From Macrostomum lignano (Eukaryota), in NCBI GenBank assembly GCA_002269645.1, contig NIVC01001839.1, positions 259,462 through 323,461 of the forward strand: DNA of 64,000 nucleotides, read 5' to 3'. Below, piece by piece: positions 1 through 64,000 of the stretch. Position 1 is the stretch's first letter. Every line of letters starts with the position of its first letter. The notes beneath the pieces were generated by a model. The model had not been told where the DNA came from. It saw only the letters and a program-made list of their open reading frames with translations, and ran no database searches. The translations under genes were made by a program, and so were the position numbers.

Positions 1-266
1 CTGTCTGCCTGACTGTCTGTCTGCCCGCCTGTCTGCCTGTCTGTGTGTGTCTGTCGGTCTGTCTGTCTATCTGCCTGTCTGTCTGTCTGCCTCTGTCTGT
101 CTGCCTCTGTCTGTCTGCCTGTCTGTGTGTGTCTGTCGGTCTGTCTGTCTGACTGTCTGCCTGTCTGTCTGCCCGCCTGTCTGTCTGTCTGTGTGTGTCT
201 GCCTGTCTGTCTGTCTTTATGCCCGTCTGTCTGCCTGTCTGTCTGTCTTAGTGGCTGTCTGTCTGT
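1..266. repeat. Degenerate (CTGT)n/(CTGC) microsatellite
   Basis: Continuous ctgt/ctgc/gtgt tetramers; gives spurious Cys/Leu/Ser/Val ORFs. Confidence 0.95.
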
Positions 267-905
267 ATTTTTATATCGGAGCCTATCATATATTTACTAT
301 TTTACGCTGTCTCCAAGTATCATAAAGCAAGTTCGGGCCGCCAGCCACACCGAATAATGAATAAATTTTGTTATCTTGTCTAGTCAGACATATGTTGAAA
401 CATTTATCCTATTGGCCGTTGGTATTTCGCGATGACCTAAAAAAGAGCTATAAAAACTCAATGACTATAATAAATTCACTAAGTGCCCCATCGGGACATC
501 CCATGCCTTTCAAAGCTGGGTATATTTGCCAATGCAACGCTATGCAATTCTCAAAGCAATATGCGCTATCAGGTTAAGACTGTGTGCCAAGCTGGATTTC
601 AGATTTAGGCCTTATCATAAGCGCTTATTTACATCACTTCGAGCATTTATAGTGCGACCTTGCTGAATTGCTGACGTCAATGCAGCTTGATCTTCCCGTG
701 GTTTGCTGTGTTGCTTGCGGCTTCTGCAATGCTTAATGGAGATTTCAGATGGGGTTTAATTTAGCTCGTATTATTGTTAATTCGACTGCGTGTTTATCCG
801 ACTTTGCTGTCGGATTAGGCAAGAGGATTACGTGATTAGAATTCGTCAGTCACTGATTAACGCAGTAGTTCGCTTTTAGAATTTCACGCGTTTCCAGGCT
901 TGTCC

Positions 906-1598
906 GTGTCTTTGCATTCCTAATCTTAGTGTCTTTGCATTCCTGATCTTAGTGTCTTTGCATTCCTAATCTTAGTGTCTTTGCATTCCTGATCTTAGTG
1001 TCTTTGCATTCCTGATCTTAGTGTCTTTGCATTCCTGATCTTAGTGTCTTCATTCCTGATCTTAGTGTCTTTGCATTCCTGATCGTAGTGTCTTTTCATT
1101 CCTGATCTTAGTGTCTTTGCATTCCTGATCTTAGTGTCTTTGCATTCCTGATCTTAGTGTCTTTGCATTCCTAATCTTAGTGTCTTTGCATTCCTGATCT
1201 TAGTGTCTTTGCATTCCTGATCTTAGTGTCTTTGCATTCCTGATCTTAGTGTCTTTGCATTCCTGATCTTAGTGTCTTTGCATTCCTGATCTTAGTGAGT
1301 TTCTAATATTAGAGTCTTAGATATTAGATCTTTGAGTTTCTAATATTAGTGTCTTTACATTCCTAATCTTAGTGTCTTTACATTCCTAATCTTAGTGTCT
1401 TTACATTCCTAATCTTAGTGTCTTTACATTCCTAATCTTAGGGTCTTTTCATTCCTGATCCTAGTGTCTTTACATTCCTAATCTTAGTGAGTTTCTAATA
1501 TTAGAGTCTTAGAAATTAGATCCTTGAGTTTCTAATATTAGTGTCTTTGCATTCCTGATCTTAGTGTCTTTGCATTCCTGATCTTAGTGTCTTTGCAT
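906..1598. repeat. 23-bp minisatellite (tcttagtgtctttgcattcctga)n
   Basis: About 25-30 units read directly, interrupted twice by a variant block gagtttctaatattagagtcttag. Confidence 0.95.
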
Positions 1599-2145
1599 TT
1601 CTCAAGCATCAGCAAGCAAAGTCCTCAGCATCTTTGCAATCAAGAGATTACCAGCATTTTCTTTAGTAAGTTGTTAATTCAGCTGGATTTAATTTGCAGT
1701 CCTGTTGCCATCATTGCACACTCCAGTTTGTGCAAATTGTTTGGCATAAATTGGCTGCATACAGGTGAATCGGTCAATCAATCCATCAATGGATGCATAA
1801 AATGTCCCCCTGCACGGGATTAAAACAGGAACATTTGAGCAAGGAACCACCCTGTTTAATCGGTCAACAATATGCCAAATTCATTGATTATGCAGAGCGC
1901 TGCCATGCGGTAGGGGAGCTCTTGCTCGTATGATTTTTGAGCAATCGTTTTTCCGATGGACGGATGATTGGGAGCAGGGATAAGCAATGTCTGGTTGTGC
2001 GGTCCAGCGCTTATTTTATAATTGGCTCTGCTTGACGTGAATTCTTTTTTTACTTTCTGATAAAACACTGCAGACATAATTGCTAATTCTCTAATTGCAG
2101 TGTTGACAAAAAGTGGGTGGATTATGATTGATTCCGTGTGTTGAC

Positions 2146-2233
2146 AGATAGATAGATAGGTAGATAGATAGATAGATAGATAGATAGATGGATAGATAGA
2201 TAGACACACATGTAGACAGACAGAAAGACAGGC

Positions 2234-2268
<35 letters not shown>

Positions 2269-2500
2269 AAGATAGACAGGCAGACAGACAGACAGAAAGA
2301 TAGAGACAGGCAGACAGACAGCCAGACAGACAGACAGAAAGATAGACAGACAGACAGACAGACAGAAAGATAGACAGGCAGACAGACAGACAGACAGAAG
2401 GATATACAGACAGACGGACAGACAGACAGACAGACAGAAGGATAGACAGGCAGACAGACAGACAGACAGACAGAAGGATAGACAGGCAGACAGACAGACA
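2146..2500. repeat. Compound (GATA)n then (GACA/GGCA)n microsatellite
   Basis: Direct reading of tetramers. Confidence 0.95.
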
Positions 2501-3039
2501 AGATATATGCATTCATGCATACAGATAGCTCATATTTCTCTAGTTGAAAGCAATTTGCCAATAGAAAATGGTAATTCTTAACAAGTGCAGGCAATTTGCT
2601 CAAGTGCCAAGGGGCAAATTGGCAGGTGCAAGCAGCAGTCTGCCTTCCCACACTTGTACGTGCGTGCCGCGCCAATGTTGCTGGGAGCGGAGCTGAGCAT
2701 GATCGTGCTAGCAACTGGGAGAGCCCATGGGTTGGAGCTGCGGATATTTGAAGTTTGTTCAGCTTTTGCGCCGCGCCTTTGTCCTGCAAACACGGCCTCT
2801 GGCATGAGGGCCAGTTCTTGTGCTCAGCTGAATTTGAAAAAGAAGAAAAATGAATGAAAGAAAGTTTGTTGCCACTGGAGCGCGCTCAGTTTTTAGCGTT
2901 TTCTCAGGTCAGTCAGAAGAATTCCTTCTTTGGGATCGATTTTTGTCAATATCTTTGCCACGAACTGCTCAAGTGGCAACAGAAGGACGCACGCTTGCAA
3001 ATCTTCTCGAAAGAGATACACTGATTAAAGATCAAAGTC

Positions 3040-3230
3040 TGACTTTGTGTCTGTCTCTGTCATTTTGTCTGTGTGTCTTTGTTTCCTTGTATGTGTCTTT
3101 GTGTCTGTCTGTCGTCTGACTGTGCGTCTGTCTTCCTTTTTGTTTGTCTTTTGTCTTTGTGTTTGTCTTTTTGTCTGTGTGTCTTTGTATCGGTCTTTGT
3201 GTCAGCCTTTGTGTCCCTGTGTGTATGTGT
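3040..3230. repeat. TG/TC low-complexity tract
   Basis: Degenerate tgtc/tgtg/tttg units. Confidence 0.8.
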
Positions 3231-4278
3231 GCCTAATTGTTAATTCCTGTCATTGTAAAGATTTCTTTCACTGTGATTTCTTTGAAATAAAATACTTGTA
3301 AAATAACCTTCAACAAACGAAATTCACTTAATTGTAGTTTAGAATTTTATACTTCTGCAGAAATATTATAACCAGAGTAGACTTTCTCAAGCAACCTTTG
3401 TTCCGATTATTTAGGCGTGGAACTACTGATTAAAAATAAAAAAAATGTTTAATATGGTTAAGTGATCGCTAATAGTTGCGACAGCAGAGCAAGTATATGC
3501 AAACATGCAGTTGGAGCAACTACATAAGTTTGGTTACGGTGTCGAACATTAAGTAAACTATAGCATAAGTTGAAACTAGTAGACATTGTGCCAATATGAA
3601 ACAGTTAGCTTTCGAAGCAAAGCCAAGGGTAAATCAATTTAGTAATTATGGCTGATGGCTTTTCTGACAGTGCTTTGACCCCTTGCTGGAGTGGGTGAAA
3701 AGTCAGCGCTGTGATGAGAAACACTCATAGCTGGAACTAAAACAGCTCACAGCTATTGGGGTTGCAAATTAACTCGAGTGGAATTAATTAGCCTAATTTA
3801 TCCATGCCAAGCCGACTTACAATCGGAAACTGCATTTGACAGCGAAAATGCTGGCGTATATGGATTGAGGCTGCATGGTAGGCATATAGCTGTGAACTGT
3901 ATTTACAGCCAACTTCAAGGGTTGCCTCGCCCCATAGAGACAGAAACCCTGGCTTGACAACGCCAGTTTTCTTCCGGTCTCTGGGGGAGGGGGAACAAAT
4001 CCCACTATGCCACGGCCTCCATTGTGTGTCAGTTGGCACATTTCCGTATTGAATCAGAACACTGCACTCTTCATTAGTCACTCTACCTACGGAGCAAGCG
4101 ATGTCGTAGAGGTGAAATAAACATTAATATTTTACCGATGATGTTACAAATATCTCAAGTTCAGGGTTTACATTAACTGTCTAAAATTGACAGGAGTTAT
4201 GCGCCTTGATATGAGTAAAACTTGTTGAGTTAGTTAAAATTGAAGAAACTATCAGATCAGCGTGTGTCGGTGGAGCTC

Positions 4279-6279
4279 TCAGATGAGGGTCTCCCTCGTT
4301 GTGTCCGCGGCCGCTGCCTGCCAGCTGGCAGCCGAGTCGCTTTCATATCCAGCTTCTCTTCTTCCTCTTTGAAGCAGCTGCTGTTGCTGCCGCTGCTGCT
4401 GCTGTTGCAGCTTCAGCTGTTGCAGAATTCTCGGACGAACCGCCTGCTTCTGGACGGCCGCGGCTGCGGCGGCTGCCTTCGAGGCCGGCCGAAGAAACGT
4501 CGACGGGCTCGACTCCAGGCGGACAATCTCCGGCGGCGACGGTGGCGACGGCTGGCGCCAGGCCGACATCGGCGCCGGCGGCGTTAGCGGCGGAGTCAGC
4601 AGCGGTGGAGGCGGAGGCGTTGGAGGCGGCGGCGACAGGCGACGAACTTCGGGTCGATGACGAGGACAAGAGCCCCGGCCGCTGGTTGGAGCAGGTCGAC
4701 GACGAGGCTGATGATGCCTCTGCTGATGCTGCTGATGCTGCACCAGCTGTCGCTGCTGTTGAATCTCTTTACGTCGTCGTTTCGTCATCTTTGAGATGTC
4801 AACGCTATCGGCAGCTGCCTCGTCAGACGAATCGGCATTCACCCCGGATGTGGCAGCGGTTGTCGCAACGCTGGCGCTGTCGTCGTCGCAGTAGTCGACG
4901 CGAGCCTTCTGCAGGCTGGCCCGCTGCTTCTGGCTGGCGATGCGCAGCAGGATGATGTCGCACAGCATGGAGGACAGGCCGAACAGGGCCAGGCCGCTGC
5001 CCAGGTTCATCGACAGGCTGTAGAAATCGAAGCGGCCGCCCTCGCCAGACACGGACACGAAGATCTTGATGCCGTAGGCGTGCACCAGCATTCGGCGGTC
5101 TTCGCCCTCGCTGCGGTAGTTGTAGGCGTACTGCACCGAGAAGCCATGCGTGTCGGTGCCTCGCCCGGTGTCCAACTCGCGGAAGTGGTACTTCGGAAGG
5201 CAGCGCTCGTCAGGCAAGTCGAAGTTGCACATCCAGGAGATGTCAACTCCGATAGCTCCGCCAACTCTGTAGATGTCCTCGGCCGATTTGGCGTCGCCTG
5301 TGGCGTAGTGAAGAATGTCGCCCAGCCGGAACACGGGGCAATAAGTGAAGTTGGGATGCTGCTGCTCGTACAGGCAGTTGTGCAGGTAGTCGCTGGTCAT
5401 CCAATCCAAAATGTTTCGCCGCTTTTTGTTGAACGCTCGAAAGTCGACGCTGTTTTTGAGTAGAATGGTGAAGTCTCTGGCTCGGGTGAGCACAGATTGG
5501 CCTGGCAGCTGGAAATTGTCCTCCATGAGCAGCGGGCACCAGCCGTACGACATGCAGGTGTGCGTACTGCTGTTGCACTTGCCCGTGCGCCGCCCGTATT
5601 CGCCGATGGTTCCGCCGGCGCAGTCGCTGTCCCAGTAGCAGTGTCCGGCCCTCTCTGGACAAGCCGACATCGACTGGCGATCGGTGACGCGAGCGTTAGT
5701 CGTGATGAAAATGGCGCCGTTCATGATCGGGGGAATGATGTAGTCCGCAGCGTCCCAGACCCTCGCTCCGTTGTCCCAGTCGTCGCTTTTGTTAACAAAA
5801 TCCAAACCCTTCACTTTGAAGACAACGCCGCCCTCTGGAGTCTCCTTGGCCTGGTAGCCTTTCTTGTGCCAGATGATGTAGAACAGGAAGTACACAATCA
5901 CAGACAGCTGGACGCTGCGATAAAACAAGCCAAACTTAATGCTTCGGATCACCACCACTTTTTGCAGCTTGTATTCAAAGAAGCCGGCCAGAATTTTGTG
6001 AAGAAACTGCGGTCCCGGGCGACTCGTGCGGGCCTGCGACGGCTGCTTCTCGTGCTCCATGACTGGTTTAGCGTTGGCCTTAGTCTGTCGGGATTGACTC
6101 AACGTTGGGCGAGGCGATTTCGGGTATTTTATTATCCCTTTGGGCCAATCGGAACCCATCAAGCTTTCATTGGCTGATACTGGGGAATTAGCCAACCTAC
6201 CCTTGTAGTCCAGAGTCGAGTGTGGAAGTGGCATGAGAACCAACAGAGGAGGAGAAGCTGAGAGCTTCTGCAGACGCAT
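4279..6279 (-). CDS. P2X: P2X purinoceptor-family cation channel, intronless, with long low-complexity C-terminal tail
   Basis: Family motifs: FFEYKLQKVVVIRS, TM1 followed by KKGYQ, FKVKG, WDAADY, ten ectodomain Cys, DFTILLKN, YCPVFRLGDI, GGAIGVDISWMC, CLPKYHFRELD, AYGIKIFVSVSGEGGRF, GSGLALFG...CDIILL (TM2). First in-frame ATG is at 6279; downstream ATGs at 6159 and 6060 are equally plausible starts. Confidence 0.95.
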   Translation of the reverse strand: MRLQKLSASPPLLVLMPLPHSTLDYKGRLANSPVSANESLMGSDWPKGIIKYPKSPRPTLSQSRQTKANAKPVMEHEKQPSQARTSRPGPQFLHKILAGFFEYKLQKVVVIRSIKFGLFYRSVQLSVIVYFLFYIIWHKKGYQAKETPEGGVVFKVKGLDFVNKSDDWDNGARVWDAADYIIPPIMNGAIFITTNARVTDRQSMSACPERAGHCYWDSDCAGGTIGEYGRRTGKCNSSTHTCMSYGWCPLLMEDNFQLPGQSVLTRARDFTILLKNSVDFRAFNKKRRNILDWMTSDYLHNCLYEQQHPNFTYCPVFRLGDILHYATGDAKSAEDIYRVGGAIGVDISWMCNFDLPDERCLPKYHFRELDTGRGTDTHGFSVQYAYNYRSEGEDRRMLVHAYGIKIFVSVSGEGGRFDFYSLSMNLGSGLALFGLSSMLCDIILLRIASQKQRASLQKARVDYCDDDSASVATTAATSGVNADSSDEAAADSVDISKMTKRRRKEIQQQRQLVQHQQHQQRHHQPRRRPAPTSGRGSCPRHRPEVRRLSPPPPTPPPPPLLTPPLTPPAPMSAWRQPSPPSPPEIVRLESSPSTFLRPASKAAAAAAAVQKQAVRPRILQQLKLQQQQQRQQQQLLQRGRREAGYESDSAASWQAAAADTTRETLI

Positions 6280-7139
6280 CCGTTTAATACGAGCTACGGC
6301 ATCTGCTATTGACAGATTGACAGATTGAAGTATCTCGCTAAAGAACAAAACTCAAATTTTAAATGACGGAAACGCAAGTCAATCAATAATCGCAGTGCTC
6401 AATCGGTAAACAGTTTATTGACAAATAAAATCATTAAAATATTAATGAATTTGTTTTACTGGTTGACTATTGACCATATATAAGGCTCTAATTACATGTA
6501 ACTACCGAGTTTACGTCCAATTCGCACGAGTTTTATTCAGATTCCTGTAGTCTAGTCAATATTGAAGCATTGATGGTAGACTTAGCTGGATAAAGTATGA
6601 ATAGAATAAAATATCTGGCAAGCTTGAAACCAACGGCAAGTTTTACTAGCTAGTATTATTAAAGATAAAAACTAATCAGACGTAAATTGAAAGTATTGAC
6701 ATCCTCGATATGCTCAATAAATAGGAGTTAGCTGTTAAATACCGTAATGTCTTTGATACTCACAATAGCTTTCCTTGCAATAGCATCGAAAAATAAATTA
6801 TCGATCTTGTTAGCTAACAAGCTATGTCACAAATTATTTAACTCTAATGCTGTTTAAAAATTATTCGAGAAAAGCTCTCCACGCAAAATCGTCAGAAAAC
6901 ATTAAAGCTCGTGTTTTAATCGACCCGACGGAATGAATAAAGAAACTTGCCAAGTTATTTTGATGTTTCCGCGGACGAGCTTATATAACTGGTTTTCTGC
7001 AGGCGTGGTGAGCAGATTATACATGTACTTATTTTTTATGGCAAAAACCAAATAGAAAATATCCTTTAATCAAGTTATAAGCGAAAAAAAGTTCTTCTTC
7101 GACGGATCTAGCTCTTATTCAAAGGGTTTTTCATACGTC

Positions 7140-8550
7140 TCAACGGTCGTCCTTTTCAAGACTCTTAGCGGCAACTCGACCAATTGCTTCTTGCAGAAGC
7201 AGAGCTCCGGTGCGAATGACCGATCGAGCTGACCGCTTCCGGTTAGCGCCTTCGCCAAGATTGCAGGACTTTCGCTCGCAATCCACCGGTAGCATCTTCG
7301 ACAGCTTGTTCGACTTGAGCGCATCGTCAAGCCTTGGCTTCCTGGGAACTGTGGCGCTTGTTGAACGGCTTCCTCCGCCGGTTTTGATCGACTCGGTGTC
7401 CAGAATTAACGAAACAACTTGAACACCGCCAACTTCGGCCAAGAACATCTGCATAAATGCAGTAATAAATCAGCAAAAATGTTTTTGGTGACCAGATACT
7501 GCTAGCTACGTGTCTGGGTCTTTTCAGAATAAGGATTCCAACTTTTCAAACTGTTCCAAGGTTCATGGAGGAAAGAAGGGGCAGAATACAGCTCTGCGAA
7601 ATTAGAGGTTTGTGCCAAAAAAATCTGTGGTAAATGGCCTGCACGTAAAAGGTCTAAAGAAACGTTCAAATCTTCATCAAATTAATCCGGCTTTTGTGTG
7701 ATAACGCAGCTTGTGCAAATCGCGTGATTTGATAGCTCAATTGACGACAGTATCCTCAGAATAAGCATGGCCTACTTACCTGGTAGGTGCCCTCGCCAAC
7801 TTTTCGTACCAATCGTACGCGTCTTCCCCGGCTGTCTTTAGCAAACTCGGCCTTGTTCTTCTCTTCGCCGCCCGGTTCGTCAACAGCAGCAGCGATGGAT
7901 CGCCTGAGCAGAGCGCCTGAACGTTGGCGCTTTTCAGGCGACGTAGCGTAATAGGCAATCAGATCGACTACGGTTTTGAATCGGCGGTTCGAGTACAGGT
8001 AGTAACCAGCCGGGCTCTCCCTGACCAGGTAGTGCTTCACCCTAGAGGACTCTTGCTTCGTCAGCTGGCCCTCTACCACGGAGGCGCTTCGCCGAGCTCG
8101 GAAGAGACGGGACACCAGCGCAGCCACGGAGGAGTTACGCACTCCGTCGGCCCCGTCACGTCGCCTCGAAGAGTTCACTTCTTTTAGTACGCTGATAGCG
8201 TACCTTTCGCGACGGCTGTGACAGGGCCTGAGCAGGTAAGTTCCACCCTGCCTGTCGCCGCTAAGCAGCAGCTTGTTGGCCTCCTGTCTGGTGCAGTTCA
8301 CCCAACAGTCGAGACTTTCCACTTGTCTATAAATCGACTCTTCGCTCTTGATTGTAGCGATGGTTGAAACCGGAGTTGAAGAGTCTCTTGGCGGCAGGGC
8401 CGGTGGTGGCGGCGACTCTTGACGACGTTTCTGCAGCGCGTCGCTCCGTCTGCGAAGTTGAACCGTGTTGTTGCCGGTGTCCGAGTTTTCCACCGCCATC
8501 ATTGAAGGTGGACGGGGTGGCAGTTCCGGAGGTTCGCTTGAGTTTACCAT
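7140..8550 (-). CDS. SH2-domain protein with N-terminal PxxPxR motifs and a C-terminal kinase N-lobe-like relic (2 exons: 8550-7780, 7448-7140)
   Basis: SH2 motifs WVNCTRQEA, GTYLLRP, VKHY, FKTVVDLIAYY. PPELPPRPP and PPPPALPPR. Donor CAG|GTAAGT (intron starts 7779) and acceptor ttatgcag|ATG (exon starts 7448) join in phase 0 to the open frame ending at 7140. Confidence 0.75.
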
Positions 8551-9164
8551 AGCTAATAGACTGCTTGACGAAGTTTACTAGGAATTCGCTTTCGCTGCGA
8601 CCAAAAACGCGATCAAACTGCGGTGGAATATAAACAAAAAATTAACTAGCTGATCTACGAGCTATAAGATTCTACAGCATTAAAGCTAAATAGTTTTTAG
8701 GGTGGTAAGCCGTGTTAAAAATCATTTGACTTCATATTTGCATTACAGTTAGGCGCAGTCGAATCCTGTTTACATTTTGGTGGTCGCTTCAAATTTGGTG
8801 GGCACAAATCTGGATGGCTTTAAAGTTCAGCATTTCAGCGCATGAGCCTAGTTATTGGAGGTGAAGTTTCACTATAGCTTTTCCGCTAGCTGACAGGATA
8901 TACAAGCAAACTGAGAGTGTAGAAACTATTAGTTAGTTATAAGTGTCTGTTACAGAATCTTCCAACTGCATTGGCATAAGCAGCATCAGTGAAAATTAAA
9001 ACCATCGGATTCAGTTAGAACTTGTTTATGCTGCCTTTGATTCTAAACAGCTGTCAGCTGAGACAGCTAGTGTGCTTTCTGCAAATAAATATAATTAATC
9101 AATTCGAGTGCATACGTGTACCTAGATGCATTAAAACAGTGTAGACCGAAGTAGGGACAGGGTA

Positions 9165-9835
9165 GGTAGATGCATGGAAATCGGCAGATAGAGGCATGGA
9201 AATCGGCAGATAGAGGCATGGAGATTTGCAGGTAGATGCATGGAAATCGGCAGATAGAGGCATGGAAATCGGCAGATAGAGGCATGGAGATTTGCAGGTA
9301 GATGCATGGAAATCGGCAGATAGAGGCATGGAAATCGGCAGATAGAGGCATGGAGATTTGCAGGTGGTTGCATGGAAATCGGCAGATAGATGCATGGAAA
9401 TCGGCAGATAGAGGCATGGAGATTTGCATGTAGATGCATGGAAATCCGCAGATAGAGGCATGGAGATTTGCAGGTAGATGCATGGAAATCGGCAGATAGA
9501 GGCATGGAAATCGGCAGATAGAGGCATGGAGATTTGCAGGTAGATGCATGGAAATCGGCAGATAGAGGCATGGAGATTTGCAGGTAGATGCATGGAAATC
9601 GGCAGATAGAGGCATGGAAATCGGCAGATAGAGGCATGGAGATTTGCAGGTAGATGCATGGAAATCGGCAGATAGAGGCATGGAGATTTGCAGGTAGATG
9701 CATGGAAATCGGCAGATAGAGGCATGGAAATCGGTAGATAGATGCATGGAGATCGGCAGATAGATGCATGGAGATCGGCAGATAGATGCATAGATATCGG
9801 TAAATAGATGTATGGACATCGGCAGATAGATGCTG
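9165..9835. repeat. 22-bp minisatellite with two variants (A gcatggaaatcggcagatagag, B gcatggagatttgcaggtagat)
   Basis: About 30 units arranged as AAB and AB blocks. Confidence 0.95.
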
Positions 9836-10482
9836 TAGAGCCGGAGATCTGCCAAGCAGGCAACAAAGCAGTCTTGCTACTTTACTACTCAAGCTCAGTT
9901 TCAATGGCTATAAATATAATAAATTATAGCTCAACAGACCAATGCACATTAAATTTCTTTCCATCACAAGCAAACACTGCCCAGTACTGGCTCTGGAGCA
10001 AACACACGTGGGTGATTAATTACTTGGAATTCTGGATGAGCCCCGCGCCGTCAGAAGCCGGTTTGAGCGCACACGCACACCTCTTTCTTAATTCTTCTCT
10101 TCTATCCACTCTCGTAGTTCGCAAACTAACACAGGACCCTATTTTTAAGTCGACTGAAAAAATTTCTAACTTGCCTTGGTCATAAATAATTATATTCGGT
10201 TTTGTTGTTTAATTCGAGTCTACAATCCAGATTGTAGCCAACTGAGCCTTCTTCATACAACGATGGACTCCGTAAGACCGAAGTCTAATGACACCTGGCA
10301 GCAATCAAAGTCCGGCCAATTTCAGCAAAGGAGGAGAAGAGTTAGGTAATTTTCGGGAATTTTTCAGAACCAAGTTTTTCTACACTAATTATACTACTAT
10401 CGTGATTTCGGAGACAGTAGTGAATGGAAATCCAGTTTGATATAAAGCCACATGAAATAAACTCATTCCAGACATTTTATCC

Positions 10483-10650
10483 TGTTGTAGCCTAGTGGTT
10501 AGGGCGTCGGACTCACTACTGAAAGGTTGGGGGTTCGATTCTCGAACCACCCGGAGCAATTTGTGTCCTTGAGCAAGACACTTAACTCTGCATTGCTTCA
10601 GTTCACCCAGCTGTAAAATGGGTGCCAGCATTAGCTGGGGTTAATTGAAG
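10483..10650 (+). mobile_element. tRNA-derived SINE with CORE (MIR-like) central domain
   Basis: A box tagcctagtgg (~10488), B box ggttcgattc (~10532), then tgtgtccttgagcaagacacttaactctgcattgcttcagttcacccagctgtaaaatggg, which aligns by eye to the MIR/CORE consensus tgtgaccttgggcaagtcacttaacctctctgagcctcagtttcctcatctgtaaaatggg. 3' end uncertain. Confidence 0.75.
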
Positions 10651-10799
10651 GTGTGTGTGGCAACCTCCCAGTCCTTGCACTGAGCCTTCAGATGCGCCGC
10701 GCAATAGCTGCGGCTGAGCTGTCGGTTGCACATCTGCCCATTGGACGGTAGTTAATCAGTTATCACTGTTATTAATTATTCTTTTGCTTAAATTTACAG

Positions 10800-13700
10800 G
10801 AAACCAAGCCATTTAGCATTCACTTCCTATCAAGATGGATCTACCAGGCTGTCAATGCTGCAGTCGCTACTGACTCTCTACTGCATGCTCGCACTGATGC
10901 TTGGCGTTGTTGTACCGATTACCGACGCCCTCGCTCAGCCTGAGGAGCACGCTGAGTACAGACAGGTGAATTTGGGGCTTTTTAGGTAGCTAAATCTGGG
11001 ATGGATGACGAGGATTGTGGCGCAAACAACGTGATGTATACAGCAGAGGTTGGCAAACTCCGGGAGGACCCGCGAAGCCTCTCTATCCGGCCCTCGAATC
11101 CTTGAAACTTCACAATAGCAGTCCGTCCCACTCAAGGTTTGTGTCTCTTCTCTCCCGATCTCTACCTCTCCTTTCCGCCGTTCATCTCTCATCTCCTCTT
11201 CCCTCTTCCCCTCTATTGCAGCCATGAGTTGCCAACCCCTGCTGTAAGGATAGAGCTACAGTATTCATTAGAATGTTGTTTTTACTTTTTTCAGATATTC
11301 TACATTTTTATGCACGCGGTTGGCATTGTTGGCATTGTGTACATGAACAGCCTGATATCCTACTATGGGAGCAATTATTACAAAAGAATTTGCAAAAGCA
11401 AAGTTGACAAGAAGTTAGTTCTAGAACGAGACTCGACCGCTGCAACCAGTGACGCCACTGAGTCCGTTGATCCGGAACACTCTACCGCACTCGTATCCCG
11501 CAATGGAATCAGTGCAGACGAGGTGACAGCAGCCCCTGAGGGAACGGCAGATTCTGTACAGCCCCAGGTGCTCAGGCCAGGTCGGAGCATCTTGCACCAG
11601 ATTCGCCGTCGCTGCAACGGCAGTAGACGCAATTCGGCAAGCGATTGGTTTCAACGACGCAAAAGAATTTGGAAGCTCAGACGAACATTAAGTGAGTAAA
11701 GTGGTGTGCTTCACTTTTAGCAACTTTAAATTCAATGCAAAACATCAATCTTGGTACTATGAAACATGTAAAGTTTGGTCCTTTACCCCCAGAACTTGGT
11801 ATATTTAGGTTGAGTCGAAATTACTTGCTTTTATCAGGTAAAATTCTAATGCTCAATCATTCACTGACTGTAAAATATATATTATCAAATCATACCAAAT
11901 GCCAACAAAAACCTCCAGACTCCGGCGCATTAGCAGCTGTTGAACAGGAAAAAATTATTCTGTCCGGTGTTGGCGTCAATCTCTACCTGAGATTCGGAGC
12001 CATTAGTAAGCTTAAAGATGTTCTCTAGACATTTGTAAGCGTGACGGACACTTGAAAATAACTGTTTAAATAATCAATCCAGTTTTCGGATTCGGTGTGA
12101 TGATGCACAGTGCCTTCAAAATTGTTGACAGTCTGAGCAAACGTGGCGACAGCAAACTCTGTTTGAGTCCCTGGTTTCTGCCCAAACACATTATTGATCT
12201 GCTGTTCATCGTACTGCAGACCTATTTCCTGTTCAAGCATCACAAGGTAATGGAGTTCTTTATGGGATCTTTACTCTCTATGCTCGTGTGGTATTCATAA
12301 ATATCAAACTTGAACTCGCATTAACCAGGTGACAATAAATACTCAGAAGTCGTTGATTCGATTCTTTCTAATTCACCTGGCCGTTGCGAATCTGTGCATT
12401 TGGATTAAGACGGTAGTCTACGAGATCAAGACCGGATTGATGCATTCTACTGGGAAGAAGCTGGACAGAACCGTCCCTAATGCTGCAGCTAATTTTACAA
12501 CGCCAAGCTACGGACAAAGTTTGGACGTAGCAAATGAGCTGCTGAATATTAGCGACGTTTTTAATATTCAAGACCAGTTAATCAATGATGGTAAACAACG
12601 TTTCTTAGATAATGATATTAATAGAGCTTTTCGTTTAGAAAATCAGAATTCTATGTTAATTTTTTATTCCACGTATATTTCATGTACCTAAAAATCATAA
12701 AAATGCATGGCACAGCTCGAATCTTTTGTTTTATGGATCTATTTTATCAACTCTGTTACACATATTGTTACACAGTCAGCTAAGAATGAGAAAATAGATT
12801 CACAAAACCAATGAGCCGAGCCAAGAAGTCAATAGAGCTATAAAAAAGGCAAAACATATCAAAAGATGAACACTGGATCTGCTTCCTAATATTCCTATCG
12901 AAATCAATAACAATTTTTGTGCTGAAAAATGGAAACTTTCGATCTCCGTGGTGTATTTTTCAGCGAAAATCAGCCTCATAAACATTTACTAAGAAAGGCA
13001 GTTTTCGTCCTTCTACTTGAGCAGTCCTTGATGCAGCCTTGGTGAGTATACGTAACTAGTATGAGGTTAGAGCGGCCACAGGGAACAAACAAACAGCAAA
13101 GTAAGCGATTTGTTCCAGAGTTCACCCTGCTGTGATAGCAGCGGTGAGCTACTCTGGGGCCTGGGCTTCCCCATTAGTCCAGATATGTTGGTAAAACGGT
13201 TTAAAATATTAGTCATACTTGTTCTTACTCGACTGACTAGCGCCCAAATGTATTGCAATAAAATCCTTATTCAGGCAACGGCACCGCCCGAAATTCGTCT
13301 TGCACTGGCCGATTCAAAATCGACAAAAACTCTCCATCGGCCCAGCTCGGACCCTACCTGTACCCATGTGCAGTGGAGTACGGCTTGATCTGTGCAGCAA
13401 TTTGCTACAAATTCTTCACAAATGTCGGCAACACGGAGGCGGCAAAGAAGTCGACTCCTGTCAGTGAAGCGACTGCGCTGCCTCGAAGCACAACTTGTCA
13501 CAAGTCGCACCGAGGCCTATTCGGCGGCCTAATTGTCACAATCTGCGTCCTGGTACCGATGGTCAGCTTGCTGATAGCGCGTCAGCAAGCCAATAGTGAG
13601 TACAGAGATCTGCACGTTATCGCCATGCTGATTATTGAATGCATCGTGTTAGTCTGCACAACAATAATAGCTCTATTTGGAGCTGTCAATGCTATCCGAA

Positions 13701-14287
13701 AATTAAAACTGTCCAAACTCGAGCGTCACGAAGCGTTCGACGTCAATTTATTGTTTGTCGGCCTGGCTGGCATCGTCTGTTACAGCTTGTTCGTGGCTAT
13801 CTCTGTCGGGGCTTGCATGATGACGTCACCGAACGATCAAAACGCAGGCTGTCAGTGGGGCAGGAGACGACAAGCTCAAATTACTCAGTTAACTGGATTG
13901 AAAGCTTTGGCTGATCTGACAGAATCGGTTGCTCAGACTTTGTTCATTATGCAGGTGATTCAGCGGAAAATTACAATTGAATTAGCCCAGAAAATGGAGA
14001 AACCCGGTCGAGGCATCACAGCGGCTCTGCTACTTGCCAACTTGGCTATGTGGATCGAGTCCGTGTTCGAAGTTCAACGCGATGTTGCCCAGGACTTTTT
14101 GAACTACTACTTTGGCGTCATGCCGTGGAGCATCATAAAGCTAATCTTTCAGCCCTTGATCATATTCTACAGGTTTCACTCGACTGTGTGCCTCTCCGAG
14201 ATCTGGGTGCACAGTTACAAGCTGAACAGCCTGCACGACAGTCAGTCTCACAGGTCGACTCCGCGCAAAGGGGCTCGTTCAGAGTAG
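10800..14287 (+). CDS. OTOP: Otopetrin proton channel (exons 10800-10965, 11295-11691, 11919[or 11839]-12005, 12083-12246, 12329-12590, 13275-14287; upstream first exon not identified)
   Basis: Otopetrin motifs across exons with matching GT-AG phases: LYCMLALMLGVVVP, FYIFMHAVG, NLYLRFGAI|IFGFG, LQTYFLF, IRFFLIHLAVANLCIW, PYLYPCAVEYGLICAA, AQTLFI, KPGR...ANLAMW, PLIIFYRFHSTVCLSEIW. Confidence 0.92.
11044..11241 (+). mobile_element. hAT-like MITE family 1, copy 1 (in otopetrin intron)
   Basis: Ends cagaggttggcaa ... ttgccaacccctg. Internal aagcctctctatccggccctcg...aaacttcacaatagca shared with 53674-53838 and 62212-62696, followed by a CT-rich tract. No 8-bp TSD seen. Confidence 0.7.
12600..13030 (+). 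mobile_element. Left-truncated copy of the foldback-type MITE at 29920-30634 (in otopetrin intron)
   Basis: 12625-12830 matches 30133-30330 and 12830-13030 matches 30430-30634 in the same orientation; same terminus ttgagcagtccttg. Confidence 0.85.
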
Positions 14288-14800
14288 GAATGAAAGTACG
14301 GTTCATTACTTATTAAACACCCGACTTCGATTGAACACATTTTGAAGAGTGACTAGAGTACAAGATTTTATAAAATTAACGTTTGCAGGATCCCAGATGT
14401 TTCAAGTTTAATGCGTGTAAATTTAAATTTAAATTTTGTAAATTTACTTCATGGATCAATTCTACTTATGATAATTTTATGATAATTTTAATAAAGCATG
14501 CTTTGTACTTATTAAATTCTTATTGTTAAGCTGTCAGTCGCAAAGCTCAAAAGCAGCGCCCATCGGTAGGGGTCTCAGTTTTGTCTATGTCCAAGGCTGC
14601 CACAGAGCCGTGCAAGGAATCCGATCTTGCCTCGAACTGTCACTGCCAAACAACAGCCTTGCCTTAGTAAGCTTATTAAAAACTCACTTTGTCGACTAGG
14701 TGCTAATCGCGACGCGGTAAAAACCATATCGAGCGCAAGGAGCGCCACTTCCGTTCAAACGACAAAAGAAGTTTAAAAACCAACTTACCATTTTGTCAAA

Positions 14801-15112
14801 ATGGCCGGCTCCAAGAAGAAGTTCCCGAATGAATTCATGGACGACGACGACGACAAGAAGGAGACGTCGGCGGGCTACGTGCCAAAGCAGTCGCTAGATC
14901 CCAAGATTTTTCTCAATGACGCCAGCAAGGACGTTGCGCCGGGTATCAACGACGACGATTACTGCGTGAACTGCTTTGCGTCACCCTTCAAGTCTTGCAA
15001 GTGCGGCAAGCCGCAGCCCGGGCCGAAGCGGAGCGCAAAAGACGCGGGAAAGTCCAAGTCGCCGAAGCCCGCAAAGGAAGGCAAGGACGGCAAATCGAAG
15101 GACGGGAAGTGA
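14801..15112 (+). CDS. Small Lys/Asp-rich protein with CxxC-x7-CxC cluster, unknown function
   Basis: 103-aa GC-rich ORF in AT-rich flanks, start context caaaATGG, coding-like codon usage; no family recognised. Confidence 0.6.
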   Translation: MAGSKKKFPNEFMDDDDDKKETSAGYVPKQSLDPKIFLNDASKDVAPGINDDDYCVNCFASPFKSCKCGKPQPGPKRSAKDAGKSKSPKPAKEGKDGKSKDGK

Positions 15113-16939
15113 CGCCGCGAGCATTTTGCAGCCAGTGAATATCCTATAGCTAATGAGGAGCACTGCTTGTGAGTTGCCCTGCTGTCAGGCATTGAACATT
15201 CTGCTGTTCATTTCCATGCTTTTAAGTAATTAACAACAACTCCTGTGGCATTGCACTAACTTCACAAATGCTTCTATCGCGGCCTGTTTTTGCCATCCAA
15301 ATCTTCTGCTCTCCACAATCAGCGTCACTGGCTACTTAAATGCTTAATTTTCTGTTAAAAGTCCAAAATAAATCGGACGCAAGAGGCGCTGCAGTGCCAT
15401 TCAAACAAAATTAAAACTATTTGGCGCAATTTTTTGTTCAAACCGACAGCATATATTCACCAGATTTTTTGTTTCGCTAAAAAAGTCTTTATAAAAATCT
15501 TGTTATTTTGTCTTTCCGTGTGTCAGGCCATTGTTTACGCATTTTTCTAGCTAAAAACACCCGTATGTTTAGTTACAGTAAAGCTCTCAACTATTTTAGC
15601 TATTGTATTTGAAATCCAAAAAAGGAAAGTTGCCGTTTTAAGTCTTGCAGTACGTCGATATACATTTTTTGTATAGTACATGTAAACCCAAAAATGTTTT
15701 GTGCAGCTCAAAGTACATCAAAAGAACAATCTAATTTTGAAGCTATTGAAGCCTCTATTCGCGAGACCGAGACCACAAGACGTAAGATTATAAGTTTCTA
15801 GTCGGCGACCTACAAATGATTAATAATTTTTATCTCTCTCACCCATCCGCTGCTCATCATCTTTATTAAGACAAACACATTAAAGGATTGGATTTTGAAT
15901 AGCCGATCCGATGATGCGGTAACTTAAAATATATATTTAGTGGTTTCTTAACATATATGATATGAGTATATTAAAGCAAGCATTAAGCGTATTGGATAAG
16001 TCTGAGTCACTATCGTCTAACTAATGACTAATGCTATTTTAATGCTACTAATGATTTACTATTATATCCTAGCTTATACATAGTTAGCCTAGTTAGGTCC
16101 AAGATCCTTAAACATTATTCCCACCCACGTCACCCCTTCAAAAGGTTTTAACCGCTGGGCAGTGCATGCGCCGGTCCCAGACGCGCAATTCTGGCCGATT
16201 CCCTCGGACCTTCCTGCTCGTGTGTCATCTGAAATATCTTAGTATTTGATGTAGTTTAATCCCACCCCACATGACAAGACCTAAAAACCCTTTAAAGTGG
16301 AAACATACTTTTTTGGCGGCCTGAAATCGCTCTTTACAATGCCGTCATCAAGCACTTGTGGCTTTTTGTAAGAGCGCAGCCGTCCACAACTGCTACACTC
16401 CACCGCACTCTGATAGCACTGCAATTTCCTAATTTCCTAACCTGACCTAACCTAAATTCTATTCTTAATAGTCCCTAAATATTATAGGATTAAATATGAT
16501 TCTTGTAGAACTAAAACTGAAAGTAGCAAACCAAACCAAGTAGCAAACTATAAGCCAAGTAGCTAGCAAACTTCTTAAAAGCTGCAATCCTAAGTTGAAG
16601 CTTCAGTCGAAAAGCCAACCTATTTCTGAAGCATAAACTTAATTGCGTCTTGAATTGTAAAAGAATGGAGCAGCTGCGCTTATAGTTAATGGACTAGCAA
16701 TCTAGTGCCCCCTTTCGGGGCGCCCAGTAAGCACGGAGCAAAAATTATTCATAGAAAAAATTAAAGGTCACATTTTTTTCAAAAACAAATTCCTTCTTCA
16801 GTTTTAAAAATCACTTTATTCAAGTAAAATTGTCACGGACAAAGATGTTTGCTATGAATCTCTTTTTTCTAAAATTAACAAAGACAAAAAAATAAGGCTT
16901 TCACAAAGATAACAGACATTCTCCCTAAATAGAAAACAT

Positions 16940-17360
16940 CTCCAAGAAAGCAAGCATCCCCCCAGATAGCAAGTATCCCCCCCCCCAGATAGCAAGCATC
17001 CCCCCCCCAGATAGCAAGTATCCCCCCCCCCAGATAGCAAGTATCCCCCCCAGATAGCAAGCATCCCCCCAGATAGCAAGTATCCCCCCAGATAGCAAGT
17101 ATCCCCCAGATAGCAAGCATCCCCCCAGATAGCAAGCATCCCCCAGATAGCAAGCATCCCCCAGATAGCAAGCATCCCCCAGATAGCAAGCATCCCCCAG
17201 ATAGCAAGCATCCCCCAGATAGCAAGCATCCCCCAGATAGCAAGTATCCCCCAGATAGCAAGCATCCACCCAGAGAGCAAGCATCCCCCCAGATACCAAG
17301 CATCCACCCAGATAGCAAGCATCCTGCAGATAGCAATCACCCCTAAATAGCAAGCATCCT
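16940..17360. repeat. ~19-bp minisatellite (gatagcaagcatccccc[c]a)n with variable C run
   Basis: Direct reading, about 20 units. Confidence 0.95.
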
Positions 17361-17436
17361 GAATAGAAAGAATTCTAAACATGTAGATACACGTAGCTAG
17401 TACCCCTCTCTCCCAAATAGCCATTACCCCCCCCCC

Positions 17437-17438
<2 letters not shown>

Positions 17439-17520
<82 letters not shown>
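17439..17520. repeat. (GA)n microsatellite
   Basis: About 41 perfect GA units after a poly-C run. Confidence 0.98.
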
Positions 17521-17522
<2 letters not shown>

Positions 17523-17751
17523 AAGCACCCCCCCCCGATAGTAAGCACCCCCAAATACAATAGCAAGCATTCACCAGACAGCAAGTAGCTAGTGCAAATA
17601 TTTTCTCCGCTAATGCAATAATGGCTTTTTCAGGTAGTGGAATAATCCATGTCTCAGCCAGTGCAATAATCCTCTTCTCATCTAGTGCAATAATACTTTA
17701 CTCATCAAGTGCAAAAATCGATGTCTCAGCTAGTGCAATATTCCCTTTCTA

Positions 17752-18335
17752 AGCTAGTGCGATAATCCTTGGCTTATCAAGTGCAATAATCCTTGGCTTA
17801 TCAAGTGCAATAATCTTTGGTTTATCAAGTGCAATAATCCTTGGTTTATCAAGTGCAATAATCCTTGGTTTATCAAGTGCAATAATCCTTGGCTTATCAA
17901 GTGCAATAATCCTTGGCTTATCAAGTGCAGTAATCCTTGGTTTATCAAGTGCAATATCCTTGGTTTATCAAGTGCAATAATCCTTGGTTTATCAAGTGCA
18001 ATAATCCTTGGTTTATCAAGTGCAATAATCCTTGGTTTATCAAGTGCAATAATCCTTGGTTTATCAAGTGCAATAATCCTTGGTTTATCAAGTGAAATAA
18101 TCCTTGGTTTATCAAGTGCAATAATCCTTGGTTTATCAAGTGCAATAATCCTTGGTTTATCAAGTGCAATAATCCTTGGTTTATCAAGTGCAATAATCCT
18201 TGGTTTATCAAGTGCAATAATCCTTGGTTTATCAAGTGCAATAATCCTTGGTTTATCAAGTGCAATAATCCTTGGCTTATCAAGTGCAATAATCCTTGGC
18301 TTATCAAGTGCAATAATCCTTGGTTTATCAAGTAC
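17752..18335. repeat. 24-bp minisatellite (gtgcaataatccttggtttatcaa)n
   Basis: About 24 near-perfect units, with degenerate units upstream from ~17590. Confidence 0.97.
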
Positions 18336-18379
18336 TTGGCTTATTAGTCCATAATAAAAACTTTCCAAACTTGCTGGAC

Positions 18380-19060
18380 TAGTCACAGCATTTCAGCAAT
18401 CCCCTCAGCCCAAAAACTTCAGCAATTCCCATATCAGCAGCTTTTGGAATCTTAAAAATTCCTTCATGAGCCTGAAAATTTAGCGGATAACCCTTTGATA
18501 TCTTGGCAATTCCACATGAGTCTCTTGGTTGAACCCTAACCCTGCTTAGCCACAGCCTTTTCACAATCAGCCAACTGATGAACTTTGACATCTAATGATC
18601 TCTTTCTCAGCCCAAGAATTTCAGCATTCCTTTATGAATCTTTGACACCTCAGCCACCCCCCCCCCCCCCTGAGATCTTAGACGCCTTAACATCTCAACA
18701 ATCCCCCCAAGAGAAACAGCCCAAGCATTTCAGTGATCCCCGTGAGCTTTAACATCTCAGAAATTCTCCAAATGAGACATAATACTTCTTGTCTCAGCAA
18801 CTCCTATATGAGCCGCAAAATTTCTGAAATCTCCCAGTATGCCTTGCAATCACAGCAATTCCCCATGACCCTTGAGTCACAGTATATTTCAGATACCTCC
18901 ATGAGCCTTGAAATCTTAGCGATTGCCACATCAATTTCACAAATGAACTTTAAAACCACAGCAATTCTCCCTAGAATCACGTCATCGCATCATCTCAGAA
19001 ATTCTCCCATGAGTCTTGACATCAAAGCAATTTCCCCTACCAGCCTTGACAATTCTCAGT
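18380..19060. repeat. Diverged minisatellite (catctcagcaattccccatgagccttga-like); related tract at 35840-36360
   Basis: Recurring ctcagcaat/cccatgagcc/ttgacatc fragments in both regions. Confidence 0.6.
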
Positions 19061-19127
19061 GAGTCATTTATGTTCGACAGGGCGCTTCTTTTATGGTTGG
19101 CTTGGTACTCGTAATTATCTTTAATAA

Positions 19128-19660
19128 TGGTTCACCAGCAGTTTAGCAATGGTTCACCAGCAGTTTAGCAATGCTTCACCAGCAGTTTAGCAATGGTTCA
19201 CCAGCAGTTTAGCAATGCTTCACCAGCAGTTTAGCAATGGTTCACCAGCAGTTTAGCAATGCTTCACCAGCAGTTTAGCAATGCTTCACCAGCAGTTTAG
19301 CAATGGTTCACCAGCAGTTTAGCAATGGTTCACCAGCAGTTTAGCAATGCTTCACCAGCAGTTTAGCAATGGTTCACCAGCAGTTTAGCAATGCTTCACC
19401 AGCAGTTTAGCAATGGTTCACCAGCAGTTTAGCAATGCTTCACCAGCAGTTTAGCAATGCTTCACCAGCAGTTTAGCAATGGTTCACCAGCAGTTTAGCA
19501 ATGCTTCACCAGCAGTTTAGCAATGGTTCACCAGCAGTTTAGCAATGCTTCACCAGCAGTTTAGCAATGCTTCACCAGCAGTTTAGCAATGGTTCACCAG
19601 CAGTTTAGCAATGGTTCACCAGCAGTTTAGCAATGGTTCACCAGCAGTTTGGCAATGGTT
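19128..19660. repeat. 22-bp minisatellite (caccagcagtttagcaatg[g/c]tt)n
   Basis: About 24 units differing at one position. Confidence 0.97.
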
Positions 19661-20807
19661 CCAGATTATTCCATATTCCAGATTAGCAGTGCTCTCCCCG
19701 ATTTAGCTCTGCTAAGCTTTAAATTAGCACTTACAGCAGATTAGCACTGCTATAGAAGATTAACCCAGCCCCAGCAAAAGTATTTTTAAATTTTAAAGTA
19801 AAAAAGGCATGATTCAGTATATAAGAAAATCATTATTGTCACAGGCCACAGAGATAAATTCTTTGCTTCAATGCAGACTCGAACTTCTGCTAAGCCTATA
19901 CCTGTTAGCTTGTACTGCCTGCCTACGATGCGGCCATTGTGCCGAATGACAGATGGTCGAAATAAACCTATACTATTCAAGAAGTTTAGTATATCAAGAA
20001 GTTTAGTAACTTTTGTTTTATACAGTTTAAAGTTCCACAATGACCTCAAATTATCCCTTTTAATCTCGCAAAGCAGATAGCAGGCATGCTTTTTAGCAGC
20101 CTTCAGTTATCTTGTTTGCAGTCTACAACTTTCATTAAAATTAAGCATTTATGCCCTCAGCGGCCTATTGTCCCCTCGCAAACTGCAATAATTCACTCCG
20201 CAGTCCGCAGTAATCCCCTCAACAACCCGCACTTAATCCTCCACAATATCCACTAAAAACTCAGTAGTTAGTAATCCTCCTAAAAAGTCTGCCATTATCC
20301 TCCAAGTAGTCCGTAGTTATCCCCCCTCTGCAGTTTGCAGCTATACTCTTGTTAGTATGGAGGAACTACCTCAGCAGTTTGCAGTTTGTCCCCTTTGTAG
20401 TCTTCAATGATCCCTTCGACAATCTGCAATTCCCCTCAGCAGTCTGCAGTCATTCCATTTGCTGTCTACAACTGTTCCCTTAACAATTCTCATTTATCCC
20501 CTCAGCAGTCTGCAGTTCTCCTCTCGGCTGGCTCCACAGTCTTCTCAGCAAACTGCAATGATACTTTAATAATCAAAAAATTTGCTTAACAACTTGTGCC
20601 GAATAGCAAAAATAACTCATTAAGTGTGCCCTGCTAATTAATCAAAAAAATGTTCTAATTAGGTCGACGCACAAGCTACAAGTGAAGGAATTAATTTAAT
20701 TTTAATTATCCGCCGACGAGGCAGACTCGAACCTTGGACCTTATGCCTAGCCTAAACCTAGTTCTAGTGCTTACAGTGCGGTTACTCCGCCTACTAATTG
20801 AGAATTA

Positions 20808-21340
20808 AGAAAGAAATCTAAGAAAGAATCTAAGAAAGAATCTAAGAATCTAATCTAAGAAAGAATCTAAGAAAGAATCTAAGAAAGAATCTAAGAAAGA
20901 ATCTAAGAAAGAATCTAAGAAAGAATCTAAGAAAGAATCTAAGAAAGAATCTAAGAAAGAATCTAAGAAAGAATCTAAGAAAGAATCTAAGAAAGAATCT
21001 AAGAAAGAATCTAAGAAAGAATCTAAGAAAGAATCTAAGAAAGAATCTAAGAAAGAATCTAAGAATCAAAGAAAGAATCTAAGAAAGAATCTAAGAATCA
21101 AAGAAAGAATCTAAGAAAGAATCTAAGAAAGAATCTAAGAATCAAAGAAAGAATCTAAGAAAGAATCTAAGAAAGAATCTAAGAAAGAATCTAAGAAAGA
21201 ATCTAAGAAAGAATCTAAGAAAGAATCTAAGAATCAAAGAAAGAATCTAAGAAAGAATCTAAAAAAGAATCTAAGAAAGAATCTAAGAAAGAATCTAAGA
21301 AAGAATCTAAGAAAGAATCTAAGAAAGAAATCTAAGAAAT
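20808..21340. repeat. 12-bp tandem repeat (aagaaagaatct)n
   Basis: About 40 units; gives the spurious RFFL ORF. Confidence 0.97.
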
Positions 21341-21344
21341 CTAG

Positions 21345-21780
21345 AAAACTAGAAATAAATAGCAATTGTCTATGGAGTCCGCCTGTCAGCCAGGGCCAGA
21401 ATGTACACACGCAGCCACTGAGCATTATTTTCCTCTCCCTTACTGCAGCCAGTATTGAGGCCTACTCAGTTAGGAGAGAAAAATTGTGGCGCAATCTCAA
21501 TTGGAATTGGAATTCAGCCAGTCAAGAATTCAACCTGTTTTGGCCTCCCATTGAAAGCATAGGGAAAACTCGTTATTCGAATATTTAATACCTTCAGCAT
21601 TGAAGCAGATTAAATAAATTTTTAACTGTCTTCTTTCCGGACAAATTTGAATCTTTTGGCGAAAACGCGATCAAAATTGGTCAAACGGTTCAATCTCTAG
21701 AGCGTTATGGACAAGCAAGCAAGCAAGCAAGCAAGCATACAAACCTTAGAGATTTATTAGATTAGAAGAAGAAGAAAGAA
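21345..21780 (+). mobile_element. Possible Helitron-derived non-autonomous element (HINE/Lep1-like)
   Basis: 3' layout aaaattggtcaaacggttc...(gcaa)n...gatttattagattag resembles the subterminal motif, microsatellite and AT tail of such elements; boundaries are guesses. Confidence 0.3.
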
Positions 21781-22262
21781 GATTTCAAAACAACAAAATA
21801 ATGCGTTCTTTAACTGTGTATAGAAAGTCGGTGAGGCATCTGCGCAACTCCCAACGGACCCAACCAAAGCAAGAAGTGCACGTGATTATCGGGACAATGT
21901 TTTGCGCTTTACTGGAATGACTTCATCTTAATTGATTGGCTATTGGTTTCCAAATACGAGCAGAAAGGTAGATCTGTGCTGAGAACGATACGAGTAAACA
22001 TATTTTTCGTACCCACTTTGGCATAGTGTATGTTTCTCCCATATCATATCAAAAAGTAACCATACGAACTCATACGATTATTCCCGATAAAAAACTTGTG
22101 TGAAGTTGAAACGTGTTACCGAATTTACGACAAATAATTTCTTATTTAAACTTGACTGGAACTCTTCAATAAAACTACCTATGCAGTTTGAGTTCCCGAT
22201 TATAGCACTCGATTCAGCCACGCACGTTTATTGGTAGGTGTAAATTTACAATTAGTCGAGAT

Positions 22263-23713
22263 ATGCTACAGAGCATTCTGCTGCTACTTCTGGGCCTCTG
22301 TGGCTCTTCGATCTACTCTAACGGAGAGACCGCCGTCAGAGAAGTCTGCTACGACGGTCTGGGCTGCTTCAGCAACAGAGGCAACTTCTACGACATCATC
22401 AGGCGACCGGTGCTGCAGCTGCCGCAGGATCCCGACAGAATTCGACCGACTTTTGCCCTGTACACCAGGCGCAATGTCAACACTGCTCAGAACCTGGTCT
22501 ACAACAACAGGGACAGCGTGAGCAGGTCCAACTTCAGGTCTCGATCACAAACTAAGATCATCATTCACGGCTTTACCGACAGTGGTGACTCCGACTGGAA
22601 CAAGGCGATGAAGGTTGCCCTGCTCAATGAAGGCGACTACAATGTGATCCAGCTGGACTGGAGTCGAGGCAACGGCTTTCCTTACGGTCAGGTGAGTTGG
22701 CTGAAAGGATTTAAAATTCGTGGAGAACCCAGCCAAATTCTTGGAGTGCCCTAAACAACTTCACTTATTGCCTCAACCAACACTGTGAAACTTTGATAAA
22801 ACTTTGACAGTCTCAAGTTTTAGCCTTAAAGTATCAACTACTTATGGGTAGAATTGAAAAAATACATCCTAAGATGATAATCAACCCAAAATCTTTGGAA
22901 ACTCTTCTAAACTTTTTGAGCACCAACCAAACTGAAACCGAACAGCAGGCCACGGCGAACACCCGCGTCATCGGCGCCCTCATCGCCCAGTTCATCGTTT
23001 GGCTGGAGTCGAACTTTGGCGTCAATCGAGAGAACTTCCACCTCATCGGCCACAGCCTGGGTGCTCACGTGTCCGGCTACGCAGGCGAACGGTTGAGCAC
23101 TGGAAGCAAGAAGCTGGGCCGCATCACAGGAATGGATCCGGCCGGACCCTACTTCGAGAACACCCATCCGGAGGTTCGACTCGATCCCACCGATGCTCGG
23201 TTCGTTGACGCAATCCACACCGACGGAGACAGCACGTTGAGCATCATCAAGTTGGAGGGCGGATTCGGTCTGATGCAACCGGTGGGCCACGTGGACTTCT
23301 ACCCGAACGGTGGTACATCGCAGCCAGACTGCAACGATCCGCCCAGCGGAAGTGTCGGGGGCATCATTAGCGGCACAATCTGGCGCATGACCTGCAGTCA
23401 TAACCGCGTTTTGCCTGTAATGACCAGCACCATTGCCAACCGGCGAGGAAACTATCTGGTAAATATGCTGAAGCATATTGGTTTTTTGTACTCTTGACAC
23501 AATCAGAATGAGATTTATCATGATATTACGTCTCTATTGGGTCGTTTCAGGCCTACCCCTGTGCTAGCTACGAGGACTTTAAAGCCGGAAAGTGCAGATC
23601 GTGCGGCACGATTGGCTGCGCCAGCATGGGCATGCGTGCTGGAGAGTGGAAGCCCAACGGCCGGGTGAACGTGAAAATGTACTTGGACACTGCCGGCCAC
23701 GAGCCATTCGAGA
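22263..23713 (+). CDS. Pancreatic-lipase-like secreted lipase (exons 22263-22691, 22949-23458, 23551-23713; further exon(s) not located)
   Basis: Signal peptide; EVCYDGLGCFS; oxyanion IIHGF; nucleophile GHSLG; GMDPAGP (Asp); DFYPNGG.QPDC-lid-CSHNR (His); AYPC..Y.DF..G.C. Donors gtgagt 22692, gtaaat 23459, gtgagt 23714; phases 0,0,1. Confidence 0.93.
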
Positions 23714-23814
23714 GTGAGTGACGTTCATTTTTGCCTTTGCATTTCGAATTGGAAGTTGGATTTGGAGGATCGAATGATTGTTTGAAGGGAAGGGCAGTAG
23801 CAGGGATGGATGAT

Positions 23815-24625
23815 TAGAGTGAGTTGCAGAACCAAAGGAGAGAGTTGCAGAACCAAAGGATTGGAGAGAGTTGCAAGGCTGAAGGATTTGAGGGAGTTGC
23901 AGAACCAAAGGAGGGAGTTGCAGAACCAAAGGATTGGAGAGAGTTGCAAGGCTGAAGGATTTGAGGGAGTTGCAGAACCAAAGGATTGGAGAGAGTTGCA
24001 GAACCAAAGGATTGGAGAGAGTTGCAAGGCTGAAGGATTTGAGGGAGTTGCAGAACCAAAGGATTGGAGAGAGTTGCAAGGCTGAAGGATTTGAGGGAGT
24101 TGCAGAACCAAAGGATTGGAGAGAGTTGCAGAACCAAAGGATTGGAGAGAGTTGCAAGGCTGAAGGATTTGAGGGAGTTGCAGAACCAAAGGATTGGAGA
24201 GAGTTGCAAGGCTGAAGGATTTGAGGGAGTTGCAGAACAGAAGGATTGGAGGAAGTTGCAGGACTGAAGGATTTAACGGAGTTGCAGGTTCGAAGGATTG
24301 AGGGAGTTGCAGAACCAAAGGATTGGAGAGAGTTGCAAGGCTGAAGGATTTGAGGGAGTTGCAGAACAGAAGGATTGGAGAGAGTTGCAAGGCTGAAGGA
24401 TTTGAGGGAGTTGCAGAACAGAAGGATTGGAGGAAGTTGCAGGACTGAAGGATTTAACGGTGTTGCAGGTTCGAAGGATTGAGGGAGTTGCAGAACCGAT
24501 GGATTTAGGGAGGGAGTTGCAGAACCGATGGATTTAGGGAGGGAGTTGCAGAACCGTTGGATCGGAGGGAGTGGCAGAACCGACAGACTGGAGGGAGTTG
24601 CAAAATCGACGGATTGGTGGGAGTT
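23815..24625. repeat. Dimeric minisatellite (gagttgcagaaccaaaggattgga / gagttgcaaggctgaaggatttgagg)
   Basis: Alternating 24-26-bp subunits, decaying at the right end; lies in the lipase intron. Confidence 0.95.
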
Positions 24626-25830
24626 CTACCTCGTAAGTATGGGAAGAAATGAGAGGCGTATGTCAGTGGCATACTGTAGTTTGAAAATACGGTAGACCTA
24701 GTTTAGATTGAGAATGCTGTTTCTAAATTATTCATATATATAATCTACGTATCGTTAAAATACGTTTCACTTGCAACTAGCTGTTCCATCGCACGTCGAT
24801 GTCTCTCCGCAGGTCTTGGTAACTGATCTGGGTGGCTGATCTTCGACTTGACAGAAAGGTTTATTATATGTTTGCTCTTTCAAGCCTTGTGGCATATCGT
24901 ATCTATTGTTTTGAAATATACGAGCGACACACGTGGCGTCTACGTGAAAAATCAAATAAATATTTTTAAAAAATTCGTCGAGTTTCTTTCTTTTTAAACA
25001 GCGAGGCATCTACGCGGACTAAAAATGAGACATAGCTATAACAAAAAAACCTTGTAATTATTAACATTTTTTCTTTAGACGGGGAGTACTTCTCTCAAGT
25101 ACGAGCTACATGGGCATTCATGCATAAATGTGCATGTCTAATGAGACTACAATTAAGTCACATACGAATACGATTGATTTTACATAGCAATGAAAATCCA
25201 AAGCGTACTCAAAAAAAGGTTTTTTGTTTTTTACAGCGTGGAAGAAACCTTTTAATAAATTTTTGTAGGTTCTACTAACAAGTAGAATATTTTGATTGTT
25301 CAGAATAAAGAAGTCAAAGATAAGAAAGAACAAATAGTTGCAATAAAATCTTTTTTTCTGATTTTTGACGACGTCAAAATATTTCATCAGTTGACAGAAA
25401 TTTATTAAATGCTTTTTTTAAATAGCCTGACCTGCATTTATTGTTAATTATTTAAGTGCCTTTAGATGTTTTTCGATACATATCGGCTATGTGCAGGTAT
25501 AATTTTATTTGGATAACTGACTCGGAATGAGAATAACACAATTTAAAAAAACACCAAGTTGCTATGATTCGTTATCTAATAAGATGTCTTGTTTTTAATT
25601 TCACTAATTCCACATTCGATTGTTTAATCGAATTTAGGCTCAGTTCAAATGCTCAATGATAACAAAATCTAAGTCACTTTATTATTCTTGAAATTGTGGA
25701 AATAGTATTTTAGGGATCATTATGTTTAATCAGCAATAAGCAAAAGATACACTGCTTGTGAATAAATACGGCGAAGTGCGAAAACTGACATGATTGATAA
25801 AACGTTTTAGTTTAAATTACGCAAAAAATT

Positions 25831-25902
25831 CTCCCCGACCGGGAATCGAACCCGGGCCTTCCACGTGACAGGCGGAGATACTGACCACTATACTATCGAG
25901 GA
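25831..25902 (-). tRNA. trnD-GTC: tRNA-Asp (GTC)
   Basis: TCCTCGATAGTATAGTGGTCAGTATCTCCGCCTGTCACGTGGAAGGCCCGGGTTCGATTCCCGGTCGGGGAG. Acceptor, anticodon and T stems pair, anticodon GTC, G73 discriminator, and a T6 Pol III terminator at 25823-25828. Confidence 0.97.
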
Positions 25903-26207
25903 GTTATCAATTGGAGCGACATTTGGAAAATATAAACAGTTAACAATGAAGTGTTTTATTCCATGATCTTCGTCTGCTATATTTCGGCAATTCCTTCAGT
26001 TTGAATGGCCAATGGTGGGTAGGGCGAGCAGGCTTTGGCCTTAGCCCTTAGGGCGAATAATTGCGTATGAATTAAAATATAGACCATGACGCTATGACTA
26101 CCTACCGCTAGTATAGCGCTATGATTATTTTACGAAATTGTAACGAAGTTTTAACAACGGAGCAACGCCAACGGAGACGTTGTTATTAAACTACTAAATG
26201 GAGAGTT

Positions 26208-26530
26208 TCAGACGTCGTAGTAATGCGCCACCCAGAAAAGGATGTTGCCGAAGGTGTTGCGCGGGCCCGCGGGTGGCAACGGCGCCACAGGAACTCGTCC
26301 AGGTGGGTGTTGAACAGGGCCTTGGATGTGCCAATGTGCCATGCATGGCCCTAGCGTGTGGGGCAATGTGCCCTCTATTGTGTTAGTATGGACATCCGGG
26401 TTGTTAGGCCTGCACTCCAGTAGCTGAGGTCCACTATCTGCGTCAAGGGCAGATGACTGGCCTCAAAGAAGGAGCCCTTTCGGATTAGAGGCCTGTGTCC
26501 GGCATTATGGGCATGACCAGCAGCAGCAGT
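26208..26530 (-). pseudogene. Internally deleted Merlin (IS1016-like) transposase remnant
   Basis: Frameshifted minus-strand reading: WSCP*CRTQAS/IRKGSFFEASHLPLTQIVDLSYW joined to VHTNTIEG...GTSKALFNTHLDEFLWRR.../NTFGNILFWVAHYY*. Matches the Merlin N-terminal Zn-ribbon/SIRKGSFF and C-terminal HTNxIE/EFxWRR motifs. TIRs not found. Confidence 0.7.
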
Positions 26531-28458
26531 CTATGCATAGCTATATATACATGTACGTCAGTTCAAATCCAGTTTAAGAACATGTAAAATTGCCAGACAC
26601 TTCAACAATATCTACTTATGATTTAAGGAGATTATAAGCCCCATGATATTTACAAATAACGAGTAAGCTATCACTATCAGCCTTATATTCGTGCATGTTT
26701 ACCCGAAGCAAGTTTAGCTACAAACGTTTTCCCGTCAGCTGTTGGTAGGAATTTGACCCAGCTAGCTATATTGGCTGCAGTGTTGCTATTTTAGAAATTT
26801 CTCTTTTAAACTCCAAGAGACGTTTGCATTTTGACAGTTGTTGTTCCCTGCAAGAAGACCATCAAACACAGTTTAACACGCCTACAGTGTATAGCTATAC
26901 ATACACTCGGATGCCAGCATAGCTAGCTTCATTCCCGTGAGTGAAAGAAGCACATGATGGGTTTTTTGCAGAGCTACAAGATCTGTTCAGTTTACCTTTG
27001 CCAGTAAGTATACGTCAGTGTATTGAAATTGGTAATCATCAATTGGAATTATCACGGTTAGGTTAATGTAAACGAAACAAAACGATAGATAGCTACCGAC
27101 AGTAAGGTCCGCCTTGAGACCAAAATGAGACTAGGAGAATGACTATAATAGCTCGAAAGATATAATGCATTTAGAGGGCGGCGACTTCAAATGGCTACTG
27201 CGGCCATGCCTCTACAGGTGAACTGCCTGCTGTGAGTCTCCGGCCAGGGTCCGACATCGCTGGCCATCTCGAGCAGCACGTACCTTCTCGAACGGCTTTG
27301 GGGCACTTGACATGAGCGCAGATGCATGCCTCGTTGGTCCACTCCCCGCTGGGCGGGGCGTTTCCAGTCAGGACGTCTGTTTGTCACCTGGGGCCAATTC
27401 GGTGGCAACACGATGACTCCATTGGCACCAGATTCTCTTTCAAGGATGCTTAAATATCAATCCACGGCGCTCCACTCCACGAGTACCTCAGTGGCAGTTA
27501 TTGGGCAATGTCCTGTTAACAAAATGAGTTTTCGAAATGAGTGGGCTATATACTAAGTTACACATAAATTCGATGCTTAAAATTATGGAAAGACACCAAT
27601 AAAAATAATCTAATGAAAGCTTATGCATACGATATCAAAGATGGCTGTATAATTATTATATATTTGTTCACTGACCAGATAGCAAGAAGCTTTGAAGGGT
27701 GACTGCATTTCATGGTATTTTTATATCATGCGCATATACGTACCTTATGATATGCTTCAGTTAAATATTGCATTCTGAAAAGCAGTCTATTTATAAAAAA
27801 TCTCTCTGCCAAGTTAGTTTAGTTAGAAGATTTATTCTGCGAAAGATGACGAAGTTGGGCGCATATTTGTTCAACTGAAACTGTAGTTGCAGGGTGGGCG
27901 AAGTGCGCAGTGTATGGTCACTAAGATGAATTGAAATGAACATTCAATTCTAGTTAGCCCGATAGAGCGAAGGGTCATTGGAGCTATTGTCTTCACAATT
28001 TAGGAGGGTGCAGGAAAGGTGCGATATAATAATAGACATGTTAAGAAATGAACGGTTCAGTGTTCCCCCCAGCTCTGAGCATGGCGTCTTCGAGAAATGA
28101 GAAATTTGCTATACTTCATCAATTCATTACTGCTGAACCTAAATGGCAAAATAGGCATCACAGATAGTTTAAACTCTTTATGCAATCCGTTAAAAGTTAA
28201 CGCATTGTCAGTAGTCTCATTAGCAACATCCAATAGAAATCTTCGTCGATAATAAGATGAATGCATGCGAGTTTTGGCTGAAATGAAATTTAATTCAGCA
28301 TATGATGGAAAGACATTGAGTTACGCAATTTCTATGCATATCAAGGTAGATATGGGGGCGCAGGTAGTTTGTTGGGCTCTGTCGTTTTGGTTTTTGGAGG
28401 GGCGCAGTTTTTGTGGGAAGATGGGCAATTCGTTCGCCGCCGTGTCTAGCGAGATTAG

Positions 28459-29148
28459 CTACAGTCGATAGGCAAACACAGCCGCCTCGGAGTGCTCAGT
28501 ATCCTCCAGAGCCACAAACGGTTTCTCGCCGTCCAATTTGTCTGTGTAGTCGCGGAACTGAACCGAATAGATGCAATCGAAGCCAAGCGATCGATAAATC
28601 CGATGCGAATAGACATTGTGCGACGTGCCAATCACCAGCGGGATTCGGAGCACTTTAGCCAGACGAACGCTGCTCTCGACGAGTCGGCCGCCGATGCCGC
28701 GATTCGCGTGCGACTCTTTCACGGCTAGAAACCTACCGATCATAGCCCGGCTGACTCGGTACCTGGCCAGGCAATCTGCTTGAATGTCCAGGTGTTGCTC
28801 CAGTTGAACCAGTCGGCTATGCTTCGGGTAGCGAGCCGCCAGCTCCGCGCTGTCCAACAGCGGATCCGATGGCGAGCATCGCGACTCTCTATCCGACAGG
28901 ACAGACAGCCGGACGCCGACAATTTCTTTCGTGTCAGCGTCGAAGGCCAAAATCGACACCCGATGCGAGATGATAACGCTGAGCTGGGGGAAGACGGTCT
29001 CAACCTCGGCCGGAGCCAGCGGCCCACCCAGCGGCCAACTGAGAGGAGTGGCCGAATAGAAACTGTCGCACAGGAGGCGAGCAACCTGGCAATAGTCGTT
29101 GCCCGTCACCGTCTTGTAGACGATGCCGTCTTTCTTTTCGAAGAACAT
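28459..29148 (-). CDS. GNAT acetyltransferase, insect arylalkylamine N-acetyltransferase (iAANAT)-like, intronless
   Basis: ATG at 29148. FYSATPLS, EIVGVRLS, motif A LAVKESHANRGIGGRL, YSHRIYRSLGF, F.DY.D..G...F and C-terminal H..A.VF follow the iAANAT layout. Confidence 0.85.
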   Translation of the reverse strand: MFFEKKDGIVYKTVTGNDYCQVARLLCDSFYSATPLSWPLGGPLAPAEVETVFPQLSVIISHRVSILAFDADTKEIVGVRLSVLSDRESRCSPSDPLLDSAELAARYPKHSRLVQLEQHLDIQADCLARYRVSRAMIGRFLAVKESHANRGIGGRLVESSVRLAKVLRIPLVIGTSHNVYSHRIYRSLGFDCIYSVQFRDYTDKLDGEKPFVALEDTEHSEAAVFAYRL

Positions 29149-29919
29149 TTTCGGAGTCTGGTTAGAGAATTGCGATTGATTGTTAGTTTATAGTCGCGAC
29201 AATGGGTCGTTCCTTCTGATTCTACACCTTTGACTAAGTGGTAATAGAGCAATAGACGAAGGTATTATATAACTTCTTCTCTCCAGTCTCTGAAAGTATG
29301 TAAAGGTCGAATGACGGCTGCGTGTTTGGGGGCGGGCGGCATTTTCGGGGTCGGTGCTGCGCCCAACCCTCCGACCCGAGGCATCACTGGTGGCAGCCAA
29401 CCGCAGTGCCAATTTCTTATTGCAATAGGACTCGAGCAGTACTCGAATAATTTGAGAGTTGAGTACGTTATTTAATGCTTCGCTCCGTGTACAAAAGGGT
29501 TTAGTTGGAGTCTCAGAAGCATTATCAAAGAGAGCAGGACTGGGTCACGTGAGTCTGCGGGTTGCGGGGTTAGAAAGTACCGGTGGAAAGACAATTCGTC
29601 CATCCATCCAGTGCTTAACGTGCTGCACCGAAATTCAGAGTTTAACAGGCCGCCAGTCTTATCTTCATTTAATGCGATTAACTTTATTTGCACCCTAAGC
29701 ACTTGAAAAGTAAACATTGAATAATACCTTTCTTACAGGCTTTGCTGCACGTCTGCCTAAAACTGCGAGCCTGTAATACCGAATTGATTTAAAATTTAAT
29801 CGAGATTAGTTCTAGTTGACTTTCGATTTTCAAGGACCATTACATGGCGTACAACAGCGCCTGTACATGCCTGATGATTGGAAAGTCATGTGTGAGCGTG
29901 TGCATGCTCATGTTCAGGG

Positions 29920-30634
29920 CAAGGACTGCTCAAGTAGAAGGACAAGAAACTGTTTCTTAGAAAATGTTTATGAGGCTGGTTTTCTCTGAAAAATACACTA
30001 CGGAGATAGGAAGTTTTCATTTTTCAGCACAAAAATTGTTATTGCATTCGATAGGAGGCAGACCCAATGTTCATATTTTGATATGCTGTGTGTTTCTCAT
30101 TGCCTTTTTTATCCTCTACTGATATTCATTAAGCCTTTCGTTTAGAAAATTAGAATTCTATGTTAATTTTTTTATTCTACGTACATTTTCTGTGGCTTAA
30201 AATCATAAAAGTGCACATGGCACAGCTCGACTCTTTGGTTTTATGAATCTGTTTTATCAACTCTGTTACAAATATTGTTGCACAGCCAGCTAAAAATGAC
30301 AAATTAGATTAGTAAAACCCATGAGCCGTGCCTTGCCATTTTAAAGGTTTTTAGGCACAGAGTATGTTACAATAATTGTACGTAGAATAAAAAATTAACA
30401 AAGAATCCCAATTTTCTGAACGAAAAGCTTTATGAATATCAATAGAGCTATATAAAAGGCACAACATATTAAAAGATGAACACTGGGTCTGCTTCCTATC
30501 GAAAGTAATAACACTTTTTGTGCTGAAAAATGAAAATTTCCAATCTCCGTAGTGTATTTTTCTGCGAAAACCAGCCTCATAAACATTATCTAAGAAACGC
30601 TGTTTCCGTGCTTCTACTTCTTGAGCAGTCCTTG
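29920..30634. mobile_element. Foldback-type MITE with ~265-bp terminal inverted repeats and ~190-bp spacer
   Basis: Starts caaggactgctcaag and ends cttgagcagtccttg; 29920-30185 is the reverse complement of 30377-30634 (roughly 80-85% by eye). No TSD found. Second copy at 12600-13030. Confidence 0.85.
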
Positions 30635-31103
30635 GCTCAATGACCAGTGGAATGGGCAGGACTGCTTTGCATCCACTGGATAGCTTGCTTGCCATTCTCC
30701 AATTTTGTCACATTTAGTTGAAATCTGAAATCTACAGCCACAGTGACATTTAAACACACCCAGCAGTCTCCCTCCATCCTTCCTCTCTCACACCTCGCTG
30801 TTATAATCAGTAGTAATAGAAAATTACGTCCATACCCCATTTTTCAATTGCAAAACACGTAATAAGGTACCCGTCAGAAATTTTACAATAATATAAAAAA
30901 TCAAGTAGTAAGGTACTGAACCAAATGGTAGGGTATTCTACAGGAATTTCAACTACACTGCACGGTACCCACAAATAATTCAAAAGAAGAAAAGATCCCA
31001 AGTCCGATTAACCGACCAACTTGTCCAAAAACGCATTTTCAGTATATTTCTAAACGATGCGAATAAAAATAATTCCCCGACTCTTCGTCCACGCCCCCCC
31101 CCC

Positions 31104-31490
31104 TTAAATTTGAGGATCTCGGCGACGCACCCCCGGCGGAGCGCGCATGTATACCATCTTAAAACTATTCGCAGTCTCGTCCACCCGGAATCTGGCCACA
31201 CTCTCAATGGACACGGAGCCATCGGACTCCAAGTGACGGCAGTAGCCAGCACCGTCCAAAGAAGTGCAGCGGCGGTCGGATGGTAGTCTCCACGCCGTCG
31301 CTCGTACCCCCGTCCCGTGTCGTCCGAGTAGATTAATTCCCTCCGCCCGGCACACCGTCCTGATTTCATCAATCCGGGCGTTCGTCATCAGCCGCCGCGG
31401 CGTATAAGCAGTCGCCACGCACACGGCCCTGGCCACGGTGTCAAGCACCTGTGTCAGTGGAAGCCCGGCCTGCTGTCCTTCCAGGCGCAT
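31104..31490 (-). CDS. Hypothetical 128-aa protein inside the left TIR (outward-facing)
   Basis: Open GC-rich ORF with TATAAAAG on the same strand at ~31588-31595; near-identical copy in the right TIR. No family recognised. Confidence 0.35.
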   Translation of the reverse strand: MRLEGQQAGLPLTQVLDTVARAVCVATAYTPRRLMTNARIDEIRTVCRAEGINLLGRHGTGVRATAWRLPSDRRCTSLDGAGYCRHLESDGSVSIESVARFRVDETANSFKMVYMRAPPGVRRRDPQI

Positions 31491-32540
31491 GCGCTGGATC
31501 TGCGCGCGAAGTGTAGCAACCGAGGACGCTTGGGTTGCTTCCTGTTGTCCTTGGCTCGTTGGGATTTTGAGCGAATTTTTCTACTTTCTTTTATAGAGCA
31601 GGATTTGGTAGGGAGGGGCGCCATCTGGCTTTTTGTGCCACGTGGCAGTTTCGGGGTTGGGCTTGAATAACGAAGGAACAGCTGCCCCATGGACAAACCA
31701 TAGAATTCTAGATAACTAACTGGAAGAGAAGGCTCACTTTTTCGTGGGTCGAAAGCGGACACAACCGGGCCGAGTCATTTTAGCTTGTTTAAACGGCCTG
31801 CCTTTCCCTATCCAGGGAATACTCTACATAGAGTATGAGAGTATGTAGAGTATTCCCTGCCCTATCTCAGTCCCACTGACTAAGCGGGGTTTGAGGTGGG
31901 CAGGCTCTTCACAAGGCTTGGAAGTTTTTTTGTCCTAGACAGGAGAAAAACCCTTCGAAGGGGAAGGACACCTAACGGCCCGCCGCTAGCGGAGCCCATC
32001 CCACGCTAAAAATAGCCCGTTAACGGGACCCAGCCCATGGTGGGATGGGCTCCCTTAGCGGGGGCCAGCCCACGAGCGGAGAGGGAGAGGTGGGGTGGGT
32101 GTTGGGTGAGTGTGGAACGCCAGTGCGCACTAGCGTACTAGCACTGTACTAGCAATGAAGCTAGCTGAAAACACTGCACATCCGTGACTCATTTCTCGTA
32201 TATTAATGTATGCTGGATGAAGACGGCTCTTTGTCTTTCCCAACTCTCCCAAAATTAAAAAACTCCTAGAACGCATTTCGTTTTAAGCTGCAAGGAATTG
32301 TATTCTTTAAAGAAACGCGTTTCATTCAACGTATAGTTTCTACTTTTTAATACATATCATTTATCAAACTATTTGACTCAGTTGAATCTTTAAGATCTTG
32401 AGATTTATTCTTAATACGCTCGTAAGGCTTTCGTTATTTCTTTATTCCAAAGGTAAGCAAACGTTGGTTCTTAATTTGCATTGTACTCATTGTATTTTCT
32501 TTTATGTCTAGCTTATAATTGCAATATGCTAGGAATCTTA

Positions 32541-33718
32541 CGAGGGCTGCTTAATAAGTTCGCGGAAAAACATACTTATAGTTATCGCACAGTCGTGAAA
32601 TTTTACACACACTTAGCCCAACCTAATGGCACTTCTCAACATAGTCCCCAGCCAGATCAACGCATTTCTTCATCCGATGAAACCACGCCGCAAAGCAGTC
32701 CCTCAGTAGGCCGGATGCGGCAGCAGAGTCAGCTCAGTTGATGCCAAGAACTGCTGCGTGACACTGGCTCTGTGAGCGGGCGCGTTGTCGTGGTGCAGGA
32801 AAATGCCGCGATCTTTGGTCTTTGGCCGCTCTCGACGCAGGAATTCCAGCACCTGCGGCAGGCAGACACTGGAGTACCAGCTGCCAGTCACTGTGGCTCC
32901 CTCCTCGAGCAGAACGGGCGGCAGAATTCCGCACCGACGGAAAAACACCGCAGCCATCACTTTGCCGACGCTTCGCTCGCGACGAAATTTCAAGGGCGAA
33001 TCCTCCTCAAAGGCGACCCACTGCTTGCTCTGTACTTTTGTCTCGGGATCATAAAAGTACACCCACGTTTCATCACCTGTGAGGATGCCGTCCACCAAAT
33101 TTGAGGCGCCTGCGTCGAACTTGTCGAGCATGAAGTTCGCCAAATCCACGCGGGCCTGCATCTGAGCCGGCTTCAGTTGATGAGGGACCCAGCGAGCTGA
33201 CACCTTCCTCATGCCGAGGTGATCGTGCAAGATAGTAATGACGCTTGAATCCGAAATCCCGACATGTTTTTCGATTTCCCGAATCGTCACTCGGGCGGTC
33301 TGCATCGAGCAGCTTTCGGACACTGGCCACAGTTGTGTCCGAGATGGACGAATTTGGACGGCCTTCACGTTCATCATCGTCCAGCTCTAGACAGCCGATC
33401 GACCGAACCACTTGTACACCATCGTCTGGGATGGGGCTTCACTCTCAAGGGCTTTTTGAAGCGTCTGCAAGCATTCGGAGGCAGACAGGCCAAGCCGGAA
33501 TTGGACCAGAATTGCGACTCGCCTGTCGCGCTCAGTCAGGCGCAGCACTGGAGCGGGGGTTTCATCACTTCCTCGGCCACTGCGTCGCAACATTTTGGCC
33601 AAACTGGCTGAAAATTTGTGTGAAAGGTGCCAATATCTGAAGGAAAAAGTTCATAAAATTTCGTTTGATTCGCTTGAAGATAAGTTTGGTTTTCCGCGAA
33701 CTTATTAAGCAGCCCTCG
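32541..33718 (-). mobile_element. Mariner (DD34D-type) element, defective
   Basis: Perfect 29-bp TIRs cgagggctgcttaataagttcgcggaaaa; TA TSD at 32539-40 and 33719-20. Transposase with HTH, WVPHQL, TGDETW, HHDNAPAH and C-terminal KCVDLAGDYVEK; two frameshifts and deletion of the YSPDLAPSD motif after HPAY. Confidence 0.96.
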
Positions 33719-34595
33719 TATATTCTTCCAAAACCTTAAAGGTGGAAATATGGTCAAAGAAAAATAGTACAGGCGCAAGAAGTGAGGACGACTAGCCATC
33801 CATTTTCGTTTCAAACGAAAAAGATTTAAAAAAAACAAACTTAGCAAAGTAAGGTACTAAGCGAGATATTCTAAAATTGACAGACAGGCTAATTTCCTAA
33901 TTCGCAGAATCGCTGAGTCCCAGTTTTCTAATTTCTATAGATTGGACTTGTCCTTTAGCAGTTATCTTTATTTTCAGAATACTCGTATACTGCATCCGTT
34001 TGTAAATATTGTCAAAAAAGGCGGAAAAATAAATTTTGAATTTCCGCACAAAGTTAAAAAAATTAGGAATTTGAACAAAATTTAAATTCACGCGGATATT
34101 CAAAATCTCACGTTCGTTAAATTCTGGCAATCTGGCGCCTCCTTTGGCACTTCATTGGCCCTGAAATACTTGAACTGTAGTTGCTGTATGATCTTATTTC
34201 CTTTTCTAGTTTAGGAAGTCAAATAAAGAGTAAAGTAGTCAAATAAATGGATCTTATGCTGGAGTACAATGAGATACTGAATGTTAGCATTTTAAGCAAA
34301 GCGATAATATTGTTTGGAATTCTGTTTACACTAGAGCAAACTGATCTTTCGGACCCGCTCGTATTTAAGATAAAACTTTGAAAATAAAACAAAAATGGTA
34401 GAAAAGAAACAATTAAAAAGGGATAATAATTACCCAGTGTTGGGCACGATACTCAGAAAAAGTATCGGTTAAAAGCGATGCTCTGATACCCTTTCTGAAA
34501 AAATATCGACCTTCGATACATATCGGCTGTTTTGTGATTTTAATTTACAGTTGCTCAGGTTGCACTAAACGCAATCCGCCGCAATCAACCCGCAG

Positions 34596-34769
34596 GTGAC
34601 AGAATCCGCTGCCAGCAGACCTCATGGCTGGCTAGCCGTGGTTTGGCTACTCGGGACGCTGTTCACCTCCCCTGCTGAACGAGGCCATCGCTGATTTTGT
34701 CCGCTAAGATGGCGTTCCGCGACGATGGCCGGCCGGCGGCCACGTTCTGATGCTTGGCGGCGCCGCCTA
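34596..34769 (+). pseudogene. Decayed exon resembling the KDM3/JMJD1 pre-JmjC region
   Basis: Acceptor cgcag| and donor |gtgagt flank PLLNEAIADFVR*DGVPRRWPAGGHVLML, comparable by eye to KDM3 FLDHIIASVVE...HSWLCDGRLLCL; in-frame stops. Confidence 0.45.
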
Positions 34770-34888
34770 GTGAGTCATTGCATCCTACCACAACAGATAA
34801 GCACATTCCATCCATAATTGACTCGTCTAAAACAAATAGCCCCAGTCGGAATCCATAAATCCTTATCTGATTACAACTGTATCGTAAA

Positions 34889-34962
34889 TTCTGAATTGTA
34901 CTTCTGAATTGTACTTCTGAATTGTACTTCTGAATTGTACTTCTGAATTGTACTTCTGAATT
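34889..34962. repeat. 13-bp tandem repeat (ttctgaattgtac)n
   Basis: About 5.5 perfect units. Confidence 0.9.
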
Positions 34963-35379
34963 AACACCCCTCGTAAATTGAATTGCGAAGTATAAAAGTT
35001 CAGTAAAACAGAAATACTGAAGTATACTGAACTGACTAAAAATGACACTTTTAAAATATTTCGCAACAGCTGTAGCCAGGGGCGCGGATTTAGGGGTCTG
35101 GTGGGAGCGCCACTCCTCCCAGCGCTCCCTAGGAACTTTTATTACCTGGATACCTAGGTACTTCTTCCTAGGTACTAGAATTTACCTTGGCTAGTAATCG
35201 ACATACTGATTTACTTTGCTAAAATTCTACAGTTTTTGACGCAAGCAAGGCTGGGCCGTTAAATCATTGATGAAACAAGTTACAACCTTAGAAACTGTAA
35301 ATTAATATCACAAAACAGCCGACATGTATCGAAGCAACGAAACTAACCAGTCAAAAACACATTTTGCACTCTCATCCAG

Positions 35380-35572
35380 ATTCTGCCCGATCGCTACGAG
35401 GGCTTCTAGCGCGCTCTGCCGTTGCCGGAGTGCAGAGGGCGAGATTGCCGCCTGGCCACTCGGCTGCCGGCATTCTTTGTCCAGCCGGACCTGGAGCCCA
35501 GGATGTACAACGCCTATGGCCTGGCCGCTGCGATGTCATAGGGGCACCACAAACCTGCACTTGGATATCGCC
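35380..35572 (+). pseudogene. KDM3: KDM3/JMJD1 (JHDM2) histone demethylase JmjC exon, pseudogenised
   Basis: After acceptor tcatccag|: [62 protein letters not shown] versus KDM3 MLPTRFEDL..NLPLPEY.KRDG.LNLASRLP..FVRPDLGPKMYNAYG...GTTNLHLDVS. TAG at 35407-35409 and a frameshift before the HxD motif. Confidence 0.85.
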
Positions 35573-36519
35573 TGGATACTTTGGTCACCATAGCAACATT
35601 AATAGAAAATGAGAAGCAGATGAATGTTTATTTAAAACCAGTTTGATTACTTTTATCCCAGATTTAGACTATGAAACACCCGATGGCCGATATGATACGA
35701 ACTAAGTTTTGTTATTTTTCAGTTTCAACTGCTCCTGTCTTTTCGTGGTTCATATTTTCAGAATTTAACTAGCAATCAGCGCCCCCCTTGGGGAGCCAAA
35801 AATGCAGTACGAGTTTTTTTAATAAACTACATGTAGATTGTAGTGTCTCTTTGCAATAACCTCAGCAATCGCTTGTAAGCGTTGACATCTCAGCAATTCC
35901 TCCCCCCACAAGTCTTAACATATCAAACTCCCCCCTTGAAATCTGAGCGATGACCCCCATAAGCCTTGAAATCTTAAAAAATCTGTCAACCCTAACCCTA
36001 ACCCTAAAGCATTGCCATTTTAGTAATTCTCCCCAAGAGTCATTATAACATTACAGCATTATAGCAATTCCTCCAAGCCTTGACATCGTAGCGATTCCCA
36101 AATGAATCTCCTAACTTCGACATGACTCTTCTTTTATATCTACTTTCATCTGTTTAAAATGACGCTTCTTCTATTAGCGCCCCTCGTGGGGAACTAACAA
36201 AGAATGTAATAAAAAAGTGAATAAACTACATGTAGCTTCTGAATTTTACCTAGACATCTCAAAAATCCCTCATAAGCATTTACGAGTACATCTCAGTTAT
36301 TCCCCGTGAGCCTTAACATCTTAGTAATTCTCCTCAAGAGTCACAGCACAGTTTCACGTGACTCTTCTTTTATTTTGAAATGACGCTACTTTTTGACATG
36401 ACGCTTCTTTTTACATGATGCTTATTGATTTTTACGTAATGCTTCTATTTTTTTACATTTTTTTACTTTTTTCATTTTTACATAAAGCTCATTTTCTTTT
36501 CTACATCACGCCTCTGTTA

Positions 36520-36975
36520 TTTTTACCGGACGCTTTTATGATTTTTACATGACGCTTCTATGATTGTTTACATGACTCTTATATGATTGTTTACATGACG
36601 CTTCTATGATTTTTTACATGACGCTTCTATGATTGTTTACATGACGCTTCTATGATTGTTTACATGACGCTTATATGATTGTTTACATGACGCTTCTATG
36701 ATTGTTTACATGACGCTTCTATGATTTTTTACATGACGCTTCTATGATTGTTTACATGACGCTTCTATGATTGTTTACATGACGCTTCTATGATTGTTTA
36801 CAGGACGCTTCTATGATTTATTACATTATGCTTGTATGATTTTTACCGGACGCTTCTATGCTTTTTTACATGACGCTTCCATGATTGTTGACATGACGCT
36901 TCTATGATCGTTTACATGACGCTTCTATGATTGTTTGCATGACGCTTCTTTCATTTATACATGACGCTTCTTTTT
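36520..36975. repeat. 23-bp minisatellite (tttacatgacgcttctatgattg)n
   Basis: About 19 units. Confidence 0.95.
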
Positions 36976-37289
36976 TTGCTTTTATTAGCTGTGTTTTGAT
37001 ATTAGAATACACATACAGGCGCAGTCCCAAGGCTTTTTGCCGAATTTTGCGGACACGTTTGTGGACAAGTCTGGCTTGAGTTTATGTTTTGACAGCCACT
37101 TTGACTTGTCATTTTCTTCTACCAAAAACCGATTAAAGGCTTTCAAACCTTTCGATAAAAGGTGCCATAAATATTTATGCGAAGACTACATCTATATTTA
37201 ATTGTATAGCTAAAGAAACTAGAACGTCAGAAGCTTCCCCTCACCATTCCCCTCTGAGGGATATAAACAAGGGCATCTTATCAGGGATA

Positions 37290-39060
37290 AGTAATTAGAA
37301 ATCGTGGATTCGGATTCCAACATGAGGAATCAGGGATATGGAATTAGAAATCGTGGATTCGGATTCCAACATGAGGAATCAGGGATATGGAATTAGGAAT
37401 CGTGGATTCGGATTCCAACATGAGGAATCAGGGATATGGAATTAGGAATCGTGAATTCGGATTCCAACATGAGGAATCAGGGATAGGGAATTAGGAATCG
37501 TGGATTCGGATTCCAAAACGAGGAATCAGGGATATGGAATTAGGAATCGTGGATTCGGATTCCAAAACGAGGAATCAGGGATATGGAATTAGGAATCGTG
37601 GATTCGGGTTCCAAAATGAGGAATCAGGGATATGGAATTAGGAATCGTGGATTCGGATTCCAAAACGAGGAATCAGGGATATGGAATTAGGAATCGTGGA
37701 TTCGGGTTCCAAAATGAGGAATCAGGGATATGGAATTAGGAATCGTGGATTCGGGTTCCAAAATGAGGAATCAGGGATATGGAATTAGAAATTGTGGATT
37801 CGGGTTTCAAAATGAGGAATCAGGGATATGGAATTAGGAATCGTGGATTCGGATTCCAACATGAGGAATCAGGGATATGGAATTAGGAATCGTGGATTCG
37901 GATTCCAACATGAGGAATCAGGGATATGGAATTAGGAATCGTGAATTCGGATTCCAACATGAGGAATCAGGGATATGGAATTAGGAATCGTGGATTCGGA
38001 TTCCAACATGAGGAATCAGGGATATGGAATTAGGAATCGTGGATTCGGATTCCAAAACGAGGAATCAGGGATATGGAATTAGGAATCGTGGATTCGGGTT
38101 CCAAAACGAGGAATCAGGGATATGGAATTAGAAATTGTGGATTCGGGTTTCAAAATGAGGAATCAGGGATATGGAATTAGGAATCGTGGATTCGGATTCC
38201 AACATGAGGAATCAGGGATATGGAATTAGGAATCGTGGATTCGGGTTCCAAAACGAGGAATCAGGGATATGGAATTAGAAATTGTGGATTCGGGTTTCAA
38301 AATGAGGAATCAGGGATATGGAATTAGGAATTGTGGATTCGGATTCCAAAACGAGGAATCAGGGATATGGAATTAGGAATCGTGGATTCGGATTCCAACA
38401 TGAGGAATCAGGGATATGGAATTAGGAATCGTGGATTCGGGTTCCAACATGAGGAATCAGGGATATGGAATTAGGAATCGTGGATTCGGGTTCCAAAACG
38501 AGGAATCAGGGATATGGAATTAGGAATTGTGGATTCGGGTTCCAAAACGAGGAATCAGGGATATGGAATTCGGAATCGGGGATTGAGATTAAAAAATGAG
38601 CTTCTCACGGTTCTATGATAGCTGGCAGTCTTTCAAACATTTAGAAAAAGGTGCCATAAGCTCCTCTCTGCCTTATGAATTATGATATCTGACCCAGTCT
38701 TTCAAGTTTCTTGCAAAAGGTGCCATATGCCCTTCTGGAAAGGGAATTAAGAATCGTGGATTCGGATTCCAACATGAGGAATCAGGGATATGGATTTAGG
38801 AATTGTGGATTCGGATTCCAAAATAAGGAATCAGGGATATGGATTTAGGAATTGTGGATTCGGATTCCAAAATGAGGAATCAGGGATATGGAATTAGAAA
38901 TTGTGGATTCGGGTTCCAAAATGAGGAATCAGGGATATGGAATTAGAATTGTGGATTCGGATTCCAACATGAGGAATCAGGGATATGGATTTAGGAATCG
39001 TGGATTCGGGTTCCAAAACGAGGAATCGGGGATAGGGATTCGGAATCGGGGATTGAGATT
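37290..39060. repeat. 49-bp satellite (aatcagggatatggaattaggaatcgtggattcggattccaacatgagg)n in two arrays (37290-38590, 38745-39060)
   Basis: Period of 49 measured directly (38161 to 38210); the spacer block 38590-38745 is repeated and expanded at 39060-39410. Confidence 0.96.
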
Positions 39061-39914
39061 AAAAAATGAGCTTCTCACGGTTCTATGATAGCTGGCAGTC
39101 TTTCAAACATTTAGAAAAAGGTGCCATAACAAGCTCCTCTCTGCCTTATGAATTATGATAGATGATCCAGTCTTTCAAACATTTAGAAAAAGGTGCCATA
39201 ACAAGCTCCTCTCTGCCTTATGAATTATGATAGATGATCCAGTCTTTCAAACATTTAGAAAAAGGTGCCATAAGCTCCTCTCTGCCTTATGAATTATGAT
39301 ATCTGACCCAGTCTTTCAAGTTTCTCGCAAAAGGTGCCATATGCCTTTCTGGGAAAGGGAATTAAGAATCGGGGATTGAGATTAAAAATGAGCTTTTCTA
39401 GGTTCTATGATTTCTGGCAGTCTTTCAAACATTTAGACATTCAAACATCAAACATCAAATATTCTTTCAAACATTATATATACTACACCTTGTGGGATAT
39501 ACTGTAAAGGAGAGGATCGCGAGATAGGACAATAGGTAGAGATACAGACTACCTATAGGGTAGGACGAGAGTAGCATGACTGAATGACCTGGAGGAAGGT
39601 GATAAAAAGCGATAAAAGCGATATGGGCGATTCTGTGTGGCAACATAACTCATCACTAACAGTGCATCGAGTGGGTTAAAGATTAAGACAAAGGCATTAC
39701 ACAATTAAGTAGTAAAAGCAAATCATAAGTTAATTATAATAACTTCGTAAATCTCAGCAACATCGAAAAGTCGCCATCACAGAAGTCTGTGGTCGTCACT
39801 TTTGAAAGTGCAGGTGAAGTCTCTCAATCTTTGCGAGTGACGCAACGCCACGCGGCAGACTTGAGTTGAGGAATGAATTGGGGGAGCGGTGTGCGAGGGT
39901 TGAACGGATTAAAG

Positions 39915-40114
39915 CAGCGGTTCTCAACCTTTTTTTCAGGCGACCCCAATTTATTCACTTGCATCATTTTTAATGTTCGCGACCCCTTTTAAAATTAATA
40001 TACATGTAATGCATTATTATGTATGACAAACTCACACATTTCTTCGTGCTGCGACCCCAGAAAATGGTCACGCAACCCCACTGGGGGTCGCGACCCATAG
40101 ATTGAGAACCACTG
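39915..40114. mobile_element. 200-bp hAT (Charlie-like) MITE
   Basis: TIRs cagcggttctcaac / attgagaaccactg; perfect 8-bp TSD gattaaag at 39907-39914 and 40115-40122. Confidence 0.92.
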
Positions 40115-40414
40115 GATTAAAGCTACCTTGATTAGTTTATATCATATCTTTTATTTATAATATTTTAACTCACTCACTAATAATATATTACTCTCTGGCG
40201 CATAGAGTGGCGACTTTTCAATGTTGCTGAGTAACGATATTTAGTAGATCCTGAACTCTCAGCAAATAGTGATCTAGATGGAGTATACCTTATTGAAAAA
40301 TAATCAATAACAAAACAATAAACAATAACAAGTCCGAAAATGACACTTTTGATTTTTATAGTGCCAAATAGATATAAATCTGCGCCGATCCCTGAAGTCA
40401 TGCCTTAAAGCCCA

Positions 40415-41815
40415 AAAACGCTCGGAAAGCTCAAATCGGCGCTGGAAAGCTCAAATCGGCGCGGGAAAGCTCAAATTGGCGCCGGAAGTCAAATTTGGCG
40501 CCAGGATTACCAAATCGGCGCCAGGGATCGCCGAATCAGCGCCGGAATGCTGAAATCCGCTCGAGAAAACCTAAACCAGCGCTAGAGAGCTGAAACCAGC
40601 GCTAGAAAGCTCAAATCGGCGCGGGATAGCTCAAATTGGCGCCGGAAGTCAAATTTGGCGCCAGGATCACCAAATCAGCGCCGGTCGGCGCCAGGATCAC
40701 CGAATCAGCGCCGGAATGCTAAAATCAGCGCCAAAAAGCCCAGACCAGCGCTAGAAAGCTCAAATCGGCGCAGGATAGCTCAAATTGGCGCGGGAAGTCA
40801 AATTTGGCGCCAGGATCACCAAATCGGCACCAGGATCGCTGAATAAGAGCCGGAATGCTGAAAACAGCGCCAAAAAGCCCGGACCAGCGTTGGAAAGCTC
40901 AAATCGGCGCAAGATAGCTAAAATTGGCGCGTGAAAGCTCAAATTGGCACCGGAAGTCAAATTTGGCGTCAGGATCACCAAATCGGCGCCAGTATCGCCA
41001 AATCAGCGCTAAAAAGCCCGGACCAGCGCTGGAAAGCTCAAATAGGCGCGGGAAAGCTCAAATTGGCGCCGGAAGTCAAATTTGGCGCCAGGATCACCAA
41101 ATCGGCGCCAGGATCGCTGAATCAGCGCCGGAATGCTGAAATCAGCTCAAGAAAACCTAAACCAGCGCTAGAAAGCTCAAATTAGCGCTAGAAAGCTCAA
41201 ATCGGCGCAGGATAGCTCAAATTGGCGCGGGAAAGCTCAATTTGGCGCCGAAAGTCAAATTTGGCGCCAGGATCACTAAATCGGCGCGAGGATCGCCAAA
41301 TCAGCGTTGGAATGCTGAAATCAGCGCCATAAAGCCCGGACCAGCGCTGGAAAGCTTAACTTGGCGCGGTAAAGCTCAAATTGGGGCCGAAAGTCAAATT
41401 TGGCGCCAGGATCGCCGAATCGGCGCCAGGATCATCAAATCGGCGCCAGGATCGCTGAATCAGCGCCGGAATGCTGAAATCAGCTCAAGAAAACCTAAAC
41501 CAGCGCTAGAAAGCTCAAATCGGCGCAGGATAGCGCAAATCGGCGCGGGAAAGCTCAAATTGGCGCTGGAAGTCAAATTTGGCGCCAGGATCACCAAATC
41601 GGCGCCAGGATCGCCGAATTAGCGCCGGAATGCTGAAATCAGCTTGAGAAGACCTTAACTAGCGCTGGAAAGCTCAAATTGGCGCTAGAAAGCTCAAATC
41701 GGCGCAGGATAGCTCAAATTGGCGCGGGAAAGCTCAATTTGGCGCCTAAAGTCAAATTTGGCGCCAGGATCACCAAATCGGCGCCAGGATCCCCAAATCA
41801 GCGCTGGAATGTGCC
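40415..41815. repeat. Complex GGCGCC-rich satellite built from ~19-20-bp subunits in a longer higher-order unit
   Basis: Recurring gaaagctcaaat[c/t]ggcgc, ggaagtcaaatttggcgccaggatc and gaatcagcgccggaatgctgaaatc blocks. Confidence 0.9.
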
Positions 41816-42388
41816 AACGAGCGTAGAAGTGGCAGCATATATCAGCTTGCTACTTCTGGGCGCCAAGTTTAATATACCGGCGCCAATTTCAGCCTTTGGG
41901 CGCCAATTTTAGCGCCCTGGCAAGGTCAATGCATTTAGTTCTCACTCAATGGAGCCGAAAAAAAAGTTTTTTTTCTATTTTGAATTAGTGCCATGTATCT
42001 TGACAACCAATGCGAGTCAAGTTCTGGCGTCTGCTTCTCCACAGCCCCGCAATGGCATATCCTAACCATTGTGGGCTGGCCCGCGCTAAGGGAGCCCACC
42101 CCACCGTGGGGCGGACCCCGCTAACGGGCTATTTTTAGCGTGGGATGGGCTCCGCTAACGGGCGGCCATAAACTGGGAAGGAAGATCCCCGGTAAATCAG
42201 TGCTGTTTCTTTGTCTGTGATGCACACGGGGTAACAGGCCCCCCACTTGAAAGCTGAACGCATGCACATTGGGTGTACATTTGCTCGCATGCTTTTGAGG
42301 ATGCCTTCTCCACTTCACCCTAAATGAAAAATTTATAAAGATTCGATATGATGCATGCTATATCAGAGACTATAGTCAGAGAAAAAGA

Positions 42389-42700
42389 ATGGTTTATAAA
42401 TACGCAGCTTACAACTACAGGTCTGGATCTGGATATGCAACTACAAATAAAAATCCAGCGGTTCAATCTTCAGGAGCAGAAAGCAGAATATTTTCTCATG
42501 TGCTTCCTTTGCATGATTTTCAACTATTTGAAGAATGGTCGCAACGAATTCGAAGGGTAAACTACCAACCCAGGACAGAATCTCAACTGTGCTCGTTGCA
42601 CTTTATTGCCACCGATTTTCACACAACGTCACAAGATTCTTAGTGAGCGCAGGAGAAACAGCGACACTCTGAATAAGGAATGATGGTGTGCCGGTGTGCC
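42389..42700 (+). pseudogene. THAP zinc-finger domain pseudogene (probably transposon-derived)
   Basis: MVYKYAAYNYRSG...SHVLPLHD..LFEEW..RIRR..YQP...SQLCSLHFIATDF, then frameshifted DS/ERRR and DGVP. Matches the THAP pattern MxxxCxAxxCxxG...FP...W...LCSxHF...AVP. Confidence 0.7.
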
Positions 42701-42709
42701 TCCATACAA

Positions 42710-43480
42710 CAACAAAATGCGCTGTCAGCCATTCCAGCGAGTCATGGTCATGAGAGACAAGGACAACGTCACACGTTTCAGGGCCTGGGCGCGAACCGCC
42801 GGCCGCACCGCCGGCAGAGTCCGGGGCGCCGGCATTAGCCGGCAAGAAGTCGACGAAACACAGACTGCGTGCCTGTCCCCGCCGGTAGGGTGCCTGCAGC
42901 GACAGCAGCAGCACTTCCTGCACCGGCTGTGGACTTTAGGACTCGGCTCGGATGATGTGGCCAGCTGGAGTCGTGGACGGCGCAAAAGTTTGCTGGGAAG
43001 GAACAGGCCAGTGCGGCGATATAGCCCGCATTGGTGACGTGCTCGCAGCCGATCTTAAAGACAGGCCAGCGTGCGCCGCATTGACCTGCTGTTCGAGCGA
43101 ATCCGTCAGTGTCCAGGTCTCGGTGTTGTACAACAGGACGGTCTCGATCACCGCCTTGAACAACGCCGCCCTCTGGCGGTCAGGCAGGGCCTCGGACTGC
43201 AGGACAGCCCTCACGAAACGGAAGGCAACCCAAGCAAGTCCACGGCGACGTGCTAGGTCCTCTGGAACATCAAGCACCATGGTCTGCAGACCGCCGAGGC
43301 AGACGAACTGCTGACAGTGCGGAAGCTTCGACACCTGCCTGTCAGCGTCTCGGTATTCGAAGCACGACGGTCTTCTGCGTGTTGACCCCCAGGCCGACGC
43401 TCGCAGCAACGCTCACAAGCTGGTCCAGCTGGCGCTGGGCGCGTTCGACGGTCGGCAGGAAGAGACTCGACGAAATCGTC
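42710..43480 (-). mobile_element. 3' fragment of a non-LTR retrotransposon (RTE-like RT C-terminal part)
   Basis: Frameshifted VERAQRQLDQLVSVAASVGLGVNTQKT (late RT motifs), RRRGLAWVAF, ALFKAVIETVLLYNTETWTLT, HVTNAGLY, RLQLA/GHIIR; short (ttg)n at the 3' end near 42710. Confidence 0.8.
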
Positions 43481-44114
43481 GAGTTTGACCGCGATGCATC
43501 AGGTGAAATCGATCGCCGGAAAGTACCGCGATGCAGTGGCGATGGTACCGCGATGCATCTTCTTCATAGATTAGATTAAGCAGCTAATTTATGTTCATAC
43601 TATGATTTTTTACTGATCCTATGTGTTTACTTTGCGGCTTTGCAAAAATATTAGTTTTGTTAAGATATGTCACAAATACCTTTAGAGACTCTTAATAAGC
43701 ACTGACTTGTTAATTAAAAAAATAAACTTAAAGAATTAAACATTACTCTTAATAACAGCAGCCAATTATTAGTGAAAACATTAGTGTTGAATAAGGCAGC
43801 CAGAAAACATGCAGGCTCCCACTCGGCCCGGTTGTGTCCGCCCCCCAAAAAAGCCTTCGCTTCCAGTTAGTTATCTAGAATTCTATGGTCGACAAACAAA
43901 TCCGTTCGGCAGGCTGGTTAAATAAGTTGGGCAGTTTGGAGAAAATAATGGTGCTTTCCGGCCCACGCACGCGAGCTCTGCTCTATTGTAATACTGTCTC
44001 GCTAAGTTGAGAGTCCACAGGCCGCCCACGTGGGGTCAGGTGCTCTATTGTATTACTATCTCGCTCAGTGAAAGTCCAGCCGGTCGCCCAACTGGCTGGA
44101 AAGGGCCTTCAGCC

Positions 44115-44505
44115 GGGCCAGCCGGTCGTTGCTGCAGGCTTCGGTTTCTTGGGCGCATGAGGGTGGGGAGGGGCGCGGAGGGCCAGCCGGTCGTTGCTGC
44201 AGGCTTCGGTTTCTTGGGCGCATGAGGGTGGGGAGGGGCGCGGGGGGCCAGCTGGTCGTTGCTGCAGGCTTCGGTTTCTTGAGCGCATGAGGGTGGGGAG
44301 GGGCGCGGGGGGCCAGCTGGTCGTTGCTGCAGGCTTCGGTTTCTTGAGCGCATGAGGGTGGGGAGGGGCGCGGGGGGCCAGCTGGTCGTTGCTGCAGGCT
44401 TCGGTTTCTTGGGCGCATGAGGGTGGGGAGGGGCGCGGAGGGCCAGCTGGTCGTTGCTGCAGGCTTCGGTTTCTTGGGCGCATGAGGGCGGGGAGGGGCG
44501 CAGCT
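44115..44505. repeat. 65-bp GC-rich tandem repeat
   Basis: catgagggtggggaggggcgc...ggtcgttgctgcaggcttcggtttcttg[g/a]gcg; period 65 (44221 to 44286), about 6 units. Confidence 0.93.
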
Positions 44506-44820
44506 GGACTTTCCCCCTTCATCCTCGAGCCGCGCCCCCGCCCCGGGTCCACATTGAGTCCACACTGACATATAATCGAGCGGATGGTCGGCTCAGAGTC
44601 AGAGTTGCCCACAGATAGTGAGATTAGACCTACATTTTTACGGTGAGATTGGACCTACATCTTTGCAATGGCCGAATCAAACGAGCGTCATGAGCCGACC
44701 CCGAGTGGAGCTGCACCCTGCTCCTCCCGCCGGGCAATTTTCACCACGTTGGCGCGGTAAGTACGGTATGAGTGGTGCCAGAACCCCTCGGTTGCTGCAC
44801 TTCGCGCGCAGATCCAGCGC

Positions 44821-45201
44821 ATGCGCCTGGAAGGACAGCAGGCCGGGCTTCCACTGACGCAGGTGCTTGACACCGTGGCCAGGGCCGTGTGCGTGGCGAC
44901 TGCTTATACGCCGCGGCGGCTGATGACGAACGCCCGGATTGATGAAATCAGGACGGTGTGCCGGGCGGAGGGAATTAATCTACTCGGACGACACGGGACG
45001 GGGGTACGAGCGACGGCGTGGAGACTACCATCCGACCGCCGCTGCCCTTCTTTGGACGGTGCTGGCTACTGCCGTCACTTGGAGTCCGATGGCTCCGTGT
45101 CCATTGAGAGTGTGGCCAGATTCCGGGTGGACGAGACTGCGAATAGTTTTAAGATGGTATACATGCGCGCTCCGCCGCGGGTGCGTCGCCGAGATCCTTA
45201 A
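44821..45201 (+). CDS. Hypothetical 126-aa protein inside the right TIR (copy of 31104-31490)
   Basis: Differs from the left copy by T>P, G>R, an earlier stop and at least one synonymous change. Confidence 0.3.
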   Translation: MRLEGQQAGLPLTQVLDTVARAVCVATAYTPRRLMTNARIDEIRTVCRAEGINLLGRHGTGVRATAWRLPSDRRCPSLDGAGYCRHLESDGSVSIESVARFRVDETANSFKMVYMRAPPRVRRRDP

Positions 45202-46376
45202 ATTTAGGGAGGGGGGGGGCGTGGACGAAGAGTCGGGGAATTATTTTGATTCGCATCGTTTAGAAATATACTGAAAATGCGTTTTTGGACAAGTTGGTCG
45301 GTTAATCGGACTTGGGATCTTTTCTTCTTTTGAATTATTTGTGGTACCGTGCAGTGTAGTTGAAATTCCTGTAGAATACTCTACCATTTGGTTCGGTTCC
45401 TTACTACTTGATTTTTAATAGAAAAATATAGTATGTGCGTAATAAAATTTCTGACGGGTACCTTATTACGTGTTTTGCAATTGAAAAATGGGGTATGGAC
45501 GTAATTTTCTATTAGTGCTATAATCCTGTAGAACGAATTAACGCGATTATCAACGTACAATAAGATGGTCATTCATCCGGGAAGCTCGAGTGCACAATGC
45601 ATTGCAGCAGCTGTCTGCAATTTGTTCGCATTGGGAATGCGCAGACTTGCTGCACAGGGTTCAAGTCTATCTGTCTCCCTCGCTGGCTCTATCTATGCAT
45701 CTGTTGCTATGGCAAAGCGCGGGTTGGCAGGCAGCTGGATTCTGGCCCGGCAAAGTAGAGCGATGACGGAGTTTCGCTGTGACCTCCTATACCGCTGTTT
45801 GTGGCCAGATGTGGCAGCAATACCGACTGCTGCGACCCTAAACCCTTACCTTCGACATCGAGCGTAGGGCGAGGGTATATACATGTAGGTCAGAGTTTCA
45901 CACGTGTTTGTGTCTTATAGCAAAAGTGTAGCAATAAGAACAGTTTTGTTGGACAAAGTGTCAAAATATTGTGGCCATAAATTTTCCTCTGCAATGTGCG
46001 GCGTTTAAGATAGAAAACTTTTTTTTACCTGAAATGCATTTTTGAAACTTTAGTTCGGAAAATTTGGAGGGAGAGAGCACTTTACTCAGTGGCTGACCCA
46101 GGGGGTCAATCGGGGACAGCTAATCCCCACTCACTCCCGGTAAAACACAAGATTCATTGGAGAATCCATTGGAGAATAAGTGCAACATGTGCAATTGCGC
46201 AGATGATGCTATGAGATTTCTATTTAAAAAGCAAAACAACTTGAAGATACGGCTCGTATGTGAAGCTCACAACTATCAGATACAGTCTAATTTTAGAACA
46301 ACTTGTCACAAGAGGTCATTCAAAGCGCAGTCATTAAATGACACAATGACGCATTCAGGACTCATAAAGTAGAAAT

Positions 46377-47194
<818 letters not shown>

Positions 47195-47810
47195 TCTATT
47201 CTATCTACCCGGTACCTAACTACCTAGCTTGGCATGTGGGAAGCATTTTTGCGAATGGTGCACTAAAAGCAGGAACCGCTGGAATTCAGCCCACAATTGG
47301 CTGGGTCACTTCAATAGACTGTGTTCCGGTAGTTCAGCAGCAGCAGAGATGGAAGCAAAGCAGACATAGCGAGAGACAGTGGCCGAAAATGGGGGAGTAA
47401 ATAGAGGAGGATGGATCTACTAAGAAGAATGAAAATGCTTTTTCGGCGATGGAAAACTTTTCTATAAATTGGAAAGCAAAGTATAGTAGATTGCTGATGC
47501 AGAGTGGCTTGCATTGGGAAGCTGGGGCTGATGGGTGGCGCAGACAGGGGCGACGGAGGGGTAGAGGGGTCAGAGGGGAGAGGGTAGAGCGCCATATTCG
47601 CTTCGGAACCCCCCCCCCGCTAAGCCAACCTTCATCGTTTCCCCTCGGCCTCACTCCATTCGCGGCAACACGTCCTCTTTACTTTCCTTTGCGGTTCGAT
47701 GCAGTTCGCAGTTCGCAGCGGATAAATAAGACCAACGCACTAAGCGAAAGTGGCGCGCCAACAAAGTTGAGAATTATTGTCAAACTAGCGACCTAACTGA
47801 ACTGGCATTT

Positions 47811-47933
47811 ATGGCCTCGAGAAACTGTGTCTCCAGGACAAGTCTCTGTTTGCAGCGGCTGTCTAGCGATGTGGCCTGGGGCTTCCGTCTGGCTGGGGGA
47901 CTGCAGGAGGCCAGCAAGCTGTTCGTCACCAGG
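47811..47933 (+). CDS. PDZ-domain protein, exon 1 (Zasp/PDLIM-type N-terminal PDZ, first half)
   Basis: MASRNCVSRTSLCLQRLSSDVAWGFRLAGGLQEASKLFVTR|gtaagc; WGFRL.GG carboxylate-binding loop; phase 0. Confidence 0.88.
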
Positions 47934-48004
47934 GTAAGCGAATCTTTTCTGGTTAGGGATTGGTTTGAATTTAGCGCTGATAATGCGATTTGTTATTGCT
48001 TTAG

Positions 48005-48865
48005 TGGCGCCAGACCTATTGCTTTGGTGGCGCCAGACCTATTGCTTTGGTGGCGCCAGACCTATTGCTTTGGTGGCGCCAGGCCTATTGCTTTGGTGGC
48101 GCCAGACTCATTGTCTTGGAGTGGGGGAAACGCCAGACTCATTATCTTGGAGTGGGAGAGGCGCCAGACTCATTGTCTTGGAGTGGGGAAGCGCCAGACT
48201 CATTATCTTGGAGTGGGAGAGGCGCCAGACTCATTATCTTGGAGTGGGAGAGGCGCCAGACTCATTGTCTTGGAGTGGGAGAGGCGCCAGACTCATTGTC
48301 TTGGAGTGGGAGAGGCGCCAGACTCATTGTCTTGGAGTGGGAGAGGCGCCAGACTCATTGTCTTGGAGTGGGAGAGGCGCCAGACTCATTGTCTTGGAGT
48401 GGGAGAGGCGCCAGACTCATTATCTTGGAGTGGGAGAGGCGCCAGACTCATTATCTTGGAGTGGGAGAGGCGCCAGACTCATTGTCTTGGAGTGGGAGAG
48501 GCGCCAGACTCATTGTCTTGGAGTGGGAGAGGCGCCAGACTCATTGTCTTGGAGTGGGAGAGGCGCCAGACTCATTGTCTTGGAGTGGGAGAGGCGCCAG
48601 ACTCATTGTCTTGGAGTGGGAGAGGCGCCAGACTCATTATCTTGGAGTGGGAGAGGCGCCAGACTCATTATCTTGGAGTGGGAGAGGCGCCAGACTCATT
48701 GTCTTGGAGTGGGAGAGGCGCCAGACTCATTGTCTTGGAGTGGGAGAGGCGCCAGACTCATTGTCTTGGAGTGGGAGAGGCGCCAGACTCATTGTCTTGG
48801 AGTGGGAGAGGCGCCAGACTCATTGTCTTGGAGTGGGAGAGGCGCCAGACTCATTGTCTTGGAGA
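48005..48865. repeat. 23-bp units (gcgccagacctattgctttggtg) switching to a 31-bp array (gcgccagactcattgtcttggagtgggagag)n
   Basis: About 4 plus about 25 units, inside PDZ intron 1. Confidence 0.96.
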
Positions 48866-49299
48866 GGGTGCACCGAACTGAAATTTTATGCTTAACATTC
48901 AGAGGACGGTTAAATCAACCAGAGCGCAAAAAACAACTTAGTAAGAATGTAGCAAGGAGAAAGTACAACGTTAAAAAAAAGTTATTCAGTGCACGGTTAT
49001 GCAACGCTAAGTGTTAGACAAAAAACAGGCACGCAATATAAAAAACATGTTTCTCAGGCTATTGATATTTTATAAATTAACTGATTGTTCAAAAGCTCTT
49101 GCAACCATTCAGTTTTATATCGGTGCGATACAATCCAGATTCTCTTGGATGTTATTGAAATTTTGCAGGACTTTTGAAGAAGTTTCGAAGGCAAACATAA
49201 TTGGCAATGCAAGTGCGCTTGTTGCCTGTTACTGCCGCCCAAAATCATGGTTATTGTAGCGATAAGAATAATTTATAAATAATCAATTTATTTTATTAG

Positions 49300-49935
49300 T
49301 GCCAGTTATCAGATAAGAATTCTCACCTGCTAGTTATCAGATAAGAATCCTCACCTGCTATAGTTATCAGATAAGAATCCTCACCTGCTATAGTTATCAG
49401 ATAAGAATCCTCACCTGCTAGTTATCAGATAAGAATCCTCACCTGATATAGTTATCAGATAAGAATCCTCACCTGCTATAGTTATCAGATAAGAATCCTC
49501 ACCTGCTAGTTATCAGATAAGAATACTCACCTGCTAGTTATCAGATAAGAATCCTCACCTGCTAGTTGTTAGATAAGAATCCTCACCTGCTATAGTTATC
49601 AGATAAGAATCCTCACCTGCTATAGTTATCAGATAAGAATCCTCACCTGCTAGTTATCAGATAAGAATCCTCACCTGCTATAGTTATCAGATAAGAATCC
49701 TCACCTGCTAGTTATCAGATAAGAATCCTCACCTGCTAGTTATCAGATAAGAATCCTCACCTGCTAGTTATCAGATAAGAATACTCACCTGCTAGTTATC
49801 AGATAAGAATCCTCACCTGCTAGTTGTCAGATAAGAATCCTCACCTGCTATAGTTATCAGATAAGAATCCTCACCTGCTAGTTATCAGATAAGAATCCTC
49901 ACCTGCTAGTTGTCAGATAAGAATCCTCACCTGCA
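49300..49935. repeat. 28/30-bp minisatellite (agttatcagataagaatcctcacctgct[at])n
   Basis: About 22 units. Confidence 0.96.
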
Positions 49936-50574
49936 AATTATGCACCTGTTACGGATAATTCCAGAAAAACTGCTTCAAACAGCATCTTCTTTGCCAAAAA
50001 ACTCACAGTTGGGCAATAAAAATTGGTAGAAGAACTTTACCTTACACCCTCAGAAGCATGAATTGCGCCTATTTTCCTTATTTTCCTTCAGCCAACTATA
50101 CTATACCTGTATTACTGCACAATAGCAAAGCAACGTGAGAAACAGGATATGAAAGGCTGAACATAAAGCCGCCTCGAGATGTTCGATCATTTTCTGACCT
50201 CTTTTGCGCGGCCGAACCAATTCCTACATTGCGCCCAGAGCCATTCTGAAGCCACCTTAGGAGGGGGCCTTGCCTACAATGTCGGCTCTTTTTATCTGTT
50301 AGTTCGCATCAGCAGCTGTCAAACACACCCGGTGTGAAGCTGCAGTAGGTCTGCACTGCTTGTAATTATAAGAAAATATGATTGTACCTTGCGGAATACA
50401 ATTTTGTTGGGTTAGAAATGCAGAAAACTTATTTAAGTGTGCATTCCGTTCAGTGTAAATTTATTAGATTAGTTTACTGTGAACTTTATCTAACACGGAG
50501 AAGCCTTTAAAAGTACGCATTTCAACCAGTTTTGATCATTATGTGTAATCAGTTGAGGCCATAAACCGTGTGTA

Positions 50575-50960
50575 ATCATCTATTTACCATAGACAGTGTG
50601 TAATCAGTTGAGACCATAGACAGTGCGTAATCAGTAGAGACCATAGACAGTGTATTTACAATCAGTTGAGGCCATAGACAGTGTGTAATCAGTTGAGACC
50701 ATAGACAGTGCGTAATCAGTAGAGACCATAGACAGTGTATTTACAATCAGTTGAGGCCATAGACAGTGTGTAATCAGTTGAGACCATAGACAGTGCGTAA
50801 TCAGTAGAGACCATAGACAGTGTATTTACAATCAGTTGAGGCCATAGACAGTGTGTAATCATTTGTGGCCATAGACAATGTCTAATCATCAATTTACCAT
50901 AAACAGAGTGTAATCATTCATCACCATAAACAGTGTGCATTCGGTTGTGGCTATAAACAG
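50575..50960. repeat. 27-30-bp minisatellite (ccatagacagtgtgtaatcagttgag[a/g]) with three-unit higher-order repeat
   Basis: A triplet of variants is repeated about 3 times. Confidence 0.9.
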
Positions 50961-51369
50961 TGCGTAACCAGTTGAAATAATCCTATATTCTCCTTTTAAT
51001 ATTCTGTTTGTCTGTCTCTCTGACTTTCTATTCCCCTTTCCCTTCAAAAGGGCATAAACTATATATGAAATACTTAAACTTATAGTCAAAACAAATTTGA
51101 TTGCACGGCAATAAAATCAAATTAGCTAAGTATTGGAGATATTTCGATCTGGATAGTTTACACGCAAAGCACCATACATTAAAGAATTGTAAGCCAAATA
51201 GTGTAGTATTTCGGGGTGGTGGATCGGTCATAATAAAACAAGATTGCAAGTGTGTTGTAAAAAACATTTTATTTTTTGCACGAATCGAACTTCAAGCGAT
51301 CTAGGAAGATTCGGGAAATTGACTTGCACAGCTGACGACCGAAAACTTTATAGAGCACACTCTGAAACC

Positions 51370-52410
51370 ATCTTAGAGACTGTGACAACTTTTTCGGGAC
51401 TCTGACATCCTCTTAGAGACCCTGACAACCTTTCGTAGACTCTGATATCCTTTTACAGACCCTGGCACTTTTTGGAGACTCTGAAATCCTCTTAGAGACC
51501 CTGAAACCCTTTTGGAGACTCTGACATCCTCTTAGAGACACTGACACCCTTTTTTGTAGACTCTGACATCCTCTTAGAGACCCTGGCACCCTTTTTGGAG
51601 ACTCTGACATCCTCTTAGGGACACTGACACCCTTTTGTAGACTCTGACATCCTCTTAGAGACTCTGAAACCCTTTTGGAGACTCTGACATCCTCTTAGAG
51701 AACCTGGCACCCTTTTTGGAGACTCTGACATCCTCTTAGAGAACCTGGCACCCTTTTTTGAGACTCTGACATCCTCTTAGAGACTCTGAAACCCTTTTGG
51801 AGATTCTGACATCCTCTTAGAGACTCTGAAACCCTTTTGTAGACTCTGACATCCTCTTAGAGACTCTGAAACCCTTTTGGAGATTCTGACATCCTCTTAG
51901 AGACTCTGAAACCCTTTTGTAGACTCTGACATCCTCTTAGAGACTCTGAAACCCTTTTGGAGACTCTGACATCCTCTTAGAGAACCTGGCACCCTTTTTG
52001 GAGACTCTGACATCCTCTTAGAGACACTGACACCCTTTTGTAGACTCTGACATCCTCTTAGAGACTCTGAAACCCTTTTGGAGACTCTGACATCCTCTTA
52101 GAGAACCTGGCACCCTTTTTGGAGACTCTGACATCCTCTTAGAGAACCTGGCACCCTTTTTTGAGACTCTGACATCCTCTTAGAGACTCTGAAACCCTTT
52201 TGTAGACTCTGACATCCTCTTAGAGACTCTGAAACCCTTTTGGAGACTCTGACATCCTCTTAGAGACTCTGAAACCCTTTTGGAGACTCTGACATCCTCT
52301 TAGAGAACCTGGCACCCTTTTTGGAGACTCTGACATCCTCTTAGAGACTCTGAAACCCTTTTGGAGATTCTGACATCTTCTTAGGGATACTGACACCGTC
52401 TTAATGATCC
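51370..52410. repeat. Dimeric ~40-bp satellite (gagactctgacatcctctta + gagactctgaaacccttttg)
   Basis: Two ~20-bp subunits sharing gagactctga; about 25 dimers. Confidence 0.95.
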
Positions 52411-53673
52411 TGATACCTTTTAAGAAGGCTCAATACATATTTTAGGATGGATACACGCATTACGCCAGAGGCAAAAAGCTACGAGGCATGATTTTTTAAT
52501 ACATATAGATAGATTTTCGCCTATTATTTCTACAGAGCTTCGATTCGTCACGTTTGTACTTTACTGTAAGTTTTCTATTGGCATTAACAGCTAACAGTAA
52601 CCGCGGTCGCCATGTCTCCTTGCTTTCCAGCGCAGTAAAATGTCACCAATTTGCCGATGCGCAGACTGCGTGGCCCCCTGCCTGAAGGTCTAGACTAGTC
52701 TGGCTCGTGTGCAAATGCAGCAGCACATCGAGGGCTTAGTAAGGATGGGATGAATTCAGGAGATGCGCCCCTCTGCATGTGTAGGGGCGCATTGTAAGAC
52801 ATTTTCTTGACCGTTAATCCACGATTCCGAATCGGCAATCAAAATCCTCTTTCGGGAAACCGAAGTTTTCTCCCTGGCAATAAACAAAATATTCGTGCAT
52901 TATATACGGCTGCATTTGGGGTGGTTGGTAACCGTGGAAAGCGGTAGGAATTCGTCTGTATGTTCCTATGTTATCATCAGGGCTGCACTTTCGATGCGTA
53001 TTATTAGTCTCGTAGCGCAACTCGTTCGTTGAAACGGTGCAGACAGGTACAAACAGGTTTGCTAAAAAACAAGGTTCAGTAATTAACTATTTAATACATG
53101 TAGTTGCAGGAGGGCTTGTTGTCACCCTGGGGCCATCGTAGTCTTTTTTCTTAGAGCGTTCCGTGGTCAAGCAAAGTTCTGAAGTACATGTAGTAAACAA
53201 GATCAAGCCAGCGAGCATAATTCTGTATCGTTAAAAAGTAACCAATTTTTTTTCAGGATAAAAGCATTTTTTCAAAGTGAGCAACCGAAATCTAGATTTT
53301 TACATTACTGAAATCAGTAGTACTTGTAATTTTATTCGCAGATTTAACAAAACAAATTGTTGCACAAATCTGGTTCGAAAGGAAAATGAGGTAACATATT
53401 TTCCATTGTAACTTGGCGCTAATTAAAAAAAATATACTCAGGGTGTACTTTTGCATTCACAAAAAGACCCCAAATTCAGTTTGACAGAAACAGGTATCAA
53501 AAGGTATTAAAATATAGCCTTTTAATTTACCGTATAACCACTGAATTTCGATGCTAAAAAACTATTGAATAAAATGGAACAGTATTATGAAGGCTTGCAC
53601 GAGGGCTCGAAAATGTTAGAAAAAACTATAAGGTGTTTACGGTGAGCTTAGTCTCTTAAATTATTGCTTAGGG

Positions 53674-53838
53674 CAGGGGTCGGCAGACTTTTACATGGGG
53701 CCCAGATAATGAGAGAGAGAGATGAGAGAAGAGAGCTGAGAAGAGACGAACTTAAGCGGACCGGATTGCTATTGTGAAGTGTCGAAGGACTCCAGGGCCG
53801 GATAAAGAGGCTTCGCGGCCCGAAGTTTGCCAACTCCT
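53674..53838 (-). mobile_element. hAT-like MITE family 1, copy 2
   Basis: caggggtcggcag ... gccggataaagaggcttcgcggcccgaagtttgccaactccta; reverse complement of copies 1 and 3, with a short GA tract. Confidence 0.7.
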
Positions 53839-54003
53839 ACTACTCATAAAGAACCAAGGAGGTTTAGGGGGTTTCAGCAGTTTTGGCAAAATTTTACATA
53901 AAACTTTCCCGACCAATCTGTATCGACAAAAACTAAAAATTGACGTCATTGATTGAACGCATATAGAGAGTCATCTAGGCATGAAAGGCTTGTTGAAACT
54001 AAA

Positions 54004-55990
54004 TTAAACCCTTAGACCGTCTGGACTCCAAGACGAAGAGGAATGGCGACCGTTTAGCAACGAGCCGGCAACGTAGCAGCGCGCCAGGTAGATCAGCCAC
54101 CAAAGCAGCTGGATGACTGGCAGGCCAACGAACAGAAGCAGACACATCATGCCGATGGTTAAGCCAACGTGGTTCCAATCCAGCAGAACCGGGTAGATGA
54201 CATTGCTGTGATCCGGCAGCCAGTACAGCAGGCTAAATGCACTGTAGATCAGGCCGTATAATGCCGTGTAGATCACGTGCACCAGTCTGACTGGCACTCC
54301 GGAGAATAGAACTTCGGTGAGCATGAAAACTGAATTAAATGCGTGCACTAGAACGTCGATAGGATTGATAGGTGCGGGATTAGCCTTCTGGATCATTGGG
54401 TAGAGCACGCCAAAGTATGCTCCGGTGACAAGCAGGGCAGCATTGGCGGCGATGCCGCACAGGAGCCACTGCAGCCGGAGTCCGACCTGACGCGGACTCG
54501 AGTCGCCAGCCAAGGCTGAGTCCGGATCGCCTCGACTGCCCATCAGATTGTCCGTCGACTTGAATCCGCTGGCTGACAAGCTGTAGCGCTGAACAGATAA
54601 AGTGGCACCGAGACTCGCCGATGTCTGACCACCGGAGCACAGCCAGAGTGTGACAGTGTTCACAATGGCAACTATAAAGTAAATTGTAATCACTAGGTAG
54701 CTCCAGATGGTCAAATAGCACAGAAAGAAATGGCGTTTAAACACGGTCGGCGGCTTTGTCGTTGTATCGTTGCCGCTGTCTAAAAATGTTATGTCCGAGG
54801 CGCCGCTGTTGGAATCCGTAGAGTTGTCAGGCACAAAGTTGACGAATGGCTGCGAGAATGTGATGTAGAGGAACACCGACACGCAGATGCCGCCCATGAT
54901 GAAGCGCAGGACGAGCATGAGCCATGCTGGCAGGCACTGAACATTTAGAATTGGGTTTGAGCAAATCGGTTCAATACATGATTCAAGGTCTCACATGGAT
55001 TTGTCAAAAATACTCAAATATCTTTGTTGTTTTCTATAAAATATAACTACAGGGTCTTCCAGTAGTTTACCAGAATCCAGCTCTCTGTATACTACAGGGT
55101 CTTCCAGTAGTTTACCAGAATCCAGATCTCTGTATACTACAGTGTCTTCCAGCACTTTACCAGAATCCAGCTCTCTGTATACTACAGTGTCTTCCAGTAG
55201 TTTACCAGAATCCATCTCTCTGTATACTACAGGGTCTTCCAGTAGTTTACCAGAATCCAGCTCTCTGTATACTACAGTGTCTTCCAGTAGTTTACCAGAA
55301 TCCAGCTCTCTGTATACTACAGTGTCTTCCAGTAGTTTACCAGAATCCAGCTCTCTGTATACTACAGTGTCTTCCAGCAGTTTACCAGAATCCAGCTCTC
55401 TGTATACTACAGTGTCTTCCAGCAGTTTACCAGAATCCAGCTCTCTGTATACTACAGTGTCTTCCAGCAGTTTACCAGAATCCAGCTCTCTGTATACTAC
55501 AGTGTCTTCCAGCAGTTTACCAGAATCCAGCTCTCTGTATACTACAGTGTCTTCCAGCAGTTTACCAGAATCCAGGTCTCTGTATACTACAGTGTCTTCC
55601 AGCACTTTACCAGAATCCAGATCTCTGTATACTACAGTGTCTTCCAGCAGTTTACCAGAATCCAGCTCTCTGTATACTACAGGGTCTTCCAGCAGTTTAC
55701 CAGAATCCAGATCTCTGTATACTATAGGGTCAACAGAACTGAAAGTCAAAACGCACCTGAGAATACACAAAATATTCGTAATAATCGTAGCTCAAGCTTA
55801 AATTCTTTCTCGGCGTCTTCTCGCACCTGGCTGCGGATTTCAAGTAACCGAATCCAGTCTCATCTTCGTTAGCAGGCATTCGACCCATTGCGGTTGAAGC
55901 AGTTTCTGCACCTTCTGGCTGATTCGCGGCAGTGTAACCGCTGGCTACTAATGGACTTTGCTGCTCGTTTTGCAACTCTTGATCGGCCAT
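54004..55990 (-). CDS. Rolling stone-like / FAR-17a/AIG1-family multi-pass membrane protein (exons 55990-55757, 54936-54004), nested antisense in PDZ intron 1
   Basis: YFVYSQ|CLPAWLMLVLRF junction (donor cag|gtgcgt, acceptor gttcag|, phase 0); FLCYLTIWSY, LQWLL, LVTGAYFG, VHAFNSVFMLTE, GLIYSAF, IYPVLLDW. The LT.W Thr and H..N His correspond to the AIG1/ADTRP conserved Thr/His. Confidence 0.85.
55040..55725. repeat. 45-bp minisatellite (ctctctgtatactacagtgtcttccagcagtttaccagaatccag)n
   Basis: About 15 units, within the intron of the rolling-stone-like gene. Confidence 0.96.
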
Positions 55991-56784
55991 TTTCCGGCTT
56001 ATATATCCTATACCTATAGCTTATCTACGTATGCCACGCACCGCTAGAGGCTGCTTGGTAATCTATTTCTCTTTCCCTCGCTCACCAAGACTTATCGCAA
56101 TCTGAAACGAGTGGACGAACTCAAACCAAAAAAAAACACAGCGGTTGACGCACACGAATATTAAAAAATAGTTTAATTATCGCCAGGGGGTACAAACTGC
56201 AAAAGTCGTTACGGCGCAGTTGCGGTACAACTGACCATGCGCAGGCTGCTGATTTATTGAATTTAAACACTCGAGAGAAAAGATTTGTTTAAAAAATATC
56301 AACCAATTCTCGTTGCTGCACAAGAAAGCAAGGTTCAGTTGGAAAGCATAGGAGTAATAAGGCTTAATACTGTCTATTTCTTTCTACCTACCTACGTTCG
56401 TACATGTACTAGTGACGTCTTTTCTGCCCCCTCTCTGTGTAGCCTGTCTCAGGGGTAAGGGACACAGGCGTTCGCAAGACACAGCGTATACTGCACGTGA
56501 TGTAGCTGCGTTGAGCTAAAAATAGAAGGCTTTAAAAGTCCAAATGTACGATTTGTACAGCAAGCTATAGGAAACTTTTCAACTGTCGATTCAAGCAGTG
56601 GCGCCATTTCAAAAAGTAACAGAGTAGAGCAAAGCCCTTCATTTTCTATGCCTCTCACTAATACTGGTGTCTAATTGCTCCCTAGCTGCGAACTTTGCGC
56701 TTCGGTGTGATTTCTACCGCCAATTTCACCGCGCTTTTTTAAAAGCGATTACTTTATAGACGTTAATAACGCATTTAAAGCACT

Positions 56785-57790
56785 CAAAAACACACTGGTT
56801 ACATTTTTACAAACACTGATTACAGATTTACAAACACTGATTACAGCTTTGCAAACACTGATTGCGGCTTTACGAACACTGATTACAGTTTTACAAACAC
56901 TGATTATAGCTTTACAAACACTGTTTACAGTTTCATTAAGACTGATTACAGCTTTACAAACACTGATTACAGCCTCATTAAGACTGATTACAGCTTTACA
57001 AACACTAATTACAGCTTCACAAACACTGATTACAGTTTCACAAACACTGATTACAGTTTTATAAACACTGATTACAGTTTTACAAACACTGATTACAGTT
57101 TTACAAACACTGATTACAGCTTTACAAACACTGATTACAGCTTTACAAACACTGATTACAGCTTTACAAACACTGATTACAGCTTTACAAAGACTGATTA
57201 CAGCTTCGATAACACTGATTGCAGCTTTACAAACACTGATTACAGTTTTACAAGCACTGATTACAGTTTTACAAACACTGATTACAGCTTTACAAACACT
57301 GATTACAGCTTTGCAAACACTGATTACAGCTTTACAAGCACTGATTACAGTTTTACAAACACTGATTGCAGCTTCACAAACACTGATTACAGTTTTAGAA
57401 GCACTGATTACAGTTTTACAAACACTGATTACAGCTTTACAAACACTGATTACAGTTTTACAAACACTGATTGCAGCTTTACAAACACTGATTACAGTTT
57501 TAGAAGCACTGATTACAGTTTTACAAACACTGATTACAGCTTTACAAACACTGATTAAAGCTTTACAAACACTAATTACAGCTTCACAAGCAGTGATTAC
57601 AGCTTTACAAACACTGATTACAGCTTTGCAAACACTTGATTACAGCTTTACAAACACTGATTACAGTTTTACAAGCATCGACTACAGTTTTACAAAAACT
57701 GACTACAGTTTCACAAAGACTGATTACAGCTTCGATAACGCTGATTACAGCTTTATAAACACTGTTTACGGCTTCAAAAACACTGTTTAC
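56785..57790. repeat. 21-bp minisatellite (acaaacactgattacagcttt)n
   Basis: About 45 units, decaying at both ends. Confidence 0.96.
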
Positions 57791-58021
57791 GGCCTCATAA
57801 GAATGAGATTTACAAACAAAAATTTTCAAAACATGCCAAAAATTTGGCTAAATTTAAAACATTGCATCGTTACAGAGAAATTCATGTGCAATAAAATCTG
57901 TGATATGTGAAAACGTAGATAGAAGTGAAGAAGCAGTTCACGCGCTACTACTGGCAGTAGCAATATCAGACATTTCACTAACGGAATAATAACTAGTGCT
58001 AAATTACCGGTACACTCCAAG

Positions 58022-58173
58022 GTCACTCCGGGCAGTCCAGCAGCTCTGGCCGGTCTGCAGAAAGGCGACACCATCGAGTTCATCGACGGCTGTCGGGGCG
58101 CCGACCTCACCTATAGCGACGCTATGCAAATGTTAAAACGCAACAGCGGTACGATGGCGTTGGAAATTATACC
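58022..58173 (+). CDS. PDZ-domain protein, exon 2 (second half of PDZ)
   Basis: ctccaag|VTPGSPAALAGLQKGDTIEFIDGCRGADLTYSDAMQMLKRNSGTMALEII|gtgagt completes the PDZ begun at 47811; phase 0 in, phase 2 out. Confidence 0.9.
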
Positions 58174-58244
58174 GTGAGTATACAGTGCGCTCCGTGGCGC
58201 TCGATTTTATGTTCGTCAGGGTCATAGGCCCTAGGTCATAGGTC

Positions 58245-58560
58245 TGAAGTAGATGGGTCATGCTCTGAGGTAGATGGGTCATACTCTGAGGTAGATGGGT
58301 CGTGCTCTGAGGTAGATGGGTCATACTCTGAAATAGATGGGTCATGCTCTGAGGTAGATGGGTCATACTCTGGGGTAGATGGGTCATACTCTGGGGTAGA
58401 TGGGTCATGCTCTGAAGTAGATGGGTCATGGTCTGAAGTAGATGGGTCATGGTCTGAAGATGGGTCATGGTCTGAAGTAGATGGGTCATGGTCTGAAGTA
58501 GATGGGTCATGCTTCCTGATAGTGGGTCATGCTTCCTGACAATGGTTCATGCTTTCTAAC
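58245..58560. repeat. 21-bp minisatellite (gtagatgggtcatgctctgag)n
   Basis: About 14 units immediately after PDZ exon 2. Confidence 0.93.
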
Positions 58561-59126
58561 AATTAATCAAGCTCAATACTGTGAATACTATGCTTTATTC
58601 TGTTTCCATTTTGATCCAACAAGTAGCGCTAGACTATAAAAAGAAATTATTATTAATTGAAAAAACAGCTGCACCAAATCCTGCTGAAATTTGCTTACAC
58701 CCAAAGAAACAGCGTTATCAGCCAGCAGCATCGAGATGCAAAGAATTTGGTTGTACGAGAACCGACAGAACCGATTTTTGTCTTGCGCTGCAAATCCGCC
58801 GCAACAAGTCGAAACGTTGTGTTGCTTTTTTCATGACTGGCTTCTGGCGTTTAGCGTTTCTACCGAGCTATACGAACACTATTACCGAATTTTGCATTTT
58901 TGCATTTTCGTAATTAGCCTGGCAACTGCAGCAGCATGTATGCAAGCAGAAGACAGGGGAAATCCATAGCAGAACACGTCAGAATAGAAAGCTGTGGTGG
59001 GGGTGCAGGTTTGCAAGGGTGGAGAAAGAAAAAAAAATTCTAGTCTGACTCGCTCACTGCACCGGGAAAGGTTTCATACATCCGAATCTCGTAGACGTCT
59101 TACAGGCGTTTATGGAAACGCTTTAG

Positions 59127-59465
<339 letters not shown>

Positions 59466-60077
59466 TACACAGATACACACGGATAGATATACATAAACAG
59501 TTCGGTACCTGTGCAGCTCCAGCACAGAAGCTACAAATGCATTTCTGGAGCCACTGAAGCGCATCTTTGACTCTAGCTAGCAGGCTTCGGTAGATTCTCG
59601 TTCCTCCTTAATTAGCTCGGCCGAGGCTCTTAAGACCTCCCGCTTGCGCCCAGACAGACAGACCGACCGACCGATTCATTTTATCGAGAGCGCTGCAGGC
59701 CGCGGGATTGTCAGAACGCCAGTGCACGCAGATTACACACTATCAGTCTACTTCCGACGTTCAGAACCGACACTGAAGGCTTAGGGGGTCTAACGGTCAG
59801 CTACGTTGTTAGCACACAGAGTGTTCAGCCACTAGGCCCATACATATATAAAGATTTCCCTTTTGCACCTTGGAACCTTTAAGGAATTCTCTTTCGAACA
59901 CCGACGTGTTTTTAGCGAGATCTAAATAGAACTGGAGTGGATCTTGGTACATATTCATTTATGAGATCATTTATCATTGTCATGGTCGAATAAATACTCG
60001 TACTTTGTTTTGCACCCTCTCAGCGAGCCCTCTACCTGAGTTAATCTACACTTTGTAATTTTATCACCCGTTTCTAG

Positions 60078-60156
60078 AAGCGGCTTCAGCAGTGAACTAT
60101 CTTCTAACGATCTGCACTCTATGCTGTCCGCTTCTCCGAGGCACTCGAGAAACACG
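60078..60156 (+). CDS. Candidate internal exon of the PDZ gene
   Basis: cccgtttctag|...|gtaagt, 79 nt, open in the phase-2 frame (SGFSSELSSNDLHSMLSASPRHSRNT). Confidence 0.4.
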
Positions 60157-61270
60157 GTAAGTTCGTTTCTGAATTCTACAGAGAGCCTTATCGAACACTT
60201 CAAACACTGTAGCGCAAGGTTTGATCACTGAACGTTCTGTAATTGCGTTGAACTTGCGGTGGCATTTCATCGAGCTTTTATATAAACCAAGGAAAATATA
60301 GAGAGATGAAAGTAGATATGAGTTATATAGAGATCGTTGGAACGAGCGCTAAGTCATACACTTGGTGACATGCCCTAGTGAATGTTTCTTAAGCCATCAC
60401 CGACAAGCTACAACAGCTGCCACCCTGTACGGTTGTGTTCAGTTTGTTGCATCGCGCACTGCTTAAGTTATGACCCACCAAGCAGAGACTAGTGGTGCTT
60501 GTGTTTCGGATTCCAGAGTGCATGCAGTGTTGCAATTTTCGATTCGAAATGGTGTTTCTGGGCAGTTGGCACGGCTTGGATGTTGCCAAGGTACCGTTAA
60601 GGGAGCCAGAATATTCCGTTTAGCGAATAGGAAGACATTTTGAAGCACTAAGCTAAGCTACCTTTGGGATTTCAACAACTGTAGCTATAGCCTAGATTTG
60701 GCGCAGGTTTCCGAGAGCTGCTGCGTATAGAGGGAGAGACAGAGAGAGAATGCACGTAGCCGATTCGCATCATCATAAACGCAGCAGCAATTCCCCTCCC
60801 AGCTAGGACTAATTCCAAAATACACTCTGCAGTTCCATCGCTTGCTCCTCTCTCCAGTAAAGTCCCAATCCGCAACGGCTCCAATCGCGCGCGACGCAGG
60901 TTACGAGTAATACGCCTGGCGCACTGTCTTACCAGTGACACAGCAATGCCCCGACTACCTAAGCATCACGTGGGAAGGAAATTTAGGAGAAAAAAGGAAC
61001 GTATCTAAAGGGGCATTCGTGAAGGGCGCGCTCTTTCTGGAGGGAGGTGGATTGGATGAAGGATTCAATTGCTGGTAGAGAGATAGACAGAAGGGCCGAG
61101 ATGAAAGGACAGAACGGAGTGGGTGAATTCTATTTTTACGCACCTGGCTGCTGTATCACTTCTGGTCTTGGGTCTCCGAGCCCGACTATATAGCGTTTGA
61201 TCCTCGCCAAAACTTCCTACTTTCATATAGCAAATCAATATTATTGAGAAAATCTAAAGGCGTGCAATAG

Positions 61271-62033
61271 AGACAAAATGCGCAGCTGCCAGTCGGAATA
61301 CTCGGGCTCACCAGGACGGACTAGGCGTCAGCTGTCTCTGCTGCACTGCCAGCTCATGCAGCCGCACCAGCAGTTGCGCTATCAGTTCCAGCAGCAGCGC
61401 GAGCAGCAGCTCCATCAACAGCAACAACAAAATCAATTTCAGAGTCTGCTAGCCGACGATTGTCTCAGCCCGTCGTCCAGCGTTGTCAACTTGCTGCAGA
61501 CGCACAACCCAGCGCCAATGACGGCCTGGTCCACGGCCCAACCAGCATTCCGTCGGGTGAACAGTCAAGAAGCCCGGATGAGTCCCATGGTTGGGATTTC
61601 CCAGTCGTCAACGGACGAATCGCCGGCAATGTCGCAGCAGAACCAGCTCGGCCAAGCGGTTCGAAGACGCAACGCGTCCAGTGTGGCTCGGTCGGCCGCA
61701 TACCACAGCTACGTCAGACAGTTGCAGCAGCCGCAGCAGCAGCAGCAGTTTATGGCCAACAACGCGTGGGATCCGCCGGACCCGCTGTCTAACTTGCGAC
61801 GCAGTTGCAGTGCGGCGACGCTGCCGCACTCGTTCAGAACTGGTGGCAGTCAGTACAATTTGTTCAACCAGCAGCCTCAACCGCAACAGCAGCAGGTACC
61901 GGACAAGCTACTGAACCTATACTATCAGGGCGGACCGCAGGACAAAAAGCCATTCAGCTATACGGCGGACAACCAACTATTGGAAAGGGAATTGCAGGAC
62001 GCTTTCATGCGAAGACGCCGGTCGAGGCCGTGA
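61271..62033 (+). CDS. Gln-rich disordered terminal exon, probably the PDZ gene C-terminus
   Basis: 251-aa GC-rich ORF with poly-Q and DKKPFSY. An in-frame stop at 61245-61247 limits its 5' extent. Acceptor at 61270 fits phase 2; acceptor at 61259 fits phase 0. Linkage to the PDZ exons is inferred. Confidence 0.65.
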
Positions 62034-62211
62034 GTCTGAGTAGCTGTCATTACTAGTAATTGGTTCGAATCTGTTAACGATAATAATTCTTTGTAGAATT
62101 ATTTTTCGTGATTTAAGCCAAGGCAATAATAAAGTCTTGCTTTCCTCGAGAAGATCCCTATTCGGTGTTTAAATTCATTGCAGAGGAATCAAAATGCCCG
62201 ATAGTTTAGAC

Positions 62212-62696
62212 CAGGGGTCGAAGCCTTGCGGCCTGTGAAGCCTCTCTACGAACGTATCCGGCCCTCGGGTCCATTAAAACTTCACAATAGCAATCTGGCG
62301 CTCTCAAGGTTTGTCTCCTCAGCTCTCTTCTCTTTTCTTATTTTTCTCTCCTCTGCTCTCTCCTCTCATCTCCTCTCTTTCTCTCTCCTCTCTCTCACAT
62401 CTCTCCTCCTCCTCTCATCTCCTCACTCTTTCTTATCATCTCTCCTCTTTTCTCCTCTCATCTCCTCTCTCCTCTTATCTTGTTTCTTCTTTTATACTCC
62501 TTTCTCTCTCCTTTCATTTCTTCTCTCTCTCTCTCTCTCTCTTATCATATCCCTTATCGCATCTCTTATCTAGCCTCTCACCTCTCCTCTCTATTGCTAT
62601 CTCTTATCTTCCTCTTTATTATTTTCTCTCTCCCATTCCCTCTCCTTCCCACTCTCATCTGGCCGCAGCGATGATCTAGATTCTTATCTAGCCTTG
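62212..62696 (+). mobile_element. hAT-like MITE family 1, copy 3, with expanded CT tract
   Basis: Starts caggggtcg; perfect 8-bp TSD gtttagac at 62204-62211 and 62697-62704; shares tatccggccctcg...aaacttcacaatagca with copies 1 and 2. Confidence 0.85.
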
Positions 62697-63884
62697 GTTT
62701 AGACGGACCTTTAACAAATATATTTTTTCCGGATTTTTTGTTTAAACCTGTTCAAAAACAACTTTTTTTAACATTGAAAACCAAATCTGTTTGGACGCGG
62801 CTAAAAATTGATGTCTCCACTAGTAGCTCAGTACTACTTACAGTAGAATGTCATTTCAATTGCAGTCTGGAATGTTTTAATGCGATACGGGGGTTCTGCT
62901 TTATAGTATTAATGACAGAATAAAAGAATTCTGAAATCTAAACAACAACCGCTGCATCATAGGTTCAAGCGAGACAGAACTACCACGTAAAAAGCTGTTT
63001 ATTCTACCTTTATTACCAAAATTATAGGTGCTACAAAAATTTGCAGAATCGAATGGGGAAAAGTAATGGATTATTTCTATCCTATAAAACAGTAATTCGC
63101 TTGCGTTATCATAGAAGCCTCTCTGTCCTGGTTGAAACAACGCAGACTTCTCTCCCCTACTCGTATTAAACTGCGGCATGCTGATTAACGAATGCGCAGG
63201 TTCAGGGAGACATGGAGGGGGGCTACAGATGGGTTGCACATTTCAGAAATAAGTGCATAAGTGCAATGCAGAAGTGAAACGTTGGGTTTGGAATGCTAGA
63301 GAGCGGTGAATAGATAAAGACAGGCAGACAGACAGGCAGACAGACAGACGAGAGATAAAACTATCAGGGCGAAGCGGTTTGGAAGTCCGACAAAAATAAA
63401 GATATCAGAAACCTGTCTGAATCAGCATATGCTTTTCTGGACCATGGACGCCTAATCCAGGCGTCTACTGGATCTACTGGAAACGACAACTGTGTGTTTC
63501 CTACCAGGATTTGTTTAATCCTAAAGCCTGCATGGCTGTATGACCGGATGAAGGTAAATCTTACACTGAATTTAGCTAGCTGCCAGGATGACCAAAATGT
63601 CACGGGCTGCTTCAGTTCTAGACAGTGCACATATTCTGTGTTACCACACCAGTAGATGAACTATCAGACCAAGGGCATTGATGTAAATCTGTTCCGACAA
63701 ACTAAATGGTGTAAAAGTACAATACAAGGCAGTGTGAATAAAATAAATGCAGTATTTATTATTCTCCAACTTATTTACTATTACGTACCACAAACATAAA
63801 CTTTCGGTCTAGAAAATAAACTAAACAAGTTATTGCCGAGCAAAGTTAATTAGTGTTCCAACAAATAAGTGTAAAATTCTAGCG

Positions 63885-64000
63885 GTATGATCGTCAAAAT
63901 ACGTGACAGATTCTGAGGAGGGTAAGATGTGGTTAATTTGTTGGGTAAAATGTGACAGATTCTGAGGATAAGATGTGGTTAATTCGTTTAGTAAAATATG
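63885..64000. repeat. Start of a ~47-50-bp tandem repeat (gtgacagattctgagga...taagatgtggttaatt...gtaaaat)
   Basis: Two units visible before the window ends. Confidence 0.7.

What the first reader, a model, noticed from the sequence alone, without database searches (positions are those of the whole stretch)
30809..45519. 14.7-kb cargo-filled element with Polinton/Maverick ends but no Polinton genes
Seen: ~715-730-bp inverted repeats (about 95% identical by eye) ending in AGTAGT on the left and AGCACT (reverse strand) on the right, flanked by an exact 6-bp duplication ATAATC; total length 14,711 bp. Known: 6-bp TSDs, long TIRs starting AG/AGT and a 15-20 kb size define Polintons/Mavericks, which normally encode pPolB, RVE integrase, a packaging ATPase, a protease and capsids. 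None is recognisable here. The interior holds KDM3 exons, a THAP relic, mariner, LINE, a hAT MITE and several satellites. Inference: a non-autonomous Polinton-ended vehicle that moved a block of old host-like DNA, a Pack-MULE-like behaviour I do not know to be described for this group.
Basis: partly seen in the sequence, partly recalled or inferred. Interest (0 to 1): 0.85.

Follow-up and report, generated by a model that had tools for sequence, protein, structure and literature searches.

The report
Gene-less Maverick/Polinton shell in a flatworm
A 14.7-kb stretch of the flatworm Macrostomum lignano genome has the ends and insertion footprint of a Maverick/Polinton virus-like transposon, but its interior holds only repeats and dead transposons, so it is a non-autonomous member of a known class and not a demonstrated carrier of host genes.

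Summary
Inverted repeats lie at 30809-31525 and 44786-45519 (717 and 734 bp). They are 97.5% identical without gaps and 95.9% with gaps. An exact ATAATC duplication flanks the 14,711-bp unit. The left tip is AGTAGT, the commonest published terminal motif of vertebrate Mavericks, 5'-(AGT)2//(ACT)2-3'. The right tip matches it at 4 of 6 bases. The duplication, repeat length, tip motif and total size all fit Maverick/Polinton. No Polinton gene is detectable: Pfam scans of all interior reading frames of 28 aa or more outside the satellites found only a broken mariner transposase and a sub-threshold THAP match. About 4.7 kb of the interior is satellite DNA. One satellite array is far more diverged (73-78% between units) than the two arms are from each other, so the junk was probably already inside at integration. 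The window is M. lignano contig NIVC01001839.1. Best reading: a non-autonomous Maverick/Polinton-type element integrated as one unit by an integrase supplied in trans. Gene-less "N" Polintons of 11-15 kb are already catalogued in zebrafish, and Polintons are known in the flatworm Schmidtea. Pack-MULE-like capture of host DNA is not supported. I could not test for other copies, an autonomous partner or an empty site.

The parts
30803..30808 (.). Left copy of the target-site duplication, ATAATC
   Evidence: Read directly from the sequence. It is identical to 45520-45525. The chance of a 6/6 match is about 2.6e-4.
30809..31525 (+). Left terminal inverted repeat, 717 bp. The tip is AGTAGT = (AGT)2. 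The outer ~285 bp are AT-rich, followed by a poly-C tract and an inner GC-rich 432 bp.
   Evidence: The tip motif matches the Maverick end motif in PMC8097293.
31104..31490 (-). 128-aa ORF inside the left arm, reading outward. Its mirror copy in the right arm is 44821-45201 (+). It is probably not a gene.
   Evidence: No homologue was found in 5.8 billion proteins, in 1.84 billion representatives (2 spurious hits to repeat proteins) or in IMG/VR. The codon-usage score is -0.16 per codon, against about +0.2 for host genes. AlphaFold2 mean pLDDT is 53.
31697..31775 (+). Module A, which has an inverted partner A' at 43821-43889 (83.5% identical)
31977..32073 (+). Module B, a 97-bp unit that is itself palindromic, with an inverted partner B' at 42071-42167 (88.7% identical)
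32539..33720 (-). Nested mariner-like element with 41-nt inverted repeats. Its transposase gene is broken at least twice: one in-frame stop, and loss of the C-terminal end of the catalytic domain.
   Evidence: Inverted pair I9. Pfam Transposase_1 E 1.5e-9 and HTH_48 E 1.9e-6. Flanks shown.
34511..35334 (.). 824-bp MITE-like unit with 52-nt inverted repeats (92%). Superfamily undetermined; no clear 8-bp duplication.
   Evidence: Pair I8. Flanks.
36352..36971 (.). Satellite with a 23-bp unit
37280..39437 (.). Satellite with a 49-bp unit (27 copies, 94% matching), followed by related 49/97-bp and 72-bp arrays
40424..41811 (.). Old satellite with a 20-bp unit in higher-order repeats of about 159 bp. 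Units are only 73-78% alike.
42071..42167 (-). Module B', the inverted partner of B
42389..42643 (+). ORF with a weak THAP zinc-finger match
   Evidence: Pfam THAP E 1.1e-4, 23.4 bits against a 23.9-bit cut-off. PDB THAP1/THAP2 E 0.002-0.016.
42606..43583 (-). GC-rich LINE-like fragment covering the C-terminal part of a reverse transcriptase and the region after it. Its frame is broken at least once by a frameshift.
   Evidence: ORFs. The resemblance to LINE reverse-transcriptase C-terminal motifs is my own reading. There was no Pfam or PDB hit.
43821..43889 (-). Module A', the inverted partner of A
44115..44501 (.). Young GC-rich tandem repeat, 65 bp x 6 copies, 98% matching
44786..45519 (-). 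Right terminal inverted repeat, 734 bp. The tip reads AGCACT on the reverse strand, 4 of 6 matches to (AGT)2.
45520..45525 (.). Right copy of the target-site duplication, ATAATC

Best explanation
This is a non-autonomous, gene-less element of the Maverick/Polinton type in Macrostomum lignano. The whole 14.7-kb unit integrated once between a GNAT acetyltransferase gene and a rolling-stone-like gene. Shown: paired ~720-bp terminal inverted repeats, an (AGT)2 tip, an exact 6-bp duplication spanning the whole unit, and no element-encoded genes. Inferred: a retrovirus-type (rve) integrase from an autonomous Maverick elsewhere in the genome recognised the two tips and made 6-bp staggered cuts in the target, which produced the duplication. 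Also inferred: any copying of the element before integration used a protein-primed polymerase supplied in trans, because a short reiterated tip such as (AGT)2 is what protein-primed replication of the adenovirus type uses to jump back. The interior is junk, not functional cargo: about 4.7 kb of satellites, a dead mariner, a MITE-like unit, a LINE-like scrap and a weak THAP relic. Most of that junk was probably already inside when the element last integrated.
For: Structure and footprint. The chance of the 6-bp duplication is about 2.6e-4, and AGTAGT occurs about 2.3e-4 per position. Published Maverick hallmarks are 6-bp duplications, inverted repeats of 46-1,447 bp, sizes of 12.7-24.6 kb and the end motif 5'-(AGT)2//(ACT)2-3' (PMC8097293). 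Another source gives 13-25 kb, 100-1,500-bp repeats and 5-8-bp duplications (PMC10748475). No core genes: Pfam scans of all stop-to-stop frames of 45 aa or more, and of frames of 28-44 aa outside the arms, mariner and satellites, found no DNA_pol_B_2, rve, adenain, A32-type ATPase or capsid family. It is not two independent insertions: neither arm has its own flanking duplication, and the duplication pairs only across the whole unit. It is young relative to its contents: the arms are 97.5% identical, on the order of two duplicated M. lignano loci at 97.4-98%. The 20/159-bp satellite units are only 73-78% alike. At 2-4% divergence any Maverick gene still present would be easy to recognise. Precedent: gene-less Polinton-1N1_DR and Polinton-2N1_DR, and Polintons in the flatworm Schmidtea (PMC4028283 Table S1). 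Host identity.
Against: No sequence link to any autonomous Maverick was shown. By definition Polintons encode pPolB and an integrase (PMC5499653), and this element has neither. The right tip is AGCACT, with two mismatches in the six bases that matter most. Only one copy was seen: none in the other 49 kb of the window or in 70 kb of other M. lignano DNA, and the genome itself could not be searched. No paper reports Mavericks in Macrostomum. Gene conversion between the arms could make the element look younger than it is. A perfect duplication is still about 22% likely at 22% divergence.
Confidence: 0.62

Rival explanations
1. This is an autonomous Maverick that was gutted where it sits. A complete element integrated here, later lost all its genes by internal deletion, and was refilled by nested insertions and satellite growth. 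Gene conversion between the arms kept them similar.
For: Most vertebrate Maverick loci (96%) are degraded fossils (PMC8097293). Nested transposons and satellites are present. The inner GC-rich part of the arms is more alike than the outer part (98.6% against 95.8%), as GC-biased conversion would give.
Against: Not a single gene scrap remains. That would require deleting about 12 kb and replacing it with about 13 kb of unrelated DNA, while keeping both arms, both tips and a perfect duplication. The 20/159-bp satellite is much older than the arm divergence, so it would have had to arrive already old.
Confidence: 0.12
2. Maverick ends came to flank a block of host DNA and moved it to this site.
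For: The interior has no relation to Maverick genes. It contains old DNA that pre-dates the integration. Nematode Mavericks carry host-derived cargo next to a terminal repeat (10.1101/2022.07.12.499685).
Against: No host gene fragment was found: no JmjC/KDM3 or other host domain in Pfam or PDB searches. The interior does not match the surrounding 49 kb or 70 kb of other loci, so no source locus is known. Junk of this kind accumulates in any long-lived non-autonomous lineage without a capture event. Modules A and B recur in mirror order on both sides, which hints that at least the outer 1.3-3.4 kb belong to the element lineage and not to captured DNA.
Confidence: 0.12
3. This is a long-repeat DNA transposon of another superfamily. 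One candidate is a P/Galileo-like element, which has 7-8-bp duplications, repeats of up to about 1 kb and a THAP-bearing transposase. An unclassified family is also possible.
For: A 7-bp reading of the duplication (TATAATC) is possible. There is a weak THAP relic inside. GGTAC-type motifs recur in the first 170 bp of the arms, as transposase-binding sites do in cut-and-paste elements.
Against: The 7-bp reading makes the tips asymmetric. No Tnp_P_element or any other DDE domain apart from the nested mariner was found. The exact (AGT)2 tip with a 6-bp duplication is the published Maverick signature. The features of P/Galileo given here are from my own knowledge and were not checked.
Confidence: 0.1
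4. The arrangement arose by chance or by misassembly. Either two unrelated repeat copies happen to be inverted, or the PacBio assembly created the arrangement.
For: The genome is highly repetitive and is described as a hard-to-assemble neopolyploid (PMC10733133 abstract). Only one assembly was available.
Against: The exact 6-bp duplication at the exact outer ends, together with the (AGT)2 tip, has a joint chance of about 1e-7. The arms differ by 18 substitutions and 3 indels, so they are not a collapsed or mirrored read. The arms have no individual duplications.
Confidence: 0.03

Closest known systems
Non-autonomous "N" Polintons in Repbase, such as Polinton-1N1_DR (15,469 bp) and Polinton-2N1_DR (11,092 bp) of zebrafish
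   Same: These carry Polinton-family names and terminal features. They are close to full length but lack the major capsid protein, penton, ATPase and protease (PMC4028283 Table S1). This element is 14.7 kb with no core gene.
   Different: They come from a different host phylum. They are assigned to their family by sequence relation to autonomous Polintons, which could not be shown here. The table does not say whether they retain pPolB or integrase.
Intact vertebrate Mavericks (Barreat & Katzourakis 2021, PMC8097293)
   Same: They have a 6-bp target-site duplication, terminal repeats of 46-1,447 bp, a size of 12.7-24.6 kb and the end motif 5'-(AGT)2//(ACT)2-3'. The left tip here is identical to that motif.
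   Different: They encode eight conserved intronless genes and this element encodes none. The right tip here is degenerate (AGCACT).
Flatworm Polintons (Polinton-1_SM and Polinton-2_SM of Schmidtea mediterranea)
   Same: They show that the class exists in Platyhelminthes, at 12.8-15.9 kb.
   Different: They have capsid, ATPase and protease genes. No sequence comparison was possible with these tools without writing out consensus sequences.
Cargo-carrying nematode Mavericks (wasp and krma cargo; 10.1101/2022.07.12.499685)
   Same: Foreign DNA is carried between a terminal repeat and the core genes.
   Different: There the cargo is 2-5 kb of real genes inside an otherwise complete Maverick. Here nothing but non-genic DNA is present.
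Pack-MULEs (Mutator-like elements that carry host gene fragments)
   Same: They are non-autonomous elements with long terminal repeats and an interior unrelated to the transposase.
   Different: Pack-MULEs have 9-10-bp duplications and recognisable host exon fragments with identifiable source genes (my own knowledge). Neither was found here.

Membership tests
Maverick/Polinton | 6-bp (range 5-8 bp) target-site duplication | tested here: met
   ATAATC lies directly outside both ends. The published ranges are in PMC8097293 and PMC10748475.
Maverick/Polinton | Long terminal inverted repeats (46-1,447 bp, or 100-1,500 bp) | tested here: met
   The arms are 717 and 734 bp and are 97.5% identical without gaps.
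Maverick/Polinton | Conserved 6-bp end motif, most commonly 5'-(AGT)2//(ACT)2-3' | tested here: met
   The left tip AGTAGT is an exact match. The right tip reads AGCACT on the reverse strand, a 4 of 6 match, and both tips start with AG.
Maverick/Polinton | Size of about 13-25 kb | tested here: met
   The element is 14,711 bp.
Maverick/Polinton | Encodes a protein-primed family B polymerase and an rve integrase. [quoted passage not shown] | tested here: not met
   There was no DNA_pol_B_2 or rve hit in any interior frame of 28 aa or more. The element can therefore only be a non-autonomous derivative, not an autonomous member.
Maverick/Polinton | Virion module: major and minor capsid proteins, packaging ATPase and adenain-like protease | tested here: not met
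   There were no Pfam hits. Capsid proteins are poorly covered by Pfam, so their absence is less certain than that of the ATPase and protease.
Non-autonomous Polinton family | Terminal repeats homologous to those of an autonomous Maverick in the same genome | not testable with these tools
   No tool holds the M. lignano genome as searchable DNA. 27-mers from the repeat are absent from IMG/VR and JGI metagenomes.
Mobile family in general | Several copies at different sites, each with its own duplication, or an empty site in a homeologue or another strain | not testable with these tools
   There is one copy in the window and none in 70 kb of other loci. No homeologue of the neighbouring genes is on record.
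Pack-MULE-like gene capture | The interior contains host gene fragments with an identifiable source locus | tested here: not met
   No host domain was found, and KDM3/JmjC is absent, in Pfam and PDB searches. The source-locus part of the test could not be run.
Two independent insertions of a 0.7-kb repeat | Each copy is flanked by its own target-site duplication | tested here: not met
   The inner borders at 31525/31526 and 44785/44786 show no repeat of the outer flanks.
P/Galileo-like elements | 7-8-bp duplication and a THAP-bearing P-type transposase | tested here: not met
   A 7-bp reading is possible only with asymmetric tips. There was no Tnp_P_element hit, and THAP is sub-threshold.

The most novel reading that the evidence does not exclude
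The element may be a natural gutless Maverick: a gene-less shell that keeps genome length (14.7 kb, inside the 12.7-24.6 kb range of intact elements, like the 11-15-kb zebrafish N families). It would keep that length because it is copied and perhaps packaged in trans by an autonomous relative. Arbitrary DNA between two Maverick ends, whether junk or host sequence, could then be moved within a genome and possibly between genomes. On this reading the satellites would act as length filler.
Probability: 0.12. Interest if true: 0.65.

Novelty: new member of a known kind. Interest (0 to 1): 0.33.

Why it matters
If the assignment holds, this is the first described Maverick/Polinton-type element in Macrostomum lignano, a regeneration and transgenesis model. 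I found no paper linking the two. It would also show that the (AGT)2 terminal motif known from vertebrates occurs in a flatworm element. It implies that an autonomous Maverick with a working integrase was in this genome about as recently as its duplicated loci diverged. The wider question is whether gene-less Mavericks keep genome length because of a packaging constraint and can ferry arbitrary DNA. That question is interesting, but this single copy does not answer it.

Tried and rejected
- **ORF in the repeat as a gene relic.** I found no homologue in 5.8 billion proteins, 1.84 billion representatives (the two hits are bacterial repeat proteins) or IMG/VR. Codon usage is not host-like. The AlphaFold2 model was too poor to search with (pLDDT 53).
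- **Empty site or homeologue.** The GNAT neighbour has no second copy on record. A combined query of lipase, rolling-stone-like and mariner sequences returned only 62-66%-identical lipase paralogues elsewhere. It was swamped by lipases, so it also failed as a way to sample mariner loci.
- **Other copies of the repeat.** There are none in the window, in 70 kb of other M. lignano loci, in IMG/VR or in JGI metagenomes.
- **Longer ancient repeat.** Modules A and B are mirrored on both sides, but the spacers between them are not homologous. A once-continuous 1.3-kb repeat is therefore not shown.
- **RNA genes.** There are no Rfam or tRNA hits in 29.5-46.5 kb.
- **KDM3 exons.** They were not found by Pfam or PDB searches.
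- **Comparator sequences.** The Mavirus accession is not in the phage collection. Kapitonov & Jurka 2006 is not held.
- **Whole-frame translation.** The tool refuses translations that contain stops, so I joined stop-to-stop segments with X spacers instead.

Full report
**1. What is there**

The window comes from Macrostomum lignano. The GNAT-like ORF next to the feature is encoded on contig NIVC01001839.1 of assembly GCA_002269645.1. Papers tie that accession to M. lignano. The closest relatives of the neighbouring lipase are proteins named Macrostomum lignano.

- The two arms are 30809-31525 and 44786-45519.
- In the alignment they share 698 matches, 18 substitutions and three indels. That is 97.5% identity without gaps and 95.9% with gaps.
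- The outer AT-rich 285 bp are 95.8% identical and the inner GC-rich 432 bp are 98.6% identical.
- Homology ends abruptly at the same base in both arms.
- ATAATC lies directly outside both tips, and the unit is 14,711 bp.
- A 6/6 flank match has a chance of about 2.6e-4.
- The repeat occurs nowhere else in the 64 kb. It is the only long inverted pair that is not microsatellite.

**2. One unit, not two insertions**

If the arms were two independent insertions of a 0.7-kb repeat, each would carry its own duplication. The inner borders show none, and the duplication pairs only across the whole 14.7 kb. The arms differ by substitutions and indels, so the arrangement is not a mirrored read.

**3. 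The ends are Maverick/Polinton ends**

Barreat and Katzourakis (PMC8097293) describe the hallmarks of vertebrate Mavericks:
- perfect 6-bp duplications;
- terminal repeats of 46-1,447 bp;
- sizes of 12.7-24.6 kb;
- a conserved 6-bp end motif, most commonly 5'-(AGT)2//(ACT)2-3'.

The left tip here is AGTAGT. The right tip, read on the reverse strand, is AGCACT, which matches at four of six bases. AGTAGT occurs only 29 times in 128 kb of both strands. An (AGT)2 tip together with an exact 6-bp duplication at the ends of a 720-bp inverted pair is therefore far beyond chance.

PMC10748475 gives similar ranges: 13-25 kb, repeats of 100-1,500 bp and duplications of 5-8 bp. From general knowledge of protein-primed replication, as in adenovirus, a short reiterated tip is what allows the primed polymerase to jump back. 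That fits the class but was not tested here.

**4. No Maverick genes**

I scanned every stop-to-stop frame of 45 aa or more in the element against Pfam. I also scanned frames of 28-44 aa outside the arms, the mariner and the satellites. The only hits were:
- mariner domains (Transposase_1 and HTH_48);
- a THAP match just under the curated cut-off.

There was no DNA_pol_B_2, rve, adenain, A32-type ATPase or capsid family. At 2-4% divergence any Maverick gene still present would be obvious, so the genes are truly absent and have not merely decayed.

**5. What the interior is**

From left to right:
- about 1 kb of unassigned sequence holding two short modules, A and B;
- a 1.18-kb mariner-like element whose transposase is broken at least twice;
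- an 824-bp MITE-like unit;
- three satellite blocks, at 36352-36971, 37280-39437 and 40424-41811;
- module B';
- a weak THAP ORF;
- a GC-rich LINE-like scrap, with its frame broken at least once;
- module A';
- a young 65-bp x 6 tandem repeat;
- the right arm.

Satellites make up about 4.7 kb. PDB searches of the interior frames found only weak THAP1/2 matches. The LINE call rests on my reading of reverse-transcriptase C-terminal motifs, and the hAT label of the MITE is unverified. There are no RNA genes.

**6. Age and order of events**

Two duplicated M. lignano loci on different contigs (L003 and L004) are 97.4-98% identical. The arm-to-arm divergence is of the same order. The units of the 20/159-bp satellite are only 73-78% alike at every offset. 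That array is therefore several times older than the arm divergence.

The simplest reading is that this junk was already inside the element when it last integrated. That favours movement of a gene-less element over decay of a complete one in place.

There is a caveat. Gene conversion between the arms could hide a greater age, and a perfect 6-bp duplication is still about 22% likely at 22% divergence.

Modules A and B recur in mirror order on both sides, at 83.5% and 88.7% identity, and are absent from the flanks. The spacers between them are unrelated. They hint at an older, larger symmetry of the element lineage but do not prove it.

**7. The ORF in the repeat**

Each arm carries a 126-128-aa ORF reading outward. 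It has no homologue in the three searches I ran. Its codon usage is not host-like and its predicted structure is poor. I treat it as a by-product of the GC-rich sequence.

**8. Mechanism**

Shown:
- one integration event of the whole unit with a 6-bp staggered target cut;
- Maverick-type tips;
- no self-encoded enzymes.

Inferred:
- integration by an rve integrase from an autonomous Maverick acting in trans on the two tips;
- copying by a protein-primed polymerase in trans.

Not shown:
- that such an autonomous element exists in M. lignano;
- that other copies of this family exist.

**9. Comparison with what is known**

- Gene-less N Polintons of nearly full length are already in Repbase. Polinton-1N1_DR (15,469 bp) and Polinton-2N1_DR (11,092 bp) both lack the major capsid protein, penton, ATPase and protease (PMC4028283 Table S1).
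- Polintons exist in the flatworm Schmidtea (same table).
- Nematode Mavericks carry 2-5 kb of host-derived cargo genes.

A non-autonomous Maverick-type shell is therefore a new member of a known kind. It meets the structural membership tests and fails the gene-content test that defines autonomous Polintons (PMC5499653). I file it as Maverick-type and non-autonomous, with assignment provisional until a shared repeat with an autonomous element is shown. No paper links Macrostomum with Mavericks or Polintons.

**10. Limits**

No tool held the flatworm genome as searchable DNA. Copy number, an autonomous partner, an empty site and a source of the interior all remain open.

I did not use the published FASTA of Polinton capsid proteins as queries, because these derive from consensus sequences (see referred steps).

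**11. Verdict**

The claim of Maverick/Polinton ends without genes is supported. The Pack-MULE-like cargo vehicle is unsupported, and its claimed novelty is overstated. Interest is modest at 0.33. The most novel reading still open is a length-conserved, trans-propagated shell able to ferry arbitrary DNA, at a probability of about 0.12.

Noticed in passing
window 29952-30598: There is a 647-bp foldback or MITE-like unit with arms of 161 and 59 nt (86-88% complementary), 210 bp to the left of the element. No clear target-site duplication is visible.
   Followed up: partly
window 31697-31775 / 43821-43889 and 31977-32073 / 42071-42167: Two short modules, A and B, recur in mirror order inside both sides of the element, at 83.5% and 88.7% identity. 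The spacers between them are unrelated. B is itself palindromic. They could be relics of an older, longer symmetry or small independent repeats.
   Followed up: partly
window 30904-30911 (+) and 45401-45408 (-): The tip octamer AGTAGTAA recurs inside each arm about 95 bp from the end. Motifs containing GGTAC recur in the first 170 bp of the arms.
   Followed up: no
window 40424-41811 versus the arms: The units of the 20/159-bp satellite are only 73-78% alike, while the arms are 97.5% alike. The array looks several times older than the integration.
   Followed up: partly
L003 and L004 (contigs NIVC01000105.1 and NIVC01000283.1): Two lipase loci with the same gene order are 97.4-98% identical over about 10 kb. 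They are duplicated (homeologous or haplotypic) regions kept apart in the assembly. No such twin is on record for the locus studied here.
   Followed up: partly
whole window, e.g. 9164-9833, 17660-18333, 19126-19661, 47994-48868, 51359-52397, 55046-55731, 56792-57790: The density of minisatellites is very high (46 Tandem Repeats Finder rows). Long (TATC)n/(TAGA)n tracts at 46376-47207 and 59124-59459 form spurious long inverted pairs.
   Followed up: no
window 4279-6348 (-): A P2X receptor is encoded as a single 689-aa ORF with a long Q/P/A-rich C-terminal tail (Pfam P2X_receptor E 4e-98). Other neighbours are an SH2 protein, otopetrin, a pancreatic-type lipase, a GNAT acetyltransferase and a rolling-stone-like protein.
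   Followed up: partly
P0012: A pancreatic-lipase-like protein, 46% identical to the flatworm lipase, is labelled Escherichia coli on a 1.5-kb contig. This is probably eukaryotic contamination in a bacterial assembly.
   Followed up: no
window 31816-31858: There is a near-perfect 43-bp palindrome (GGGAATACTCTACAT ... ATGTAGAGTATTCCC) between modules A and B.
   Followed up: no
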